64,000 nucleotides of DNA from Pseudobdellovibrionaceae bacterium (GCA_023898385.1 CP060220.1:76993-140992); one strand, 5' to 3'. Numbered from the stretch's first letter, positions 1 through 64,000 are shown. A program made the numbers and translations. The notes: generated by a model not told the origin, from the letters alone.

Positions 1-1091
1 TTGCAGCTAAAGAATATTCTGGAAATTTGGCAACGAACACTTTAGGTGGCCAGGGCGATTACTATAACCGCGGTGGCTCGGGCCAAGCTAAGATTTATCA
101 GGTGAATGGTGATGGAAGCTTAACGCTTCGACGAGTTCAAGATACTTGGACTGACGATTCCGTTGCCAGTGAAAAAGGGCTGCCCATGGTGATCAGTGAG
201 CTTCCGGACGTGACAACTCTGGGTGGAGCTGTGAGTGACCAAAGTGTGGGGGCATCCATTTCGACAAATAATTACAGTCACGCCAATCCCTTTGTGGCTC
301 GCAATTTAACTTTTTCAAATTCGACAGTTTCGTACGGGTCAAACAATATCGCTCGTATTTATCTGTATGCGGACCAAGTGGATTTTGGTGCAGGCACCAC
401 TCTTTCTGCTAATGGTGAAAATGGGGCTGATAACTCTGGGCCAGGTGGTGACGGGGCCGATGGCGGTGGCGGCGGCTCCAACGGCGGTGGTGGCGGTGCA
501 GGTAAAATGGGTGGTGGGGACCCTGGTACCAACGGAGGTAAGGGTGGTTCGTTAACGATTTCAGCCAAAGTGGGGCAAGGGGTTTCGGGGCGTAATCCCG
601 GTAAGCCAGCATTAAGATTTCCCGCCTACTTTGAAGAGTCATATCTTGATGACACATTTGACTACGGTATGGGTGGAAACGGTGGTAAGGGTGATGGTAC
701 AAACGCAGGCGTTGGTGGTGCGGGCACGCCATCGGCCGGTGGTGGCGGTGGCGGTGGCGAAGGTATCTGTTGTTCCACTGGTGGAGCTGGTGGCGGAGGC
801 GGTGGCGGAGGCCTTGTGGTGATCATAGCTAACAACATTATCGGTACGGGTGCTGTAAATGCCAAAGGTGGCAATGGTGGAATGCGATCTTTTGGTGATG
901 TTTGTGGCGGAGGTGGCGGTGGTGGTGTCGTTTGGATTGCCGCCAAGTCTTATAGCGGAGGGCTCTCGGCAAATGTGACCGGCGGAACATCCTGTGGCAG
1001 CGGTGTTGCTGGGCAGACGGGTTCAGCTAAAATATTTAAACTTAATAACGACGGAAGCTTAGAAGAAAAAACTTTTGGCGAAAGTTGGTAA
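1..1091 (+). CDS. Glycine-rich (poly-Gly) surface/secreted protein, 5'-partial
   Basis: ORF 27..1091. The frame stays open upstream to the window edge, so the true start is outside the window. Long GGGGG runs alternate with hydrophobic strands (GLVVIIANNIIGTG, GVVWIAAKSYSG). The motif AKI[YF]x[VL]NxDGSL occurs at both ends. Confidence 0.6.
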   Translation, partial: AAKEYSGNLATNTLGGQGDYYNRGGSGQAKIYQVNGDGSLTLRRVQDTWTDDSVASEKGLPMVISELPDVTTLGGAVSDQSVGASISTNNYSHANPFVARNLTFSNSTVSYGSNNIARIYLYADQVDFGAGTTLSANGENGADNSGPGGDGADGGGGGSNGGGGGAGKMGGGDPGTNGGKGGSLTISAKVGQGVSGRNPGKPALRFPAYFEESYLDDTFDYGMGGNGGKGDGTNAGVGGAGTPSAGGGGGGGEGICCSTGGAGGGGGGGGLVVIIANNIIGTGAVNAKGGNGGMRSFGDVCGGGGGGGVVWIAAKSYSGGLSANVTGGTSCGSGVAGQTGSAKIFKLNNDGSLEEKTFGESW

Positions 1092-1110
1092 ATCCCACTG
1101 ATAGCCAGGA

Positions 1111-1893
1111 CTAGCCTGGCCGTCGAAACACCCGAGCAAAAAAGAATGTTTTTTGAGCGGCTGAAATTTCAGGGGCACAACAAGCCGATTTGTTATCATC
1201 ACGGAGCAGTTCAAATATCAAGGCCGCTGACGACGATCCTAGCATGGGCCCAACGAAGTAAATCCAAAGTTGGTCATAGGGCAAACCTCCTGCCCATAAA
1301 GCGGGTCCAAGGCTGCGCGCTGGATTCATTGATGCTCCCGTAAACGGTCCACCGGCCAGGGCGCCCATGGTCACTGCCATGCCAATGGCAAGAGCCGGCA
1401 CCACTCCAGGCACTCGCCGATCAGTGGCGACGGCCATAATCACCAGCATTAAAAAAACCGTAAACACTACTTCAAGCCCTAAAGCTTGAAACGGCAAAAG
1501 TAATGAACTTGTGGCGCCAAAGTGAACAGCATCCGTAGAGGTTGCGGGCATAAGCAAGGCATGCGCCCCACTGGCAGCTATGGCACCAAGAGTCTGCATG
1601 ATCCAGTACGGAATCACAAATCGCCACCCAAAGCGGCCCGCCACGGCAAAACCCAAAGTGACGGCGGGGTTAAAGTGAGCGGCAGACACGGGTCCCAATG
1701 AAAAAATCATTGCTGCCACAACGGCACCAAAGGCCACAGAAATGCCTACATGGGTGACGGCCCCTTGGCTGTAGTGATTGGCAATCACGGCCCCGCAACC
1801 CACAAACACCAGTGCGAACGTGCCGATAAACTCAGCAAAGTAACGTTGCCACACTTGGTGCTCACCAGGTGTGTTAATAAGTTTGTCTAACAA
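1111..1893 (-). CDS. MIP-family channel (aquaporin/aquaglyceroporin)
   Basis: Two NPA boxes (HFNPAVT, MNPARS) and six hydrophobic segments. The start is uncertain: TTG 1893 follows a GGAGG, with alternatives TTG 1914 and GTG 1854. It overlaps the arsM stop, which suggests an operon. Confidence 0.85.
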   Translation of the reverse strand: MLDKLINTPGEHQVWQRYFAEFIGTFALVFVGCGAVIANHYSQGAVTHVGISVAFGAVVAAMIFSLGPVSAAHFNPAVTLGFAVAGRFGWRFVIPYWIMQTLGAIAASGAHALLMPATSTDAVHFGATSSLLLPFQALGLEVVFTVFLMLVIMAVATDRRVPGVVPALAIGMAVTMGALAGGPFTGASMNPARSLGPALWAGGLPYDQLWIYFVGPMLGSSSAALIFELLRDDNKSACCAPEISAAQKTFFFARVFRRPG

Positions 1894-2939
1894 CAGCCAC
1901 CTCCAGGTGCGCAAACCTCAGCAGCTGAGTTGCCCGCCACGGGGCTAGGTCCGCAGTCAAACAATCCATAGTGGGTGGACAAATCACCCTCTATGCGAAA
2001 ATGATTTTTAAACCGAGTGTCTGCAAGCATCATGGCTGTGTTTGAGCACACCAACATGGGCTTGCCCTTTTCAAACAGGTGATGGTCGTCTAAGGCAAAA
2101 TAGGTAGAATTATTATCAAGCGTCCCCTTATAGTAGGCCACCTGACCGTAATCTTCGCAGCGATCTTCCAGCGGAAGCTTAAAAGCGCGCATAGTGATTG
2201 AATAAAAGCGAGCGCCGTTTACTTTTTTGGATATTTCCGAATCAGTGATCGAAATCTCAGAGGCGTACATTTGCCTTGAATCTTTGCAACCCACTTCAAA
2301 AAGCAAGCGGCGAAAGTCTTCGGTGTAAAGGGCGCCGCCGAGGCATTCGCCAAGCAGTGTTTGATCTTCACGACAAGCCTGAGGTAGGCGTCGGTCACAA
2401 TAAACATCAGAAAAATACAACTCTCCACCAGGTTTTAAAACGCGAAAAATTTCTCGAAAAACGCGCTCTTTTTCAGGAGACAGATTAATCACGCAATTAG
2501 ACACCACCAAATCCACTGACTCGTTGGCAATGCCGGCAGACTCAAGGTCTTCGATGTAACCCTTCACGAATTGCACGTTGGATTGCGTGTATCCAAACTT
2601 TTTCATTTGTGAATCAACATGTCGATTGGCCACTTCCAACTGCTCGTCGGTCATGTCTATGCCAATGACCTTTCCCGTTTCGCCAACCAATTGCGAAAGT
2701 AAGTAAACATCGCGCCCAGTGCCGCAGCCAAGATCTAGCACCGTCAATCCCTTAAGCTCACTGGGAAAAGGGGCTCCGCAACCGTAAAATTTATCTTGAA
2801 TTTCTGCATCAATATTTTTTGTCAGCGCAATCAAATGAGCCGGCATGGACTCCACACTGCAACAGGCTGTGGTTTTAAGATCATTTTTTGTTTTTAAAAC
2901 TTTACCGTAGTAATCGCGAACCTTGTCGAGCTGACTCAT
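1887..2939 (-). CDS. arsM: Arsenite S-adenosylmethionine methyltransferase
   Basis: SAM-binding motif VLDLGCGTGRD. The N-terminal sequence YYGKVLKTKNDLKTTACC and conserved Cys pairs are typical of ArsM. GGAGG lies 6 nt upstream of the ATG. Confidence 0.9.
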   Translation of the reverse strand: MSQLDKVRDYYGKVLKTKNDLKTTACCSVESMPAHLIALTKNIDAEIQDKFYGCGAPFPSELKGLTVLDLGCGTGRDVYLLSQLVGETGKVIGIDMTDEQLEVANRHVDSQMKKFGYTQSNVQFVKGYIEDLESAGIANESVDLVVSNCVINLSPEKERVFREIFRVLKPGGELYFSDVYCDRRLPQACREDQTLLGECLGGALYTEDFRRLLFEVGCKDSRQMYASEISITDSEISKKVNGARFYSITMRAFKLPLEDRCEDYGQVAYYKGTLDNNSTYFALDDHHLFEKGKPMLVCSNTAMMLADTRFKNHFRIEGDLSTHYGLFDCGPSPVAGNSAAEVCAPGGGCC

Positions 2940-3156
2940 TTTTTACCTCCAAAGGCGAAGCAGACTTGAAAATTTTCAATACAACGAAGGGAGTCTAGCG
3001 ACCGCACGGGGGAGTGGTCAAAACAGATTACAAAAACACTCGCCCTGACCAGTGGCGTTGGCGAAACTGGACGTGGTGGTTATTCGCCGCAGGAGGTGAC
3101 AGACAGTAAGTTGAGAGCCAATAGAAAATAGGCTACAGCGAGCTCCTTGCGTCTAT

Positions 3157-4209
3157 TTACTTGAGAAGGCGACCACAATCGCGATCTGAAAACCTCAAGA
3201 CATGTTTGGAACTGAGCGCCGAAAGCTGGGCCTGGTCCCCACGGGCCTTGGCTTCCCGCATAAGGCGCCATTGCTGTTGGGCGTCCGTAGCCTGATCGTG
3301 AGCCTTGAGCACATTTTCTTTGATTTGGTCCATGAGGTGACCCAATTGTACGCCGCGAGTTTCAAGGAATTCAAATTGTTGCAAGTGGCGCTCAATGCCC
3401 AATTGTAAAAACTCAATTAAATCAGGTGGAGGAATATCATCAAACTGAGGTAGATCACCCAGGGCACCGACAAAATAAACGAAGTCTTTTTTAAGCGCCT
3501 GCTCGTAGTATTGAGTAATCTGCATTTTTAAGACTTCAGAAAGAGGGATTGTTTCAAGGTCACTCCTCAATGCAGCTAATCCCAGGGTGTGAATGGTTTG
3601 ATAGTCCATCATTCGTAAACTCATCTCGCCAATAAGATGTAAAAGCTCTCGACTGTGTCGCAGCTCTTCAAAATTGTGTCCTTCAAGGTATTCGTGTTGT
3701 TGGCTAATGCGGACCAAAGCATGAAACTTTAAAAGCCGTGAAAAAAGCGGGTAATCTTCAGCAAACGCAGGCAGGTGGATGATAAAACGCTCTCGAGCAG
3801 GAATCACATGAAAGCCCTGTTCCTCCGGAAAATCTGTGGAACGATACCCTTTTACGTCCCATAAAACATTTTCGTCGTGAAAGTAGGCTTGATAGTAACT
3901 CTCTTGCCGATGCAATGGGATCTGACCTAAAAACTCAACAAAAAGGGCATCCAATTGGCTCGCGGGAGATTGTGCCGCGGTAGAACGTCGAAATTCTTTG
4001 GGGAGGCCAGGGATCTGGCCACTGTGACTGAGGGCCGGAATGTTGAGGTTGGCAACTAATTCGATCGCTTCACTCATTCTCTGGTGCAATGGAGTGGGCA
4101 ATAACCGGTGTTGCATACCCTCTTCGGCCCAGAGATCGGGCCGCATGACCGCATAGGCTTGAGTGGAAACAACAAGAAGTGTCCCAATAATCACAGCTTT
4201 TTTAAACAA
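3157..4209 (-). CDS. Secreted hypothetical protein
   Basis: TTG start preceded by GGAGGG. Signal peptide MFKKAVIIGTLLVVSTQAYA. I recognise no family. Confidence 0.6.
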   Translation of the reverse strand: MFKKAVIIGTLLVVSTQAYAVMRPDLWAEEGMQHRLLPTPLHQRMSEAIELVANLNIPALSHSGQIPGLPKEFRRSTAAQSPASQLDALFVEFLGQIPLHRQESYYQAYFHDENVLWDVKGYRSTDFPEEQGFHVIPARERFIIHLPAFAEDYPLFSRLLKFHALVRISQQHEYLEGHNFEELRHSRELLHLIGEMSLRMMDYQTIHTLGLAALRSDLETIPLSEVLKMQITQYYEQALKKDFVYFVGALGDLPQFDDIPPPDLIEFLQLGIERHLQQFEFLETRGVQLGHLMDQIKENVLKAHDQATDAQQQWRLMREAKARGDQAQLSALSSKHVLRFSDRDCGRLLK

Positions 4210-4290
4210 TTCCTATCCCTCCGGAATTCCCAAAACCCGGTTTTATAGCAAACTCTTGCGCATCATGCCATTTGATTTTTGCAATGCGGC

Positions 4291-5166
4291 CTATAAGGTA
4301 GATTTATGTATGAAGTCAGGTCTTGGGGTGGTGGCTCTCAAATTACCACTTTGAAGGGCGTGGCAGCTGCCGGTGCCGTGTTTTCGATACCCGGCCAAAA
4401 GAATGCGGTGTTTTTTTATGTAGGTCTTCCAAGTTTCTCGTTGCTCGTCTTGGCTGAGAAACGGGGAGTTGAGATGCTTTTCAAGGGCGCGAAGTCTCCA
4501 ATAGTCCATGGCCACATAAAGGTGAGAGAGTTGATCCGCATGTCCCCCGTACTTGGTGATAAGAGGCTCTTCAATGTATGCCACTTCGTATTTTGAGCAA
4601 ATACGTAACCACAGCTCGTAGTCCTCACACACCCGAAACTGTTCATCAAACAAGCCCACATCGTCAAATACGGTTCGGTGGATCAGCGCCGTGGAGGGGC
4701 TAATACAGCATAGGGGGAGGCATTGGGTGTAGATCCGTCCCCCACTTTTTTTGTGCTTTGATTTCTGGGCGAGTGGGGTGCCATTTCTAATCCAGTTTTC
4801 ATTCGTATGAATGAGAGGTCGCATCGCTTTTGAAAGCAGCACCTCCACTTGCTTTTCCAGTTTTTCAGGGTGCCACTCATCGTCTGAGTCTAAAAAGGCC
4901 AACCATTCACCCTTTGAGGCCCGTATGGCCCGGTTTCGAGCTGCACTGACCCCCTGGTTCGGGGTGCGAAAAGACAGGACTTTTTCAGGATCCCATTGTG
5001 AAAGCCACAGATCGGTATCGTCTGTGGACCCATCATCCACCACGATCACCTCGTAGGGAGAATAGGATTGGTTCCAAACAGAGGCGAGCGCCCGCTCTAG
5101 GGTGTGCCTTCGATTGTACGTGGGGATGATCACCGAGATTTTCGGGCCTCTGCTTGGTTGCACCAT
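4291..5166 (-). CDS. Family 2 glycosyltransferase
   Basis: ISVIIPTYNRRHTLERALASVWNQSY...VIVVDDGSTDDT and the DSDD motif are typical of GT2. Confidence 0.85.
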   Translation of the reverse strand: MVQPSRGPKISVIIPTYNRRHTLERALASVWNQSYSPYEVIVVDDGSTDDTDLWLSQWDPEKVLSFRTPNQGVSAARNRAIRASKGEWLAFLDSDDEWHPEKLEKQVEVLLSKAMRPLIHTNENWIRNGTPLAQKSKHKKSGGRIYTQCLPLCCISPSTALIHRTVFDDVGLFDEQFRVCEDYELWLRICSKYEVAYIEEPLITKYGGHADQLSHLYVAMDYWRLRALEKHLNSPFLSQDEQRETWKTYIKKHRILLAGYRKHGTGSCHALQSGNLRATTPRPDFIHKSTL

Positions 5167-5274
5167 AAGCAAGTGGACATATCACAGAAACACGCCATGG
5201 CAATGGCCCTTTGAGAAGTTGATTTCCATCCAATTTAACGCTATACGCCAGAGCCTTACCACGCGAGGCGATCA

Positions 5275-6225
5275 TTGTTTTTTGAAGGCTCTGAAAAGAA
5301 ATTTGAATTGATTGTGAAGCCCGGCGGGCCATCGTTTTTTGATTGGTCCACAAAAGAATGGGCCAAGGTCGTCGAAATGTCTCAAGCTCAAATTTTATCT
5401 GAGTTGAGCAACGAGCGAGTCCGAGCCTATCTGCTTTCAGAATCAAGCCTTTTTGTCTGGAAACATCACATCACCATGATCACCTGCGGGCAAACGCGAT
5501 TGATCAATGCACTAGAGTATGTGTTGTCAAAGCTTGACCCTGACAGCGTGGAAGCCGTGATTTATGAGAGAAAAAACGAGTACTTTCCCCACCGGCAGTC
5601 GACGGATTTCTACCAAGACTCCAAACGCCTAAAGGCACTTGTGGGCGGCCAAGCCTTTCGCTTTGGTCATGCTGACACCCACCACCTATTTTTGTTCGAT
5701 ATGGGTAAGTCGTACCACCCAGAACCCAGTGACACCACACTTGAGGTTTTGATGTATGGACTCAGGGATCACGCGTATGAATTATTTGCCAATGCGGCCA
5801 CCGGCAGGGAGGCCATTCGAAGAAACACGGGTATTGCAGATTTATTGCCGGGTTTTTTGATTGATGATTATGTGTTTTCCCCCTGCGGTTACTCATTGAA
5901 TGCCATTAATGGCGATCAGTATTTCACCATCCATGTCACACCCCAAGAAGATAGCCCCTATGTCAGCTTTGAAACCAATGTGACAAAGGGTGATTCCTAT
6001 GCGCCTTTGGTACGGCGGGTGGTGGAGGTCTTTCAGCCGCAGGCCTTCGACGTTGTGGAGTTTATCCCGAAAAACAACAAGCCGATGACAGAGCCGATGA
6101 CCATCAGAGGTTATCATAACAAAAGTTTCGTTCAGCAAAATTTGAGCAGTGGGTACAACGTGAGTTTTTGCCACTTTGATCAACCGGGCTTTGTTTCGAC
6201 AAAAGCCGTTTCTTTGGAGATTTAA
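5275..6225 (+). CDS. S-adenosylmethionine decarboxylase proenzyme, eukaryote-type (class 2)
   Basis: TTG start after GAGG. FFEGSEKKFE, the self-cleavage motif YLLSESSLFV, TCGQT, TLEVLMY, PCGYSLN and TIHVTPQEDSPYVSFETN all align with hallmark blocks of human/yeast AdoMetDC. Confidence 0.85.
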   Translation: MFFEGSEKKFELIVKPGGPSFFDWSTKEWAKVVEMSQAQILSELSNERVRAYLLSESSLFVWKHHITMITCGQTRLINALEYVLSKLDPDSVEAVIYERKNEYFPHRQSTDFYQDSKRLKALVGGQAFRFGHADTHHLFLFDMGKSYHPEPSDTTLEVLMYGLRDHAYELFANAATGREAIRRNTGIADLLPGFLIDDYVFSPCGYSLNAINGDQYFTIHVTPQEDSPYVSFETNVTKGDSYAPLVRRVVEVFQPQAFDVVEFIPKNNKPMTEPMTIRGYHNKSFVQQNLSSGYNVSFCHFDQPGFVSTKAVSLEI

Positions 6226-6226
6226 T

Positions 6227-7102
6227 ATGTCTAGTGAGTCCCAGTTCATTGAAGGTGGTTGGGCCACTGAGGTTCACCGCAACGGATACCGCATGGGGTA
6301 TCGAGTGGCCGCCTCGCTTTTTTCGCAAAAAAGTGAGTTTCAGCAAGTAGATGTTGTTGAAACTGAAGGGCATGGCCGCATGTTGTTTAATGATCACTTG
6401 GCTATGATTTCAGAGCGAGATGAGTTTATTTACCATGACATGATTACCCATGTGCCGCTTTTTGTGCATCCCAACCCCAAGCGGGTGTTGGTAATTGGAG
6501 GTGGTGATGGTGGAACGGCTCGTGAGGTGCTTCGCCATGGCTCTGTTGAAGTCTGCGACATGGTAGAAATTGATGAATTAGTTGTTGAGGCCTGCAAGAA
6601 ATTTATTCCCCAAACTTCAGTGGTATTTGGTAACCCCAAGTTAAATCTTATGATCGAAGATGGGGTGAAGTATGTGGCCGAAACGGACAAAACATATGAC
6701 GTGGTGATTGTGGATTCTACAGACCCCATTGGGCCCGCACAGCCTTTGTTTGGCTCGGAGTTTTATAAAAACATTCATCGAATTTTGGCTGACGATGGCA
6801 TAGTGGTTTCACAAGGGGAGTCACCGTTTTTTGACGTGACCATGCAGCAAAAATTATTGTCGATTATTGGTGAGTTTTTTCCGGTGGCCACCATTTATAA
6901 TTTCAACAACCTCACTTATCCTGGTGGCCTATGGTCGTTCACCTTTGGTAGCAAAAAATATCACCCCATAAAAGACTTCAACCCCTCTCAAGTGGAAAGG
7001 TCGCCACTGGATTTTCAATATTACAATGCAGATCTTCACCGGGCCTGTTTTTGTTTGCCTACTTTTATGCAAAAAAATTTGGAAGGTTTGATCAAAGAAT
7101 GA
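6227..7102 (+). CDS. speE: Spermidine synthase
   Basis: VLVIGGGDGGTAREVLRH and DVVIVDSTDPIGPA motifs. The ATG lies 2 nt after the upstream stop, preceded by a GGAGA SD. Confidence 0.9.
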   Translation: MSSESQFIEGGWATEVHRNGYRMGYRVAASLFSQKSEFQQVDVVETEGHGRMLFNDHLAMISERDEFIYHDMITHVPLFVHPNPKRVLVIGGGDGGTAREVLRHGSVEVCDMVEIDELVVEACKKFIPQTSVVFGNPKLNLMIEDGVKYVAETDKTYDVVIVDSTDPIGPAQPLFGSEFYKNIHRILADDGIVVSQGESPFFDVTMQQKLLSIIGEFFPVATIYNFNNLTYPGGLWSFTFGSKKYHPIKDFNPSQVERSPLDFQYYNADLHRACFCLPTFMQKNLEGLIKE

Positions 7103-7779
7103 GTTTATTAGAGGATTCCTTTTCAGGTTCAGAGGGCCAGATTTATTCTTCAGACCAGGTGATAGAAGCCCTATCTCCGCAAATCACGGCTCGACGACTG
7201 GCGCGCATGAAAGAAGTGGTGGCTGAGCGCACCTACAGTTTTGCGTCAGTGCTTGAAAATATTTACGACAGAGGCAATGTAAGTGCAGTGATGCGAAGTG
7301 CAGAGGCCTTTGGGTTTATGAATTTTCATATTGTTGAACAACCCGACGCTCGATTTAAAGCGGCCAATCGAGTAACTCAAGGCACAGATAAGTGGCTCGA
7401 TATTAAAAAACATGCATCGACATCAGCGTGTGTGTCGCAATTGAGAGGCTATGGTTATAAAATATATGCCACTCACCTTGAGGCCTCTGTGCCCATTGAC
7501 GAAGTGGATTTCAGCCAGCCCACAGCCGTTGTGTTCGGAAATGAAAAAGATGGCGTAAGTGATGAAATGCTGAGTGCCTGTGATGGGCGAATCATTTTGC
7601 CGATGCATGGTTTTGCACAGAGTTTTAATATTTCAGTGGCCGCAGCCATCACCTTCTATCATGTCTACCAAGCTAGAACTGCCGCTTTAGGGAAAAGCGG
7701 CGACCTCAGTGAGCAGGATCAACAAATTCTTTTTGCTAGGTACATACAAAAGAGTGTGCCGAGATCGGCCCTGCGATAA
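7099..7779 (+). CDS. trmH: SpoU/TrmH-family tRNA 2'-O-methyltransferase
   Basis: ATGA start/stop overlap with speE. NVSAVMRSAEAFG, VVFGNEKDGVS and SFNISVAAAI are SpoU motifs. Confidence 0.8.
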   Translation: MSLLEDSFSGSEGQIYSSDQVIEALSPQITARRLARMKEVVAERTYSFASVLENIYDRGNVSAVMRSAEAFGFMNFHIVEQPDARFKAANRVTQGTDKWLDIKKHASTSACVSQLRGYGYKIYATHLEASVPIDEVDFSQPTAVVFGNEKDGVSDEMLSACDGRIILPMHGFAQSFNISVAAAITFYHVYQARTAALGKSGDLSEQDQQILFARYIQKSVPRSALR

Positions 7780-7881
7780 GGCCTCAGGGGAGCCGAGTTT
7801 ATTTAAAAACTCTATTCCAAAATTGACATTCATGAGTGGCATCAGATTGCAAAACACATTGTGGGGTGTGTATCAAGGCCT

Positions 7882-8412
7882 TTAATTGATGATCCGGAGC
7901 CGCTGGATTTGTTTTTCGTTACCAGCCAAGGTGTTTTCAAGCTCCGTTTTTTGTTGAAAGAGAGCCTGCTTTTCCTGGTCGCTGAGCGAGCGATCATTGA
8001 GTTTACTCAACACCAAATTTATGTTTTGCCCCAGTTGCCTTTGGGTCGCCTCTAGGCGGAGGACCCTTTCGCCTCGTTCATAAGCTCTTTGAAAGGCGAG
8101 GGATTGTACAGAGGGGCAAATATTCACAAGGGGTTGGCCTGTGCGGCCCCGGTTAAAGCCATTTTCAGGGGTGCAAAACTTGGCTAGGCCAGCGTTATAT
8201 CCGTTTTCATAGAGGCGGGAGATGGTCTCACTGGAAGATTGCGGGCAGCTCGCTGTAACCTCTGTCCATTTGGGCTCAAGGCCACGAAATCCCTGGCGCC
8301 GACCCAACTCGTACCAATCTGGCTCTTGGCAATTCGCCGATAGAGGGGTTGATCCACAGCCTGTGGTGCCAATGAGGATCAGTAAAGATATAAATAACAC
8401 TAAAGATTTCAT
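7882..8412 (-). CDS. DUF2799-type lipoprotein
   Basis: Lipobox LIGTTGC at internal ATG 8412. Repeated C..DW...G...G and Y..GY..G...FC blocks, followed by a coiled-coil tail. Confidence 0.7.
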   Translation of the reverse strand: MKSLVLFISLLILIGTTGCGSTPLSANCQEPDWYELGRRQGFRGLEPKWTEVTASCPQSSSETISRLYENGYNAGLAKFCTPENGFNRGRTGQPLVNICPSVQSLAFQRAYERGERVLRLEATQRQLGQNINLVLSKLNDRSLSDQEKQALFQQKTELENTLAGNEKQIQRLRIIN

Positions 8413-8476
8413 GAGCTTGCCTAAGTCTCCCTGGGAAAGTATAGCAAGGGTCGTCCCGCTGACCAAGAGGAGAGTT

Positions 8477-8857
8477 ATGAGTGAGGAAAAATTGTATGGT
8501 GAGATAGCCATTGAAAACAACGAGCTGGAGCGTTTTGAAAACCGCACGCAGGTTCGACGTTATGAAGTGGATTTTAACTGCCCCGAGTTTACCTGCATCT
8601 GTCCTCGCAGTGGCTTTCCGGATTTTGCAACCATTCAAATTCGATATGTGCCAGATCAGTGGTGTGTAGAGTTAAAGTCTCTAAAGCTTTACATTAATAG
8701 TTTTCGCAATAAAAAAGTTTTTCACGAAGATGTGACTAATAATATTCTCGATGATTTGGTCACCTTACTCGATCCTCACGAAATCGAAGTGGTGGGCGAT
8801 TTTAATGTGCGTGGCAATATCAAGACAGTGGTGAAGGCTCGTCACTCAAAGGCATAA
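8477..8857 (+). CDS. queF: NADPH-dependent 7-cyano-7-deazaguanine reductase
   Basis: CPEFTCICPRSGFPDF and ELKSLKLY motifs. ATG 8477 is preceded by AAGAGGAGAG. The upstream part of the 8222 ORF overlaps the divergent lipoprotein gene. Confidence 0.9.
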   Translation: MSEEKLYGEIAIENNELERFENRTQVRRYEVDFNCPEFTCICPRSGFPDFATIQIRYVPDQWCVELKSLKLYINSFRNKKVFHEDVTNNILDDLVTLLDPHEIEVVGDFNVRGNIKTVVKARHSKA

Positions 8858-8862
8858 AAAAA

Positions 8863-8897
8863 AGAGCCAGGCACAAAAAAATTGTACACCTGGCTCT
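8863..8897. terminator. Long hairpin after queF (bidirectional-terminator-like)
   Basis: AGAGCCAGG (8863-8871) pairs with CCTGGCTCT (8889-8897). An A-run lies upstream, which gives a U-run only when read on the minus strand. Confidence 0.45.
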
Positions 8898-9156
8898 CAA
8901 GGAGTTTGCGTTGCAAGGCCCAGGGTCATTCAATATGACCTAGGTCTTTATGTATTTCACATCTTGTGCCAACCCTTTGGCCCGGGAAGCATAGCTCTCC
9001 CCATTTTATGGTCTAGGCCTTTGACATTGTCGATGACATTGACGTTTTCTAAAATTGCGGGAGCGCGTTGTTTCAGTCTGAAGTCGCGTTGCCAGGAGCA
9101 TGGTGTCGCGCCCATAATGGAAGGGTCAGAACACGATCTCAGGTAAGGACATCTCA

Positions 9157-9681
9157 ATGGCTCCTAGCGACATGGTTCCCACGAAAAAGCTACTGTTTCA
9201 AAAGGTGGCTCTTTTTATCGACGCCGAAAACATAGAGCTCTCGGGCCTCAAGCACCACGAGGGGCGAACCAATTATCGAAAAATCATCGAAGAGGTGGGG
9301 GATCGAGAGATTGTTCGCATTTTATATTACAAGCCGATCTACAAAGACATATCGAAAGACTTTGAAAAATTTTGGGGTAGCCTAGGTGGCGAGATCAAGC
9401 GCCCCGACAAGAATGCCGACACCTTTTTAACCATTGATGCCGTGACCATGGCCGATAAGCTGGATGTGGCTATTATATTGGGAGGCGATAAGGACTTTCT
9501 GCCCCTAGTCTGGTATTTACGCTCCCGCGGCTGCCGCACGGAAATCTGGTCTTGGCCAGAGAGCACCTCACCAGAAGTTCAAGCGGCCGCAGATGCCTAC
9601 TATCCCTTGACCACAGAATATTTGGTCAAAGACGAAGAAAAGGCTCCACGGCGCACCCACCGCAGCAAGAAAAAAGCTTGA
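9157..9681 (+). CDS. NYN-domain (LabA/DUF88-like) putative RNase with basic tail
   Basis: VALFIDAENI...DVAIILGGDKDFLPLV is the NYN/LabA pattern. The C-terminus is RRTHRSKKKA. Confidence 0.7.
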   Translation: MAPSDMVPTKKLLFQKVALFIDAENIELSGLKHHEGRTNYRKIIEEVGDREIVRILYYKPIYKDISKDFEKFWGSLGGEIKRPDKNADTFLTIDAVTMADKLDVAIILGGDKDFLPLVWYLRSRGCRTEIWSWPESTSPEVQAAADAYYPLTTEYLVKDEEKAPRRTHRSKKKA

Positions 9682-9729
9682 TGCCCAGAAAAATTGAGGC
9701 ATACTACGAGGCCTTGCAAAACCCAGCAT

Positions 9730-9806
9730 GCAGCCGTAGCTCAATTGGATAGAGCACTTGGCTTCGGACCAAGGGGTTGGGAGTTCGAGTCTTCCCGGCT
9801 GCACCA
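9730..9806 (+). tRNA. tRNA-Arg (anticodon UCG)
   Basis: Folded manually. The 7-bp acceptor pairs GCAGCCG with CGGCTGC. D arm GCTC/GAGC. Anticodon stem CTTGG/CCAAG with loop CTTCGGA. T arm GGGAG-TTCGAGT-CTTCC. CCA is encoded. Confidence 0.9.
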
Positions 9807-9811
9807 ATTTT

Positions 9812-9837
9812 TCGCAGAGCTCGCAAGGCGAGCGAAC
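9812..9837 (+). repeat. 26-nt hairpin repeat, copy 1 (nested in a larger hairpin 9807-9844)
   Basis: TCGCAGAGCTCGCAAGGCGAGCGAAC. The inner stem is GCTCGC/GCGAGC and the outer stem is ATTTTTCG/CGAAAAAT. It abuts the tRNA 3' end. Confidence 0.7.
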
Positions 9838-9914
9838 GAAAAATTGGTGAAGAAGCTGAAGGAGCATGAGCGCGCGTGCTAACCGCACGCCGCGTATGCG
9901 ACTGAAAATCAAGT

Positions 9915-9940
9915 CAAATTGCGGCCCCGCCCGCAATTTG
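9915..9940 (+). other. Perfect 10-bp stem hairpin
   Basis: CAAATTGCGG-ccccgc-CCGCAATTTG. Confidence 0.6.
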
Positions 9941-9947
9941 AAAATCC

Positions 9948-9973
9948 TCGCAGAGCTCGCAAAGCGAGCGAAC
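9948..9973 (+). repeat. 26-nt hairpin repeat, copy 2
   Basis: TCGCAGAGCTCGCAAAGCGAGCGAAC, with 25 of 26 positions identical to copy 1. The single difference is in the loop. Confidence 0.7.
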
Positions 9974-9998
9974 CCTTCTTGCGCTGAGTTCAAATCCT

Positions 9999-10637
9999 GT
10001 GAAAGCAAAAGAATCCGCTCGCATAATCACACCAGAACTGACAGATCTGAAAATCATTGCTGACCAAGAGCTTATAGAAAAACTGGAGAAAATTCGCGGA
10101 CTTCTTGCACACAAGACCTCTCAACTCTCTCACTGCGAATTGCTGCATGCAATTTGTGATATCGCTATTGAAGACCTTAAGCCTAAAAAACCAAGTCAAA
10201 AGGATCTGCAAAATGTCGACAAAACTACGGCGCAACAAGTATGTTTGCGTCAATAGCATCGACGAACTGCCATTCCTCATTCGGTGAAACGGGTCGTGTA
10301 TCATCGCGATCACGGACATTGTGTTCGCTGTGGATCCACACGTGCCCTGCAGTATGATCACATTCAGCCTATTTGTTTAGGTGGCCGCAATGATGTGTCT
10401 AATTTGCGGCTAACTTGCCGGTCTTGTAATCAACGATTTGCTATAGAAAAGCTAGGAAATGAGACGATGGAAGCCCACCTAATAACAATTGATTTAGTTA
10501 CGGACATGAGTTCCGTTTTTTGGTTTCCATCTGCGGATAAATATTCACCAACAGTGTTGCCATTACTAACTAGAATGAGAGCCGAAGAGTCATTGGATTT
10601 TGCTTTTGAAAGAATTGTATCTATATTCATCAACTAG
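9999..10637 (+). pseudogene. HNH endonuclease, interrupted by an in-frame TAG and truncated at the 3' end
   Basis: ORFs 9999..10256 and 10284..10637 share one frame, separated only by TAG 10254-10256. Read-through gives ...RRTAIPHSVKRVVYHRDHGHCVRCGS...DHIQPICLGGRNDVSNLRLTCRSCN, a typical HNH core. After about nt 10481 the frame runs antisense through another gene stub. Confidence 0.75.
10484..10633 (-). pseudogene. 5' stub (~50 codons) of a beta-lactamase/PBP-type serine hydrolase
   Basis: IDTILSKAKSNDSSALILVSNGNTVGEYL...MSVTKSIV resembles the N-terminus through the SxxK motif. Similarity stops where it meets the HNH remnant. Confidence 0.5.
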
Positions 10638-10669
10638 CTCGACGCCCTATCGCCTCCAAAGAAACAGAC

Positions 10670-11288
10670 ACCTACGGTACCGGTACCTGATCTACATCGG
10701 GAAAGGTTACTAGGTTTTGAGTCCAATTGTAAATCCCTAATGAGCTCTCTTCGCCAAACGCGGCTGAGTGGCCGCCGGGGAAATAACCAAACTGAGTGAC
10801 TCAGGGAACGTTCATTTTTCGAGCTACGGCCATGGATTCTTCCGCGGGCACGGCGTTGTCGTTTTCACCAAAACTAAAAAACACACGGCCGAGATCAGAA
10901 AACACTCGTTTGGCCAGCTCCGTGTCGTCCACTCTGTCGCCGGGAGGTGGATTTTGGTCAATCTCGTCGACCATTTCATGCAGCCACTGAGGAGTATCCG
11001 CTGAGAGCTGAGTGATGGCTTGAAACTCATCGATCATCCAAGGTTCATAGGGTACCCTCTGCATTAATTCAGGGACCATGCTTCGATCAGTAAATCCCGG
11101 AGTTAGCATTGAACTTGAAAGAATGTAGTTAAGTAGCTCGACTTCGCTATGGCCAGTAGAGAGAAACTTTTCCATCTGCGGGCGATCCATCTCTAGCATT
11201 TCATGAACTGTTTTTAAGAAATTTTTCTCCCAATCGCCTTTCTTACCTGGACCCAAATAGTACCACAGACTATGAATGTTTGATTCAT
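10670..11288. repeat. 619-bp direct repeat, copy 1
   Basis: Constant offset of 5516 nt to copy 2 with no indels. I counted about 20 mismatches by eye. Confidence 0.9.
10672..11288 (-). pseudogene. 3' fragment copy of the S33 alpha/beta-hydrolase gene, with a nonsense mutation
   Basis: It matches the last ~205 codons of 16188..17639. GGA became TGA at 10801-10803 (equivalent to 16317-16319). TGA lies in frame just upstream of the homology end, so there is no N-terminal part. Confidence 0.85.
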
Positions 11289-11391
11289 CCAGCTTGGGAA
11301 GAGATCAAGCCCCCAGCGGCACCGCCAATTAAGATTCCAGTTAAAATATTTTTTTTGCTCGCGTTTTCAAATTTAAATCTGAGATTTTCTG

Positions 11392-12489
11392 TTAAAAATC
11401 CCCTGACCAACTCAGGGCCATGCCGGTGCCCGTTGTGGTCTGCTCTGTAATGTTAGTTTTGATGGCCTTGGAGCCATACCAGGTTTGTAGAGCAAGCTCA
11501 TAGCCCAGCACTGTTTTTGAACCCGTGATGTCAATTCGATATCCGGCACCGCCTTCAACTTCAACTAGGTCCTTGCGGCCGGCAAGCAAACTATCATAGG
11601 AGATCCCGAGCTCTAAACCAACTTCCCAGGGAGCCTTGGTGAGAAATCTTAAATTGGGACCCAGCTTTGGCACTCCAATGTTCACTAAAGCCAATGCGCC
11701 TGAATTTGTGGTTATCACGGGTACTTGAGTGTAGCCTGCGGCAATCCCGGCGATCCAATTGGGTTGGAGCTTCCACCCGAAGCCAGCGGTAAAATCCAGA
11801 GTTTGAAGGCCCCCAACACTATAGTTTTCATTGCCCACCAAAAACCTAGATTCAAAGAGGAATTTATCCCAAAATCCGTATTCCACATTAAGATCAATAG
11901 ATTGATTGAGACCGGAGGCCCTCGAAGCGCCGCTTCCCGACAACAAGTCCTTGGTTTTAATAAAATTGTAATAAAATCCCAAACCCATCACTGAGTGAAA
12001 ACCCCAGTCTCCACCACTTTCAGGTTTAGCCCTTACCTCGCTCACCATCTGCTGGGCCTTATTTGCCACCGACCGAGGAATAGCCCTGGCTGATTCACTT
12101 TGGCTTGGGCTCAAATTTTGATGATTTGGCTTGGCAGCAGAGTTGCCATAGTAGATCTGCGAACCAATATAAAAATTGTAGTTCACAACGCGACCATCCG
12201 TAGAGGTTGCGAACTCTGGCATAGCCGCAATGGGCATCAGCAGCTTCACCCCAGGGCTCACCAAATTTGGGTCTTTTAGCTGCGGGTTTTTTGAGAGTAT
12301 TTCGGCAACCAATTGCTTGGGGCTCAATAGACCACTTTTTACAAAGGGAGACCGGCGCACCACCTGATAGATCCACTCACCGGACTTCATTTCGTACTCT
12401 TGCCACAACAAATACTGGGTGGCATCGCCGCCAATACTGTTTTGACAAAAGAGCATGATGGCCACTATTGCCAGAAAAAACTGCCTCAT
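11392..12489 (-). CDS. Secreted protein with LysM-like N-domain and C-terminal beta-barrel-like region
   Basis: Signal peptide MRQFFLAIVAIMLFCQNSIGG. YQVVRRSP...PKQLVAEILSKNPQLKDPNLVSPGVKLLMP is LysM-like. Alternating-hydrophobic strands end in ...ALSWSGDF, an aromatic terminus. Confidence 0.6.
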   Translation of the reverse strand: MRQFFLAIVAIMLFCQNSIGGDATQYLLWQEYEMKSGEWIYQVVRRSPFVKSGLLSPKQLVAEILSKNPQLKDPNLVSPGVKLLMPIAAMPEFATSTDGRVVNYNFYIGSQIYYGNSAAKPNHQNLSPSQSESARAIPRSVANKAQQMVSEVRAKPESGGDWGFHSVMGLGFYYNFIKTKDLLSGSGASRASGLNQSIDLNVEYGFWDKFLFESRFLVGNENYSVGGLQTLDFTAGFGWKLQPNWIAGIAAGYTQVPVITTNSGALALVNIGVPKLGPNLRFLTKAPWEVGLELGISYDSLLAGRKDLVEVEGGAGYRIDITGSKTVLGYELALQTWYGSKAIKTNITEQTTTGTGMALSWSGDF

Positions 12490-12650
12490 GATAAGACATC
12501 GGCTGATTATGGTCTGGACTTAAGAAAACCACAACGACCTGTACTTTTGTAGGGCTCGGACTTTGCTCACGAATCTCGCCGGCCACCCACAGACCATGGG
12601 CTAGGGCGGTTTTGGTAGGTCCAACAGCAGTTCTTTGCTATAATTTGTGG

Positions 12651-13832
12651 ATGAGATTGTCTTTTAAAATTATAGTTACTGCAGTGGCTGCATTTGTCTT
12701 TTTAAACTTGGGCTGCAACAAAAATCCACTGGGTGACGACTCCCAAGACTCATCTTTCAGCCCCGGCACTAGCTTTGACACTCAGGCGCCCACAGCCCCT
12801 GCATCCATCGTCCTCTCCGGCGTGGCCTCCACCACCATGACCCCCACTGCCACTTGGGGTGATAGTACAGATGACAGTGGTGTCACAGGATATGAAGTGG
12901 CCTTAGGGACCAGTCAAGGTGGTGAAGAGGTTCAACCTTATTCCGATTTGGGTATTACCAATAGCTATCAATTCTCCAGCCTATCTCCGGCACTAACCAC
13001 TGCTACGGCTTTTTTCATTTCTGTTAGAGCTAAGGACGAGGCCGGCAATATTGGCGAAGCTGTTTCAGCCTCCTTTTATAGCCCCGGACTTGCTACAAGC
13101 AACGGCGCCTTTCAGTACCCGGATACCACCTTTGCAGTGAGCTGTTTGGAGTACCTTAATTCCATCAGCTATAACTCTGAAGGCGATGGTCTGTATTGGC
13201 TTGATCCCGACGGTGCTGGTGGCAATTCGGAGCTTAAAGCCCATTGTGATATGACTCGAGATGGCGGAGGTTGGACGCTTTTTTCCAATCGAAGAATTCA
13301 CGGTAGCAATATTGAAAGTTGTCAAACCGGGCTCAATTCCTTTTTTCAAAACGCCTGCGGCAGCCCTGACCTTATTACCAGTGCTGATAGCTATAGCCTG
13401 GGCAACACCAGTGTACGCGAAAACATTCTCAGTAGTGGTGAATGGCTATTTGTTCAGTTCGATGGATCCGATGTGGAAGACTCTGATGACGCCTTTATTA
13501 TCCACCATGGCAGCGACTTGTTCTTTACTTCCACAGGAGTGCTGAACCGAACTGCGGTTACAAAAGTTTGCGATATCAACAACTCCAACTGCGACTCGGC
13601 CGGGGTGGAGTTTTTGTGGGCCGGTGATGGTTACTTTTCTAGTGCCCGCTGCAACACTGGGTATTCTCCCGCAGGCGTAACCTACTTCGGCAATTATGGT
13701 TATTGTCACAATGGGAATGCCAACTACAACGCAAACTCCTTGTTTGGCAATCGCGATCAATATGTGGAAACAAAACTTTGGGGCCATCCCAGCGGCGGCG
13801 GCGCCTATTATGAGCGGATCTTTCTGCGATAG
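12651..13832 (+). CDS. Lipoprotein with Fn3-like domain and fibrinogen-like YCDxxxxGGGW domain
   Basis: Lipobox FLNLGC at internal ATG 12651. SCLEYLNS...DGLYWLDPDGAGGNSELKAHCDMTRDGGGWTLFSNRR matches the start of fibrinogen C-terminal domains. Confidence 0.7.
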   Translation: MRLSFKIIVTAVAAFVFLNLGCNKNPLGDDSQDSSFSPGTSFDTQAPTAPASIVLSGVASTTMTPTATWGDSTDDSGVTGYEVALGTSQGGEEVQPYSDLGITNSYQFSSLSPALTTATAFFISVRAKDEAGNIGEAVSASFYSPGLATSNGAFQYPDTTFAVSCLEYLNSISYNSEGDGLYWLDPDGAGGNSELKAHCDMTRDGGGWTLFSNRRIHGSNIESCQTGLNSFFQNACGSPDLITSADSYSLGNTSVRENILSSGEWLFVQFDGSDVEDSDDAFIIHHGSDLFFTSTGVLNRTAVTKVCDINNSNCDSAGVEFLWAGDGYFSSARCNTGYSPAGVTYFGNYGYCHNGNANYNANSLFGNRDQYVETKLWGHPSGGGAYYERIFLR

Positions 13833-13942
13833 AGGATGTGTGCCGCCTAAGAGCGAAAAACCCCAAAAAGACCTGCTTTTCAGCTTGATATTGTACCTAG
13901 CGCAAGTTAGCAAGTGAACCCTATGACAATATTGGGCGGACC

Positions 13943-14569
13943 ATGAATTTCGATCGAAAACGGAAACCTAAAGACCCTTGCAAAAGGTGCTTCTTGCACA
14001 AGGATTTCTGTTTGTGCTCTTCCATTCCGTCGTTGTCGCTGCGAACCAAAATCAGCCTAATAATTCACAAACGTGAGCTCAAGCGAACTTCAAATACTGG
14101 CCGCCTAGCTATTGAGGCACTTACTAACTCTGAAATGCGGACTCGCGGCGAACACTGTAGCCCATTAGAACTTAGCGACTTGCTCACAAATGATTACCAA
14201 ACCCTATTGCTCTACCCCACTGAGGATGCCACGCCTCTCACGAAAGACTATGTTGCAAATTTTAGCAAACCTATTCAGCTCATCGTGCCCGATGGCAACT
14301 GGAGACAGGCCAGCAAAGTGAACACTCGCCACAAAGAACTGGCCAATGTACCGAGAGTAAAAGTTGTCACTATAAATGCCGATCTCGCACTGATGCGAAA
14401 AGAGACCACTGAAAATGGCATGGCCACACTGCAAGCCATTGCCTATGCCCTTGGCACTATTGAGGGGGCGAATGTGAAACAGCAACTGCTTAGCCTTTAT
14501 GAGAAAAAGCTTTTGCGCACCCTCCAAGGCCGCGGCACCATGCCTGCTAGCGGCCATGGGATCAGCTGA
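13943..14569 (+). CDS. DTW-domain protein (tRNA-uridine aminocarboxypropyltransferase family)
   Basis: CKRCFLHKDFCLC cysteine cluster, LLYPTEDATPL, and LIVPDGNWRQA (the DTW-equivalent motif). Confidence 0.75.
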   Translation: MNFDRKRKPKDPCKRCFLHKDFCLCSSIPSLSLRTKISLIIHKRELKRTSNTGRLAIEALTNSEMRTRGEHCSPLELSDLLTNDYQTLLLYPTEDATPLTKDYVANFSKPIQLIVPDGNWRQASKVNTRHKELANVPRVKVVTINADLALMRKETTENGMATLQAIAYALGTIEGANVKQQLLSLYEKKLLRTLQGRGTMPASGHGIS

Positions 14570-14984
14570 ATTTGTTACGCCCCATAAAAGCAATAGTTCA
14601 CAACTAGGTTTGGGCCTGATAGCGTCAAATATTTAAGGGGGATGTTATGCAATTGAGTCTAATTACTTCGCGCAAAACCTTTGCGCCATTTTTTTGGACA
14701 CAGAATCTTGGGCCAACCGCCTTGGCAATTGAGATGTTGTAGGTGAATCTGACAATGGCACCGACGGCTATTAAATCAATATCTGTTGTGAAGCCGATGA
14801 GGCAGCCATTCTCGATTGGCCATAAAACCCCCAAGAATAGTTACCATGGCTAAATACGGAGCTTGAGAATAAATGTCCGGTTATTGCTCGGAGTTAAGTG
14901 AGAATAAAAGGTTACCTGCCCTTTGGTCTCCTGAAATATCTCAATCGAATCCTTTACCGCATATTTTGGATGAACTATGCGATC

Positions 14985-16031
14985 TTAATAGATTCCGGAG
15001 GCAATGTAAATTTGACCGTGGCTATGTGACGTGCCATCCAAATCATAGTGCTCTTCACGGTCTTCATTGGCGCTGACCAGATCGGGCAAAGCATGTGTTT
15101 TCTTTTTAGGGGTAGTATCTTTCCCATAGAGATCTGTGAAGGCCTCATACAGCGAGGGGTAATGAAACTTGAATCTGTTGGCAAGCAGCACCCCGGGCAT
15201 CGCTCGTTGGCTAAAAAGAAAGAGTTCTTCGGTGGGGCCGGGCAAACTTCGCAATAGCCACGGCGGGGTTTTAATCAACACCGGGCGATGAAGAGCATCA
15301 CCAAGGAGTACTGAGAAATCCATATTATGCACTGGTTTTTGTGAGCAGGCATTTACTGGTCCTGTGACCACCGGATTTTCAAGGGCAAATACATAGGCGC
15401 GAATCGCATCTTCGATGTGAATCCAGCTGATCCACTGCTCACCAGACCCGAGGATGCTACCGAGCCCGGTTTTAAATATGGGTTCCAAAAATTTCAATAG
15501 ACCTTGTCCTTTGTTGAGGATGAGGCCACAGCGCAGCGACACTGTTCGCGAAGATAGATCCTTTCGTTGCAAAAGCTCACGCTCCCAGTTCACGCACACA
15601 TTGGCCAGAAAGTCCTGGCCGGCTTTAGCCTCTTCACTTATCAAATCATCGCCGCAATCGCCATAGTATCCCACAGCAGACGCACTGACCACGACGTCTA
15701 CAGAATGATTGGGCTTACTTACGATGGTGTCGACGATTTTTCTTAATCCCAACACCCGCGAGCCATAGATTTTTTGACGCCCCTTTTTCGTAAAAACATT
15801 GGGAACAAGAGGAGCTCCCGCTAAATGCACAACGGCATTCACACCTGACAACGCCTTCGGATCAAGGGATTTTGATGCCTCCCATTGAAGGATACGTCGG
15901 GCTTGAGGGATGCGCGTGTAGGCTTGTTCTACATCTCGAGCTAGGGCCCAAATTTCATGCCCGCGCCGAGACAGTTCAGCCACTAAATGCGTACCCACCA
16001 TTCCCGTGGCTCCGGATATTAAAACTCTCAT
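14985..16031 (-). CDS. TIGR01777/YfcH-like NAD-dependent epimerase family protein
   Basis: MRVLISGATGMVGTHLV Rossmann motif at internal ATG 16031. The C-terminal region resembles DUF1731. Confidence 0.75.
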   Translation of the reverse strand: MRVLISGATGMVGTHLVAELSRRGHEIWALARDVEQAYTRIPQARRILQWEASKSLDPKALSGVNAVVHLAGAPLVPNVFTKKGRQKIYGSRVLGLRKIVDTIVSKPNHSVDVVVSASAVGYYGDCGDDLISEEAKAGQDFLANVCVNWERELLQRKDLSSRTVSLRCGLILNKGQGLLKFLEPIFKTGLGSILGSGEQWISWIHIEDAIRAYVFALENPVVTGPVNACSQKPVHNMDFSVLLGDALHRPVLIKTPPWLLRSLPGPTEELFLFSQRAMPGVLLANRFKFHYPSLYEAFTDLYGKDTTPKKKTHALPDLVSANEDREEHYDLDGTSHSHGQIYIASGIY

Positions 16032-16185
16032 GTACAGCACCTCAAACTGTTGATGTTGCAACTAATATTCCGCATGCTTTGAAGGTGAATAGGTTGAAGA
16101 TTAGACCTGGGTTACGAAGACGTATCAATGGGTGACACTACGTAACCAAAGTTGCAACGCCCTGTAGCCACAAATGGAAGCAGGT

Positions 16186-16804
16186 ACCTACGGTACAGGC
16201 ACTTGATCTACATCGGGAAAAGTTTCTAGGTTTTGAGTCCAATTGTAAATCCCTAATGAGCCCTCTTCGCCAAACGCGGCTGAGTGGCCGCCGGGGAAAT
16301 AACCAAATTGAGTGACTCCGGGAACGTTCATTCTTCGAGCTACGGCCATGGATTCTTCCGCGGGCACGGCGTTGTCGTTTTCACCAAAACTAAAAAACAC
16401 ACGGCCGAGATCAGAAAACACTCGTTTGGCCAGCTCCGTGTCGTCCACTCTGCCGCCGGGAGGTGGATTTTGGTCAATCTCGTCGACCATTTCATGCAGC
16501 CACTGAGGGGTATCCGCTGAGAGCTGAGTGATGGCTTGAAACTCATCGATCATCCAAGGCTCATAGGGTACCCGCTGCATTAATTCAGGGACCATGCTTC
16601 GATCAGTAAACCCCGGCGTTAGCATTGAACTGGAAAGAATGTAGTTAAGTAGCTCGACTTCGCCATGGCCAGTAGAGAGAAACTTTTCCATCTGCGGGCG
16701 ATCCATCTCTAGCATTTCATGAACTGTTTTTAAGAAATTTTTCTCCCAATCGCCTTTCTTACCTCGACCCAAATAGTACCACAGACTATGGATGTTTGAT
16801 TCAT
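16186..16804. repeat. 619-bp direct repeat, copy 2 (inside the intact hydrolase gene)
   Basis: See copy 1. Homology starts 2 nt outside the stop codon at 16188. Confidence 0.9.
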
Positions 16805-17639
16805 TCAGAGCCAATGCCACAAATTTTTCTTTGAGTTGACCTAAGAGCTGGTCAATGTCGGGGTAAGCTTCTTTCAGCTGAAGATTGAGTTGGCGTTGCT
16901 CTTCCCTGCGAGCCACACTGGAGTTCATGGTGTCCAGACCGGGGATGACGGCGCTGGCAAAAATGGCGCGCTTTGGTTTACGCAAAACGCGATCGTCCAT
17001 CAGGTAGCGCATCAATGGAGCACCCCCGTAACTTTGCCCCAACATATAAAATTCAACGCCTTCGGGTATCAATTTCGAGATCACTTGGGCATGATCCAAG
17101 GCCACCTCTTCGGCCTTAAAGTATTGAGCCACTATTTCAGGTCGAATATTTGGGTGGCTCATATCAAGCGGCGCGGAATACCCATCGGTACCCCGTTGAT
17201 CAATGGCTATGATACGAAAATATTTTGAAAGATACCCGATGCGATTAGTGAAGGGGTCAAAGTTTTCAATATTGCTATAATTAAAATCATAGCTGCGGAA
17301 GGTTTTTGAAGGCATGCCGGGGCCGCCATTGATCGCCACAAGTAAGGGGGCTTCACTGTTGCGAACCCCAGTTTTGACTTCGTCAAAGGTGGGAAATACG
17401 CGGTAAAAAACCTCAATTTGTGGGCCTTGCGGGCGGTCGTAGTCCAGCGGGACTGTCACAAAACCGCGTTTTTCAAAGAGGTGATCCAGAGAGATTGTTT
17501 TTTTCTGATAGGGGATGCTTTGGAGGGTATCCAAGGAGGAGTGGCCCCAAAGAATTTCTTTACAATTTCGAGGCTGGCCGTGGGCAGCAGACAAAAACAC
17601 CGTCCATACAACTAATGAGCCAAATAGAAATTTTATCAT
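16188..17639 (-). CDS. Secreted alpha/beta hydrolase, S33 (prolyl aminopeptidase-like) family
   Basis: Signal peptide MIKFLFGSLVVWTVFLSAAHG at ATG 17639. INGGPGMPS, AIDQRGTDGYS, the nucleophile elbow GQSYGG, and PGGHSA. Confidence 0.8.
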   Translation of the reverse strand: MIKFLFGSLVVWTVFLSAAHGQPRNCKEILWGHSSLDTLQSIPYQKKTISLDHLFEKRGFVTVPLDYDRPQGPQIEVFYRVFPTFDEVKTGVRNSEAPLLVAINGGPGMPSKTFRSYDFNYSNIENFDPFTNRIGYLSKYFRIIAIDQRGTDGYSAPLDMSHPNIRPEIVAQYFKAEEVALDHAQVISKLIPEGVEFYMLGQSYGGAPLMRYLMDDRVLRKPKRAIFASAVIPGLDTMNSSVARREEQRQLNLQLKEAYPDIDQLLGQLKEKFVALALNESNIHSLWYYLGRGKKGDWEKNFLKTVHEMLEMDRPQMEKFLSTGHGEVELLNYILSSSMLTPGFTDRSMVPELMQRVPYEPWMIDEFQAITQLSADTPQWLHEMVDEIDQNPPPGGRVDDTELAKRVFSDLGRVFFSFGENDNAVPAEESMAVARRMNVPGVTQFGYFPGGHSAAFGEEGSLGIYNWTQNLETFPDVDQVPVP

Positions 17640-17955
17640 CAAGTTAACCTCAGGTTCAGGCGACGTACTGAAGGAGATCTTAATACCAGCTAGGGCTTTG
17701 AAACTCCAGCCGAAGAGCGGAGTGGACAATCATTACAGGGTTTAGAGTGGGCAATGTCCTGGGTCAACAGTTAGACGCCTTTTAAGCCCAGGTAGAAGCG
17801 TTTTTTTGCGTACAATATCAAGTATCTTCAAAAACCCTGGGTTGGTGCCATGACCTGTTGCCCAGCAATTCGATGAGGTCTCATTTTGTGACAGTGGCGA
17901 CTTGTTGGCTGGGTTTTTTTGACATTGGCAGGGATTGCCACAACGGAAAAAACCA

Positions 17956-17982
17956 AGATTTTCGCAGATTTTCGAAGATTTC
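17956..17982. repeat. Tandem 10-mer (about 2.7 copies)
   Basis: AGATTTTCGC AGATTTTCGA AGATTTC, about 140 nt beyond the transposase stop. It may belong to the IS end. Confidence 0.5.
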
Positions 17983-18118
17983 ACTCAAGCCATTTTGTAA
18001 AATACCGATACTTAAGTATGGAAAAGATATTGGAGGGGGCTCGATGAGGAACCCATTTTTCATACAGTTGTGGAATTGCCGGCCACGAAGTTCTTGGTTG
18101 TGGTAACGTTCCATTTCC

Positions 18119-19462
18119 TTAGGACGGTTCCATTATTTCGCAGCCCAAAAACGTTAGTCTGACATTTCCTGTAATATTAAGTCGGTTTTTCCAATATTCT
18201 TCCCACTCGCCGGCACTTGTTATGCGTTTTATGATGATTTTTGTCATCTTTTCGGCGCCTTTTTTACTCCAACCGAACCCGATCTTTTTTATGCGGCGGC
18301 CGATTTCGCGCATCATTCTCTCTATCATTGAACTCACTCGGGGATTCTTTAATCCCATATGAAGCCACGTGCGTAAGTAAGCAAACATCCCTTTTTTGGC
18401 TCGTATCAAGTACCTCGCGGCATCTCCGTAACCCTTCGTAATTAATTCATCGATTAAGTCTTGAACGCCTTTTTCTGCCATCCAAATTTTTTTCTCAAGA
18501 CCTAGCTTTTCCTCTGCGCTGACCTGATCGAAGTCTTCTTCAGGTATATGTAATTCAATCGCTGCAGCTAATTCACCCTGGAACGATCTTGTTTCTTCTA
18601 TTGAAGCACCTCCTTCTATGCGTAAAGGCTGATAGATATCCTTTACGATGTGCCAGTGACATCGTTGATGATCGAGCGTCAACTTCTTAAGACCATGTAT
18701 CAGTCCGGCCTCGCCATCTGAGACCAGCACATTAGCTATGGCTTTAAATTTTACTCGCTCATTAGGATGGTTAGCGGCTTTGATCATTTGCCCAATGCTT
18801 TGCCAACTCTCATCTGTCCAAGCGCCATATGGACGGACGCCTCCATCTCGATCCACACCAACTACAACCTTCACCTCTCCGCGATTCGACTCGTACTCTG
18901 GCTTTTTCTTATAACCAGTGCCATCGGCAACTAACGTATCACAGCGGCCCTTAAGAGGGATTTCGTCACAACAACTTGCCATAACCCACCGATGAAGAGT
19001 CGTGTGGGGGATCTCAATCGATCCAATGCTTTTTAAGTGAACCTCACCTCGACGATAGCTCTGCTCACTGAGAAGCTCCACAACAGTCTTCTCTAACTCT
19101 ACGGATTTTTTCTGATACCGATCGAGTCCTAAAAAAGTTCTCAGTGGGATCGTCGTCTTATGGCAGCTTTTGCATTTGAGCCGGGTCCATAGCACCGTCA
19201 CTGTACCCACACCCGTTCGAACCGTCTTTTTTTCTTCTCGTCTTGTGACAACAAGATGTGACTTCTTGCAACAGTCGTGGCGACCCACCCCCAGCACTTT
19301 CTTGTAGACCATGTCGTCAAGTAGCCTTAACAACACCTGCAAAAACCCGGGTATACCCTCGCGCTCAAATAACTCTTTTGACGCTAAGAGTAGCTCGTCT
19401 AAAGTAAATTCATTTTCTGATAGACTTGCGCCCACTTTTAAAGACAATATTTGCTCAATCAT
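18119..19462 (-). CDS. DDE transposase (ISLre2/ISKra4-like, UPF0236-type); IS ends not resolved
   Basis: 447 aa. N-terminal FTLDELLL...LLRLLDD, then a Cys pair (CKSC), DGTGYKKK, and later D/E blocks. The family assignment is from memory and is tentative. Confidence 0.65.
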   Translation of the reverse strand: MIEQILSLKVGASLSENEFTLDELLLASKELFEREGIPGFLQVLLRLLDDMVYKKVLGVGRHDCCKKSHLVVTRREEKKTVRTGVGTVTVLWTRLKCKSCHKTTIPLRTFLGLDRYQKKSVELEKTVVELLSEQSYRRGEVHLKSIGSIEIPHTTLHRWVMASCCDEIPLKGRCDTLVADGTGYKKKPEYESNRGEVKVVVGVDRDGGVRPYGAWTDESWQSIGQMIKAANHPNERVKFKAIANVLVSDGEAGLIHGLKKLTLDHQRCHWHIVKDIYQPLRIEGGASIEETRSFQGELAAAIELHIPEEDFDQVSAEEKLGLEKKIWMAEKGVQDLIDELITKGYGDAARYLIRAKKGMFAYLRTWLHMGLKNPRVSSMIERMMREIGRRIKKIGFGWSKKGAEKMTKIIIKRITSAGEWEEYWKNRLNITGNVRLTFLGCEIMEPS

Positions 19463-19469
19463 TTGGTGG

Positions 19470-19510
19470 TCTCCTTGTTGTTTGTTTTTAGTCGAGCATC
19501 AACAAGGAGA
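19470..19510 (-). promoter_or_regulatory. Anti-SD hairpin occluding the transposase RBS
   Basis: On the mRNA strand: UCUCCUUGUUG, a 19-nt loop, CAACAAGGAGA, 7 nt, then AUG (19462). The 11-bp perfect stem contains the AAGGAG Shine-Dalgarno. Confidence 0.6.
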
Positions 19511-19524
19511 TCATTTTTATCTTC

Positions 19525-20190
19525 TCAACGCCACCACTTATCACTCTTGCGAACAACCTTTCTTCGACGACTCGATGGAGCTTTCAACTGAGCTTGGTGT
19601 TCTTTTAAACACCGAGGACACCATTTCGTTCGCTTGGCATTGTGAAGACTTCTTTGCCACTTGCACTTACACTTTAAACACTGCCAATCAAGTGGCGCGT
19701 CTATATGCTCGTAGGACTTTGATAAAAGCTTGGCATTGTGATCTTTGGCAAGCTTTCTGATCTCCTTGACTGTGGCCTTTCTTTTTAAAGCCCCCTCTCG
19801 CCTTCGACAGATGGGACACCACTTGCCTTGGCTAACATTGGCTGGGGTCATAAAAAACATGTGACCCCATAAACACTTCCACTTAAGCATCGTATGGGCA
19901 TCGATGTAGATTCTAGATAAACAAAGCCCTTTATGTGCCTTGGCCCGAGCCCTTTGTATTGTAATGTCGCCTCGAAGCTCCTCACCACGACGCTTAAAAT
20001 AACATCGCCTACACCAACTGCCTTGCTTAATGTTCTCTGGTGTCGCCAACCACTCATGACGAGCCTCGCACCGCCATAACATCTTTGTTCGACCGTTTGC
20101 ATACTCTTTTGTTAATAACCGACCACCGCGAGTTCTTGCTATTCTTCGCAACTCACGTAGTTGTTTTAGACGGGCTGTCTTAGTCATCAC
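19525..20190 (-). CDS. Protein with three zinc-ribbon repeats (W-x-C...H-x-W...G-x-W-C-P-x-C)
   Basis: Three ~60-aa repeats: LWRCEARHEW..QGSWCRRC, KWKCLWGHMF..QGKWCPIC and DWQCLKCKCKW..RTKWCPRC. The protein is very basic. Confidence 0.6.
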   Translation of the reverse strand: MMTKTARLKQLRELRRIARTRGGRLLTKEYANGRTKMLWRCEARHEWLATPENIKQGSWCRRCYFKRRGEELRGDITIQRARAKAHKGLCLSRIYIDAHTMLKWKCLWGHMFFMTPANVSQGKWCPICRRREGALKRKATVKEIRKLAKDHNAKLLSKSYEHIDAPLDWQCLKCKCKWQRSLHNAKRTKWCPRCLKEHQAQLKAPSSRRRKVVRKSDKWWR

Positions 20191-20441
20191 TTCAATCCAG
20201 ACAATAAGGTGTAAAACTCAAAAATACTCTAGCACTATTCAACAGTTACGGTGAATTCATAAAAACTGTCGCTGTTTGAGACGCCCAATTGGGCTTAAGC
20301 TTCGACCCACAACAATGGCGCAGCTATTCTCAAATTGATGCATAAAAAACGAGCAGTACAGCAAAAATAACTAAAGTTATTCACCGCATCAGACGATACT
20401 AAGTATATCAATTTTAATGGAGTGCTTAATATGGAGGCAAA

Positions 20442-22910
20442 ATGTCGCCCTACAAAAATGGAACGTTACCTTGGTTGTCTGCGTGGCTTGGCGGCTTCTT
20501 GATGACTTTAATGCTTGTTGGCTGCCAGCTGGCGGACAACCGCATAAAGGGCGCAATAGCATTGTCTGGTAGTGGCGCGGGCCCAGGCGAAATTACGGGG
20601 ATTAGTTCGTCTAACGTCCTCAATGATCATGGGCAAATTTCATGGCCAGTGGTCGTGGGTGCGACAGGCTACCTGGCCAGCTATCAAATGGGGGATACGG
20701 CTCCCGCAAGCTGCGATGAAGGTCTACAGGTGCCGGCCCAAAATATGTCAGGAACAACGTTAACTTTGTTAAATTTAAGCCCCGGCACGAATTACTCATT
20801 GCGTATTTGTGCTTTGGGGGTGTCTTTTGAGGGCGAATTCACTGTCCTGACACTCAAAGAATTAACAAAAGAAGTGGTCTATCCAGGCAACAGCAATTGG
20901 AATGACTATGTTCGAAATAACGGAACATATCTACTTGATGCCGACAACACACCTTGTGATGGCACGGAAACGGGCGACTATCTCTCCGAATTGTGTATTC
21001 ACGTTGCCGAGGTCAATAAATTTGCGGCCCCAGACCTGGGCTCCGATTGCACCGGCGTAAGTGCTTATGATTCAGCAGGAGTCTTTGATTGGCAATGTGA
21101 TGATACAGTAGATCCAGTAGTGGTTTACTCTACGGGATTGAAAAATGGCAAAGGCCTCGCCGATCTGGTCGGTGTCACAGAGTTCTTACCTCTTCGTGTT
21201 GTGATTGAAAAATCAGGTAGTGCCACTCACTCGTCATCGCTCGCCACCTGGTGGAGCAATTCTATTGCACCGATCACTGCGGGTAACCTCACGTTATCAA
21301 ATGCAGGAACAATTTATGTTTTGGAACAAGACCTCACGGCCAACGGATTTACGGTCACGGCTGACAAAGTGGGCTTTGTAGTAAAATCAGGGGCCACTCT
21401 AGAAAGTGATCTTAACAAATCACTCATTGCCGACTCATCTGCCAAGTTTTTATGGATAGAAGGGAGCTTTGGCGAGACGGTAGGCACCAGCGTTCTAGAT
21501 ATTCGGTCAAAGTACAGCCAAATCAGAAATGTTTCCATTGAGGAGGGTGATGCGATCCAGGCATTTTTGGCCCAGTCATCAGAATATTTGAAAATCCAAA
21601 ATCTTCGCATAAAAGGCACCGCTTCAGTCTACAAGTGTGTTTCCCTTACGCTAGGATCGTGGCTTGAGGCTTCATACGTGGCAACGTATGGATGTCAAAT
21701 TGGGTTCTCTTCAGGGTTTAATTCGAATTCAAGATTTAATAATCTCAAAATATTGGGGCACTCTGATGATGGCATTGGCCTTTCGGGTACCGGAAACAAT
21801 ATTTTTGTAAACACCCAGGTGGCTTACTCAAATCGGGCCATTACCGGAGATCTAACGAATAACGTGTTTTATAATACTGTGGTTTCTAACTCCCCTTATT
21901 GCGTCTATATGACTGGCGGCTCGATGACATTTGTTAATACTTTATTGGTCAACTGTAACCAGGCCAGGTTTACTCTGTACACTCATCATTCTTCGTTTTT
22001 AAATACGGTGATTGCTTCGCAATCGGCTTCCCAAGGGCACTACTTTTATAGAGTTCACGACAACGTATTTCACAATCTTGTAACGGCGAACAATGATGGA
22101 TGGCAAATTGGACATACGTCATCTAACAATTTTGTGTTTTCAAATTTGGCCATGGATTTGCCTTTTAATGGATACGACGGCGATAACTGGAAGTTTACCG
22201 GGAACTTGTTGTTAACCCCATCGGTCACTTGCAGTTACTCAGGTGCCGGTACAAATTATGGACTACAAAATGGCACTTGCGCCAATGTTGGAACAAGTGA
22301 TGCCGTTCATCGAACTGGTCTGGATTTTAGCGACACCTTTGTTGGCAGGGTTTTCGACGACAGCATAACTCAGTTTGATATTTCAAGTGATGTGGACTTT
22401 ACCAATATCGGAGCCATTTCAAATTTAAACGATTTTGATACCGTTATTGACTTTGAGCATCCGTTGAGAGCCTGGGGCCGGAGTTCTACAAATTGGCGCG
22501 ACAGTGCTGCACGGGGGGCATGTGCGACGGGAGGTACAATGTGCGCTGTGTACGACTGGAGGTTGAAATCCACCGACACTGTGTTCAGAAACACGTCCCT
22601 AGACGGCCTCAATCAAAATGACCCCTTCATCAGTGGAAGCGCCTGTCCCGCAGCCGTAGATGGCAACTTAACGTTGACCGACTCTAATGCAAATGGGGCC
22701 AACACCTATCTGAGAAACGCCGTAGAAATAATGAACGATAAAATCGGCGACGACGACGGTCTGTGTGAGTCAAGTGAGGCCTGTATCTACTCACCCAACT
22801 TCGGCGTCTATCAGGGTCACGGCGACTACAAGGCCAACGGCACCTGCACCTTTCAAAACGGCACCGTTTCGGGCGTCACGATGTATACATACCCTAGCAA
22901 TGGTATCTAG
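20442..22910 (+). CDS. Large lipoprotein with Fn3-like domain and parallel beta-helix-like repeats
   Basis: GGAGG precedes the ATG. Lipobox LMLVGC. An Fn3-like segment (ISWPVVVGATGYLASY...NYSLRICAL). Many ~22-aa N/G/V-rich repeats (NNIFVNT, NNVFYNTVVSN, SSFLNTVIAS, DNVFHNLVTAN). Confidence 0.65.
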   Translation: MSPYKNGTLPWLSAWLGGFLMTLMLVGCQLADNRIKGAIALSGSGAGPGEITGISSSNVLNDHGQISWPVVVGATGYLASYQMGDTAPASCDEGLQVPAQNMSGTTLTLLNLSPGTNYSLRICALGVSFEGEFTVLTLKELTKEVVYPGNSNWNDYVRNNGTYLLDADNTPCDGTETGDYLSELCIHVAEVNKFAAPDLGSDCTGVSAYDSAGVFDWQCDDTVDPVVVYSTGLKNGKGLADLVGVTEFLPLRVVIEKSGSATHSSSLATWWSNSIAPITAGNLTLSNAGTIYVLEQDLTANGFTVTADKVGFVVKSGATLESDLNKSLIADSSAKFLWIEGSFGETVGTSVLDIRSKYSQIRNVSIEEGDAIQAFLAQSSEYLKIQNLRIKGTASVYKCVSLTLGSWLEASYVATYGCQIGFSSGFNSNSRFNNLKILGHSDDGIGLSGTGNNIFVNTQVAYSNRAITGDLTNNVFYNTVVSNSPYCVYMTGGSMTFVNTLLVNCNQARFTLYTHHSSFLNTVIASQSASQGHYFYRVHDNVFHNLVTANNDGWQIGHTSSNNFVFSNLAMDLPFNGYDGDNWKFTGNLLLTPSVTCSYSGAGTNYGLQNGTCANVGTSDAVHRTGLDFSDTFVGRVFDDSITQFDISSDVDFTNIGAISNLNDFDTVIDFEHPLRAWGRSSTNWRDSAARGACATGGTMCAVYDWRLKSTDTVFRNTSLDGLNQNDPFISGSACPAAVDGNLTLTDSNANGANTYLRNAVEIMNDKIGDDDGLCESSEACIYSPNFGVYQGHGDYKANGTCTFQNGTVSGVTMYTYPSNGI

Positions 22911-23027
22911 ATAAATGTAGCGGCCAGAATTATGGATAGTGAAGTGCTGGCAGAGACATGACTATTGATGGTGATACATAAAATGGCTAAAATGGCTTTA
23001 ATGGAATCTCGTATCAAGTCAGCTTCA

Positions 23028-23366
23028 CTATTTAGGTGCTATTTTCTCAAACGCAGGTTTAAGCGGGAGTAGGTCGGTGTGGATGGTATTCCATACGATC
23101 GATAGGTCTACACCAAAATATTCGTGAATAAGCAAATTACGGAAATCTTTTATTTTTCGCCACGGGATTTCAGGGTTTCTTACTTGAATATCCACAGGAA
23201 TCTTGTGACTGGCTTCTCCAATGACCTCTAGGCAGCGAATAACTGCAAGGACCGTTTTTCGATCCATACGGAACGAGTCAAGAGTCATCCCGTGCGTGAA
23301 GTTTTCTATGTCTTCAATACTGGTGAGTATATCCGAAACTCTCAAGTCCCATTTTCTAGGCGACAC
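23028..23366 (-). CDS. hepT: HEPN (DUF86) toxin of a HEPN/MNT type VII TA pair
   Basis: The RX4H motif RNLLIHEY and the DUF86-like N-terminus DILTSIEDIENF. It overlaps the upstream gene by 11 nt. Confidence 0.85.
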   Translation of the reverse strand: MSPRKWDLRVSDILTSIEDIENFTHGMTLDSFRMDRKTVLAVIRCLEVIGEASHKIPVDIQVRNPEIPWRKIKDFRNLLIHEYFGVDLSIVWNTIHTDLLPLKPAFEKIAPK

Positions 23367-23649
23367 GAATGGCCTCTTTAAGAATTTGTTCTTTGAGATG
23401 AGGGTGTAAAGCTTGTTCTGTTGCCAAGTCTACTTTGCACCCAAACAATCCTTCGAGAAAATATTTAACTTCTAAAAATTGAAACATTCCGACGGGTTCA
23501 GAAAACGCCACCAAAACATCAAGGTCACTGTTTTCTTTGCCCTCGTTACGGGCAACAGATCCAAAGAGATGTACTGATTCAACTTTTAGGTTTCGCAACT
23601 CACCTTTGTGGCTTGCGAGTAAACTGGCAACTTGATCTCTGTCGGTCAT
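23356..23649 (-). CDS. mntA: Minimal nucleotidyltransferase antitoxin
   Basis: LFGSVARNEGKENSDLDVLV (GS...DxD, pol-beta NTase). ATG 23649 is preferred over GTG 23661. Confidence 0.85.
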   Translation of the reverse strand: MTDRDQVASLLASHKGELRNLKVESVHLFGSVARNEGKENSDLDVLVAFSEPVGMFQFLEVKYFLEGLFGCKVDLATEQALHPHLKEQILKEAIRVA

Positions 23650-23846
23650 AGACGCCCCCACTGAGTTTATAATCGTACTATTGTATGACTTTCACTACAA
23701 GTCCACTTTTCAGGCATTCGTCGGTTGGATTCAATCTATGGGTGCGCTTGGTCGCGTTAAATCAGCACAGGGCCTCGGAAGTCTCGATGTGGGCAGCGAA
23801 TCCAGACAATAGCGGGGTTTCGAACAACAGCCGTTGTATCAATGAG

Positions 23847-24803
23847 CTACTGCTCGGTCTTTAAAAGATCGCCGCATCGATTCTTAGGCTCTAAACCAAA
23901 TGTTGGATTGGGCAGGCCGAGACTATTGAGTTTTTCAACCAATGCATGGCTGTATTTTTCAGCAAAATCCTCGAGAACTTCCGATTGGGCGACGGGTACT
24001 TTGGGTTGCAACAAGTAAGCTTGAAACTCGTCAATGATGACATCCTCACCCTCGTAGGCAAAAGCTAACCTATTGCGAATCTCTTCGCGGTCTGATTCTG
24101 TCAGAGTGTTTTGCCAAAAATCTTTGATAGTGTTCTTGTAAGCTGGGTAGCTGTCAAAAAGGGCGTGGGCTATCTCGTGACCCAAGGTATCTAGAGCAAA
24201 GCCCACAACATTGAGCCCAATCAGAAAATAATCGCCGCCACGATGTCGGCCATTTAAGATGGGTAAAATGTGATTATAGATCATCTGTTCTTCAGGCAGC
24301 AGGTTCCCACCTGTGGCTTTTGCAAACTGAATAAGATCGCGCCTTCGAAGATTCAAGCCGCGAGCGGCTTCGATAGATTCGTGATAAAACAGTTCATTGC
24401 CTTTTGCTACATGCCCCACTTCCACTCCGGGGCCGCCGTCTTGAAACAGTGACGGACGTATCAAAGATTTATTCATGTGCAGACGTGAGTAAAATAAAGC
24501 CACATAGACGTTATTCAAGCCTTCCACTGGCCGAACTTGAACATGGTAGTTATAAAGATGCCGATCATAGTCTGAAAAATTTCGATACCAGTTGAGCGCT
24601 TTACCAAAATCAGAGTTTGATCTCATCATATAGGCATTGGCCTGGTTTTTAAAAGCGGTGACCCATTCTTTTGCAGCAGGCTCAGTCAGAGGCAGAGGGA
24701 GGGGAGAGAATCGCACTCGCTTTTCAGAAAGGCCGCCAGCCACGGACTCTGATGCACCAGCGGCAAGTACGGCCGAAAAAAGTAAACATATTGATTTCAA
24801 CAT
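23847..24803 (-). CDS. Secreted hypothetical protein with HExxH motif (possible metallopeptidase)
   Basis: Signal peptide MLKSICLLFSAVLAAGA. LGHEIAHALF with a downstream EFQAY. I recognise no family. Confidence 0.5.
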   Translation of the reverse strand: MLKSICLLFSAVLAAGASESVAGGLSEKRVRFSPLPLPLTEPAAKEWVTAFKNQANAYMMRSNSDFGKALNWYRNFSDYDRHLYNYHVQVRPVEGLNNVYVALFYSRLHMNKSLIRPSLFQDGGPGVEVGHVAKGNELFYHESIEAARGLNLRRRDLIQFAKATGGNLLPEEQMIYNHILPILNGRHRGGDYFLIGLNVVGFALDTLGHEIAHALFDSYPAYKNTIKDFWQNTLTESDREEIRNRLAFAYEGEDVIIDEFQAYLLQPKVPVAQSEVLEDFAEKYSHALVEKLNSLGLPNPTFGLEPKNRCGDLLKTEQ

Positions 24804-24916
24804 ACGGACCACCAAACCGAAAAAAACAAACCTAATTTTATTTTTAGTTTATCGGGAGCTCTTGATATCGACTCATTCGGGTATGAGTCAAGCAAGGGGC
24901 GGGCTTGTGAACAAGA

Positions 24917-25294
24917 TTACACGGCCTCTTCATATTTGCGAAGCTTCTCGGTAAGGGCTGCCGCTGTTGAATCATAACAGGCCTGAAGGTTCGACAAAAG
25001 AGTTGCCAATATGGCACTAGCAGCGTGGGCTTGTGCGTGTTTTTCAATGTCTCGGGCGTGATCTTGCAGGGATTTTGCGCCCAGGGTGCCGGCGTTGGAT
25101 TTCACATCGTGAGCCATTCGCTCTAAAGTATTGAGATCACCTCGCGAAAGGGCCTCACCCATGGCCTGAATACGCGCGGGGGTGTGGTCAAAAAATATGT
25201 CAATAAGGTGAGTGAGCGTTCCCAGATCCCCAGCCAGCTGGTCTCGAAAAAGATAATCTAATAAACCCTCGTCAATGGGCGATGACTCTGCCAT
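24917..25294 (-). CDS. Single-domain Hpt histidine phosphotransfer protein
   Basis: MAHDVKSNAGTLGA (the HxxKG-type phosphoacceptor helix). GGAGG lies 5 nt upstream of ATG 25294. Confidence 0.7.
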   Translation of the reverse strand: MAESSPIDEGLLDYLFRDQLAGDLGTLTHLIDIFFDHTPARIQAMGEALSRGDLNTLERMAHDVKSNAGTLGAKSLQDHARDIEKHAQAHAASAILATLLSNLQACYDSTAAALTEKLRKYEEAV

Positions 25295-25322
25295 TTGGCC
25301 TCCGCAACTCATAGGTCTCGAC

Positions 25323-26243
25323 TTATTGTACTTGGTCTAAAAGGCGTTGAAAACTGGTCCAGAAGTCTTGGGGGCACTCCTTGTGGGGGAGGTGACCACA
25401 ATTTTTGGCCACCCGAAGAGAGGCTTGTGGAATGGCATTGGCAAATTCAATACCATGGTCAAGGGGGATGATTCTATCGGAGTCCCCCCACAAAAGGGCC
25501 GTGGGCATGCGAATTTGTTTAATCCGGTGGTCGAGAAACTCCGTGCCACCTTGCTGGGATTTTAGCATTTGGATAATGGGCATTTTCTCAAATTTTCGAA
25601 TCGCACTTTGAGCAATAAAATCGGGAACTGGAAAGCTATTGTAGTAGGCTTTAGCCCGAAATTCGCGCAAGCTTTCGGGGCTCGGATCCACAAATGCCGG
25701 CAAAATATCACTGTAATCTCGATCTAATCCCGCGGCGTTTTCAAGCATCAGGCCACTTAATAGTGTCGGGTAACTCAACGCTATTTCCGCAGCGATCCAT
25801 CCGCCAAAACTATTCCCCACGACCACCCAGCTCTCACACTGATCCATCACGCTATCTTTAACCACGCGAGCCAAATGGGAGATGCGGTAATCATGAGAGT
25901 CTTTAAGAGCTGGCGTGTCGCCGGAGCCGGGTAAATCCACAGCAAATAGGTGAACCGAAGGAGGAGGACTCGTGAGCCCCTCACCCATCAAAACGCGCTT
26001 CCAAGTGAGGCCTTCATCACCCAGCCCATGAATAAGTAATACGCATTGGCACTCTTCAGGGTGAGAACAATAGTTCTTTCTATACACATGCACATCTCGA
26101 TAGGTCTCTGAGTGAACTTGCTTAAGTTGCAGTTGCGCCTGAAAAAGAGCCGTTAATGCAGAAATGGGGTAGGCATAAACTAGGCCTGCGGCCAAAATAG
26201 CCAGCGTCACAATGGGAATTAAAATTTTCAAGGGGTATCTCAT
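25323..26243 (-). CDS. Alpha/beta hydrolase
   Basis: LLIHGLGDEG, GNSFGGW (GxSxG) and a C-terminal CGHLPH. A membrane anchor follows ATG 26243. Confidence 0.8.
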   Translation of the reverse strand: MRYPLKILIPIVTLAILAAGLVYAYPISALTALFQAQLQLKQVHSETYRDVHVYRKNYCSHPEECQCVLLIHGLGDEGLTWKRVLMGEGLTSPPPSVHLFAVDLPGSGDTPALKDSHDYRISHLARVVKDSVMDQCESWVVVGNSFGGWIAAEIALSYPTLLSGLMLENAAGLDRDYSDILPAFVDPSPESLREFRAKAYYNSFPVPDFIAQSAIRKFEKMPIIQMLKSQQGGTEFLDHRIKQIRMPTALLWGDSDRIIPLDHGIEFANAIPQASLRVAKNCGHLPHKECPQDFWTSFQRLLDQVQ

Positions 26244-26473
26244 GGGTCCCTTCGTCCTTATGGGGCAAGTCTTATTTTCGGTATCAACAGAACTTGGCCA
26301 ACACAAATTCTGAAATTGCAGCCAAGACTCTCAGGATACGGACTGCGTCGGCCAACTTCAAAAAAAACTTTATAGCTTTGACCAATTTGATACAAAAGTC
26401 TTTGCATGATGAGTCGTGATTGTCTGACTCTAGACTCACAATACTTGTGATTGTTAATGCAAAGGGGGATGGC

Positions 26474-26851
26474 GTGATTGTATTTTTGGTCAGTTTATTT
26501 GGGGCGCTTGGAGTCGCGTTGCGATTTGGCGTGAACTCGTGGATGTCCTCAGTGTCTCATTTTTGGGCCACTGTGGTGGTGAACCTTTTGGGATGTTTTT
26601 TGGCCGGAGTGTTGTTTGCGTATTTTCGAGGCCAACCCACGGTTTTGGTGCCCGGTGCCGTGAAGACGGCCCTAGTGATTGGGTTTTTGGGCGGCCTTAC
26701 CACCTTTTCAAGCTTTGCATTGGACACCATGCGTCTTTTGGAGAGGGGGGCGTATGGAATGGCCCTAACCAACGTAGTGGGCCAGAACCTGGCCGGTTTA
26801 CTCTTGTGTGCTGCGGGCTTGTTTATAGGAAAAATGTTGGTGAGTTCGTAG
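26474..26851 (+). CDS. crcB: Fluoride channel CrcB/FluC
   Basis: VNLLGCFLAG and GFLGGLTTFSSF motifs. GTG 26474 follows AAGGGGGA and gives the typical ~125 aa. Confidence 0.85.
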   Translation: MIVFLVSLFGALGVALRFGVNSWMSSVSHFWATVVVNLLGCFLAGVLFAYFRGQPTVLVPGAVKTALVIGFLGGLTTFSSFALDTMRLLERGAYGMALTNVVGQNLAGLLLCAAGLFIGKMLVSS

Positions 26852-27144
26852 TTGAGAATCGTGGCGAACAGCTCGTGTCCAAACACTGACCAGTTTTGTG
26901 TCTGAAATTTGCTATAGATAGTCAGTGAAGTGACGATGGCGCTCAGATCCATTGGACGAGGGTTTGAGCCGTTGATGCCGAATTTGAAGCTGACCTGTGC
27001 GTTTACAACCCTGAAAAAATCACATGTCAGGGTCATTTAGCGGCACGGTCAAAATTTGATAAATGAAGCGATTTCGAGTATAACAAAGCGCGCCCTCAGC
27101 CTTTCGGCACCAGGGGTGTTGCCCAAATTTGAGGAGGAATGTGA

Positions 27145-27606
27145 GTGGTAGACTCTGATCTAATGAACAATGACATAGCGATGGACGCAAATATTAATCC
27201 TGAGGCCGCTGGATTTTTGGGCATTGATGGAATGGACGATGATCTCCGTTACATTGATGAGATCGATAATATTTTAAATCTTGAAGAAAACGATTATCCC
27301 AATTTTACGTTGGCAAAAAACAAAGCTCGGTTTTTGCGAATGTTAGCATGGTATAAAAATAAAGAAACTTGGTTGGATGTGGCCCCACTCAGTGGTGTGA
27401 ACAAGTTGTTTAAGCAGCAATCAAAAGAACTAGAAGGCATTCGTAGCAACAAGCTCGATTATGAAATGGAGCTTGAGACGGGAACACTCACTCCCAGCCA
27501 GAGATCTTATCGTCGTGACGAACTGAAAATGTGTAAAGTTCACGAGAAAATGGCCGTGCATCTAATTGCTAAGATGCAGGTGAAGATTAAATCAGGTCGT
27601 CGATAG
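27145..27606 (+). CDS. Hypothetical protein
   Basis: GAGGAGGA precedes the GTG. The N-terminus is acidic. No family recognised. Confidence 0.5.
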   Translation: MVDSDLMNNDIAMDANINPEAAGFLGIDGMDDDLRYIDEIDNILNLEENDYPNFTLAKNKARFLRMLAWYKNKETWLDVAPLSGVNKLFKQQSKELEGIRSNKLDYEMELETGTLTPSQRSYRRDELKMCKVHEKMAVHLIAKMQVKIKSGRR

Positions 27607-27645
27607 CATTTAGACCACCAAAAATTTTTTAGATTCTTAGATAAA

Positions 27646-27672
27646 AGCCGGCAATAGTTGCCGGCTTTTTGC
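27646..27672 (+). terminator. Rho-independent terminator
   Basis: AGCCGGCAA-tag-TTGCCGGCT followed by TTTTTG. Confidence 0.8.
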
Positions 27673-27919
27673 TTTTTGGCCCAACAAGAGCCGCCTCCGG
27701 CTAAGCCTCTGTAATCTGTATCTTTTTGAGAAAACTAGCGGCTAAAGCCCTGGATTTAAAGGAAGTGTTGCCAAATCCCATTTTGGTACTGATTTCGAGT
27801 ACTTATCTAAAAATGAGAAAAATAGGCAATTTTTTCCTAATCTTTTCGGCTAGACCTGCCGATAGGTTTATTGAAATGAGCCAATGACAAGTTTTTTGAA
27901 ACCTTATGGAGGTATTAAA

Positions 27920-28333
27920 ATGGGACGTACAATGTTTATAGTCGTTAGTGATGACAACAAGGTCATTAGTGAAGCTAAAGAGCTAGGCGCTCGCTCAGAA
28001 TCTTCAGTGGAAGTTTATTCACCTGAAGAATGGGACCGTCTTCTTGATAGCCGACCCTTTGTTTCGCAACTTAAGGTTATGGACAGCAAAGAAAGCAGCG
28101 GCGCTAAAATTTTACCATTTCCTGGTGCTCGCACGCGGAATTACGATAACAAAAAGCGCGTTCACACCATGAACGAGCTTGAGAGCATTGCTATTGAGAA
28201 TGCCATTAAAGAATACAACGGCAATCTCACTGAAGCGGCAAAAGCCCTTAGTATCGGGCGTGCTACACTTTATAGAAAAGTAAAACAATACGGCATCGAC
28301 ACAAGTCGTGGTCGCAGAAAGAAAGCCGCGTAA
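27920..28333 (+). CDS. Small DNA-binding protein with C-terminal Fis-type HTH
   Basis: ELESIAIENAIKEYNGNLTEAAKALSIGRATLYRKVKQYGI. GGAGG precedes ATG 27920. Confidence 0.75.
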   Translation: MGRTMFIVVSDDNKVISEAKELGARSESSVEVYSPEEWDRLLDSRPFVSQLKVMDSKESSGAKILPFPGARTRNYDNKKRVHTMNELESIAIENAIKEYNGNLTEAAKALSIGRATLYRKVKQYGIDTSRGRRKKAA

Positions 28334-28367
28334 TACGCTGAGCTCTATACAATAAAAAATATCACAA

Positions 28368-28398
28368 GGCCGAGCTTGCCATGGCTCGGCTTTTTTTT
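28368..28398 (+). terminator. Rho-independent terminator
   Basis: GCCGAGC-ttgccatg-GCTCGGC followed by T8. Confidence 0.8.
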
Positions 28399-28412
28399 GA
28401 AGATAAACCGCT

Positions 28413-29648
28413 ATGAGTCGACGACCCTGGATATTGGCAACAGTATTATTTCTAAGTTCTCTTATCGTAGCCAGTCGCTGCGTGAGTGTGTCTAGCCGTG
28501 TACACGCTTTTCAATCGATCTGTGATTTAGTCGAGTCACGCTACATGGATGCATCTGAAAAGCTACAGGAATGGGCCAAGTCCTGTAGGAGTAAGGCGCG
28601 ACAGAGTTTCTTCTTTGAATCAAAAAACAAATACATTGAGCGAATCCACAGCCAACTGACTTTGATGGAAATATCACATCTGGACATTTACTCACCTTCG
28701 GAAGATCGAAGGATGTGGCAAGGTCAGGACGTGGACACCGGGTTGAGGGTGGTAGGTATTAATGGTCAGTTTATAGTTTCAAAGGTTATCGCTGAAAGTG
28801 CAGGAGAGCAGGCAGGATTGCGGCTCGGAGATATTGTCGTATCCATTAATGGAAAGTGGGTAGAAAATGAATGGCAAGTGCAATCGCAAAAAGGGGTCTT
28901 CCAAATAACAAGAGGTGATCAAGAATTGCTTATTGAAATTATGCCGTTCACCCTAAAGATCGATCATCGGCCAGAGCTTAAAACCATAGCGGACAGAGTC
29001 GGGCGTTTGACTATTGATAGTTTTCGTTCAGAGTATTTCAGAAAATCATCTTGGCAGGAGATCGTCGCTCAGATGCGAGACTATCGACATATCGTCGTGG
29101 ACCTGCGGGGCAACAGCGGCGGCAACTTTGTGGCCATGTTAAGGGCACTATCTCCGTTTTTTTGCACTCCGACAAGCGTGGGCGCTATTGAGCAGCCGCG
29201 AAAAAGTCAAACGGGTCTGCCGCAATTGTCCGATGACTTAGACGATATACAGCAACTAGAGCAGTTGCAATCCGCCCAAAAAATAGAGATGAAAACATTT
29301 TCAGAATACGGTTGCTATCAAGGCAAAACAACAGTTCTGATCGATGCAGATTCAGCTTCGGTTACGGAGGTGTTCGCAGAGGCCATTCGGCAAAGCGGTC
29401 GAGGCCGCGTATTGGGTCAATCCACTGCCGGAGATGTTGTGCTTGCCGTTTGGTATGATTTGCCTCTGCTTGGAAGGGGCTATCGATTATCGATTCCCGA
29501 GGCCCGCATCACCAATATTCATGGAGATGCTCTGGAGGGGACTGGCGTTTGGCCCGAGGAGTGGCTCACTTATGATTTCAATGAAGCCTTGCAAGGCCAA
29601 GACAGTTGGATACTTCGAGCTATTGGCAAACATAGAGGCGTTCACTGA
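28413..29648 (+). CDS. S41-family (tail-specific/C-terminal processing) peptidase-like protein with PDZ domain
   Basis: PDZ segment AGEQAGLRLGDIVVSINGK. VVDLRGNSGGN and DADSASVTEVFAEAI match S41 blocks. Confidence 0.75.
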   Translation: MSRRPWILATVLFLSSLIVASRCVSVSSRVHAFQSICDLVESRYMDASEKLQEWAKSCRSKARQSFFFESKNKYIERIHSQLTLMEISHLDIYSPSEDRRMWQGQDVDTGLRVVGINGQFIVSKVIAESAGEQAGLRLGDIVVSINGKWVENEWQVQSQKGVFQITRGDQELLIEIMPFTLKIDHRPELKTIADRVGRLTIDSFRSEYFRKSSWQEIVAQMRDYRHIVVDLRGNSGGNFVAMLRALSPFFCTPTSVGAIEQPRKSQTGLPQLSDDLDDIQQLEQLQSAQKIEMKTFSEYGCYQGKTTVLIDADSASVTEVFAEAIRQSGRGRVLGQSTAGDVVLAVWYDLPLLGRGYRLSIPEARITNIHGDALEGTGVWPEEWLTYDFNEALQGQDSWILRAIGKHRGVH

Positions 29649-30624
29649 ATTTTCGCGCCCACGTTCCATTGCCATCAGCTTCGAGTTGGCCATAGGCTTG
29701 TCTAAAAAGCTTGCTCGCTTCTTTGTTGCCGCGACAGGCGGTCTCAAATTGTTTAAGTGCCACATCGAACTGCCCTAAGGCAAAAGTGGTTTGGGCGAGA
29801 CTTAAATGACTGCGCGCCGATTCGGTATTGATAGAGATGGCTTTTTTTAAATATCTCGCCGCTGTTCTGTAGGATTTTTGTTTAAAAAAGAAATCCCCAG
29901 CAGCCCAGAGCACAGGCTCTGATCTGGAAAATCTCTTAACTGCATCTGAGTAGGTTTTACGAGCGGCATCGATGTCCTGAAGATCCGTTTGCACGCGTCC
30001 CAAATCTATATAATTTTGTTCGGTGTCGGGCGCCATCTTCACAGCTTTTTTGCAGTTTTCTTCGGCTTGGTTTAAAAATGCGTCTAAGGTGAAGAGATGG
30101 CAGAGATGACTGTAATAAAGCGGTTTTTCCCCGAGGTTATTGATCATGTCATTAACAATATTGCGGCTTTCATAGTTGTTTTTTTGTTCTAGAAAAATAT
30201 CTAAAATCGCTTGATAGCTGGGCTCGTGTTTGGGCTGCATTTTTAAAACTTTTCGAAATCGAATGATCGCCTGTTCCATTTGTCCATCTGACTTCAGAGC
30301 GCGTCCCTCCAAAAAGTAGGTCACATAATTGGTAGGGTTTTCAGCAATAGCAATGTCGAGCGTGCGAATTTCATTCTTGAAGTCGCCTTTGTTTCTGTAG
30401 GCGGTGGCTAAGTCCATGAGCCCGTTGTAGGTCAAAACATCTGTATAGCTAGAAAGCGTTTCAATCACCTTATCCCATTGTTCTTTTTGGGCATAGACCT
30501 TGGCCTTGCGTTCCCTGGCTACGGCGTTCGGTGCCAGGCCCTTTGACTGGGCATAAGCAGAAAGAGAAATCGACAAAAGGACTGTGATGATCGCTAAGGT
30601 GTGTCTCAAATTAAAATGTCTCAT
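29620..30624 (-). CDS. Secreted TPR-repeat protein
   Basis: A signal peptide, then repeated ~34-aa A/Y/L-patterned helices. Confidence 0.7.
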   Translation of the reverse strand: MRHFNLRHTLAIITVLLSISLSAYAQSKGLAPNAVARERKAKVYAQKEQWDKVIETLSSYTDVLTYNGLMDLATAYRNKGDFKNEIRTLDIAIAENPTNYVTYFLEGRALKSDGQMEQAIIRFRKVLKMQPKHEPSYQAILDIFLEQKNNYESRNIVNDMINNLGEKPLYYSHLCHLFTLDAFLNQAEENCKKAVKMAPDTEQNYIDLGRVQTDLQDIDAARKTYSDAVKRFSRSEPVLWAAGDFFFKQKSYRTAARYLKKAISINTESARSHLSLAQTTFALGQFDVALKQFETACRGNKEASKLFRQAYGQLEADGNGTWARKFSERLYVCQ

Positions 30625-30869
30625 TTAAATATTGTAAGTGGCTTTGGCCTAAGTCGCAATCCCCGTCCAGACCTAAAGTTGCCAGAATGTTGTGCCGACA
30701 GGTTTCTAAGAAATCATAAATGCCCACTTGTTAGTCGGTTGTCTCATTTTGAGACGGAGACAATTTGCGGGAGTTGAGTGAACAAAGCGTAGACAAAAAG
30801 AACGCCGAGTTTTGCATTTGAGTCGGCACACGGTTCGCAATTGATAGGGGTATCGAGGGAGAAAGAGCC

Positions 30870-31559
30870 ATGACAGATAAAGACCATGATAACAATGTTA
30901 TTTTGTTTCCGGGACGAAAGTTAAAAGAAGTCGAAGCCCCAACAAATTTGCCAAAAGGCAATGTAATAAATCCGCCGGTTGAACACCGCTCAAAAAAGGT
31001 GATTTGGGGTGGCTCATTACTGTCAGTGCTTTTTGTGGCGACCATTATGAATAGCAGCCTGATTCAAACGGCGTTTGTTGATGATTCACGTCAAATTCAA
31101 AGCACTTCACTTAGCTCCAGTCTTCCCGAGAGAAACTTAGAATTTGAAAAACAAATGGCCAAAGAATTAGCTGCGACTCCACAACGTGGAATTGCCAGTA
31201 TTGGTCATCGCCCATCACCAGAAGATCATCTTCGGTTTGGCCTACTTGAAGGAAAGTACGCTGTCCAATTTGCTGATGGTAAAATCAATGGTTTGGCTTT
31301 TTCAAACGATCAGACTCGTGCGGATAGTCCCAAGTATGTAAACGACCGAGTGGCCTTTTTAAAAGCCTACCGCGACCTATTGCCAGACCAATTTACGGAA
31401 GTGCATCCAGTAAGTACTGAAAATGTTGATGGATCAGTAGTAGAAACCTATGACCTGGTTTCAAGCACCCATCAACCCGTGGCCGAGGTTCGGTTTACGT
31501 TAGATCGCCACGGAAGACTGCTTGCGATGAAAGTCCAGACATCAGAAGATTCTGAGTAA
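30870..31559 (+). CDS. Single-pass membrane hypothetical protein
   Basis: One TM segment (WGGSLLSVLFVATIMNSSL). No family recognised. Confidence 0.55.
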   Translation: MTDKDHDNNVILFPGRKLKEVEAPTNLPKGNVINPPVEHRSKKVIWGGSLLSVLFVATIMNSSLIQTAFVDDSRQIQSTSLSSSLPERNLEFEKQMAKELAATPQRGIASIGHRPSPEDHLRFGLLEGKYAVQFADGKINGLAFSNDQTRADSPKYVNDRVAFLKAYRDLLPDQFTEVHPVSTENVDGSVVETYDLVSSTHQPVAEVRFTLDRHGRLLAMKVQTSEDSE

Positions 31560-31621
31560 TTTCAATTAAAATAAATGGCCATAAAAGTTAGGTTTTTCGG
31601 CATTGGTGCCGATAAGCCCGT

Positions 31622-33595
31622 ATGGTCATTAAAGATCCTTTTTCACAGGACAATCATAAAACTGCCGCTGTTCAAACAAAACACGAACAGGCCGCTGTAG
31701 ACTCTTCGCAAAGCCCCTACCAGTTGGCCAATCCCTTGGATCGGGCGGCCGCGGCTGTTTTAGATATTTTTGTTGTTTTATCACCTTTTATTTTAGTGGT
31801 CATCGCCCCCTTTCGAAAGGAACTCACTCGACAGAGTTTAATTGGAGATAACTTTGCCACGATAATGGCTGCCGTAGCTATGTTGGTGTTGGTGTTTGTT
31901 GTTGTGTTGCTTTATCAGACGGTGATGACATGGTTATTTGGTGGCACTTTAGGGAAAATTTTATTCGGTCTGCGTGTGAGAAAAATTTGGTCTGCAGAGC
32001 ATCCGACACTTTTGGATTCATTTTTGCGATCTATCATTTGGCAGCTTGAGGTTCTGGCCGTTGGCGTGCCCTTCTTGGCCGCATTAATTAACGAAAAACG
32101 GCGAGTGTTGCATGACCGCGTGTGTGACACAATTGTGGTGACAACTAAGCGGGGCCAACATGTGGGCGCGCCGAATTTTGTTGAAGTGTCGTTTGCAAAG
32201 GGCTTATTGGCTTTGGCCGCCGGAACTTTTTCAGTGCTTTTTGTTGTCTATGTGATGCAGGTCTACAAAGAAGTCGAGTCGCAAAGCCGGTTGGCTCACT
32301 TGCTAGAAAACGAGGGGACTCTTTGCCCTTCTGTGGGCCAAGCGTTTTCAGATTGGCAATCTCACGATGACAACGAAGCAGGTCGCCTTGAAGTAGCGAT
32401 GGCCTTATTTGCAGCCGGCGAGATTGATGAGAGTTGTTTGGATCAAGAGGCACAGTGGATTTTTAACTCGGGATACGAAACACCCCTGGCCTACTTGGCT
32501 AAATCTTTTGTTCACTCCGGCGAACGAGAACTTTCAGATTCTTATTTGAAAAAAGTGTGTGAATTGGATGAAAAGTCAGTTCACTGTGTCATGAGTCACA
32601 TGATTTCTCAATGGGCTGCTGCGGGTGATTTTGACCTGTCGACCGATCTAGAAGATCGGGTGGGTACAGGTTCTGAATATTTAGGTGTTTGGGCCACGCG
32701 CCAAATGATTCGGTTTGGTCGGTATGACGAAGCGGTGAAGATTCTTGATAAATTGGGTCAACAATCATCGCTTTCCAATTTTCTGAGCAGTCATCGAGTG
32801 ATGGCCTATTGGGGGCAAAAGCGAACCCTTGAAGCCAAGGCTGCAGCAGAGGCCCTACTTCAAGGAGAGTCTAATCCCCATGTGAGTCAAATGGCCAGTT
32901 GGTTGTGTTTGCAAAGCTTGGGGTCTTCTTGTGACGGGGAGTTTCCGTTAGCTTGTTCAAACATGGAGGCCTCTGGGCAGAGTCGTGGGTATGATTCTTC
33001 AGATGTGGTCGCCAATCTGGCCCATCTCAAGGTTCTTGAGTGCCATGACCAAAAAGATGTGGACTATCAAGGGTTAGCTTTAAGCATTCCCAATGTCGAG
33101 GTAAGAAGGCTTGCGTTTGCCGAATCTCTCAAAGCGATTGATAAGAAACTGGCCACTTCAGAGTTGCAAGATCTTATTGTCAACGATCGCACCGATGTGG
33201 CCGTAAAGGCAGAGGCTGTGATTAGGCTTTTGCCCTTGGCTACAGATCGGGAATCTTTAGAAAAGCTATCTCGGCAGTGGACTCATTTAGAGCCAGGGGT
33301 CGAGTGGGAATGGTCAGGGCTTCGACTTTTTGAAGACTTGCGGAAAAAACAATTAATTGACCCTATAATTCTGGTAGGGGAACGCCTCTTCTCAATGGGC
33401 GCTCTGTCTGAAGATCAGTCTCAATGGCTGGCCGTGGCCGCTCATAGCGCGGGCCACGTGAAATTGGCCACTCAACTTGTCGAGCATTTAGAAAACGAAG
33501 TCCGAGGCGAGAAGGTGAGCCGGTCACTGGCCAGTGTGAAGGCTTATGAGCAGGTCAAAAGGCAAGTTCTCAGAAGTAAAGGTATGGGCCAATGA
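31622..33595 (+). CDS. RDD-family membrane domain fused to a large helical-repeat domain
   Basis: N-terminal AAAVLDIFVV...LHDRVCDTIVV is the RDD pattern. About 450 aa of alpha-helical repeats follow. Confidence 0.65.
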   Translation: MVIKDPFSQDNHKTAAVQTKHEQAAVDSSQSPYQLANPLDRAAAAVLDIFVVLSPFILVVIAPFRKELTRQSLIGDNFATIMAAVAMLVLVFVVVLLYQTVMTWLFGGTLGKILFGLRVRKIWSAEHPTLLDSFLRSIIWQLEVLAVGVPFLAALINEKRRVLHDRVCDTIVVTTKRGQHVGAPNFVEVSFAKGLLALAAGTFSVLFVVYVMQVYKEVESQSRLAHLLENEGTLCPSVGQAFSDWQSHDDNEAGRLEVAMALFAAGEIDESCLDQEAQWIFNSGYETPLAYLAKSFVHSGERELSDSYLKKVCELDEKSVHCVMSHMISQWAAAGDFDLSTDLEDRVGTGSEYLGVWATRQMIRFGRYDEAVKILDKLGQQSSLSNFLSSHRVMAYWGQKRTLEAKAAAEALLQGESNPHVSQMASWLCLQSLGSSCDGEFPLACSNMEASGQSRGYDSSDVVANLAHLKVLECHDQKDVDYQGLALSIPNVEVRRLAFAESLKAIDKKLATSELQDLIVNDRTDVAVKAEAVIRLLPLATDRESLEKLSRQWTHLEPGVEWEWSGLRLFEDLRKKQLIDPIILVGERLFSMGALSEDQSQWLAVAAHSAGHVKLATQLVEHLENEVRGEKVSRSLASVKAYEQVKRQVLRSKGMGQ

Positions 33596-34584
33596 TTTTT
33601 CCATTTCTTCGGGGTCTACTGCCGTGTCGAAGTTGCTGGGTCACCTGGGTTCTTGTATTTATGAATCTCCTTGTGTTTTTACATTTTCAAGGCGACGACG
33701 ATGTAAGAGAGGTGCTGTCGAAATCTCTGAGGGACGACACATTCATCATCGCTCAAGGCCAATTTTTTGCTCAATACATTGGTGATCACAACATTAGGTA
33801 CTCTCCTACAATGTTGGAGATGGCCAGGCGAGGCTTGGCGGGGGACGAAAGCACGCTGATGGTATTAGGGGGCCTGGCCTTGCGGCACACCGAATTTGTT
33901 AATGAGGTGGCAAGCTATCCGTTTAAAGGAGATCAGGTGAAGGTCACTTGGTGGCGCGCAAAACTGGCGCAGCTTTTAGACGCCCAAGAGCGGATGCCCA
34001 GTTACAACTTTGGTCTTCGATCAGGCCAGCTCGACGGGCTTCGCTGGATTAGCTATCAATTCATTCACGGCAGTTTTGTGCATTTGGCTGTGAACATGAT
34101 TTTCTTAATGATTTTTGGCGCTATGCTTGAGCCCATCATTGGTGCACTTGGACTACTTGTATTGTATTTGGGGGCGGGCACGTTAGCTGCAGGCGTCTTT
34201 ATTTTATTGTCGGGGGCATCGTCGATTCCCCTAATCGGTGCCAGCGGTTCTGTGAGTGGATTAATGTCACTATTTTGTTTTATGTTTTGGAATCGACCGG
34301 TTCGCTATGTTTACATGCTATTTGTGCCAGTAAAAGGCTATGTGGGATTTATTTATTTGCCTGCGTGGATCACACTAGTGACCTGGTTTTTATCTGATTT
34401 GGCAGGTTACTTAGGGACGCTGGACGAGATGGGCGGCATTGCCTATACAGCCCACTTAGGGGGGCAAGCCGCTGGGGTGGTCGTTGGGGCTACTGTGTTT
34501 GTGGTGCGGTATTTTAAAAATGAAAAACTGCTGCCGCTCGATAAAATACCGCCCACTAAGCCCATTGGTACACGGGTGATTTAA
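33592..34584 (+). CDS. Rhomboid-family intramembrane serine protease
   Basis: ATGA overlap with the upstream gene. GASGSVSGL (catalytic Ser) and AHLGGQAAG (catalytic His). Confidence 0.85.
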   Translation: MIFPFLRGLLPCRSCWVTWVLVFMNLLVFLHFQGDDDVREVLSKSLRDDTFIIAQGQFFAQYIGDHNIRYSPTMLEMARRGLAGDESTLMVLGGLALRHTEFVNEVASYPFKGDQVKVTWWRAKLAQLLDAQERMPSYNFGLRSGQLDGLRWISYQFIHGSFVHLAVNMIFLMIFGAMLEPIIGALGLLVLYLGAGTLAAGVFILLSGASSIPLIGASGSVSGLMSLFCFMFWNRPVRYVYMLFVPVKGYVGFIYLPAWITLVTWFLSDLAGYLGTLDEMGGIAYTAHLGGQAAGVVVGATVFVVRYFKNEKLLPLDKIPPTKPIGTRVI

Positions 34585-34599
34585 CCGGACAATTCTATT

Positions 34600-35778
34600 T
34601 TAGTCAATTCTCTGACCATAGTAATAGCAAGGTGAATTTCGGCAAACATTTCTGCAGGCGTGCCAGTTGGGTTGTTGCCACTCTTCAGGGTCGTTCCAAT
34701 TGTAGCTACGCCAGGCCGCTTCGCAGTAATCCACCACGTTTGGCGAGCGGCCGCCCATGCAGCAATTAGTTCGTTCCCCTTGCGAGGTGTTCTTGCCGTA
34801 AATGCCGCCATCGCCAGTGTGATCGGGTTTCCATTGGGCTGTACAAACAACATTGTTGCCCACCAATCCCTCGACGTCACCAGATGCAGACTCGCGCATA
34901 CCTACGCCGTCTTTAAAGGGGTGGCATCGATCGGACTTTGAAAATGGTAGTACATTAGAGCCAGTGGCGCAGACCACCTGCTTGGTCAATTTATTCTTTC
35001 CTTCGATGTAGAAGTAAAATTGTTGTGGACCCGATTCGCCATCCACCCATCTCTGAGCGTAGAACTCTTGAGTTTTATCGGCGCTCTCACAGTTAGCGAG
35101 GTAGCGTTCACTCTTGCCTTGCTGAGCGGCTGTGGGTGATAGGCCAGTCCCCGAGCCTGCGCCGGGTGCCGGTTGGGGCGCTTCTGCGGCCGGTGGCACA
35201 CAACTGTCATTGGCTCCGTTGTAGTCAGCTCCTAGGGCTTTGCAAATGTCCTCTTGAGCATGGTTTCCCGCACATGCCGTGATTTCATCTGATGAATCAT
35301 TGCTCACCACATAGGTCGAAAACTGCAGGGATCGGGTGCTGAGGTTTTCGTTTCCAGTTAATTTTGGCGAATAATCGATGCGAACTCGGTAGGCTGTATG
35401 ACCATCATATGAATTCACGTTCGCGGCATCGACAATAGATAAATGGCCAATTTTCACTCCATCAAGAGATGCACCGGCCTTGGCCACTTGCCTTTCAGAA
35501 TTTTGTAAAGTCAGTTCAATGGGTAGCCCCTCTTCAGGGATCTCAGAAAGATCCAAAGTTTGACCGATCAACCCCGACGAACACAGGGACGGGCTAGAGA
35601 GGACCTGTTCTATTCTCGATGACAAATTGGTCGAACTGATTTTTTGACTGACTATATAACTTTGTTTTTGATACATACTGATCATGGCGGAGGCGGAACC
35701 TACCAAAATTGACAGGAGCGCGACTCCCACGATCACTTCCATAAGACTGTATCCCAATTGGGTAGGTTTAAATTTCAC
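34600..35778 (-). CDS. Pilin-like protein P3: prepilin N-terminus plus Cys-rich C-terminal module
   Basis: MKFKPTQLG/YSLMEVIVGVALLSIL is a class III signal with Glu+5. A Pro/Ala/Gly linker follows. 14 Cys by my count. Confidence 0.75.
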   Translation of the reverse strand: MKFKPTQLGYSLMEVIVGVALLSILVGSASAMISMYQKQSYIVSQKISSTNLSSRIEQVLSSPSLCSSGLIGQTLDLSEIPEEGLPIELTLQNSERQVAKAGASLDGVKIGHLSIVDAANVNSYDGHTAYRVRIDYSPKLTGNENLSTRSLQFSTYVVSNDSSDEITACAGNHAQEDICKALGADYNGANDSCVPPAAEAPQPAPGAGSGTGLSPTAAQQGKSERYLANCESADKTQEFYAQRWVDGESGPQQFYFYIEGKNKLTKQVVCATGSNVLPFSKSDRCHPFKDGVGMRESASGDVEGLVGNNVVCTAQWKPDHTGDGGIYGKNTSQGERTNCCMGGRSPNVVDYCEAAWRSYNWNDPEEWQQPNWHACRNVCRNSPCYYYGQRID

Positions 35779-36994
35779 GGACTAATACTCCTGAAGCAAA
35801 GCATTTAAAGCTGGTAAGTGAGTGCGCTGCCGCATAGTCGTTGCAGTTTGCAATACAATTATTATGATCGTCTTCAACTGTTCCTCCAGTATAAAGATCC
35901 CACTGGGAGGAGGTTCCATTGCCAAAAATTTCACAGGATTCGCCTTCGATCAAATTTCTACTCATCCATTGTATGGGCCCATCTCTATAGTTGCGATCAA
36001 TAATACTATGGCGGGAGAGTTCGCGGATCTCATTTTCACCAATAAATCGGTCCGATTGATATTTTCCTGTGCAGTTCATTATAAGTGAATTCACGTGTAC
36101 TTCGCCTTTTATCCCATCGCCTTGGGGGAGGATATAGGCATTGGCTGCATCGTGGGTGTAGCAGGCCGGCTGAGCCGCCCCAGGGGATGTAATCCAGCCA
36201 GATTCACAGGCCGATCCGCCAACAAAACCAGAGGCATAGTACCGGACAAGTCCACCGCCAGGAGTCTTTTCAGCAATGAAATCCATGCTGACATTTGCCA
36301 TGTAGTTTCTGAGTTGGCAATAAGCATACACTTTGCCAGGATCTAGGCCTTGCGGCGGCGTCGCCGGAGGCAGAGGCGTGGGTTCACTGGTGGCATCTAC
36401 ACACGCCGTCGCTGCCGAAGGATCAAAGTCTTTGTTAATGGCTGCGCAATACGAGACGGCAGAAGAGTAACTGAGACACTTGGTCATCTTATTTGTCATT
36501 TTGTCTATTTCAACGATCTGTTCGATTTCAAGGGGCCTCAATGAGATAGCTCGGCCAACTTGATTTCTTACGGGTAAAAATATCGAAATTTCGCGAATCT
36601 CTTTTGCTGGGTCTTCAAATAACAACTTTCCTCTTTTTAGTGAGGCGGCTCCCAGGGAAAGACGGCCAAAGGAATCGCCTTCCTGAATCATATCGGGGCT
36701 CAACGGATTTGGTAGTTCAACGACAGCGCTGTCAGCATCGGTGGCTGGCACGATAATGTCTCGTACAGAGCCATTGCATCGAGCAACATCGGTGAGCGCA
36801 AAACTCAGCTGATGTTGAAGATTGCTTCGCTCTAACTTCAAGTCGGCAACAAAGGCCGAATGAGTCAAGTAGTTGACGTGCGCAGAAAGCCCCACCATAG
36901 TAAGTGACAATAAAAACATGACAAACAAAACAACTGTCAATACGCTGCCACGAGATTTCTTAGTCTGATCGATGAGGTCGTAGGAATTTATCAT
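35768..36994 (-). CDS. Pilin-like protein P2: PilX-like N-terminus plus Cys-rich C-terminal module
   Basis: ATG 36994 forms an ATGA overlap with the P1 stop. SRGSVLTVVLFVMFLLSLTMVGL has no Glu+5. The linker is Pro-rich. 12 Cys by my count. Confidence 0.7.
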   Translation of the reverse strand: MINSYDLIDQTKKSRGSVLTVVLFVMFLLSLTMVGLSAHVNYLTHSAFVADLKLERSNLQHQLSFALTDVARCNGSVRDIIVPATDADSAVVELPNPLSPDMIQEGDSFGRLSLGAASLKRGKLLFEDPAKEIREISIFLPVRNQVGRAISLRPLEIEQIVEIDKMTNKMTKCLSYSSAVSYCAAINKDFDPSAATACVDATSEPTPLPPATPPQGLDPGKVYAYCQLRNYMANVSMDFIAEKTPGGGLVRYYASGFVGGSACESGWITSPGAAQPACYTHDAANAYILPQGDGIKGEVHVNSLIMNCTGKYQSDRFIGENEIRELSRHSIIDRNYRDGPIQWMSRNLIEGESCEIFGNGTSSQWDLYTGGTVEDDHNNCIANCNDYAAAHSLTSFKCFASGVLVREI

Positions 36995-38127
36995 TGTATC
37001 CAAGCCCCACCTGGAATGCTGATTCGCGTTCCATTGTATGTGCAAACATCAACGCGTCCGTCGTAGACCCGTTTGTGTTTACAGAATGCGATGCAGGATG
37101 CGAGATCTTCAACATAAAAATCAAATGTAGGTGACACGCCGGCATGATCAGAAAGAACACAGTTGCTGGACGCTTGCGTGCCTGTTTTCTGGTGCATGGG
37201 CATTGAGATTGAGCTTAAAATCATCTGTGTCCACGGCATTTCATTGCCTAATTCAACCTCAATTTGACAATCTGATGTACTGACCTGCCCCAATGGCGTA
37301 TAAGAAGCTGCCAGCGTAGACGGATCAATCTTAGCCTTGAAGTCACCACAAAATGTTTTACGATTGGTATAATCCTGGTACCAGCCGCTGTCGCACGCGA
37401 TAATATTGGGATCACGAGCATTTCGGAAGACGATTCTAAAATGGCCATTCAAGTTGTGAAGGGGGTCGCCCTCCATGGTGACAGAACGCAAAAAGTACTC
37501 TCGCAAACCATCATCACTTTTACAGTAGCCGGTATTAAATATGTTTTTGACCGGACCAAGTTCGGCACTTTCTTCGGCACAAGAGGGGTCTGTGCAGATC
37601 TCGCCATCGTTGATTTGACCGTCATCAAGACAGTCTTCAATCAAATGTGTGGAGTTATTAACAACAAGGCCCTTGTAAAAATCAATTGTTTTAAAAGGGC
37701 GAAGTTGTGATTTTCGACTTTTCGCTTTCACTTCAAATTTTACCGACACAGCTGTGACCGCACTCGTCTCGGACAATTTTTTTAAACCCGTGGTTTTAAG
37801 AGATGTGATTTCAAGCATGCCGTAATGGCTGCCCGTGGTTAAAGAGCCGAAACCAGGCAGCTGTAGGTTAAGGGGCACAGAGGCTGTCTCTTCGGGGTCA
37901 AGTTCGACGTTACTAAATAGGCGGGTGCAGGACCTTTTTTGCGAAAGGGCATTCAAAAGCGTGAGTTGTAATTCACTGTGTTCCATTTGCCCTTCCATAT
38001 GAGAAACGTGCTGACCCATATAGGTGGGAAGACCAAAAGCCATGGATAGCATCATCGACGTGATGGCTATCGTCACCGTGAGCTCGGTTAAGCTAAATCC
38101 TGAAATAGAAGATATACGTCCGCCCAT
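36991..38127 (-). CDS. Pilin-like protein P1: prepilin N-terminus plus Cys-rich C-terminal module
   Basis: MGGRISSISG/FSLTELTVTIAITSMML is a class III signal with Glu+5. 12 Cys by my count. Confidence 0.75.
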   Translation of the reverse strand: MGGRISSISGFSLTELTVTIAITSMMLSMAFGLPTYMGQHVSHMEGQMEHSELQLTLLNALSQKRSCTRLFSNVELDPEETASVPLNLQLPGFGSLTTGSHYGMLEITSLKTTGLKKLSETSAVTAVSVKFEVKAKSRKSQLRPFKTIDFYKGLVVNNSTHLIEDCLDDGQINDGEICTDPSCAEESAELGPVKNIFNTGYCKSDDGLREYFLRSVTMEGDPLHNLNGHFRIVFRNARDPNIIACDSGWYQDYTNRKTFCGDFKAKIDPSTLAASYTPLGQVSTSDCQIEVELGNEMPWTQMILSSISMPMHQKTGTQASSNCVLSDHAGVSPTFDFYVEDLASCIAFCKHKRVYDGRVDVCTYNGTRISIPGGAWIQ

Positions 38128-38180
38128 ATTCCTTGATTCATCCCTTCAATAAATGTATCGGAAAAAATCAAAGAAACTTT

Positions 38181-38198
38181 AGCCCTAGGTCATAAAAT
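38181..38198. repeat. 18-bp direct repeat (putative target-site duplication), left copy
   Basis: AGCCCTAGGTCATAAAAT, identical to 41002-41019. Confidence 0.85.
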
Positions 38199-38218
38199 GT
38201 TAAAAAATTTTAGAAATG

Positions 38219-39572
38219 CGAATTGCCTCAAAATGAGAGTTACTAGTTATTTTAAGGGGTTACTATCGAGACTTTGGTATTGTGAAAAACAGCTCCGCTG
38301 CCTCATAATAACGGTTACCACAACTGTGATTGCTAAGGCATTGAAACAACGGAGGAAACCACCGATGGATCGCGGAGCTGTAAATCAATATTTAACACTT
38401 TTGAGACAGAGTTACCAAGTTACTTCTTACCAAGAAAAGCAAAAAATTATTGATGTGGTTGGTCTTAATTTTGGTTGGCATAGAAAATCTGTGATTAGGG
38501 CTTTGAATCGGCCTGATAGTGAACGAAAGAGCCACCCTGGTCGAAAGCGGAAGTACTCAGCGGGAGCCATAATCCATCTGAAAAAGGTATGGCTGAAGAT
38601 GGATCAAATGTGTTCTAAACGGATGCGGGCGGCACTGCCACGGTGGTTAAAAGATTATAACCACTGCAGCGATGCGATAAAGGAAGAATTGATGAGCATG
38701 GGGGCAAGTACGATAGACCGCTACTTGCGAAGCTACAAAGCTCAACTTAAGCGAAAAAACAATACTGGCACGAGGCCTGGCAGTGACTACTTTAAAAACA
38801 GGATCCCGATTAAGCCGCTGGATCACAACGTCCATGAAGCTGGGGTCGTTGAGGCGGATACAGTCGCTCATTGTGGCGACTCGTTAAGTGGAGTCTTTGC
38901 CTGGAGTCTGACCTTAACAGATGTTAAGACGGGTTGGACAGAAGTGCGAGCCCAATGGGGTAAGTCAGGCATAGGAGTGGTCAACGGTATTACAAATATC
39001 GAAGAAAATCTTCCGTTCAAAATTAAAGAATTTTGCTGCGACAATGGTTCTGAGTTCTTGAATCACCAGCTGCTCAACTATATGTCTCAACTTGGCCAGG
39101 CACACAAGATAAAGCGTGGTCGTCCATACCGCAAGAACGATCAGTGCCATGTTGAGCAGAAGAACTACACTCATGTACGGCAGCTTTTTGGTTACCATAG
39201 AATAGACCAAAAAGAACTCATAGAGTTAATGAACGACATTTACGCTAATGAGTGGTCACAGTTGCAAAACTATTTTATGCCGCAGATGAAGTTAATCAGA
39301 AAGACAAGAATAGGTTCAAAGTACAAGCGAGAATACTCAAAACCAATGACACCCTATGACCGAATCATGGCTGAACCAACCATATCCTCAGAAGTGAAAG
39401 CTCGTCTAAAGCGGCAATACGACAACCTCAATCCCTTTGCGTTAAAGGAAGCTCTCGACAGAAAGGTCAATCGTTTCTTCAAGCTAGTGAACTTCAAACC
39501 CATAAGGAACGCATCATGACCAGACGAAATGACAGAATGCAGGAAAGTAACTCAAGTAAATGGGTCAATATG
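38219..39572 (+). mobile_element. IS element 'A' (rve/DDE, ISNCY-like) nested in the left end of IS 'B'
   Basis: Imperfect ~26-bp IRs: CGAATTGCCTCAAAATGAGAGTTACT, and the reverse complement of the right end CATATTGACCCATTTACTTGAGTTACT. AATG occurs on both flanks (38215-38218 and 39573-39576). Confidence 0.55.
38365..39519 (+). CDS. DDE (rve) transposase of IS 'A'
   Basis: GGAGGA precedes ATG 38365. ADTVAHCGDS...CDNGSEF...RPYRKNDQCHVEQKN shows DDE integrase-core spacing. Confidence 0.8.
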   Translation: MDRGAVNQYLTLLRQSYQVTSYQEKQKIIDVVGLNFGWHRKSVIRALNRPDSERKSHPGRKRKYSAGAIIHLKKVWLKMDQMCSKRMRAALPRWLKDYNHCSDAIKEELMSMGASTIDRYLRSYKAQLKRKNNTGTRPGSDYFKNRIPIKPLDHNVHEAGVVEADTVAHCGDSLSGVFAWSLTLTDVKTGWTEVRAQWGKSGIGVVNGITNIEENLPFKIKEFCCDNGSEFLNHQLLNYMSQLGQAHKIKRGRPYRKNDQCHVEQKNYTHVRQLFGYHRIDQKELIELMNDIYANEWSQLQNYFMPQMKLIRKTRIGSKYKREYSKPMTPYDRIMAEPTISSEVKARLKRQYDNLNPFALKEALDRKVNRFFKLVNFKPIRNAS

Positions 39573-39620
39573 AATGTCCGGTTTTTTTGGCCTTTTCCCA
39601 AGTTGAAATGTCCCCTTTTC

Positions 39621-40880
39621 TCAGTCTGACACATTGTGCGTGTTTCGTTTTGAGCCATTCTTAAATTCTGTTAGTTTTTTACACTCAATCACCTCATGTG
39701 GGATTGCCTCTCTGGTTTTTTCGTGAACCACGCTCAAGGTGCCATCGGTGTGGATGCTGACCTCCACTTTTGCCTTTGCCCAGTTGGCTCTGTGAGCGGC
39801 TGGCAGGAGTTGGATTTTATAAAGGCCCTTTCGAGCAATGATGTTATCTGGCCGTACTGTACTTGTGTATTTAGCGCAGAGGATGTTCCGTAAGCACTTG
39901 GGGTCAAAGAGCTCTACAAAGGCTTTCCTGGGGCTTTTAGGCGCCTTCCTGAAGCGCTTCCTGAAGTCAGGTAAAAACACGTCTTCGATAAATACGTTTG
40001 CAACGTCGATGTTTTTTATTTTTCGAAGCCTGAGCTCTGAGATCAGTCGATCTTGAAAAGTCCTGTTCATTCTCTCAACGCGACCCTTAGCGGGGGCCGA
40101 GTGTGCTGCTATGAACTCGACTCCCAGCTCATCAAGGGCTCTGCCGATTTGGGTGAGGACTTTTTTGTCTTCCTTTGGATCTTCGAAGTACGACTTGTGA
40201 GTACCTACCTTCACTCCTTGTCCTGAGTAGTGGAACCAACTGGCCTTGTCCGTGTAGATGGCCATAGGAAGGCCATAAGTTCTAAACACATGTTCGAGGG
40301 CCTTGAAGTTAGGCATAGTCCCGTCATGCTCAAAGAACTGTGCATAGAGCGGGTCTGAGGTGGCATCATCGACAATCACGATTAGTTGTAGCTCCTGCCC
40401 TGTGCCCAGCCAGTCGTGCGGTGATGTGTCTTGTTGCAAAAGCTCGCCGGCACTCTCACGTCTCGGGCGCTCTTTGCGGTGCTTCCTGGGACGATGCATT
40501 TTCTTGTCAGTGAGGTTTCCACTGCGCAGTATTTTTCGCACCGACTCAACGCTGATCTTTATTCCCTCCACTTCATTGAGCTTCTCAGTAAAGTGAGTGA
40601 AGTTAAGATTTGCTTTCTGGTACTGATTTACCCACAAAGACTTGACCCTCTCCACCTTCTCTGGAGATATAGCGTTGTTGCTTGTACGACCGACAAGACC
40701 GTGCACAACACCTTTGGCGCCTTGAAGACGTACGAGGTCTTCAAGGCGTCGTACCTGCCTTGTTGACAACCCCAATACCTCTGCGGCTTCTTTCTGACGC
40801 ATGCGTTTATCCATCACGTCTTTTATCACTCTGAATTTTTTCACCTCTGCCCCCGTTAATCTAAGCCGTTTAGCACCCAT
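39621..40880 (-). CDS. DDE (rve) transposase of IS 'B' with N-terminal HTH
   Basis: EAAEVLGLSTRQVRRL is an HTH. QQDTSPHDWLG...VIVDDATS...IYTDKASWF...SAPAKGRVERMNRTFQDRL matches ISNCY-type transposases as I remember them. Confidence 0.8.
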   Translation of the reverse strand: MGAKRLRLTGAEVKKFRVIKDVMDKRMRQKEAAEVLGLSTRQVRRLEDLVRLQGAKGVVHGLVGRTSNNAISPEKVERVKSLWVNQYQKANLNFTHFTEKLNEVEGIKISVESVRKILRSGNLTDKKMHRPRKHRKERPRRESAGELLQQDTSPHDWLGTGQELQLIVIVDDATSDPLYAQFFEHDGTMPNFKALEHVFRTYGLPMAIYTDKASWFHYSGQGVKVGTHKSYFEDPKEDKKVLTQIGRALDELGVEFIAAHSAPAKGRVERMNRTFQDRLISELRLRKIKNIDVANVFIEDVFLPDFRKRFRKAPKSPRKAFVELFDPKCLRNILCAKYTSTVRPDNIIARKGLYKIQLLPAAHRANWAKAKVEVSIHTDGTLSVVHEKTREAIPHEVIECKKLTEFKNGSKRNTHNVSD

Positions 40881-41001
40881 TTAAGCCCCCTCATGGTGAG
40901 AGAGCTTAATAAATCACCACTAAGTCACTGTAATGACTCAATGTAGAAAAGCGGACATTTCTACTTTGTGAAAAAAGCGGACACTTTAACTTTGTCGGAA
41001 C

Positions 41002-41019
41002 AGCCCTAGGTCATAAAAT
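41002..41019. repeat. 18-bp direct repeat (putative target-site duplication), right copy
   Basis: AGCCCTAGGTCATAAAAT. Confidence 0.85.
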
Positions 41020-41047
41020 ATCGACATTTTTGGCAGAAAATGTCGAT
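41020..41047 (-). terminator. Probable putA terminator hairpin
   Basis: ATCGACATTTT-tggcag-AAAATGTCGAT, an 11-bp stem. On the minus strand it is followed by AUUUUAU. It sits 34 nt after the putA stop. Confidence 0.5.
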
Positions 41048-41080
41048 ATTTTTGGGCGTCGTGTTTCACTATGAGACGGT

Positions 41081-44000
41081 TTACGCGTCGGGGGCGAAGC
41101 CTCGGCGCATGGTGTTTTCGCAAATATTTCTGGGATGCATGAAATGCAACAAATAGTCGGGAGACCCCGTTTTGCTGCCAAGGCCAGACATTTTAAACCC
41201 TCCGAAGGGGTGTCGTTGCACGAGAGCTCCCGTAATGCCTCTGTTGATGTAGAGGTTGCCCACATTGAACTCCTCTTTTACCAGCTCAATGTTTGCAGGA
41301 CTTCTAGAATACACACCACCGGTGAGGCCGTATTCAACATCATTAGCCACTTGCAGGGCAGTCTCTAAGTCTTTCACCTTGATCACGGCAAGCACAGGGC
41401 CAAAGATTTCTTCTTGTGCCAAGGACGAATGGGGATCCACGTCCGTAAACACCGTGGGAGGTACAAAAAACCCTTCTTTCGGTACGTCACCTTGATAGGC
41501 AAGGGTCGCCGTGGCTTTGCTCTCCTCAATAATGCCTAAAATCTTTCGTTGGGCTTCTTCGTCGATCACCGGTCCCATAAAGGCTGCGGGATTATCAGCT
41601 GGTAGCACGCGAATACTTTTCACCGCCTCGACCAGCCGTTCAACAAACCGATCATAAATGCTTTCAAGTACAATCACACGACTGCAGGCAGAACACTTTT
41701 GACCCTGAAAACCAAAGGCCGAATAGACCACACCGTGTATGGCTTCGTCGAGGTCAGCATCACTATCTAGGATGATGGCATTTTTTCCGCCCATTTCAAT
41801 AATGCATCTTTTGACGTGTCGCTGGCCTAAAACAATCTGTCCGGCCTTATTCACAATGTGCAGTCCTACGGCCTTACTGCCGGTAAAAGCGATGAGATCC
41901 ACATCTTTGTGCCCAGTGAGGTATTCACCCACCTCTTCGCCAATACCTGGCAAATAATTAACGACGCCGGCAGGACAGCCGGCTTCTTTTAAAGCACTCA
42001 TCAGCAGCGATGCCGTCACAGAGCTTTGTTCCGCCGGCTTCATGATCACGGTATTGCCTGTAACCACCGCCGCTGTGACCATTCCGGTTAAAATCGCCAG
42101 AGGGAAATTCCATGGCGCAATAACTAGAGTCACGCCAATGGGTTGATAGTGAAGCCAGTTGCTCTCACCGGGCACTGAGCCCGTACGGTCGCCTTTAGCG
42201 ATTCGAAGCATTTCTGCTGCGTAGTAGCGGCAAAAATCAATGGCTTCAGCAATGTCACCATCAGCCTCTGACCATGGTTTTCCGCACTCAATCACTTGAG
42301 TGGCCGCTAAAGTGTAGCGATCTCGCTCTAAAATATCAGCCAGGTTTTTTAGCACCTGCGTGCGTGTATTCACCGACGCCTTTTTCCATGCGGTAAAGGC
42401 TGTTCGCGCTGACGTTACAGAGAGGTCGGCGTGTTCATTAGAGGCCAGACAAATTCGTCCCACCAATTGATCGGGATGAGAAGGATTATAGCGATCAATG
42501 GTTCTCTCGGTATTGATATTTTTGTGATCAATAACAAGGGGGTGGGTTTGACCCATGGTGGATTGCACATCCCTCAACGCCGTTTCCATCTTTTGCCGCT
42601 CACTGTGAATCGCAAAATCAGTAAATGGATTATTGTGAAAAGCGCGGCTTAGAGTTTTTGGTTGGTTACTTGAAGGCTCAAGACCTAGCCCCGGGTTTTG
42701 CATAAGCTTTTCTGTGGGAATGTTTTCAGAAAACTTAGAGCGCAAAAATGATTCGTTCGACGTATTTTCTAGAAGTCGCCTGACTAAGTAAGCCATTCCA
42801 GGAATCAGCTCGCCAATAGTGGCATATTCGCGAACTCGATATCCTTCATTGGCTAAAGTTTTTTTAATGGAATCGGCCATACCATAGAGCATTTGAACCT
42901 CAATGGCATTTTTCGAAAGGCCCGCTTCTTCGGCCATAATTAAAGCGGCAGAAATAGAGCGAACATTATGTGAACCAATGGCCAGCCGCACATGTTGAAT
43001 ATTGTTGATAGCAAACTGCGCACAATCTTCAAAATTTTTATCAGATTCTTTTTTATTTGTGTAAACAGGAATGGGCCAACCCTGTTGTTCGGCGTGGATA
43101 GTCTCAAAATCCCAGTAGGCGCCTTTAACTAGGCGTACAGTTACTGCTGTGCCGCGCTCTTTAGCAAATGTGGCAAGCTCATGCAGGTCGGCAAGGGAGT
43201 CTCGTAGGTAGGCTTGAATAACAATTCCAAAATGCGGGTAGTCTCGAAGTTCAGGTTCAAGGAGCAATTTCTTGAATACGGCAAGGGTCAGGTCTTTATG
43301 ATCATATTGTTCCATGTCCACATTGACGAAAACAAAATTCTCTTTGGCCAAAAGGAGCAACGGGCGCAGGCGATCAGCGAGAGTGTTAACAGTTTCATCC
43401 CAGGCCTTGGCGTTGATTTGTGAATACAACGAAGTCAGCTTCACTGACACATTCACTTTTGGTATGGGGCCGCGATCATCTTCGTCAAGAAGTGAGTGAT
43501 GCGACCAGCTTTTCGCATCTTTGACCAAGCCAACAAGTAGCTCCCGATAGCGCGTTTGATATTCAAGAGCTTCTTTTTCAGAAAGAGTCGCTTCTCCCAA
43601 GAGATCGGCTGTGAAACATAAGTTTTGTTTTCGGGCCTTTTTTAATTTAGGCAAGGCTTCTTCAGGAGTTTCTCCAGTGATAAACATTTTTGCCATTTGG
43701 ACAATGTTCTTTTTGATGGCCCTTGATAGTAACCCTGGGGCCAGTGAGCTGACGCCCATTCCAAAATTAAACACGGGTGGAAGTTCTCCGCCATTTTCGG
43801 CAAAGTATTCTTTTAAATGTCTTGTGACCTCGGCGCCTGAATTGAGGTAGGGAAACACATCGACAAATCGAAACATGTTGGTCTTAAATTCCACATTCTT
43901 CATGGACCAATCCATAATGCGGCCGTACCACCAGTCGCTATTGAATATGGAGGGCCCTGATTGCTCGCCCATTTTTGAAAAAATCAGTTGGCCTTTTTCA

Positions 44001-44098
44001 AGGACCTTACTTTCAAATAAATGAGTGTGTTCTGGTGATGACATGTGATTGTTAGACATAGGCGTGAGACTCCCCGTGGTTGATGGCGTTAGATCCAT
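41081..44098 (-). CDS. putA: Bifunctional proline dehydrogenase / L-glutamate-gamma-semialdehyde dehydrogenase
   Basis: About 1005 aa. The N-terminal half is PRODH-like. The C-terminal half is an ALDH with FTGS, EMGGKNA and QGQKCSACSR motifs. GGAGG precedes ATG 44098. Confidence 0.9.
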   Translation of the reverse strand: MDLTPSTTGSLTPMSNNHMSSPEHTHLFESKVLEKGQLIFSKMGEQSGPSIFNSDWWYGRIMDWSMKNVEFKTNMFRFVDVFPYLNSGAEVTRHLKEYFAENGGELPPVFNFGMGVSSLAPGLLSRAIKKNIVQMAKMFITGETPEEALPKLKKARKQNLCFTADLLGEATLSEKEALEYQTRYRELLVGLVKDAKSWSHHSLLDEDDRGPIPKVNVSVKLTSLYSQINAKAWDETVNTLADRLRPLLLLAKENFVFVNVDMEQYDHKDLTLAVFKKLLLEPELRDYPHFGIVIQAYLRDSLADLHELATFAKERGTAVTVRLVKGAYWDFETIHAEQQGWPIPVYTNKKESDKNFEDCAQFAINNIQHVRLAIGSHNVRSISAALIMAEEAGLSKNAIEVQMLYGMADSIKKTLANEGYRVREYATIGELIPGMAYLVRRLLENTSNESFLRSKFSENIPTEKLMQNPGLGLEPSSNQPKTLSRAFHNNPFTDFAIHSERQKMETALRDVQSTMGQTHPLVIDHKNINTERTIDRYNPSHPDQLVGRICLASNEHADLSVTSARTAFTAWKKASVNTRTQVLKNLADILERDRYTLAATQVIECGKPWSEADGDIAEAIDFCRYYAAEMLRIAKGDRTGSVPGESNWLHYQPIGVTLVIAPWNFPLAILTGMVTAAVVTGNTVIMKPAEQSSVTASLLMSALKEAGCPAGVVNYLPGIGEEVGEYLTGHKDVDLIAFTGSKAVGLHIVNKAGQIVLGQRHVKRCIIEMGGKNAIILDSDADLDEAIHGVVYSAFGFQGQKCSACSRVIVLESIYDRFVERLVEAVKSIRVLPADNPAAFMGPVIDEEAQRKILGIIEESKATATLAYQGDVPKEGFFVPPTVFTDVDPHSSLAQEEIFGPVLAVIKVKDLETALQVANDVEYGLTGGVYSRSPANIELVKEEFNVGNLYINRGITGALVQRHPFGGFKMSGLGSKTGSPDYLLHFMHPRNICENTMRRGFAPDA

Positions 44099-44752
44099 GC
44101 CCAAACCTCCCTCATATGCTGAGCGGCATCGTCCTGTAATTGTGAGCTATTTAATGTCATAGGGCAGGGTCAGTGGGCAACAGCGTTTGGTGCATGGCCT
44201 GGTTTGGCGGCGCACAGCAGCAGATAACCTGTTAGGAGCATTCCAGAAAAAAGGCTGGAGGTGGGGAGCGTTCGCTCCCCCCTGGCAGTGATAGGACTTT
44301 GTAGGAACTTTCGGCTCATCGGTCACCCGGATACGGGTCAGAGCCTGGATGGTGAACTATCCCTATCGCAATTGCTGGACCAAAAAATTGGGGTCAGGCA
44401 CTGTGTCCAAATCAAATATAAGGCCCGAATACACAGACCTTTGGTGAGGTATAAGAGGGTGTTGGGGTCAAAACGACACTTTTTCTTGATGCGGCCAAAA
44501 TGCCCTTCAAAAAGTGACATTTCTGCGCGTTTTTCCTGTTGGAAATCTAGACACCAGAAATAATCAATAAAATCAATTACTTAGAATGTTGTGGCTGAGG
44601 CGGTGGAGGCTCTGCGGCTTCGAGCTAACCCCCTGTCGCAACGGCCATTTTTGGGCTCATCAAAAAAAATCAATCATATCAAGGCATTACAAGCTGGTCT
44701 CGCGGCACAACCCTTGCCTTGTTTGAAGGTAGAAGGAGGCGCTCTAGCCGTG

Positions 44753-45367
44753 ATGAAACGACTGCTCATGCTCGTATTGTTATTGAATAGTATCCTGTTG
44801 ATCCAGGCCTGCGGTCGTCCTGTGCCCGAAGAAGACCCATGTCACTTTGTGGTGAACCAAAAGGGGCAGCGTGTATCTTGGGGCGGGCAGACTATTCGAA
44901 TGTTCGTGCATGACTCTGTACCTGCCATATATAGAGACGCCATTAGAGAGGCTGCTGACGTTTGGAACGACAAACTCGGTGAGCGCGTTCTTGAAGTGAG
45001 TATTGGAGCCACCGGCCCGGTGGCCCCCACCCGCGATGGATACTCCACCATTAACTATTTAGATACCTGGGAAGAGAATAAATCCAACGAACAGGCTCGA
45101 ACCACAGTTTATTGGACGGGGTCTCAGGTTTACGAAGCGGATATTCGAATTAATAACAAAAATTTTGATTTCTACGTGGGCGATGAGGAACCGGATTTTT
45201 CTAAAGTTCATATGAAAAGCTTAATGGTACACGAGTTTGGTCATGTGCTGGGGCTTGGTCATATCGAAGAAAAATCAAGCGTCATGTATCCCACTTTGCT
45301 CAATGGCCTTGTGCGAACAGACTTGAGCTTTGTGGATTTAAGCTCGGTTCGCTGTGAGTACAATTGA
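44753..45367 (+). CDS. Matrixin-like (M10) metzincin lipoprotein
   Basis: Lipobox LIQACG. VHEFGHVLGLGH plus the Met-turn SVMYP. Confidence 0.8.
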   Translation: MKRLLMLVLLLNSILLIQACGRPVPEEDPCHFVVNQKGQRVSWGGQTIRMFVHDSVPAIYRDAIREAADVWNDKLGERVLEVSIGATGPVAPTRDGYSTINYLDTWEENKSNEQARTTVYWTGSQVYEADIRINNKNFDFYVGDEEPDFSKVHMKSLMVHEFGHVLGLGHIEEKSSVMYPTLLNGLVRTDLSFVDLSSVRCEYN

Positions 45368-45535
45368 GCGGTGTGTAAATAATACCTGCTGTGCATGTCT
45401 TAAAGTGGATTTTAGAAATGTAAGGTAATTTAAGTTTCTGTTTTTGTTAACCTGGGCCTAAGATAAGAAATCGGTAGGTCATGCAGTAAGGATATTGTTC
45501 AAAACCCGGGTCAGGCAAAGGAAAGGGAGTTTTTA

Positions 45536-45784
45536 ATGGCATTAAATAACCAATCTGTAGAGATTCAGCGTCAGATGGTTTCTGAAATGAAAGTGGAGCC
45601 CGCCACGGAAGTGACTCCTATCCATCAATCTTATGTGGAATTACCCACCCAAGAATCTTCTGTTTATCATCGTGATGGCATTCAGCAGTTGCGGGCCAAC
45701 ATCAGTCAATTGCAAGATCTTCATTCTCGATTGCATTTCATGGTGAACGAAGTCAGTTCGCTAATTAAGCGTCGCCGCATCTAG
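45536..45784 (+). CDS. Small hypothetical protein
   Basis: GGGAG precedes the ATG. 82 aa. No family recognised. Confidence 0.45.
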   Translation: MALNNQSVEIQRQMVSEMKVEPATEVTPIHQSYVELPTQESSVYHRDGIQQLRANISQLQDLHSRLHFMVNEVSSLIKRRRI

Positions 45785-45802
45785 CCCGAAGGCAATTTTT
45801 CT

Positions 45803-47353
45803 TTAAACGCTACCGATTTTAGGGATTTTTACGGTGAGCACACCGTCTTCGTAGGTTCGTTGAATGAGCTTTTCAGCCACGGGCTGATCGAGTGGGATCT
45901 CCTCACGAAAACTCTGAAAGTTATTTGTTATAAATCGATGCCCGTCCTTTTTCACAGTGTCGTTAAACCCCCGGCTGCCGCTGACGACCACATGATCTTT
46001 TTTGACTCGTATATCAACGTTGTGGGCTTCGTGTTCGGGTACCCAGGCTCGAATTTCATAGTGAGAGGCTCTGTCAGCGAATTCTGTTTTCGGATTCTGC
46101 AGGCGATAAAACGGGTCATGATTTTTGTCAGAATATTTGCCGTAGCTTTCCATGACTTCTTGTTTTTCTTTTTGTAGCGAATCAATGAGGCGCTCGCGTT
46201 GATTTTCAATGGCTTCCCGGTTAAGAGATTGATTTTGATGGAAGCTTTTTTCAAATTCAGATTTTTGCTTGGCAAGGTCTTTTCGCTGAACGCGTTGATT
46301 TTCTTCCATTCTCTTTTGGTGGCCCTCAGTGGCATTGGCTATCTCATGTTCGTGCTGTTTGTGCATTTGCTCAAGTTTGTCTTGGTACGAGGCCTTTTGC
46401 TGCTGGGTTCTTTGGTCGTAGGTTTGTTTTTGGTAAGAGAGTTCTCGGTCGCCATCTTTGTGCACTCGGGCCACTTCGGCATCGTATTCCGTTCTTACCT
46501 TGCCAATTTGAGCACTGCCTTTAGTGCGCTCAGTTGCCAACTGCCGCTGGTTTTGTTTTTTTAAATCAGCGATCTTTTTGTCGGCTTCAGAGTACTCAAG
46601 GTCGTACTGGTGTTTTTTTTCGTCTTTCATGGAGTGGAGAGAGTCATTGTGGCGATCGCGCTCTTCGTTGTAGGTTTCGGTGTTGTCGTTTTTGAGTTGG
46701 TCAAGGCGTTGGCGGTGAGTGTCCCTCGTGTGATTGAATTCGTTAATTTGTGCCTTCTGAGCATGCTGCACCATCTTGCGATGCTCTTCACCTTTTTTTC
46801 TAAGTTCATCTCGATGTTGTTCCCGAATTTCTGTTTCTGCCTTTTTAGTGTTTTCACGAAGATCTTGTAGTTGTTTATTAGACTCTTCGCCAATGACCTT
46901 TCGTCTCACTTCTTGTTGTTTCTGAAGGTCTTGAGTGGTCTTATACTCCTGATCAAGCACTTGATTTTTGTGAATTTTGGTTTGATTAATTTGATCATCA
47001 AACTGCTGTTCAATTCGGCCCAATTCTTTTTGCATCTCAGTCTTTTGGGCCTTGGCTTGGTTTTGTAGGTTCAGAAGCTGCTGGTTGTTTACCTGGCGCT
47101 TTTGTTGAATCTCATCGCTGTAGGTGGCTTTGATGTTGTCAATTCGCTCATCGTTGGATTTTCTAATGTGATTAACGGTGGCTTCACCATGACGGCGGAG
47201 GTTTTGCTCTTCAGAATTGTATTTTTCGCGAAGCTGTTTCAACTTGTCTTCACTAGTTTCTATGAGATCTTTTTTTCGTTGGCGATAGCGATCGTTGATC
47301 TGCTTTATTTGATCATCTTGGCTGATTCGAAATTTTGAAACTTCGTTGGCCAT
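45803..47353 (-). CDS. Charged coiled-coil protein (~400 aa) with C-terminal Hsp20/alpha-crystallin domain
   Basis: The N-terminal region is rich in K/E/Q/R/D/N and has heptad character. The C-terminus YEIRAWVPEHEAHNVDIRVKKDHVVVSGSR...FQSFREEIPLDQPV...YEDGVLTVKIPK matches the ACD pattern. Confidence 0.75.
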   Translation of the reverse strand: MANEVSKFRISQDDQIKQINDRYRQRKKDLIETSEDKLKQLREKYNSEEQNLRRHGEATVNHIRKSNDERIDNIKATYSDEIQQKRQVNNQQLLNLQNQAKAQKTEMQKELGRIEQQFDDQINQTKIHKNQVLDQEYKTTQDLQKQQEVRRKVIGEESNKQLQDLRENTKKAETEIREQHRDELRKKGEEHRKMVQHAQKAQINEFNHTRDTHRQRLDQLKNDNTETYNEERDRHNDSLHSMKDEKKHQYDLEYSEADKKIADLKKQNQRQLATERTKGSAQIGKVRTEYDAEVARVHKDGDRELSYQKQTYDQRTQQQKASYQDKLEQMHKQHEHEIANATEGHQKRMEENQRVQRKDLAKQKSEFEKSFHQNQSLNREAIENQRERLIDSLQKEKQEVMESYGKYSDKNHDPFYRLQNPKTEFADRASHYEIRAWVPEHEAHNVDIRVKKDHVVVSGSRGFNDTVKKDGHRFITNNFQSFREEIPLDQPVAEKLIQRTYEDGVLTVKIPKIGSV

Positions 47354-47498
47354 CTTGGAGCCTTCCTGGGTTCCTTTTTTCTCAACTCACATCCTATGAG
47401 TTGATGGTATCTTGCTCGGAGTTGATAACTGTGCAACGCGAGACTTCCCTCTCCCTATATCATTATTGTATCAATATTTTGGGTCAGGACCCATGCGA

Positions 47499-47807
47499 CT
47501 ATGGTTCGGTTTGTGGTCCAGAACTGCTATTGTCAGCGGTGGCTGTGGGTTTTTCGCAGATGGGGGTGTACCGGGCTGGCGCGGTGTTTTCCCAGCACAT
47601 CCACGACTCGGCGTATTCAATGAGTTCACCCCGATTGAGTGGGTGATACTGGGGGTATTGAACATGGTCTAAGGTCGATAAGACAAAGCGCTCTGTCTCA
47701 AGGGTGGGGTTAAATATGCGCAACCGAAAGGCCCGGTATTCAGCGCCAGCCAGCCCCCCTGTCAGTGAAATAAAAATCAAGACTGTGACTCTGCCCAGAG
47801 ATTTCAT
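47499..47807 (-). CDS. Small secreted hypothetical protein
   Basis: Signal peptide MKSLGRVTVLIFISLTGGLAGA. 102 aa with 2 Cys. Confidence 0.5.
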   Translation of the reverse strand: MKSLGRVTVLIFISLTGGLAGAEYRAFRLRIFNPTLETERFVLSTLDHVQYPQYHPLNRGELIEYAESWMCWENTAPARYTPICEKPTATADNSSSGPQTEP

Positions 47808-47821
47808 GCATCTCTCGTCGG

Positions 47822-47850
47822 CAAAAAAAGAATGCTACTTAAGGCATTCT
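47822..47850 (-). terminator. Rho-independent terminator (minus strand)
   Basis: AGAATGC-8 nt-GCATTCT. On the minus strand it is followed by U7, from the A-run at 47823-47829. Confidence 0.7.
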
Positions 47851-48028
47851 CGATATTTTGCTAAATTGCGGTGGCCTTATGAAGATGGGTAGCTGTCAAG
47901 GTGTCGCAGAGCCCACGATCGGCCAGATTGGAGCTCTACGTGGCAAAGTGGTTTCAGGAGAGGCCACTTACTCGCCGCGAGGTTTCAGAGGTGGCCCAGC
48001 CACCTCTCGTTTGGCCCAGTCGACGACC

Positions 48029-48370
48029 TCATAGAATTTTTATTCCATGGTTTTTTGCAATGTAAGCTATTCCACCAACTTGAGAATCTCGGTCGAACGA
48101 GTTAGCTAAAAGAAGAATCCATTCGATGGGCCACTCAAGATTGGGCGGCGTTATCGTGCGCTCTTGAGCCAATTTCAATTGGGATATCTTATCAAACACG
48201 ACCACCACATCTAAGTCTGATTCTGCTGTCATCTCTCCATCAACAGACGAGCCTACGAGGTATGCAGACTTGGCGAACTCCCCAATGCCTGAGCGTTCAA
48301 GTTCTTTGCGAATTTGAAGCACCAAACCTTCGGTGTCCACGTCAATTTTTTGAAGTTTCAAAAGTCCCAT
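48029..48370 (-). CDS. Minimal (MNT-like) nucleotidyltransferase with no adjacent HEPN gene
   Basis: YLVGSSVDGEMTAESDLDVVVVF, the GS...DxD motif. Confidence 0.75.
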   Translation of the reverse strand: MGLLKLQKIDVDTEGLVLQIRKELERSGIGEFAKSAYLVGSSVDGEMTAESDLDVVVVFDKISQLKLAQERTITPPNLEWPIEWILLLANSFDRDSQVGGIAYIAKNHGIKIL

Positions 48371-48432
48371 AACGGCACAATAGTCTAAAATGTAATCATT
48401 TACAACTGAGGCCCCAATTTACGCAACGAAGT

Positions 48433-48753
48433 TCAGTGTTTTTCGAGGGTGGCCGCAAGTACGGTGTTATCAACAATGTGAAAATAGGCCCGCACTAGGG
48501 TTTCATAGGAGTCGCCATCAAGGCTTTCTAGGAAGCACCGTTTTTCTTCAAAGGTGGTCTTATTGATGAGTCCGGTAAAAAGAGACTGAATTCGATCCAT
48601 ATTGTCGAAGCTGAAGAAATCAATTTCTTCAGTGGGGATTCGAAGTATTTGCGCGATTGTCTCATTTTCGAACAATACGTGAATGCCACGCATAGATTGC
48701 GCGAGCAGGACTTCGATTTTTTGTAATTTGTTTTCCTCAATCTGGACCATCAT
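48433..48753 (-). CDS. Hypothetical protein
   Basis: 106 aa, upstream of the NTase on the same strand. No family recognised. Confidence 0.5.
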   Translation of the reverse strand: MMVQIEENKLQKIEVLLAQSMRGIHVLFENETIAQILRIPTEEIDFFSFDNMDRIQSLFTGLINKTTFEEKRCFLESLDGDSYETLVRAYFHIVDNTVLAATLEKH

Positions 48754-49007
48754 CTGCCCTGTTGAGAATCCTACGGATCTCTTATATCAATTATGAGAAA
48801 GAAATCCCCGCAGTATCAAGCCTGAAATCTAGGAAATTTGACATACCCAGACATTGGTCCTAAAATTTAATGTGAGGTGATGTTTTTTTGTGCAAATCCC
48901 GATGAGTCATTAGTCATTAAGAATTTTCAGCTCGGTGTTTCAAAATGAGACACGATTTTCGTCGACTCAAATTGCTCAATGACATAGCTTTTAGATATGG
49001 AGATGTT

Positions 49008-49847
49008 ATGGCGAGTGAGAAACGAGCCAAGAAGAGTGAAGATATGATTGTTGTTGATGAAGAAAAAGACCTGAAGTTCTCTACGGAAGAAGAGCTCTTT
49101 GGTTATTTCGAAAAGGACGTGGTGAAGCTGGAAGAAGAATATTTTCAGCTTCGCTCCAGCAACGATCTAGATGATAAAGACTTTGCCCGCTACGAAAAGA
49201 ATCTCGTTCGCCTACTTGAAGACCCAGATGAGGTTTGGGAGGATGAGTCCTCGTTGCCAGACAAAAAGGTATTCATCTATCTTCGCGAATTTGACAGCCC
49301 TAATGAAGACGAGGCTCTTTTTCATGTGGCGGTAGCCTATATGGCGGGTGATATGCCAAGCTTCATTTATTTGCATTTTCCAACGAGAGATATTCGATTA
49401 GCCGAACATTATCAGCGCGGTGAGATTGTCTATGACCGCATTCTTGAAAATGCGTCGCCTGGGGCATTGGATGGTGACGCTCTCCTTGAGGGTGAGCCAT
49501 TGGCCAGTGGCCTTTATGAGGCCATGTTGAAGGTGCGCAGTGATCACGATATTAGAGAAGAAGAATTTAGAGAGTTTGCCCATTTGCGTGAAGAAGCCAT
49601 TGAGGAGGCCGATGAGATTTGGCGAAACAATGACTCAATGGGCAACGTGTTGGTGACGTTTATTAAAGAATTCCATGAAGAGGGGCCAGGCGCTATTTAT
49701 TATGTGGTGGTGACTTTGGAAGACACACCTTCAAATAGTCACGCATTGTTGTTTTCTTTTCCGACCACTGATGAGGGGCTTCTTGACCGCTATCGCCATG
49801 GCGAGAATCTGCAGGCCGATGAAGTGGTGCAAGAAGCCAGTCACTAA
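49008..49847 (+). CDS. Acidic hypothetical protein with an internal tandem duplication
   Basis: GGAGA precedes ATG 49008. Two ~90-aa modules share DE[VI]W...F[IL].EF...FPT.D..L...Y..GE. Confidence 0.6.
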   Translation: MASEKRAKKSEDMIVVDEEKDLKFSTEEELFGYFEKDVVKLEEEYFQLRSSNDLDDKDFARYEKNLVRLLEDPDEVWEDESSLPDKKVFIYLREFDSPNEDEALFHVAVAYMAGDMPSFIYLHFPTRDIRLAEHYQRGEIVYDRILENASPGALDGDALLEGEPLASGLYEAMLKVRSDHDIREEEFREFAHLREEAIEEADEIWRNNDSMGNVLVTFIKEFHEEGPGAIYYVVVTLEDTPSNSHALLFSFPTTDEGLLDRYRHGENLQADEVVQEASH

Positions 49848-50738
49848 TTAGAAAATCACCGACAATGTATTTTTAATCCATGTCCAAATGCGGGTCCACA
49901 ATCCGGACACAGGCTTTATCGAAGCTGGGTTTCTGGTATCTAGTTTTTGAAAAAAGCCGGCACACATTTCTTTTGAATAGTTGTAAAACTCAACATCGGT
50001 AGCCCCACTGTTGATCAGGTGTTGAAGGGGGTGCAAGGCCTGTAAAGCGGTGGCTTTGTGAAGGGCATTATAGTTGGCTGGATTGGCTGAAAACGGTGGT
50101 AAAAGTACGTCGTAATAGGCAATGGCCGAGGAGCCTTGGCTGTCATCATAGACGGCCATTTTAACGGCGTCATATTGCATGGACATATCGGTCATGATGA
50201 TCAGGAATCGATCTAGAAAGTTGTCGGTGGTTGTGCCGCTAATGTTGAGACTGAATTCTTGAATCAAATTATTAATGGTGGCCTTGCTAATTTTATTAAC
50301 CGGAGTCTGTGCCGAAATGGTCATGCCCGAACCTTCTTGAACAAAATAAAAGCTCACCGGTCGGCTATTGGTCACGCGGTTGCCAGGAATGTCTTCCGCC
50401 CAGCGGAAGAATTGCACATAGTAGTTATCAGAATTAACGATGGCCTCGGGATAACTCTCTAGGTGGAGGCGAATAATGGTGGGAGCATATTGTCCGGTAA
50501 GGGGATCATAGTATGTGCTGATTTGTCCATTGAGCTCAGTGACTTGATCGCTAAAGGCGTTACACTCGGCAAGAAGACCGCCATCCACGCGCACGGTTCC
50601 AGTGGTCGTATCACTGCCGCCGCGGCTGGTGAGGGTGTCAGTGTCTCTCACCACTCCAGTGGGGCCGCACCCGCTGATTAAGAGCCAAAAAAATATAAAG
50701 GGACTAAACTTTGTTATAAATAATTTTTCGTAGATCAT
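49848..50738 (-). CDS. Hypothetical lipoprotein
   Basis: Lipobox LLISGC. No family recognised. Confidence 0.6.
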   Translation of the reverse strand: MIYEKLFITKFSPFIFFWLLISGCGPTGVVRDTDTLTSRGGSDTTTGTVRVDGGLLAECNAFSDQVTELNGQISTYYDPLTGQYAPTIIRLHLESYPEAIVNSDNYYVQFFRWAEDIPGNRVTNSRPVSFYFVQEGSGMTISAQTPVNKISKATINNLIQEFSLNISGTTTDNFLDRFLIIMTDMSMQYDAVKMAVYDDSQGSSAIAYYDVLLPPFSANPANYNALHKATALQALHPLQHLINSGATDVEFYNYSKEMCAGFFQKLDTRNPASIKPVSGLWTRIWTWIKNTLSVIF

Positions 50739-50859
50739 GCCTTCTATTTTATCAGCTTTGCTGCTTTGCGCACTTGTACAGTTGAATTGTTCGGCTTAGG
50801 GCTGGCTTGTTTAGGGTTCTTCAAGTAGGCTTGGGGCCATGCAAAGCTGGAGATTGAAA

Positions 50860-51708
50860 ATGACCCGCATTTTTTGGTTTTTTGTCCTGTTATCGGCAGC
50901 TGGCTGCGCCACTGGATTAAAGTCTATAGAGTCAGAGGGGCCAGTGAATTTACAGTTTAAAGCTGTGTCCGGTCGAGAAGAAATCAATCAATATCGTTCA
51001 AGTAGTTACTACGAAGATTTTGAAGAGGGTCAGTTGGTGCGCGAAAAGCATGAAATCGTTGATTTCACGATTCGCTCGATGGTTAAGGGAGTCGATCCCA
51101 AAGACAAATCCATCGTGGTAGAGATTGCGACCACAAGTAAAGATGGTCTTGTGGACCTGCATGACTTGGCTTTTCCAGAGCTCAACGAAGTTTTAGAGGT
51201 GATATATAGCTCAACAGGGGAAGTGCTTCGCGCCGGCGACTATCCTCCCACCAGTGTGTTCTATGTTCCACCCATTTCATTGCCGCAGGAGCCGGTGTCT
51301 GTGGGCGATACTTGGGAATTTTCAAAATCGTGGATCGGAGCAAAAAGTGGAGCCCTCACTCGTGTGGAAATAGCGTCCATTCTTAAAGGTATTTACAATT
51401 GTGGGCCGGTAGGTCGATGTGTTGAGGTTGAAATTTCAGGTCACGTGGTGTTTCCTACTCTTGATGAAAGTAAGGCCCGATTTAACAGCGAGTTGTGGGG
51501 GCGCTATTTGTATGCCTACGAAAAAGGATCTGTACTGTGGTCAAAGGTTCACTCGGAAGAACAATTTTTGACCAAATCCGGTCGCAAAGATATTTGGAGT
51601 TGCATGGTTTCATTTTTGAAGGAACCTGCCGCAGAAGGCATAAAAAAAGCTCAAAGTTTAGAGTGTGATCCTAAGGCTCCAGCCCCTGCCCAGGTGCCGG
51701 GAATTTAG
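50860..51708 (+). CDS. Hypothetical lipoprotein
   Basis: MTRIFWFFVLLSAAGC lipobox at internal ATG 50860. Confidence 0.6.
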   Translation: MTRIFWFFVLLSAAGCATGLKSIESEGPVNLQFKAVSGREEINQYRSSSYYEDFEEGQLVREKHEIVDFTIRSMVKGVDPKDKSIVVEIATTSKDGLVDLHDLAFPELNEVLEVIYSSTGEVLRAGDYPPTSVFYVPPISLPQEPVSVGDTWEFSKSWIGAKSGALTRVEIASILKGIYNCGPVGRCVEVEISGHVVFPTLDESKARFNSELWGRYLYAYEKGSVLWSKVHSEEQFLTKSGRKDIWSCMVSFLKEPAAEGIKKAQSLECDPKAPAPAQVPGI

Positions 51709-54026
51709 GCCAACTCGGCCCAGGTCAACCCGTCACCGCCACCAGATTCGCTATTTCCCGCATACCATTTTTTAACATAAACACTTCTTGATAAATAGGT
51801 GCGAATGCCTTTTTTGAGCGACTCTGTGCCGTGTCCGTGCACAATTTTAATGCGATCTTCTTGGCCGAGAGCTGCTTTATCCAGCTGAATTTCAAGTTGT
51901 GAAATGGCCTCTTCCACTGAAAGTCCGCGAAGGTCCACGACGCGATCGCCTTCAGCTGGAGAAACGGAATAGTGTTTTGTGTGTCGCAAAATCTCTTGCG
52001 TGGGATTCGTCGCATGGTGCGGGGGCTTCAATTGATTCCAAAGAACAGTGACTCGCATGGGACCTGCGAGAATGACCACTTCGCCCTTGCTGTTTGGCCG
52101 GCTTTGCACCACAGCGTCTTTTGCAATACTCGGTGCAAAGACCTTCGTGCCTGGCGGAAAGGCCCTTGTGAAGTCTTCTGCGGATTCAATTTTTTGTTGC
52201 TGGCTAGTTGGAGTTTTCACTACTTCTGGAAGATCAGCTTTCACTTTTTGTAGCTCACCGTGCCTTTTAAAAACTTCGTCCACTTTTGCATGTTGAATCA
52301 TGGTTTCGACTTTTTTCTCGGCCCGCTCTATGGTGCGGCCGAGCATTTGCTCCCGGTCATGTTCAAACTGCTTTCGCAATCGCTCGTATTGGAGGCGTTC
52401 TTTTTCTGCCTGCCGGGATTTTTCAAGAAATTGGTCTTGCAACTGACTGAGCTGTTGCTTCATTTTTTCAATTTCTTTAACACTCTCGTGATATTTTTTT
52501 CTCTCAGGGCTTAGGTGCTCAAGCGCAGCTTCAATAATTTCTGGTTTTACGCCCACTCTCTTTGCCGTTTGAATGGCCAGTGATTGCCCCGGCACACCCA
52601 TTAAGAATCGATAAGTGGGACCCCGCTCATTGTCAAACTCAAGGCTGCCATTCACCACGCCCGAAGTGTCTTCCCACCCCGATTTAAGTGCGCCCAAATG
52701 GGAGGTGATCACGGCAAAGGCTCCGGCGCGAGAAAAGGCTTGAATAAAACTTCTGGCTAGAGCCGCACCTTCTTCGGGATCGGTGGCCCCACAAATCTCA
52801 TCCACTAAAATCAGATCCTGATCTCCCGCCACTTGTGTGGCCTCATCAAGAAGCCTTAGGTGGGCTGCAAACGTGCTAAGATGAGCGTCAACACTTTGCG
52901 AATCACCCACGGCCACAAACAGCCGATGAAAAAACGGCAGGGTTGAAGGTTCATCCGTGCAAATGGGGAGTCCGCAGCGAGCCATTTGGGCAGCAAGACC
53001 AATAGATTTAAGAAGTACAGTTTTACCACCAGCGTTGGGCCCTGAGAGAAGCAATACGTGGTTTTTGCGATCAACGACCACGCTATTAGGAATGACCGCT
53101 TCATTTTGTAAGACCAAAAGCGGGTGGCGCACGCCGTGCAGTTCAATGGTATCTTTTGAAAACTCACAGGCACTAGCGTTGAGGCGAGAGGCTAATTGAC
53201 CCTGGGCTAATCGCACATCGGATTGCACCATTAACTCTTTGGTTTTTTTGAAATCCGTTTGCAGTGAGCTTAAAAACCCCGAAAGCTGAACCAATAATCG
53301 TTCCACTTCCGCTTCGATTTCAGCATCGACCTGTCGCAGACGGTTATTTACGGGCACGATTTCTTTAGGCTCCATGAAAACCGTTTGTTTGCTTTGGCTT
53401 GAGGCATGGATGATCCCCTCAAAGCTGTGTTGCATGCCACTTTTTATAGGTAAAACCCATCGGCCTTCACGGTTGGTCACGTACTTGTCTTGAAGGACGT
53501 GATCCATGTCATGGCTCTTGACCAATTTATCTAAGGTATTTTGAATGTTTCGAATGTGGTTTTCTTTTTCCTTCGACAAATTAAAAAGGGTTTCACTGGC
53601 ATCTTTTCGGATATCGCCATCAGGAGTCATGATTTGATCAATGGCTGAAAGGGGTTCATCGGCTTTCATCAGCTGTTTAAAAACCTGAGTCACCCAGGGT
53701 GATGAAAAGGGCTTTAGCGTTTCATGTAAAGCAATGGCCTCTAGGCAAAAATGCCTAACATCGCGAAGCTCCATGGGTTTAAGCGTGGCATTTCTTTCAA
53801 GGCGTTGATGCCATGTGGGAAACAGATCCAAGCTTTCCATAAATGGACGTCGCCCGTGCGCCAACACAGATCGCGCTTCGTCAATTTCATTAAAGCTTTC
53901 TATGGCCTGGGCTTCAGAGCTCAATGGGGCCGTGGACGCTAGTTTTGTGCGTCCTTCTTCGCTGGTTGCATGTCCTTTAAGTGTTTCTAAAAGCGACTGC
54001 CAATCAAGAGATTTTAATTCGTTCAC
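51705..54026 (-). CDS. mutS2: Endonuclease MutS2 (MutS ATPase plus Smr domain)
   Basis: Walker A LLSGPNAGGKTVLLKS, DEICGATDPEEG, and a C-terminal Smr domain (VDLRGLSVEEA...KIVHGHGT). Confidence 0.9.
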   Translation of the reverse strand: MNELKSLDWQSLLETLKGHATSEEGRTKLASTAPLSSEAQAIESFNEIDEARSVLAHGRRPFMESLDLFPTWHQRLERNATLKPMELRDVRHFCLEAIALHETLKPFSSPWVTQVFKQLMKADEPLSAIDQIMTPDGDIRKDASETLFNLSKEKENHIRNIQNTLDKLVKSHDMDHVLQDKYVTNREGRWVLPIKSGMQHSFEGIIHASSQSKQTVFMEPKEIVPVNNRLRQVDAEIEAEVERLLVQLSGFLSSLQTDFKKTKELMVQSDVRLAQGQLASRLNASACEFSKDTIELHGVRHPLLVLQNEAVIPNSVVVDRKNHVLLLSGPNAGGKTVLLKSIGLAAQMARCGLPICTDEPSTLPFFHRLFVAVGDSQSVDAHLSTFAAHLRLLDEATQVAGDQDLILVDEICGATDPEEGAALARSFIQAFSRAGAFAVITSHLGALKSGWEDTSGVVNGSLEFDNERGPTYRFLMGVPGQSLAIQTAKRVGVKPEIIEAALEHLSPERKKYHESVKEIEKMKQQLSQLQDQFLEKSRQAEKERLQYERLRKQFEHDREQMLGRTIERAEKKVETMIQHAKVDEVFKRHGELQKVKADLPEVVKTPTSQQQKIESAEDFTRAFPPGTKVFAPSIAKDAVVQSRPNSKGEVVILAGPMRVTVLWNQLKPPHHATNPTQEILRHTKHYSVSPAEGDRVVDLRGLSVEEAISQLEIQLDKAALGQEDRIKIVHGHGTESLKKGIRTYLSRSVYVKKWYAGNSESGGGDGLTWAELA

Positions 54027-55563
54027 GCCATGCCCTTACGATCAGTCCCACCGTAAGTAGCCAAACCAAGGCAGGAATAAACCAAAACAATTTTTTATAA
54101 ATCGTGGCAGGTGGGTTTTTAACATAGGGGACCTTGTAAAAACCCGTCCACTCTTCAAGCATCGGTGACAGCTGTTGAACTTCGCCTGTGGCCAAGGCCA
54201 CTGTCGATATTCCGGTGTTGGTGGAGCGTACAAGAGGCCGTCTGAACTCAACGGCTCGACCCACTGTCATATACAAATGCTGCCAAGGCTCCTGCCAAGT
54301 GCCATACCACGAGTCATTAGTGACATTAACAAGTATCTCGGCGCCGAGGTCAACCACGTTCTTGGTGTACTTTGGAAACAAACTCTCATAACAAATTTGC
54401 GGGCCCAGGAGCGTTTCGTCAAAGGGCAGTACGTGGGGCTGAGTACCAGGTTCAAAATCACCAGCAGGAATCATTTTCTTAAGCTGAGGCCAGCGATCAG
54501 AAAAAGGGATGTACTCGCCAAAAATCAGCAGATGTAATTTGCTATAGTGAATCTCCTGTAATTTTCCAGAGCGAATGACAAACACCGAGTTTGTTGGCTT
54601 TCCCTGTTGACTGCCAATTCCGTAGGCGCCGGTGATTAAACTCAAATCGAGAGTGGCAAAAAATCGCAGAAGTTCACTTTGTGATGTTCGAAATATCGTC
54701 TGTTCGTCGAGTGTTCGTGGATAAGCGGATTCAGGCCAGATCACAAAGTCCGGCTTTTCAGAAAGATCAGACAGCGCCGACTTTGTGAGATTCATGTATT
54801 TTTTTGCAATGGTGTCGCGAAAACCCCAACCTTGTTCGGCATAGACCTTTTCAAGATTGCCCACGTTGGCCTGTACGATCAACACCTTAATTTCTGCATC
54901 AGGAGCGGGCTGATTTATACTAATATAAAACCCAAGGCCATTGCTCACAGTGACGGTGGCCAAAATAGTATATAGGGCCATATTTTTGAATTGTTGTTTT
55001 CGGTGCAGCCAAACCCAAAGTACCAAGGCATTGAGAAATAAAACCAAAAGGCTAAGGCCCACAAAACCGATCCACTCTGCCAGGTGATAGGCTGGGGCCT
55101 TCGCCCACAACAAGGGGTAACCTAAATTCCAAGGAAACACAGTGGGCGTGTATTCATGAAAAAGATGTGTCAGCAAAACCATCAACAGCAATTGGCTAGA
55201 AAGTTTAAGGTCTAATTTATCCCGCAAAAATCCAAAGGTAACGGCGGCGAAAGGCATAAAGAGATTTGCCACACTCGAATAAATAATGAGTACTAATAAA
55301 GCCACGGGCCATGGCATGTGGCCAAATTCGAGTGAGACATAGGCCACCCAATTAAAACCAATGATTGTGGTGGTGAATTGAGCCAGCCATCCATAAAAAA
55401 ACAATCGTTTGTATGACGACTCGTTCAACCAGACCATCCAGAGCGGTACCAAGCAGAACAGCAGGGCCCATGGCGGAAAGGGAATAAAACTTGTGCCCGT
55501 GAAAATTCCTGTTACGATACTAAGTATGACGGCGGTACGTCGAGACAATGTCTGGTGATGCAT
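54004..55563 (-). CDS. lnt: Apolipoprotein N-acyltransferase
   Basis: Multi-TM N-terminus. VIWPESAYP, KLHLLIFGEYIPF, ICYESLFP and VNVTNDSWYG. Confidence 0.9.
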   Translation of the reverse strand: MHHQTLSRRTAVILSIVTGIFTGTSFIPFPPWALLFCLVPLWMVWLNESSYKRLFFYGWLAQFTTTIIGFNWVAYVSLEFGHMPWPVALLVLIIYSSVANLFMPFAAVTFGFLRDKLDLKLSSQLLLMVLLTHLFHEYTPTVFPWNLGYPLLWAKAPAYHLAEWIGFVGLSLLVLFLNALVLWVWLHRKQQFKNMALYTILATVTVSNGLGFYISINQPAPDAEIKVLIVQANVGNLEKVYAEQGWGFRDTIAKKYMNLTKSALSDLSEKPDFVIWPESAYPRTLDEQTIFRTSQSELLRFFATLDLSLITGAYGIGSQQGKPTNSVFVIRSGKLQEIHYSKLHLLIFGEYIPFSDRWPQLKKMIPAGDFEPGTQPHVLPFDETLLGPQICYESLFPKYTKNVVDLGAEILVNVTNDSWYGTWQEPWQHLYMTVGRAVEFRRPLVRSTNTGISTVALATGEVQQLSPMLEEWTGFYKVPYVKNPPATIYKKLFWFIPALVWLLTVGLIVRAWRERIKIS

Positions 55564-55599
55564 AATCTTTTGTATCACTAAACGGCGCGGGGGAGCCAG

Positions 55600-56448
55600 T
55601 TGGAAAATCTTGAGAGCACAACAAAAGAAAATTCCCATTCAAAAGTTTCTGTGAAGGTGCGTTGTCCGGAGTGTTTTAAACTCTTCGGCGTCAAGGCGGC
55701 TGAGATCTCTGAATCGCGCCCGAGATTTGCTTGCACCAGTTGCAACACGCAGTTTTGGGTGCCCTTTCCGGAGTGTCTCGAGCAGGAGGCCATGATTGGA
55801 TTTCCGGTCTCATGGTTAAAGAGCACGCCCCTTGGTGCGGCGAGCAATCTAGAGTCCACCCCATCCGCCCCAGAGCCAAAGTTAGAGAACAATGTTGAGG
55901 CGCCCGTGGCTCCGGCCCAAGCCCCCTTCAGTTGTCCCAAGTGCAACGAGCCCTATTATGCGGAGCAAAAAGACTGCAAGAAATGCGGTCTGATTTTTTC
56001 TAAATTTCGCCTGCAAGAGTCGGAAGGCGATGTCTCGGCCAGTAAAGAGCAGAAAAATCGATGGCAACTGGTCGTGGATAACTATACGGATGAAAATGTT
56101 CATCAAGAGTTTTTGCGATCTTGCTTAAAAGGTGAAAATCTAGAGTATGCTGCTGATCGTTATCAAAAGATGCTCAAGCTCAACCCTTTAGATGACACGG
56201 CTAAAAAACTTCACAGTGAGGTTATGGCGCTATCAGTGGCAAAAGTGGAGAGTCATGCGCCGGCTCGACAAGATCTTGAGCGGCGCCGAAAAACTTTGGG
56301 CACTCGCCTCAGTCATTTTGTGATTGTTCTAAGTACCATGGTGATTGTGATTGGATACTTTGTGCCTGAACTGAGAAACCTTACCGGATTGGGTGCTGCC
56401 ACTTTGTTTTTTGTGGTAGCCCTAAAGTATTACTTTAAGATTTTTTAA
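55600..56448 (+). CDS. Zinc-ribbon protein (two CxxC...CxxC fingers) with C-terminal TM helices
   Basis: RCPECFKLF...FACTSCNTQF and CPKCNEP...CKKCG. TTG start after GGGGGAG. Confidence 0.6.
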   Translation: MENLESTTKENSHSKVSVKVRCPECFKLFGVKAAEISESRPRFACTSCNTQFWVPFPECLEQEAMIGFPVSWLKSTPLGAASNLESTPSAPEPKLENNVEAPVAPAQAPFSCPKCNEPYYAEQKDCKKCGLIFSKFRLQESEGDVSASKEQKNRWQLVVDNYTDENVHQEFLRSCLKGENLEYAADRYQKMLKLNPLDDTAKKLHSEVMALSVAKVESHAPARQDLERRRKTLGTRLSHFVIVLSTMVIVIGYFVPELRNLTGLGAATLFFVVALKYYFKIF

Positions 56449-56472
56449 GTCCCACTTTTAGACCGAACACAC

Positions 56473-57900
56473 TTATTCCTGAGGTGGTGCCTCGGACTCG
56501 CTTTGCAGCTCGCGAGTTTTTTGGGCTCGTTTGTTGGCCTCTTCCGCAACAATCACTTTTTGAGTGGCTCTCAAAAACGCATTGATCTCTCGTCCGGTGG
56601 TAATGGCCAGGAGGCCGCTTCCCGTGAGATCTTCATTGGGTTCTAGGACAGGATCGGCGGTGGCGGCAAATGCCGTAGGAGAAAGGTTTTGAGTGTTTTT
56701 CGCCACCGTTCCATTGACGGTGACATCTTGGTCAAGGTTAGCCAGGGCCCGGTAAGTATTAAGACGTTTTCGGTAACGGGTTTTTCCCACTAATTTTTCA
56801 TCTTCAGTTCCATTTTCAAGAATGTGGCGAATAACCTTTTTGGCCTCGAAGTCAGGGTATTTGGCTTTAATGAGTGCAGCCACGCCAGAGACAAACGCCG
56901 TGGCCTGCGAAGTGCCGGTCATTTGGCCGTATTGACCACTGGGGAGAGTGGAGAAAATATCGTTACCAGGTGCTGCGATATCTACGGTTTGCTCTCCGTA
57001 ATTGCTGCTAGGTAATACGTTTTTTCCACGGTCGATAGCTGTTACAGAAATGATATTGTCCAGCTCGTAGTCTGCCGGGTAGTAGCCATTCACATCAGAA
57101 TTAGACTTTTCATTTCCCGCTGCGGCCACAAACAGCACGCCCTTTTTCTGGGCACGGGCAATGGCTTGTTTTTCACTCTCGCTGGGCTGTAGGCCTCCGC
57201 CCGAATAATTAATAATATGGGCACCCATGCGCGTGGCATAGTCAATGGCGCGTACCGTGTTGTTGAGATTGTTGCCGCCATAGGCATGGGGGTCGTAATA
57301 CTTAAGAATCATTAAACTCACGCGAGGAGCCACGCCACTAATACCCACACCATTGCCGCCTTCAGCGCCGATAATGCCGGCAATGTGAGTGCCGTGTCCG
57401 TGGTTGTCTGAGAGATCTGTGGTTTGCCCCACAAAATTCACCCCGTGGACGTCATCAATAAATCCGTTATTATCGTCATCGACGCCATTGGTCGCCTTAT
57501 CTCTACCCTCAGCGTCCATTCCCACTTCGCCTTTGTTCACCCAGAGGTTTTTTTGCAAGTCCACATGATGAATATCAATACCTGTATCAATGACGGCCAC
57601 CACGATATCGCGACTGCCAGTGGCTTTCACATCGCCGCTCCATGCTTTGTATGAATCGGTGAGTTCAAGCCCCCATTTTTTTGTCATGGCAGGGTCGGTG
57701 AGTTTAATATCCATTTCTGAATCGGACTTAAGAGGTTTAACTAAGGCCGTACCCAGTTCTGTAGATCGACTGGCCAGCTCTGTAACCGCAGCCGGAGCCT
57801 TATCAACGTGGGTTTCGTGTTGTTGTTGAAATGCAATACCAATAACTGCCACAGCAATCAGTGAACTCACTAATAAAAGCTTTTTTCTATAGGTTGTCAT
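56473..57900 (-). CDS. Secreted S8 (subtilisin-like) serine protease
   Basis: VAVIDTGIDIHH (Asp), HGTHIAGIIG (His) and GTSQATAFVSG (Ser). Confidence 0.9.
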   Translation of the reverse strand: MTTYRKKLLLVSSLIAVAVIGIAFQQQHETHVDKAPAAVTELASRSTELGTALVKPLKSDSEMDIKLTDPAMTKKWGLELTDSYKAWSGDVKATGSRDIVVAVIDTGIDIHHVDLQKNLWVNKGEVGMDAEGRDKATNGVDDDNNGFIDDVHGVNFVGQTTDLSDNHGHGTHIAGIIGAEGGNGVGISGVAPRVSLMILKYYDPHAYGGNNLNNTVRAIDYATRMGAHIINYSGGGLQPSESEKQAIARAQKKGVLFVAAAGNEKSNSDVNGYYPADYELDNIISVTAIDRGKNVLPSSNYGEQTVDIAAPGNDIFSTLPSGQYGQMTGTSQATAFVSGVAALIKAKYPDFEAKKVIRHILENGTEDEKLVGKTRYRKRLNTYRALANLDQDVTVNGTVAKNTQNLSPTAFAATADPVLEPNEDLTGSGLLAITTGREINAFLRATQKVIVAEEANKRAQKTRELQSESEAPPQE

Positions 57901-58074
57901 ATTCAGCCTCCAAGACCTCTCAAGGTTAAATAAGAGCAATCTTGGTGCCGTTGCGGGGCGGGTTTAAGTCATTGATTTTAAAGGAAAATACCAGACTGAG
58001 ACAGGCCCTTTTCGGCCAATGAATAGTGGGCTGTCAAACAATTCTACAGCTTGCCTGAACTTCGATGATTTTCG

Positions 58075-58797
58075 CTAAGGGATCTTGGGTTGAGGAATTA
58101 GACTTTTCCTTGAGCTGTACAGTTTGATACCCACAAGCAGGCTCAATGCAGCTGACACGAAAAACCCTGAAAACTGCAATTTAGGAAAAGCAAAAACGCC
58201 CACAAGACTGCCCACAATAAAGGCGACGATCAAATCGATGCGCATTCGATTCAGGCGGCCTTCTTTTTTGTCGTTAGATACAAAGTATTTCGCAAGACCT
58301 ATTCCTAGATCTGTGGTGATTCCGGTGAGGTGAGTGGTTCGGACGATGGTTCCTGAATAGTGGGTGATGATGGCGTTTTGAGCGCCACACGATAGCGCTA
58401 GTAGCGATAACAGCAAAAAGTCATGGAGGTCGCCAAAGGGTTCTCCAAACTGTCCAAAAAAACCGTAAGTGCCAAAGGTGGCCACCAAACTAAAGATAAA
58501 AGCCAACAACAACAAAATGTGAATGTAAACGGGAGGTTGTTTTCTGCTTTTTCGAACCTCCGTAAAGATAGAGCTAAAAAAAGCACCGAGCAGAAAAAAC
58601 ACCGGAACTAATAAAAAATAAAAACTCTTCATATAGTTCTGGGCGGCAATTTCCTGGCTAAATAGTGTTGAAAAACCAGTGACGTGGGAGACGAAAAGAT
58701 GAAGGCACAAAAGGCCACCGGCATTGACGTACCCACCTTGAAAGGCCAATAGCGCCCAAGTGATGCGATTTGATGGATGTGAAATGATTTCGATCAT
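58075..58797 (-). CDS. YoaK/DUF1275-family membrane protein
   Basis: LAFQGGYVNAGGLL...SHVTG...TTHLTGITTDLG pattern with 6 TM segments. Confidence 0.7.
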   Translation of the reverse strand: MIEIISHPSNRITWALLAFQGGYVNAGGLLCLHLFVSHVTGFSTLFSQEIAAQNYMKSFYFLLVPVFFLLGAFFSSIFTEVRKSRKQPPVYIHILLLLAFIFSLVATFGTYGFFGQFGEPFGDLHDFLLLSLLALSCGAQNAIITHYSGTIVRTTHLTGITTDLGIGLAKYFVSNDKKEGRLNRMRIDLIVAFIVGSLVGVFAFPKLQFSGFFVSAALSLLVGIKLYSSRKSLIPQPKIP

Positions 58798-58979
58798 GTG
58801 GTTTAGCTTCAGTGCCTGAGAAAAACTCTACTTTTAGATGTTAGTTGGCCGAGTCCGCCGGGTCACTTGTTTTCTATGCACCCCTGATTTTCGCCGTGAC
58901 CCTAGAAAATTTTAAAGATGCGTCGCTTCCATGGTTTCGGGCGTGCGGTTTGGCCCGACTATGGAGTATGGTGCCTCTT

Positions 58980-60248
58980 ATGAAAAAATGGATGCTCTTA
59001 ATATTATTGGTGCCGGTGGTGGCCTACGCCTCGGGCGGATCTGCGACCTTTGAACAAAACACACTATTTCTTGTGGTGACTCTCACGCTGGCAAAGTGGA
59101 TTGGGTTTATGTGCAAGAAGGTGGGGATACCTGAGTTAGTGGGCGAGCTGGGAGCCGGGTTAGTTTTGGGTAACCTTGGTCTTTTCGGGTGGCATGTGGA
59201 GTTCACCCATAATTTCTTATCCAGTGAATTTATTAAATATGCCGCTGACCTTGGCGTGGTGCTTTTATTGTTCTTGGTCGGCCTTGAGTCCAATCTCACC
59301 CAACTTTTAAAGGTGGGCAAGAATGCGTTTGTGGTGGCCGCCGTTGGTGTGATTTTGCCGGTGATCGGCGGGTATTTTTACTCGTCCGCAGTAGGGTTAG
59401 GCGTCGGTGTGGCGGCATGGTTTGTTGGAGCCACGTTGGCAGCCACTTCGGTGGGTATCACAGCCAAGGTGTTGGGTGATCGAAAACTGTTAATGGCCCC
59501 ATCGTCGCAGGTCATTTTGGGTGCGGCTGTTATCGACGACATCATGGGCATTCTGCTTTTGACGGTGTTGGCCGGTGTGGCCATGGGTGGTGAAGTTTCA
59601 TTTATTGATTTGGGAGTGATCTTGCTAAAGGCGGGTGGCTTTTTTGTGGGAAGCTACTTTGCAGGTCGTTTGTTGTTTCCAAGGATGATTCGCCTGACTG
59701 GAAAAAATGATAGCAAAAGTTTTTGGGTGGCCTTTTCTTTAATTTTAGCCTTGGTGTTTGCCCAGGTGGCTGCAATGGCGGGCATGGCGCCCATTATTGG
59801 TGCTTTCTTTGCGGGGCTTTTACTTGAAGATGTGCATTTTGAAGTGGGTCATAAATTGCAAAAAGACACCATTGAACACTTGCTCTCGCCCATTGCTGAA
59901 ATTCTTTTGCCCATATTTTTTGTGGCCATTGGTGCACAAGTGGACCTTTCCGTATTAGGCGATATGCACGTGCTAATGGTTGTTCTCGGACTGCTAGTTA
60001 TTGCCGTGATATCAAAGACCGCCACCGGAGCATTAGTGAAGGGGCCTCAGTTTGATCGGTGGGGCATTGGCTTGGGCATGGTGCCAAGGGGTGAGGTGGG
60101 TCTTATTTTCGCATCCTATGCTTTACAGCATAAGGTATTTACGGCTTCCGCTTATTCGGTTTTAGTGTTGGTGGTGCTGTTCTCCACTATTCTTGGCCCG
60201 ATGTTGTTAAAGTACCGCCTGGATTATTTTGAAAAATCTCTGGCTTAA
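58980..60248 (+). CDS. Cation:proton antiporter (CPA family)
   Basis: Polytopic membrane protein. GLESNL, ATSVGITA and AAVIDDIMGI motifs. The start is ATG 58980 or 58968. Confidence 0.8.
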   Translation: MKKWMLLILLVPVVAYASGGSATFEQNTLFLVVTLTLAKWIGFMCKKVGIPELVGELGAGLVLGNLGLFGWHVEFTHNFLSSEFIKYAADLGVVLLLFLVGLESNLTQLLKVGKNAFVVAAVGVILPVIGGYFYSSAVGLGVGVAAWFVGATLAATSVGITAKVLGDRKLLMAPSSQVILGAAVIDDIMGILLLTVLAGVAMGGEVSFIDLGVILLKAGGFFVGSYFAGRLLFPRMIRLTGKNDSKSFWVAFSLILALVFAQVAAMAGMAPIIGAFFAGLLLEDVHFEVGHKLQKDTIEHLLSPIAEILLPIFFVAIGAQVDLSVLGDMHVLMVVLGLLVIAVISKTATGALVKGPQFDRWGIGLGMVPRGEVGLIFASYALQHKVFTASAYSVLVLVVLFSTILGPMLLKYRLDYFEKSLA

Positions 60249-60288
60249 ATGAAGCTGACCAGAGACTTAACCGAGAAATTCTTGTTGG

Positions 60289-62472
60289 TTAAAGTTCGAG
60301 CGCCCATTCAGGAAACTGGATAGACTGGTTTTGGGCGCTTTGCATTTTATAAAAAATCATGTTTCTCATAACAAGCTTCACGTAGCTTTTGGTTTCTTCA
60401 TAGGGAATGTCTTCAATAAATTCCAGTGAATCACCCCGGTAACGGGTTTTAAGCCAACCCGCAATGGCATCTTCGCTGGCATTATAAGAGGCCACAGCGG
60501 GTATAAATTGGCCATTATACTTATCCCAAAGTTGCCTTAAGAATCTTGAACCTAAGGGAATATTGACGGCCGGAATATAGAGGTCTTCAGCTTGTGTGAA
60601 TTCCACATCAGTGCCTTTGGCCGATTGGGCTGCTACCTCGGGTAAAAGTTGCATCAATCCAAAGGCGTCCATGGGGCTTCGAGCGCGTGGATTAAAAGCG
60701 GATTCCTGGCGCATAATCGCATAGATGAACTCTGCACTAATGCCATATTTATTGGCTGCCGCATTCACGTAACCATCAAACGGTGTGGGAAATACGATTT
60801 CTGGGTGCTGCACAAGAAGCTGTTGGCGTTCTGCTGCGGGCATTTGGCCCAATTGATAAAAAAGTCCGAGGTAGTTACCTGAAAGAGCATAGTGTTTAAA
60901 AAGTGATTCCCAAACTTTAGCATCTTGTGGGTCGACTTTTCTGTACCCACTGGCAATTTCATCTAGATAAGAGCGCGCCACTTCGTCTTCGTTGACAGCC
61001 GTCAGCCAAGCGATGAACTGGGAATCCGGCATTTCGTTAAGCGGAGACGGTAATGTGTGAAGTGAGGCCGGTGTACGAGGGCCATCGATGGCGTTTGGCG
61101 ACAGCACAGAAAGGGGTTGGTCAAGCTCTCGACGAGCCACAATTCCGTAGTAGCCAATGGGGTCTTCAGATTGCAGTTGGGTCAATACAACCTTGGATAA
61201 TTCCCACTGGTTCATGTCTTTATAGGTGCGGCCGAGCCAGAACATATAGCGATAGCGGTTAAAATCGCTCTCGGTGGTGGCGATTAACTCTTTGTACTGA
61301 TCCACAGCGGCGTCAAAACTTTTTATCTTTCTTAAATTCCATGCCTTTAGCCACTGTAACTTTTCAAAGAGTTCTGCGTCTGTCTTTGGTTCTTTAAGGG
61401 CTTTATTAAACCACCAAAGCGCATTTGCAAAATCTTGTTTCTCTTCAAGCATTCTTCCGCGTATCCAGTAGGCCTCCATTAGCGAGTGACGGCCCTGGAC
61501 TGTTTTGGCCAATGTCTTTAGAACCTGTTGGGAGCCTTTGATTTGATCTTTTGTCCATAGAGTTCGGGCCCATAACAAGTAGGCATCCACATAGAGTCGG
61601 GTATGAGTTTGCGATTTCTTTTTTGCAAAGAGGGCTTGTGTGTATTTGGCCAATTTTTTTGTGGCCTCCAAATACTTTTTGTCGTTGCGTTCGATCTTGT
61701 AGGTGGCGCGCACACCTTTGAGGGCTTTGATTTTGTCCACAGCGGGAAACCGTTTTGAGGTGATCACTTTAAAATAGTACTTCCGAGCTGCTGGGAAATT
61801 TCTGATTCGGCGAAAATCATAGGCCACTTCTAGAAAATCACTACGATCGGGGTTTGGCTTTAATCGCGGAGCCAATTTGTGGAGTCGCTCAGTGTACTCA
61901 TTGACAAGGTCTGATTTTTTGAGGTGCGTTGCAATGGCTAGAGCCTCTTTAGTGTAGTCCACTTTTAGTTCGCGGGGCAGGTTGAGTTTTGATTTTTCAA
62001 TGAGTAATTCCATTTCACGAGCTGAGTTTTTTTGCAGGCGGGCATGGTCAAGTTCAATATCGAGCACGAGATCTTTCATCCAGGGTTCAGGATCACTACT
62101 GGATAATCCGGCCACCTCGGTCACGGCAGGGGAGAGCTTCTCACAAACCTGGTAGGCGCGTAGGGCTGCCATCTTTCTTAGCGGAAACTCACTTTCTTCT
62201 GACAGCAAACTGTATAACCCGCATGATATTTGGGGCTGGTCTTTTTGCCAAAGTTGGGCTCTTCGGTAGCGGCTCCACCATTTTGTGGGTTTATCTTTAG
62301 ACTGGCGCTCAAGATCAAGTAAAAGTACATCCATTTGATCAGGACTTCTGCGTTCTGTGATTTCAAATTCTGGAGGCAGATTTTTCGGTGCCGGCGGCAT
62401 CACCACTTTCGGGGAAGTGGCACACCCAAGTACAATAGAAAACGCCAAGGCTGTGGAAAGTAATAAGCGCAT
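60289..62472 (-). CDS. slt: Soluble lytic murein transglycosylase (Slt70-like)
   Basis: Lipobox/signal at the N-terminus, a long helical-repeat domain, and a C-terminal SLT motif MRQESAFNPRARSPMDAFGLMQL. Confidence 0.8.
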   Translation of the reverse strand: MRLLLSTALAFSIVLGCATSPKVVMPPAPKNLPPEFEITERRSPDQMDVLLLDLERQSKDKPTKWWSRYRRAQLWQKDQPQISCGLYSLLSEESEFPLRKMAALRAYQVCEKLSPAVTEVAGLSSSDPEPWMKDLVLDIELDHARLQKNSAREMELLIEKSKLNLPRELKVDYTKEALAIATHLKKSDLVNEYTERLHKLAPRLKPNPDRSDFLEVAYDFRRIRNFPAARKYYFKVITSKRFPAVDKIKALKGVRATYKIERNDKKYLEATKKLAKYTQALFAKKKSQTHTRLYVDAYLLWARTLWTKDQIKGSQQVLKTLAKTVQGRHSLMEAYWIRGRMLEEKQDFANALWWFNKALKEPKTDAELFEKLQWLKAWNLRKIKSFDAAVDQYKELIATTESDFNRYRYMFWLGRTYKDMNQWELSKVVLTQLQSEDPIGYYGIVARRELDQPLSVLSPNAIDGPRTPASLHTLPSPLNEMPDSQFIAWLTAVNEDEVARSYLDEIASGYRKVDPQDAKVWESLFKHYALSGNYLGLFYQLGQMPAAERQQLLVQHPEIVFPTPFDGYVNAAANKYGISAEFIYAIMRQESAFNPRARSPMDAFGLMQLLPEVAAQSAKGTDVEFTQAEDLYIPAVNIPLGSRFLRQLWDKYNGQFIPAVASYNASEDAIAGWLKTRYRGDSLEFIEDIPYEETKSYVKLVMRNMIFYKMQSAQNQSIQFPEWALEL

Positions 62473-62560
62473 CCATACATTGTACGCTGCGCTTTAGGTG
62501 GACCTCAAGGAGGGCGCGAAGAGAACTGTACCTGGTCTTTTTTGAAAATAAATAATGGAC

Positions 62561-62586
62561 AAAAGGCCAGCTGGCGCTGGCCTTTT
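62561..62586 (-). terminator. Rho-independent terminator after htpX
   Basis: AAAAGGCCAGC-tggc-GCTGGCCTTTT. U-rich on both strands. Confidence 0.75.
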
Positions 62587-62597
62587 AATCTCAATTT

Positions 62598-63485
62598 CTA
62601 TCGGTATTGCTGCAGGCGAGCAATTCGTTCTTCAAGAGGAGGGTGAGTCGAAAATAGGAAGGCCAACGCACTTCGACTGCGCCCAGAAATTTTTAAACTG
62701 GCAATGGCCTGTTGATCAGGCTCGATGAGAGTTTGTGTATCCATCAACGAGCGCAGAGCTGAAACCATTTTGTCTGTACCGGCAAGCTGTGCGCCCCCGC
62801 GGTCGGCTCGGTATTCGCGGTGTCTTGAGAAGTAGTTCACCACCACGGCACCTAAAATTCCAAAAGCGATTTGGAATAAAAACACAAGGCCAAAGTGAAC
62901 CCAGGGGCCGGCATCGCGATCCATTTGCCCAGCGACCACATTAGCTAAAGCACGAGCTGCAAACATCACAACGGCGTTAATGACTCCTTGAATCAGTGTC
63001 ATCGTCACCATGTCGCCATTGGCAATATGGGCCACTTCGTGCGCCAATACACCTTCAAGCTCATCTCGATCCATTTTGTGCAATAATCCTGTGGAAACAG
63101 CTACCAAAGAGTTGGATTTGGATGGGCCCGTGGCAAAAGCGTTCACCTCAGGGCTATCATACACGCCCACCTCTGGCATTTTAGGAAGGCCAGCTCCCTT
63201 TGCCAAGTTGTGAACGCTCTGGACCAACCCTTGTAAGCGCACATCGCTTACGTGCGGGTCGACCACTTGCACGCCCATCATAGTTTTTGCCATAAACTTA
63301 GAGGCAAAAAGTGAGAAGAAGGCACCACCCATGCCTAGAATTAATGAAAACCCTAAAATGTAAGTGTAGTAGTCATTTTGCAGGCCGAGTGCAGCGCTAA
63401 TAAAGCTCCAAGTGATACTGATGGTCGTGACCACCAAAATATTCACAACCAGAAACAAGAACACAGTTTTCGATTTAGCCCACAT
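62598..63485 (-). CDS. htpX: M48 membrane protease HtpX
   Basis: HEVAHIANGD, with TM helices on either side, and a C-terminal STHPPLEERI. Confidence 0.9.
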   Translation of the reverse strand: MWAKSKTVFLFLVVNILVVTTISITWSFISAALGLQNDYYTYILGFSLILGMGGAFFSLFASKFMAKTMMGVQVVDPHVSDVRLQGLVQSVHNLAKGAGLPKMPEVGVYDSPEVNAFATGPSKSNSLVAVSTGLLHKMDRDELEGVLAHEVAHIANGDMVTMTLIQGVINAVVMFAARALANVVAGQMDRDAGPWVHFGLVFLFQIAFGILGAVVVNYFSRHREYRADRGGAQLAGTDKMVSALRSLMDTQTLIEPDQQAIASLKISGRSRSALAFLFSTHPPLEERIARLQQYR

Positions 63486-63606
63486 GTTAAATCCTCCTTG
63501 AGGATGGGTTAAAAACCATCGTTTTTGTTTTCGCTAACAAATACGATCTCCGCCAATATGAGTTGGGGATTTTTTAAGTCAAGGTCTATTGTTATGAAAA
63601 CGCCGG

Positions 63607-64000
63607 TTAAAAGTCAAAATGGAGTGACCCGTTCTTAGTCGAAACTTTGACAAGCCCCCCTTTTTGCAACCGGCCAAACAAAATATCGTCCACCAAGGGC
63701 TTTTTAATGTGCTCGTCCACTGTGCGCGCAAAGGGTCTGGCGCCAAAAGCGGGGTCGTGGCCTTTGTTAAATAGCCACTCCACGGCACTATCAGACACTT
63801 TAAGTTCAATTCTTTTTTGCTTCAGTTGATCTGCCAGCTCGCTAATGAATTTTTTAATGACCTGGATTAACATGTCTTGTTGAAGTTCTTTAAATTCAAC
63901 GATGGCGTCAAGGCGATTTAGAAACTCCGGGCGAAAGGATTTTTTAATGGCTTCCAAGGATTTTGACGAACTGGGCTCTTTAAGCACACCCATCGACCCT
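63607..64000 (-). CDS. clpA: ATP-dependent Clp protease ATP-binding subunit ClpA, 3' end only (continues past the window)
   Basis: FRPEFLNRLDAIVEF...GARPFARTVDEHIKKPLVDDILFG aligns with the ClpA C-terminal D2-small domain. The frame is open to nt 64000. Confidence 0.85.
   Translation of the reverse strand, partial: GSMGVLKEPSSSKSLEAIKKSFRPEFLNRLDAIVEFKELQQDMLIQVIKKFISELADQLKQKRIELKVSDSAVEWLFNKGHDPAFGARPFARTVDEHIKKPLVDDILFGRLQKGGLVKVSTKNGSLHFDF

Follow-up and report, generated by a model that had tools for sequence, protein, structure and literature searches.

Three co-encoded pilin-like proteins with Cys-rich C-terminal modules in a Bdellovibrio-like bacterium

The concept of the modular pilin and that of a heterotrimeric tip of minor pilins have both been described already (PMC8179133, PMC12075869). 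It is likely that modular pilins are exposed at the tip and carry functional modules there (PMC8179133); in S. sanguinis, the extra module is a vWA module in PilB and a lectin in PilC (Raynaud et al. 2021, PMC8179133). As summarised in PMC8179133, the pilin module of CofB and TcpB is followed by a flexible linker and further beta-rich domains, and they form a tip trimer that initiates assembly. The Kil Tips of Myxococcus xanthus are KilL/KilM/KilN heterotrimers, which are disulfide-rich and encoded apart from the machinery (Herrou et al. 2025, PMC12075869), with variable distal domains proposed for prey recognition and several alternative tips per genome (PMC12075869). In B. bacteriovorus, the genes for T4aP, Tad and T2SS are dispersed over the genome, and PilD is shared (bioRxiv 10.64898/2026.07.08.737194).

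Here, three adjacent genes, P1, P2 and P3, were analysed in a window of 64,000 nucleotides (the whole stretch of DNA under study) from a metagenome-assembled genome (MAG) of a member of the Pseudobdellovibrionaceae, an uncultured, Bdellovibrio-like predator. Like the S. sanguinis modular pilins, the products combine a class III signal and small pilin module with a short linker and a bulky extra module, and like PilA-PilB-PilC, for which a tip heterotrimer has been proposed (PMC8179133), they are co-encoded putative minor pilins. In the trio, however, all three subunits are modular, with modules that appear related to one another; this extra module, rich in Cys, has no match among known domains, and the genome is the MAG of a diderm belonging to the Bdellovibrionota. 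CofB and TcpB are likewise minor pilins with extra C-terminal domains beyond the pilin module and linker, but these are type IVb proteins that form homotrimers of one pilus-operon protein, and they have no sequence match to the trio. With GspIJK and PilV-PilW-PilX/FimU the trio shares the co-occurrence of several minor (pseudo)pilin genes and a GFxxxE-type N-terminus, and GspK, like P2 and its counterparts, is the one subunit without Glu5. The trio proteins are nevertheless much larger, are encoded away from the machinery or a major pilin, and have no PilY1-like partner nearby; searches of Pfam, NCBIfam and the PDB gave no similarity to the globular domains of GspI/J/K, PilV/W/X, FimU or ComG, with matches confined to the N-terminal ~25-55 residues. 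Three-gene minor-pilin clusters away from the machinery, a predatory bacterium as host and many predicted disulfides are common to the trio and the Kil Tips. The latter are TadE/F/G-like pilins of the Tad (type IVc) pilus, whereas the trio N-termini are of the type IVa/T2SS class, and the variable domain is found only on KilN, whereas all three trio subunits carry a head. No TadE motif (PF07811) was detected in P1-P3 (Pfam, E up to 1) or in 99 members of the wider family described below (E up to 0.01).

An earlier note on this DNA had described three coupled minus-strand genes encoding 378, 408 and 392 aa. The ORFs and both overlaps were borne out, and the gene models are identical in the NCBI annotation (PGAP) of the source MAG. 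P1 (36991..38127, minus strand, 378 aa, ATG start) and P2 (35768..36994, minus strand, 408 aa, ATG start) are each annotated as 'hypothetical protein' (USN47597.1 and USN47596.1, respectively), and P3 (34600..35778, minus strand, 392 aa, GTG start) as 'prepilin-type N-terminal cleavage/methylation domain-containing protein' (USN47595.1). The stop of P1 and the start of P2 overlap in ATGA (36991..36994, minus strand), which suggests translational coupling of the two genes; an alternative TTG start at 37045 would extend P2 to 425 aa. The end of P2 overlaps the GTG start of P3 by 11 nt (35768..35778, minus strand). AGGAG lies 9 nt upstream of this GTG, and the start is supported by an orthologue in a second genome, P0004, which begins MKFYKSISG/FSLLE. 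Roughly 50 nt upstream of P1 lies a candidate promoter (38176..38203, minus strand), a weak sigma-70-like TTAACA-16-TAAAGT matching 9 of 12 positions, in a region whose count of such sites is not above shuffled expectation.

Two transposase-like genes adjoin P1, and a rhomboid/RDD pair adjoins P3. A functional link of the rhomboid/RDD pair to the trio was discarded, as the neighbouring genes are not kept at the two further trio loci described below (L003 and L010). In agreement with the earlier note, which had seen no machinery in the window, a Pfam scan of its 49 ORFs with 150 aa or more revealed no pilus ATPase, platform, secretin or prepilin peptidase.

A class III signal (basic leader, Gly, hydrophobic stretch and Glu+5) is complete in P1 and P3. 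In P1, the leader MGGRISSISG precedes a mature N-terminus FSLTE with Glu5 (MGGRISSISG/FSLTELTVTIAI), and in P3 the leader MKFKPTQLG precedes YSLME, also with Glu5 (MKFKPTQLG/YSLMEVIVGVAL). The reading of SG/FSLTE and LG/YSLME as canonical prepilin signals thus stood, and both proteins match the N_methyl/TIGR02532 models: the TIGR02532 score of P3 (17.3) is above the cut-off of 16.3 and that of P1 (16.1) just under it, while the PF07963 (N_methyl) scores of the pair, 19.6 and 17.3, are both under the Pfam gathering score of 21.2. P2 (KKSRG/SVLTV) retains the Gly and the hydrophobic helix, with Val replacing Glu5, and matches neither PF07963 nor TIGR02532; a hydrophobic N-terminus without Glu+5 (RG/SVLTV) had been recognised previously. 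Assignment of the N-termini to the type IVa/T2SS class is supported by profile comparison, in that the profile of the wider family matches alpha1 of type IV pilins whose structures have been solved. Against the PDB, Geobacter PilA-N was the best match (1.8e-9), followed by PilA, MshA and PAK pilin; a profile of the trio gave weak alpha1 matches only against PDB sequences.

The pilin modules comprise residues 1-183 of P1 (37579..38127, minus strand; Cys 67, 166, 178 and 183), where class III signal, alpha1 and beta-sheet follow one another, residues 1-198 of P2 (36401..36994, minus strand; Cys 73, 173, 183 and 198) and residues 1-193 of P3 (35200..35778, minus strand; Cys 66, 169, 179 and 193). 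A module of ~170 aa with one conserved Cys had been proposed for each; the module itself was found, but it extends to ~185-198 and has four conserved Cys, with the linker beginning after the fourth. With a 99-sequence family alignment, AF2 modelled P3 at pLDDT 85-97 over residues 11-200, with a helix at 12-70, strands at 108-124, 127-140, 151-160 and 165-171 and then a small Cys-stapled knob. For P3 the model thus predicts the pilin fold with high confidence, a long helix at the N-terminus lying on a sheet of four strands. The P1 model has like topology (pLDDT 60-82 over residues 12-168), and its pilin module aligns with the family N-module; that of P2 is included in the family profile. Foldseek comparison of the P3 model, pilin module included, with the PDB returned nothing significant (best E 0.076), so the assignment of the pilin fold follows from topology. 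By BLASTP, the N-modules are related at 3e-4 for P1/P3 and 6e-4 for P2/P3 (residues 16-262). The paralogy claimed for the trio is therefore solid for the N-modules, whose profile also recovers a large family, and is weakly backed for the C-modules.

Following the ~195-aa pilin module and a low-complexity linker, each protein ends in a C-module of ~200 aa. In P1, a short linker and the C-module occupy residues 184-378 (36994..37578, minus strand; 8 Cys) and include IIACDSGW and CIAFC...C.YNG. In P2, a Pro-rich linker (SEPTPLPPATPPQG) and the C-module span residues 199-408 (35771..36400, minus strand; 8 Cys), with ACESGW and CIANC...C, and in P3 a Pro/Gly-rich linker (PPAAEAPQPAPGAGSG) and the C-module span residues 194-392 (34603..35199, minus strand; 10 Cys), with CRNVC...CYYYG. 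Both the Pro-rich linkers of P2 and P3 and the shared motifs listed in the earlier note, AC[DE]SGW in P1 and P2 and a terminal CxxxC...C in all three, were found, and a recount agreed with its Cys totals of 12, 12 and 14, all even. The C-module had also been called unrecognised, and searches of Pfam, NCBIfam, PHROGs and PDB sequences all returned no match; the PilY1/PilC beta-propeller was absent from all C-modules (Pfam, NCBIfam). Model confidence in P3 collapses at the linker (pLDDT <50 from residue 211), and the C-modules remained at pLDDT <45 whether 3 or 99 sequences were aligned; being poorly modelled, they made Foldseek against the PDB uninformative for this part. When the three C-modules were compared, hhalign gave E values of 0.004-0.19 and global alignment z values of 0.3-4.5 against shuffles, and their homology is weakly supported, through the number and spacing of Cys, with weak statistics. 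The combination of pilin module, linker and extra C-terminal module that defines a modular pilin is seen in the linker position, the pLDDT break and C-regions that, unlike the N-modules, do not cluster as one family.

The earlier note had proposed looking for synteny of the trio in related genomes, and the trio was found, syntenic and intact, in a second, very divergent Bdellovibrionales MAG, HKST-UBA10 (locus L003). Gene order and the 4-nt ATGA overlap (L003 11194-11197) are as in the window, and the neighbours differ; the 823-aa gene after this trio is unrelated to the window's 822-aa ORF. The orthologues of P1, P2 and P3 (P0084, P0005 and P0004, respectively) are one-to-one reciprocal best matches with ~25% identity and conserved Cys spacing, and their scores in a search of 1.84 billion proteins were 6.8e-23, 2.2e-21 and 7.9e-7. 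Judged by these scores, the signal of relatedness is far beyond chance. P0084 has Ala, not Gly, at position -1, and 16 Cys in the 398-aa gene call (17 in a longer ORF, the extra Cys lying in the leader); P0005 begins G/FSLLL, also without Glu5. A low-complexity linker stands at the conserved position in all six trio proteins of the two genomes, Pro-rich in the 47% GC genome and Ser/Gly/Asn-rich in the 35% GC genome, so that the proteins are bimodular throughout. As annotated, all six also have an even Cys count, from which export and disulfide formation are likely. In an independent trio, L010, three family members share a different C-module among themselves; position-by-position orthology to P1-P3 was rejected for these proteins, which are closest to each other. 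The middle gene is without Glu5 in three of three trios (Val in P2, Leu in P0005, Ser in P0040). A genome scan of GTDB with P3 and P0004 found HKST-UBA10 only, word-indexed searches for homologues of P1, of P3 and of a six-sequence profile returned only self-matches and P0084, and two JGI metagenome scans, with a C-module pattern and a P3-type pattern, had no matches.

A profile of the three N-modules recovered 377 cluster representatives. By this search the pilin module is not peculiar to the window locus but belongs to one large family, in which the C-terminal region differs by member; the family has no Pfam model of its own. PF07963 was matched by 71 of 99 members, and NCBIfam matches, over the N-terminus only, include GspI, GspH, GspJ and XpsI. 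Cys counts are even in 122 of 147 members (83%, p=8e-17). The C-terminal regions are hypervariable, falling into 49 BLAST clusters among 78, while the N-modules form one family. Most members stand alone instead of in trios, and pilus genes are absent from their surroundings. The family is thus large and unstudied, with widely varying heads.

On balance, we lean towards reading P1, P2 and P3 as modular minor type IV pilins that form a heterotrimeric filament tip and use a pilus machinery encoded elsewhere, and regard this as somewhat probable. Filament display, tip location and binding are what we infer by analogy with the systems above, as well as the function, filament type and ligand of the trio. 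Each protein would start out as a prepilin bearing a class III signal, its hydrophobic alpha1N inserting into the inner membrane, and periplasmic oxidation would form 6-7 disulfides per protein. A PilD-type prepilin peptidase encoded elsewhere would cut after the leader Gly, and the three alpha1N helices would form a heterotrimeric bundle, a complex for priming and capping, with P2, which is without Glu5, uppermost, like GspK in GspIJK, and the Glu5-containing P1 and P3 beneath. A major pilin polymerising underneath would then push the complex outward. The three related C-modules, on flexible Pro/Ser/Gly linkers, would together make up a binding head, displayed at the tip, whose ligand is likely to be a component of a surface or of the prey envelope. 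Within each protein, the pilin module would serve as conserved carrier and the C-module as swappable effector part, a view that fits the family as a whole, in which the one carrier precedes dozens of C-terminal regions that are Cys-rich and unrelated to one another. That orthology is position-specific, that gene order is kept and that the middle gene has lost Glu5 all speak for assembly into a hetero-oligomer. Against this reading, three ~200-aa heads would need passage through a secretin; the HMM scores of P1 and P3 around or under curated cut-offs, the lack of any for P2, the Ala at position -1 of P0084, the want of similarity to the globular parts of known minor pilins, the Foldseek result for the pilin module and the solitary occurrence of most relatives also count against it.

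The trio could instead be the tip or minor-pseudopilin set of a T2SS or other non-pilus type IV filament, its C-modules engaging secreted cargo or the secretin in place of external surfaces. T2SS pseudopilins also have a GFxxxE-type N-terminus, the family matches GspI, GspH, GspJ and XpsI in NCBIfam, one of three co-encoded subunits without Glu5 is the GspK signature (PMC8179133), and B. bacteriovorus encodes a T2SS (bioRxiv 10.64898/2026.07.08.737194). We consider this unlikely, however, given that 378-408 aa far exceeds GspI and GspJ, that similarity to the globular domains of GspI/J/K was not found, and that minor pseudopilins normally lie inside the gsp operon, none of which is near the trio. 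Hypervariable heads across the family are also more readily explained by external ligands than by a conserved contact with the machinery.

It is still less to be expected that the pilin-like signal serves for export or anchoring only, in proteins that are never polymerised but act as inner-membrane-anchored, periplasmic or released Cys-rich proteins such as receptors or effectors, the tandem being a product of duplication. Under that explanation only the signal would matter, yet the entire pilin fold is kept across the 377 cluster representatives, and position-specific orthology, gene order and loss of Glu5 in the middle gene are conserved as well; speaking for it are the solitary family members with no pilus genes nearby, the marginal methylation-motif HMM scores and an N-terminus of P2 that could function simply as an anchor in the membrane or as a Sec signal. 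Chance frames, or pseudogenes decaying beside insertion sequences, might be suspected from the two transposase-like genes next to P1 and the want of named homologues, but the frames are intact and equal to the PGAP calls, the second-genome orthologues keep all key Cys at ~25% identity, and the family has 377 cluster representatives, by which this explanation is effectively refuted.

Pili are needed for invasion by Bdellovibrio-like predators, and we know of no pilus-borne element for prey recognition. In a 2026 Tad preprint, T4aP and T2SS are named as candidates for first prey contact (bioRxiv 10.64898/2026.07.08.737194). It has also been suspected in print that counts of modular pilins are too low, since the additional modules have no signatures in databases (PMC8179133). 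The trio and its family support that suspicion, yielding a pilin-module family without its own Pfam model and a C-module without a Pfam or NCBIfam model. A conserved pilin carrier with dozens of Cys-rich heads is the layout expected of a recognition palette, with some of the genes in three-gene, tip-like cassettes. As a tentative and rather doubtful extension, Bdellovibrionota may carry a large, hitherto undescribed repertoire in which a carrier pilin with a hypervariable, disulfide-rich head makes interchangeable type IVa-class tips, and three-gene cassettes with related heads and a middle gene without Glu5 may form a heterotrimeric head that chooses prey or surface. If true, this would be the type IVa equivalent of the Kil Tips of Myxococcus, and it would bear on the recognition and holding of prey by Bdellovibrio-like predators.

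The three pilin-like genes, P1, P2, and P3, were re-read from the minus strand of the window, and their positions, overlaps, and Cys totals agreed with those of the earlier note. P1 (36991-38127, 378 aa) and P2 (35768-36994, 408 aa) begin with ATG and P3 (34600-35778, 392 aa) with GTG; an upstream TTG would give a P2 of 425 aa. P1 and P2 overlap by ATGA (36991-36994), P2 and P3 by 11 nt (35768-35778), and the products contain 12, 12, and 14 Cys, respectively. Exact sequence matching assigned the window to a 3.33-Mb contig of a MAG labeled Pseudobdellovibrionaceae (Bdellovibrionales) bacterium. Identical gene models (USN47595-USN47597) are present in the NCBI annotation of this genome, where P1 and P2 are hypothetical proteins and P3 bears the name 'prepilin-type N-terminal cleavage/methylation domain-containing protein'. 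As had been claimed, the prepilin cleavage site (|) is followed at position 5 by Glu (Glu5) in P1 (SG|FSLTE) and P3 (LG|YSLME), and P2 (RG|SVLTV) is without it. P1 and P3 match prepilin methylation-motif models (Pfam, TIGR02532), P3 above the TIGR02532 cut-off and P1 0.2 bits short of it, with both under the Pfam gathering score. For P2, the Gly and hydrophobic helix are present, Glu5 is absent, and no HMM match to these models was obtained.

The first 185-200 residues could be aligned across all three proteins (BLASTP E-values of 3e-4 for P1/P3, 6e-4 for P2/P3, and 0.4 for P1/P2). For structural modeling, AlphaFold2 was supplied with P3 and a 99-sequence family alignment. Residues 11-200 were modeled with pLDDT values of 85-97 as a helix (12-70), four antiparallel strands (108-124, 127-140, 151-160, and 165-171), and a small helix-hairpin knob; the topology of this N-terminal model is that of a pilin, and a pilin fold is thus predicted for this part of the trio. 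Confidence collapses on reaching the linker and remains under 45 throughout the Cys-rich C-terminal part (C-module); the P1 model follows the same pattern at lower values. The N-terminal part (pilin module) contains four family-conserved Cys (66, 169, 179, and 193 in P3), where only one had been proposed. Based on these residues and the drop in confidence at the linker, the module boundary was placed after the fourth Cys instead of at ~170 aa. The Cys-stapled knob at the end of the module shows a short motif in the family alignment, C-x2-LGG-x5-9-C, which is repeated in tandem two or three times in some members (e.g. P0009 and P0013) and is matched by no Pfam model.

The Pro-rich linkers described for P2 and P3 are present, and a low-complexity linker occupies the pilin/C-module boundary in 6 of 6 trio proteins when those of a second genome, the Bdellovibrionales MAG HKST-UBA10, are included. 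Its composition differs between the two, being Pro-rich in the genome of the window (47% GC) and Ser/Gly/Asn-rich in the other (35% GC), as would be expected of a flexible tether free of sequence constraint.

The C-module, for which no family had been recognized, indeed gave no match in Pfam (E up to 1), NCBIfam, PHROGs, or PDB sequences. A Foldseek search of the P3 model against the PDB also found nothing, although the C-module part is poorly modeled and the search is little informative there. P1 and P2 carry AC[DE]SGW as described, and the terminal CxxxC is present and extends to CxxxC...C in all three proteins. Of the proposed shared module, a common Cys framework stood, whereas homology among the three was weaker than assumed. 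Profiles of orthologue pairs compared by hhalign gave E values of 0.005, 0.19, and 0.004, and no probability reached 10%. When global alignments were scored against 300 composition-preserving shuffles, orthologous pairs reached z = 3.7-7.4, and the twelve cross-paralogue pairs z = 0.3-4.5, all positive. The spacing C-(37-46)-C-(12-18)-C-(26-32)-C-...-C-x3-C-(5-14)-C was found in 6 of 6 trio C-modules; the P3 lineage has one additional Cys pair, and P0084, the HKST-UBA10 orthologue of P1, four additional Cys in its annotated 398-aa form. The C-modules may share a single disulfide-rich fold that has diverged but in which four or more disulfides are conserved.

The HKST-UBA10 trio was identified by an exhaustive HMMER search of 1.84 billion cluster representatives, using a profile built from P1-P3 only. 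The search returned 377 proteins at E ≤ 1e-3; among the best 150 of these, all but three matched profile positions 1 to ~190 only, i.e. the pilin module. Those that matched over the full length, P0004 (6.8e-23), P0005 (2.2e-21), and P0084 (7.9e-7), are neighboring genes on one contig of the MAG. The synteny check proposed in the earlier note thus found the trio in the same gene order, with an ATGA overlap of the first two genes as in the window. Reciprocal best matches were one-to-one in a 9x9 BLAST matrix (P1-P0084, P2-P0005, and P3-P0004), at an orthologue identity of ~25%. A longer ORF of P0084 brings back a pilin-type N-terminus (KA|FSAIE), and P0005 (G|FSLLL) is without Glu5, as is P2. 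The surrounding genes are wholly different from those of the window. A scan of GTDB genomes and two of JGI metagenomes gave no more copies, and a C-module HMM run on 190 fetched proteins matched only these two trios.

The pilin module belongs to a much wider family. N_methyl (Pfam) was matched by 71 of 99 members scanned, with the globular part left uncovered by any Pfam model; NCBIfam matches were to assorted minor pilins and pseudopilins and presumably span the N-terminal helix only, as they do for P1-P3 and in the PDB search. In that search, the family profile aligned with the α1 helix of solved type IV pilins (Geobacter PilA-N, 1.8e-9, then PilA, MshA, PAK pilin, and TcpA), and the N-termini are therefore of the type IVa/T2SS class, not Tad/Flp. 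G|FxxxE occurs in 87 of 147 members, with another +5 residue, often Gln or Ser, in 49. Cys counts (median 10) are even in 122 of the 147 (binomial p = 8e-17), which fits exported, disulfide-bonded proteins. Modularity was examined in 78 members that extend 60 residues or more past the pilin module: the pilin modules formed a single BLAST-linked cluster, even minus the first 30 residues, and the C-terminal regions gave 49 clusters, of which 38 were singletons. A few C-terminal regions bear thrombospondin type 1, Hint, or glycine-rich domains. Most members come from metagenome contigs; all named source organisms are Bdellovibrionales.

Among the family loci whose context was readable, seven more contain solitary genes without pilus genes nearby. 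At two unrelated loci (L009, 4953-8939; L012, 4350-6716) the gene directly after the solitary one, in the same orientation, encodes a subtilisin-like Peptidase_S8 protein (920 and 373 aa, respectively); an S8 gene also occurs in the window (56473-57939), yet 18 kb from the trio. At L008, a run of four small genes (6308-8019, minus strand; 64, 95, 211, and 191 aa) without Pfam match lies 2 kb from a solitary member. The 64-aa product weakly matches the family profile (E 7e-4), so the run may start with a short pilin and continue with minor pilins.

A further, independent three-gene cluster of the family was found at L010 (2434-5597 of an 8.9-kb Logan SRR22387816 contig), encoding proteins of 251 aa (G|FTLVE), 393 aa (G|FSLLS, without Glu5), and 404 aa (G|FSMVQ). 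All three have a different C-terminal Cys pattern in common. Because they are closer to one another than to P1-P3 (137 bits between the second and third), tandem cassettes of three, with a Glu5-less middle gene and heads (C-modules) akin to each other, have originated at least twice. The L010 flanks carry CheX and DoxX/RelA-SpoT genes.

That the window lacks pilus machinery was borne out by a Pfam scan of its 49 ORFs of at least 150 aa, among which no pilus/T2SS ATPase, platform protein, secretin, or prepilin peptidase was found; a family HMM and motif scan gave no further pilin-like gene. Downstream of P3, 15 bp away, lies a convergent RDD-protein/rhomboid-protease pair, and upstream of P1 two transposase-like genes precede PutA. 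As none of these neighbors is conserved at other family loci, they were dropped as parts of the system. The first transposase-like gene (38197-39519, plus strand; next to P1 and divergent from it) encodes 440 aa of DDE-integrase-like appearance (…EADTVAH…CDNGSEF…), with no Pfam or PHROG match and no exact counterpart in a 15-billion-protein collection. The second (39621-40880, minus strand; 419 aa) is the multi-copy transposase of an ISNCY-family element (39593-40973) bounded by 29-nt imperfect inverted repeats (39593-39621 and 40945-40973); its cluster includes additional ISNCY transposases of this MAG, and the identical protein is recorded on 17 contigs. Between this element and the stop side of the PutA gene (41081-44104, minus strand), a perfect 16-nt inverted repeat with a 6-nt spacer (41015-41052; AAAATATCGACATTTT / AAAATGTCGATATTTT) could be a terminator-like hairpin or protein-binding site.

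Elsewhere in the window, a 447-aa protein (18119-19462, minus strand) with a weak UPF0236 match is encoded in identical form three or more times in this MAG (USN47582, USN47919, and USN48646), occurs on 34 contigs overall, and is probably another mobile-element product. An 822-aa protein (20442-22910, plus strand), named 'fibronectin type III domain-containing' by NCBI and without Pfam match at E ≤ 1e-4, proved unrelated to the 823-aa lipoprotein-like gene product following the HKST-UBA10 trio. A 516-aa protein (45803-47353, minus strand) combines ~420 Gln/Lys/Glu-rich, coiled-coil-like residues with a C-terminal HSP20/α-crystallin domain; AT skew is strong there (-0.335 at 46001-48000), and no tandem repeat was found. 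A 300-aa PBECR2-domain (phage-Barnase-EndoU-ColicinE5/D-RelE-like nuclease) protein (48945-49847, plus strand), followed by two ORFs without Pfam match, may be a toxin-type module.

The analysis thus showed pilin-type N-termini, a modeled pilin fold, a bimodular build, a conserved set of three tightly coupled genes, conserved Cys in even numbers, and a window free of machinery. P1, P2, and P3 are very probably type IV pilin-class proteins. Chance ORFs or pseudogenes are effectively refuted, the order and one-to-one orthology being retained in HKST-UBA10. By analogy with known tips, we lean toward modular minor pilins forming a heterotrimeric tip-type binding unit. Trimeric tips are known in GspIJK, Streptococcus sanguinis PilA-B-C, KilL-M-N, and the CofB trimer (PMC8179133, PMC12075869), and the trio matches their subunit number. 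The prepilins would be cleaved by PilD and their Cys oxidized in the periplasm; the three α1N helices would bundle with Glu5-less P2 on top, as GspK in GspIJK. The complex would then prime a filament, with major pilin and machine supplied by genes outside the window, and display three heads at the tip as one binding unit. In Bdellovibrio bacteriovorus, type IV filament genes are dispersed and PilD is shared (bioRxiv 10.64898/2026.07.08.737194), so machinery encoded elsewhere is unremarkable; in that preprint, PilA and Flp1 were co-expressed with PilD in E. coli.

The tip of a T2SS or other pseudopilus seems an unlikely identity for the trio: pseudopilins figure among the family's NCBIfam matches and the N-termini are of the shared type IVa/T2SS class, but the trio belongs to neither the GspIJK nor the PilVWX family, its globular domains being without homology to theirs. 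Non-polymerized proteins, anchored or released, are less likely still; the solitary family genes speak for this reading, and the retained gene order, one-to-one orthology, and Glu5-less middle gene speak against it, in favor of an assembled hetero-oligomer.

By function, modular pilins and heterotrimeric minor-pilin tips are the closest known systems. The trio is neither a TadE/F/G-like Kil Tip, its N-terminus being of the wrong class, nor PilY1, as the propeller domain is absent. New are the C-module, seen in two MAG lineages only; a tip-like trio in which every subunit bears a related head; and a large pilin-carrier family of Bdellovibrio-like bacteria with hypervariable Cys-rich C-termini, no description of which was found in the Bdellovibrio full-text literature on minor pilins, pilin-like proteins, and cysteine. 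Known from uncultured genomes, with a head that resisted modeling and a function proposed by analogy, the trio is a good lead as to how predatory bacteria recognize prey or surfaces.
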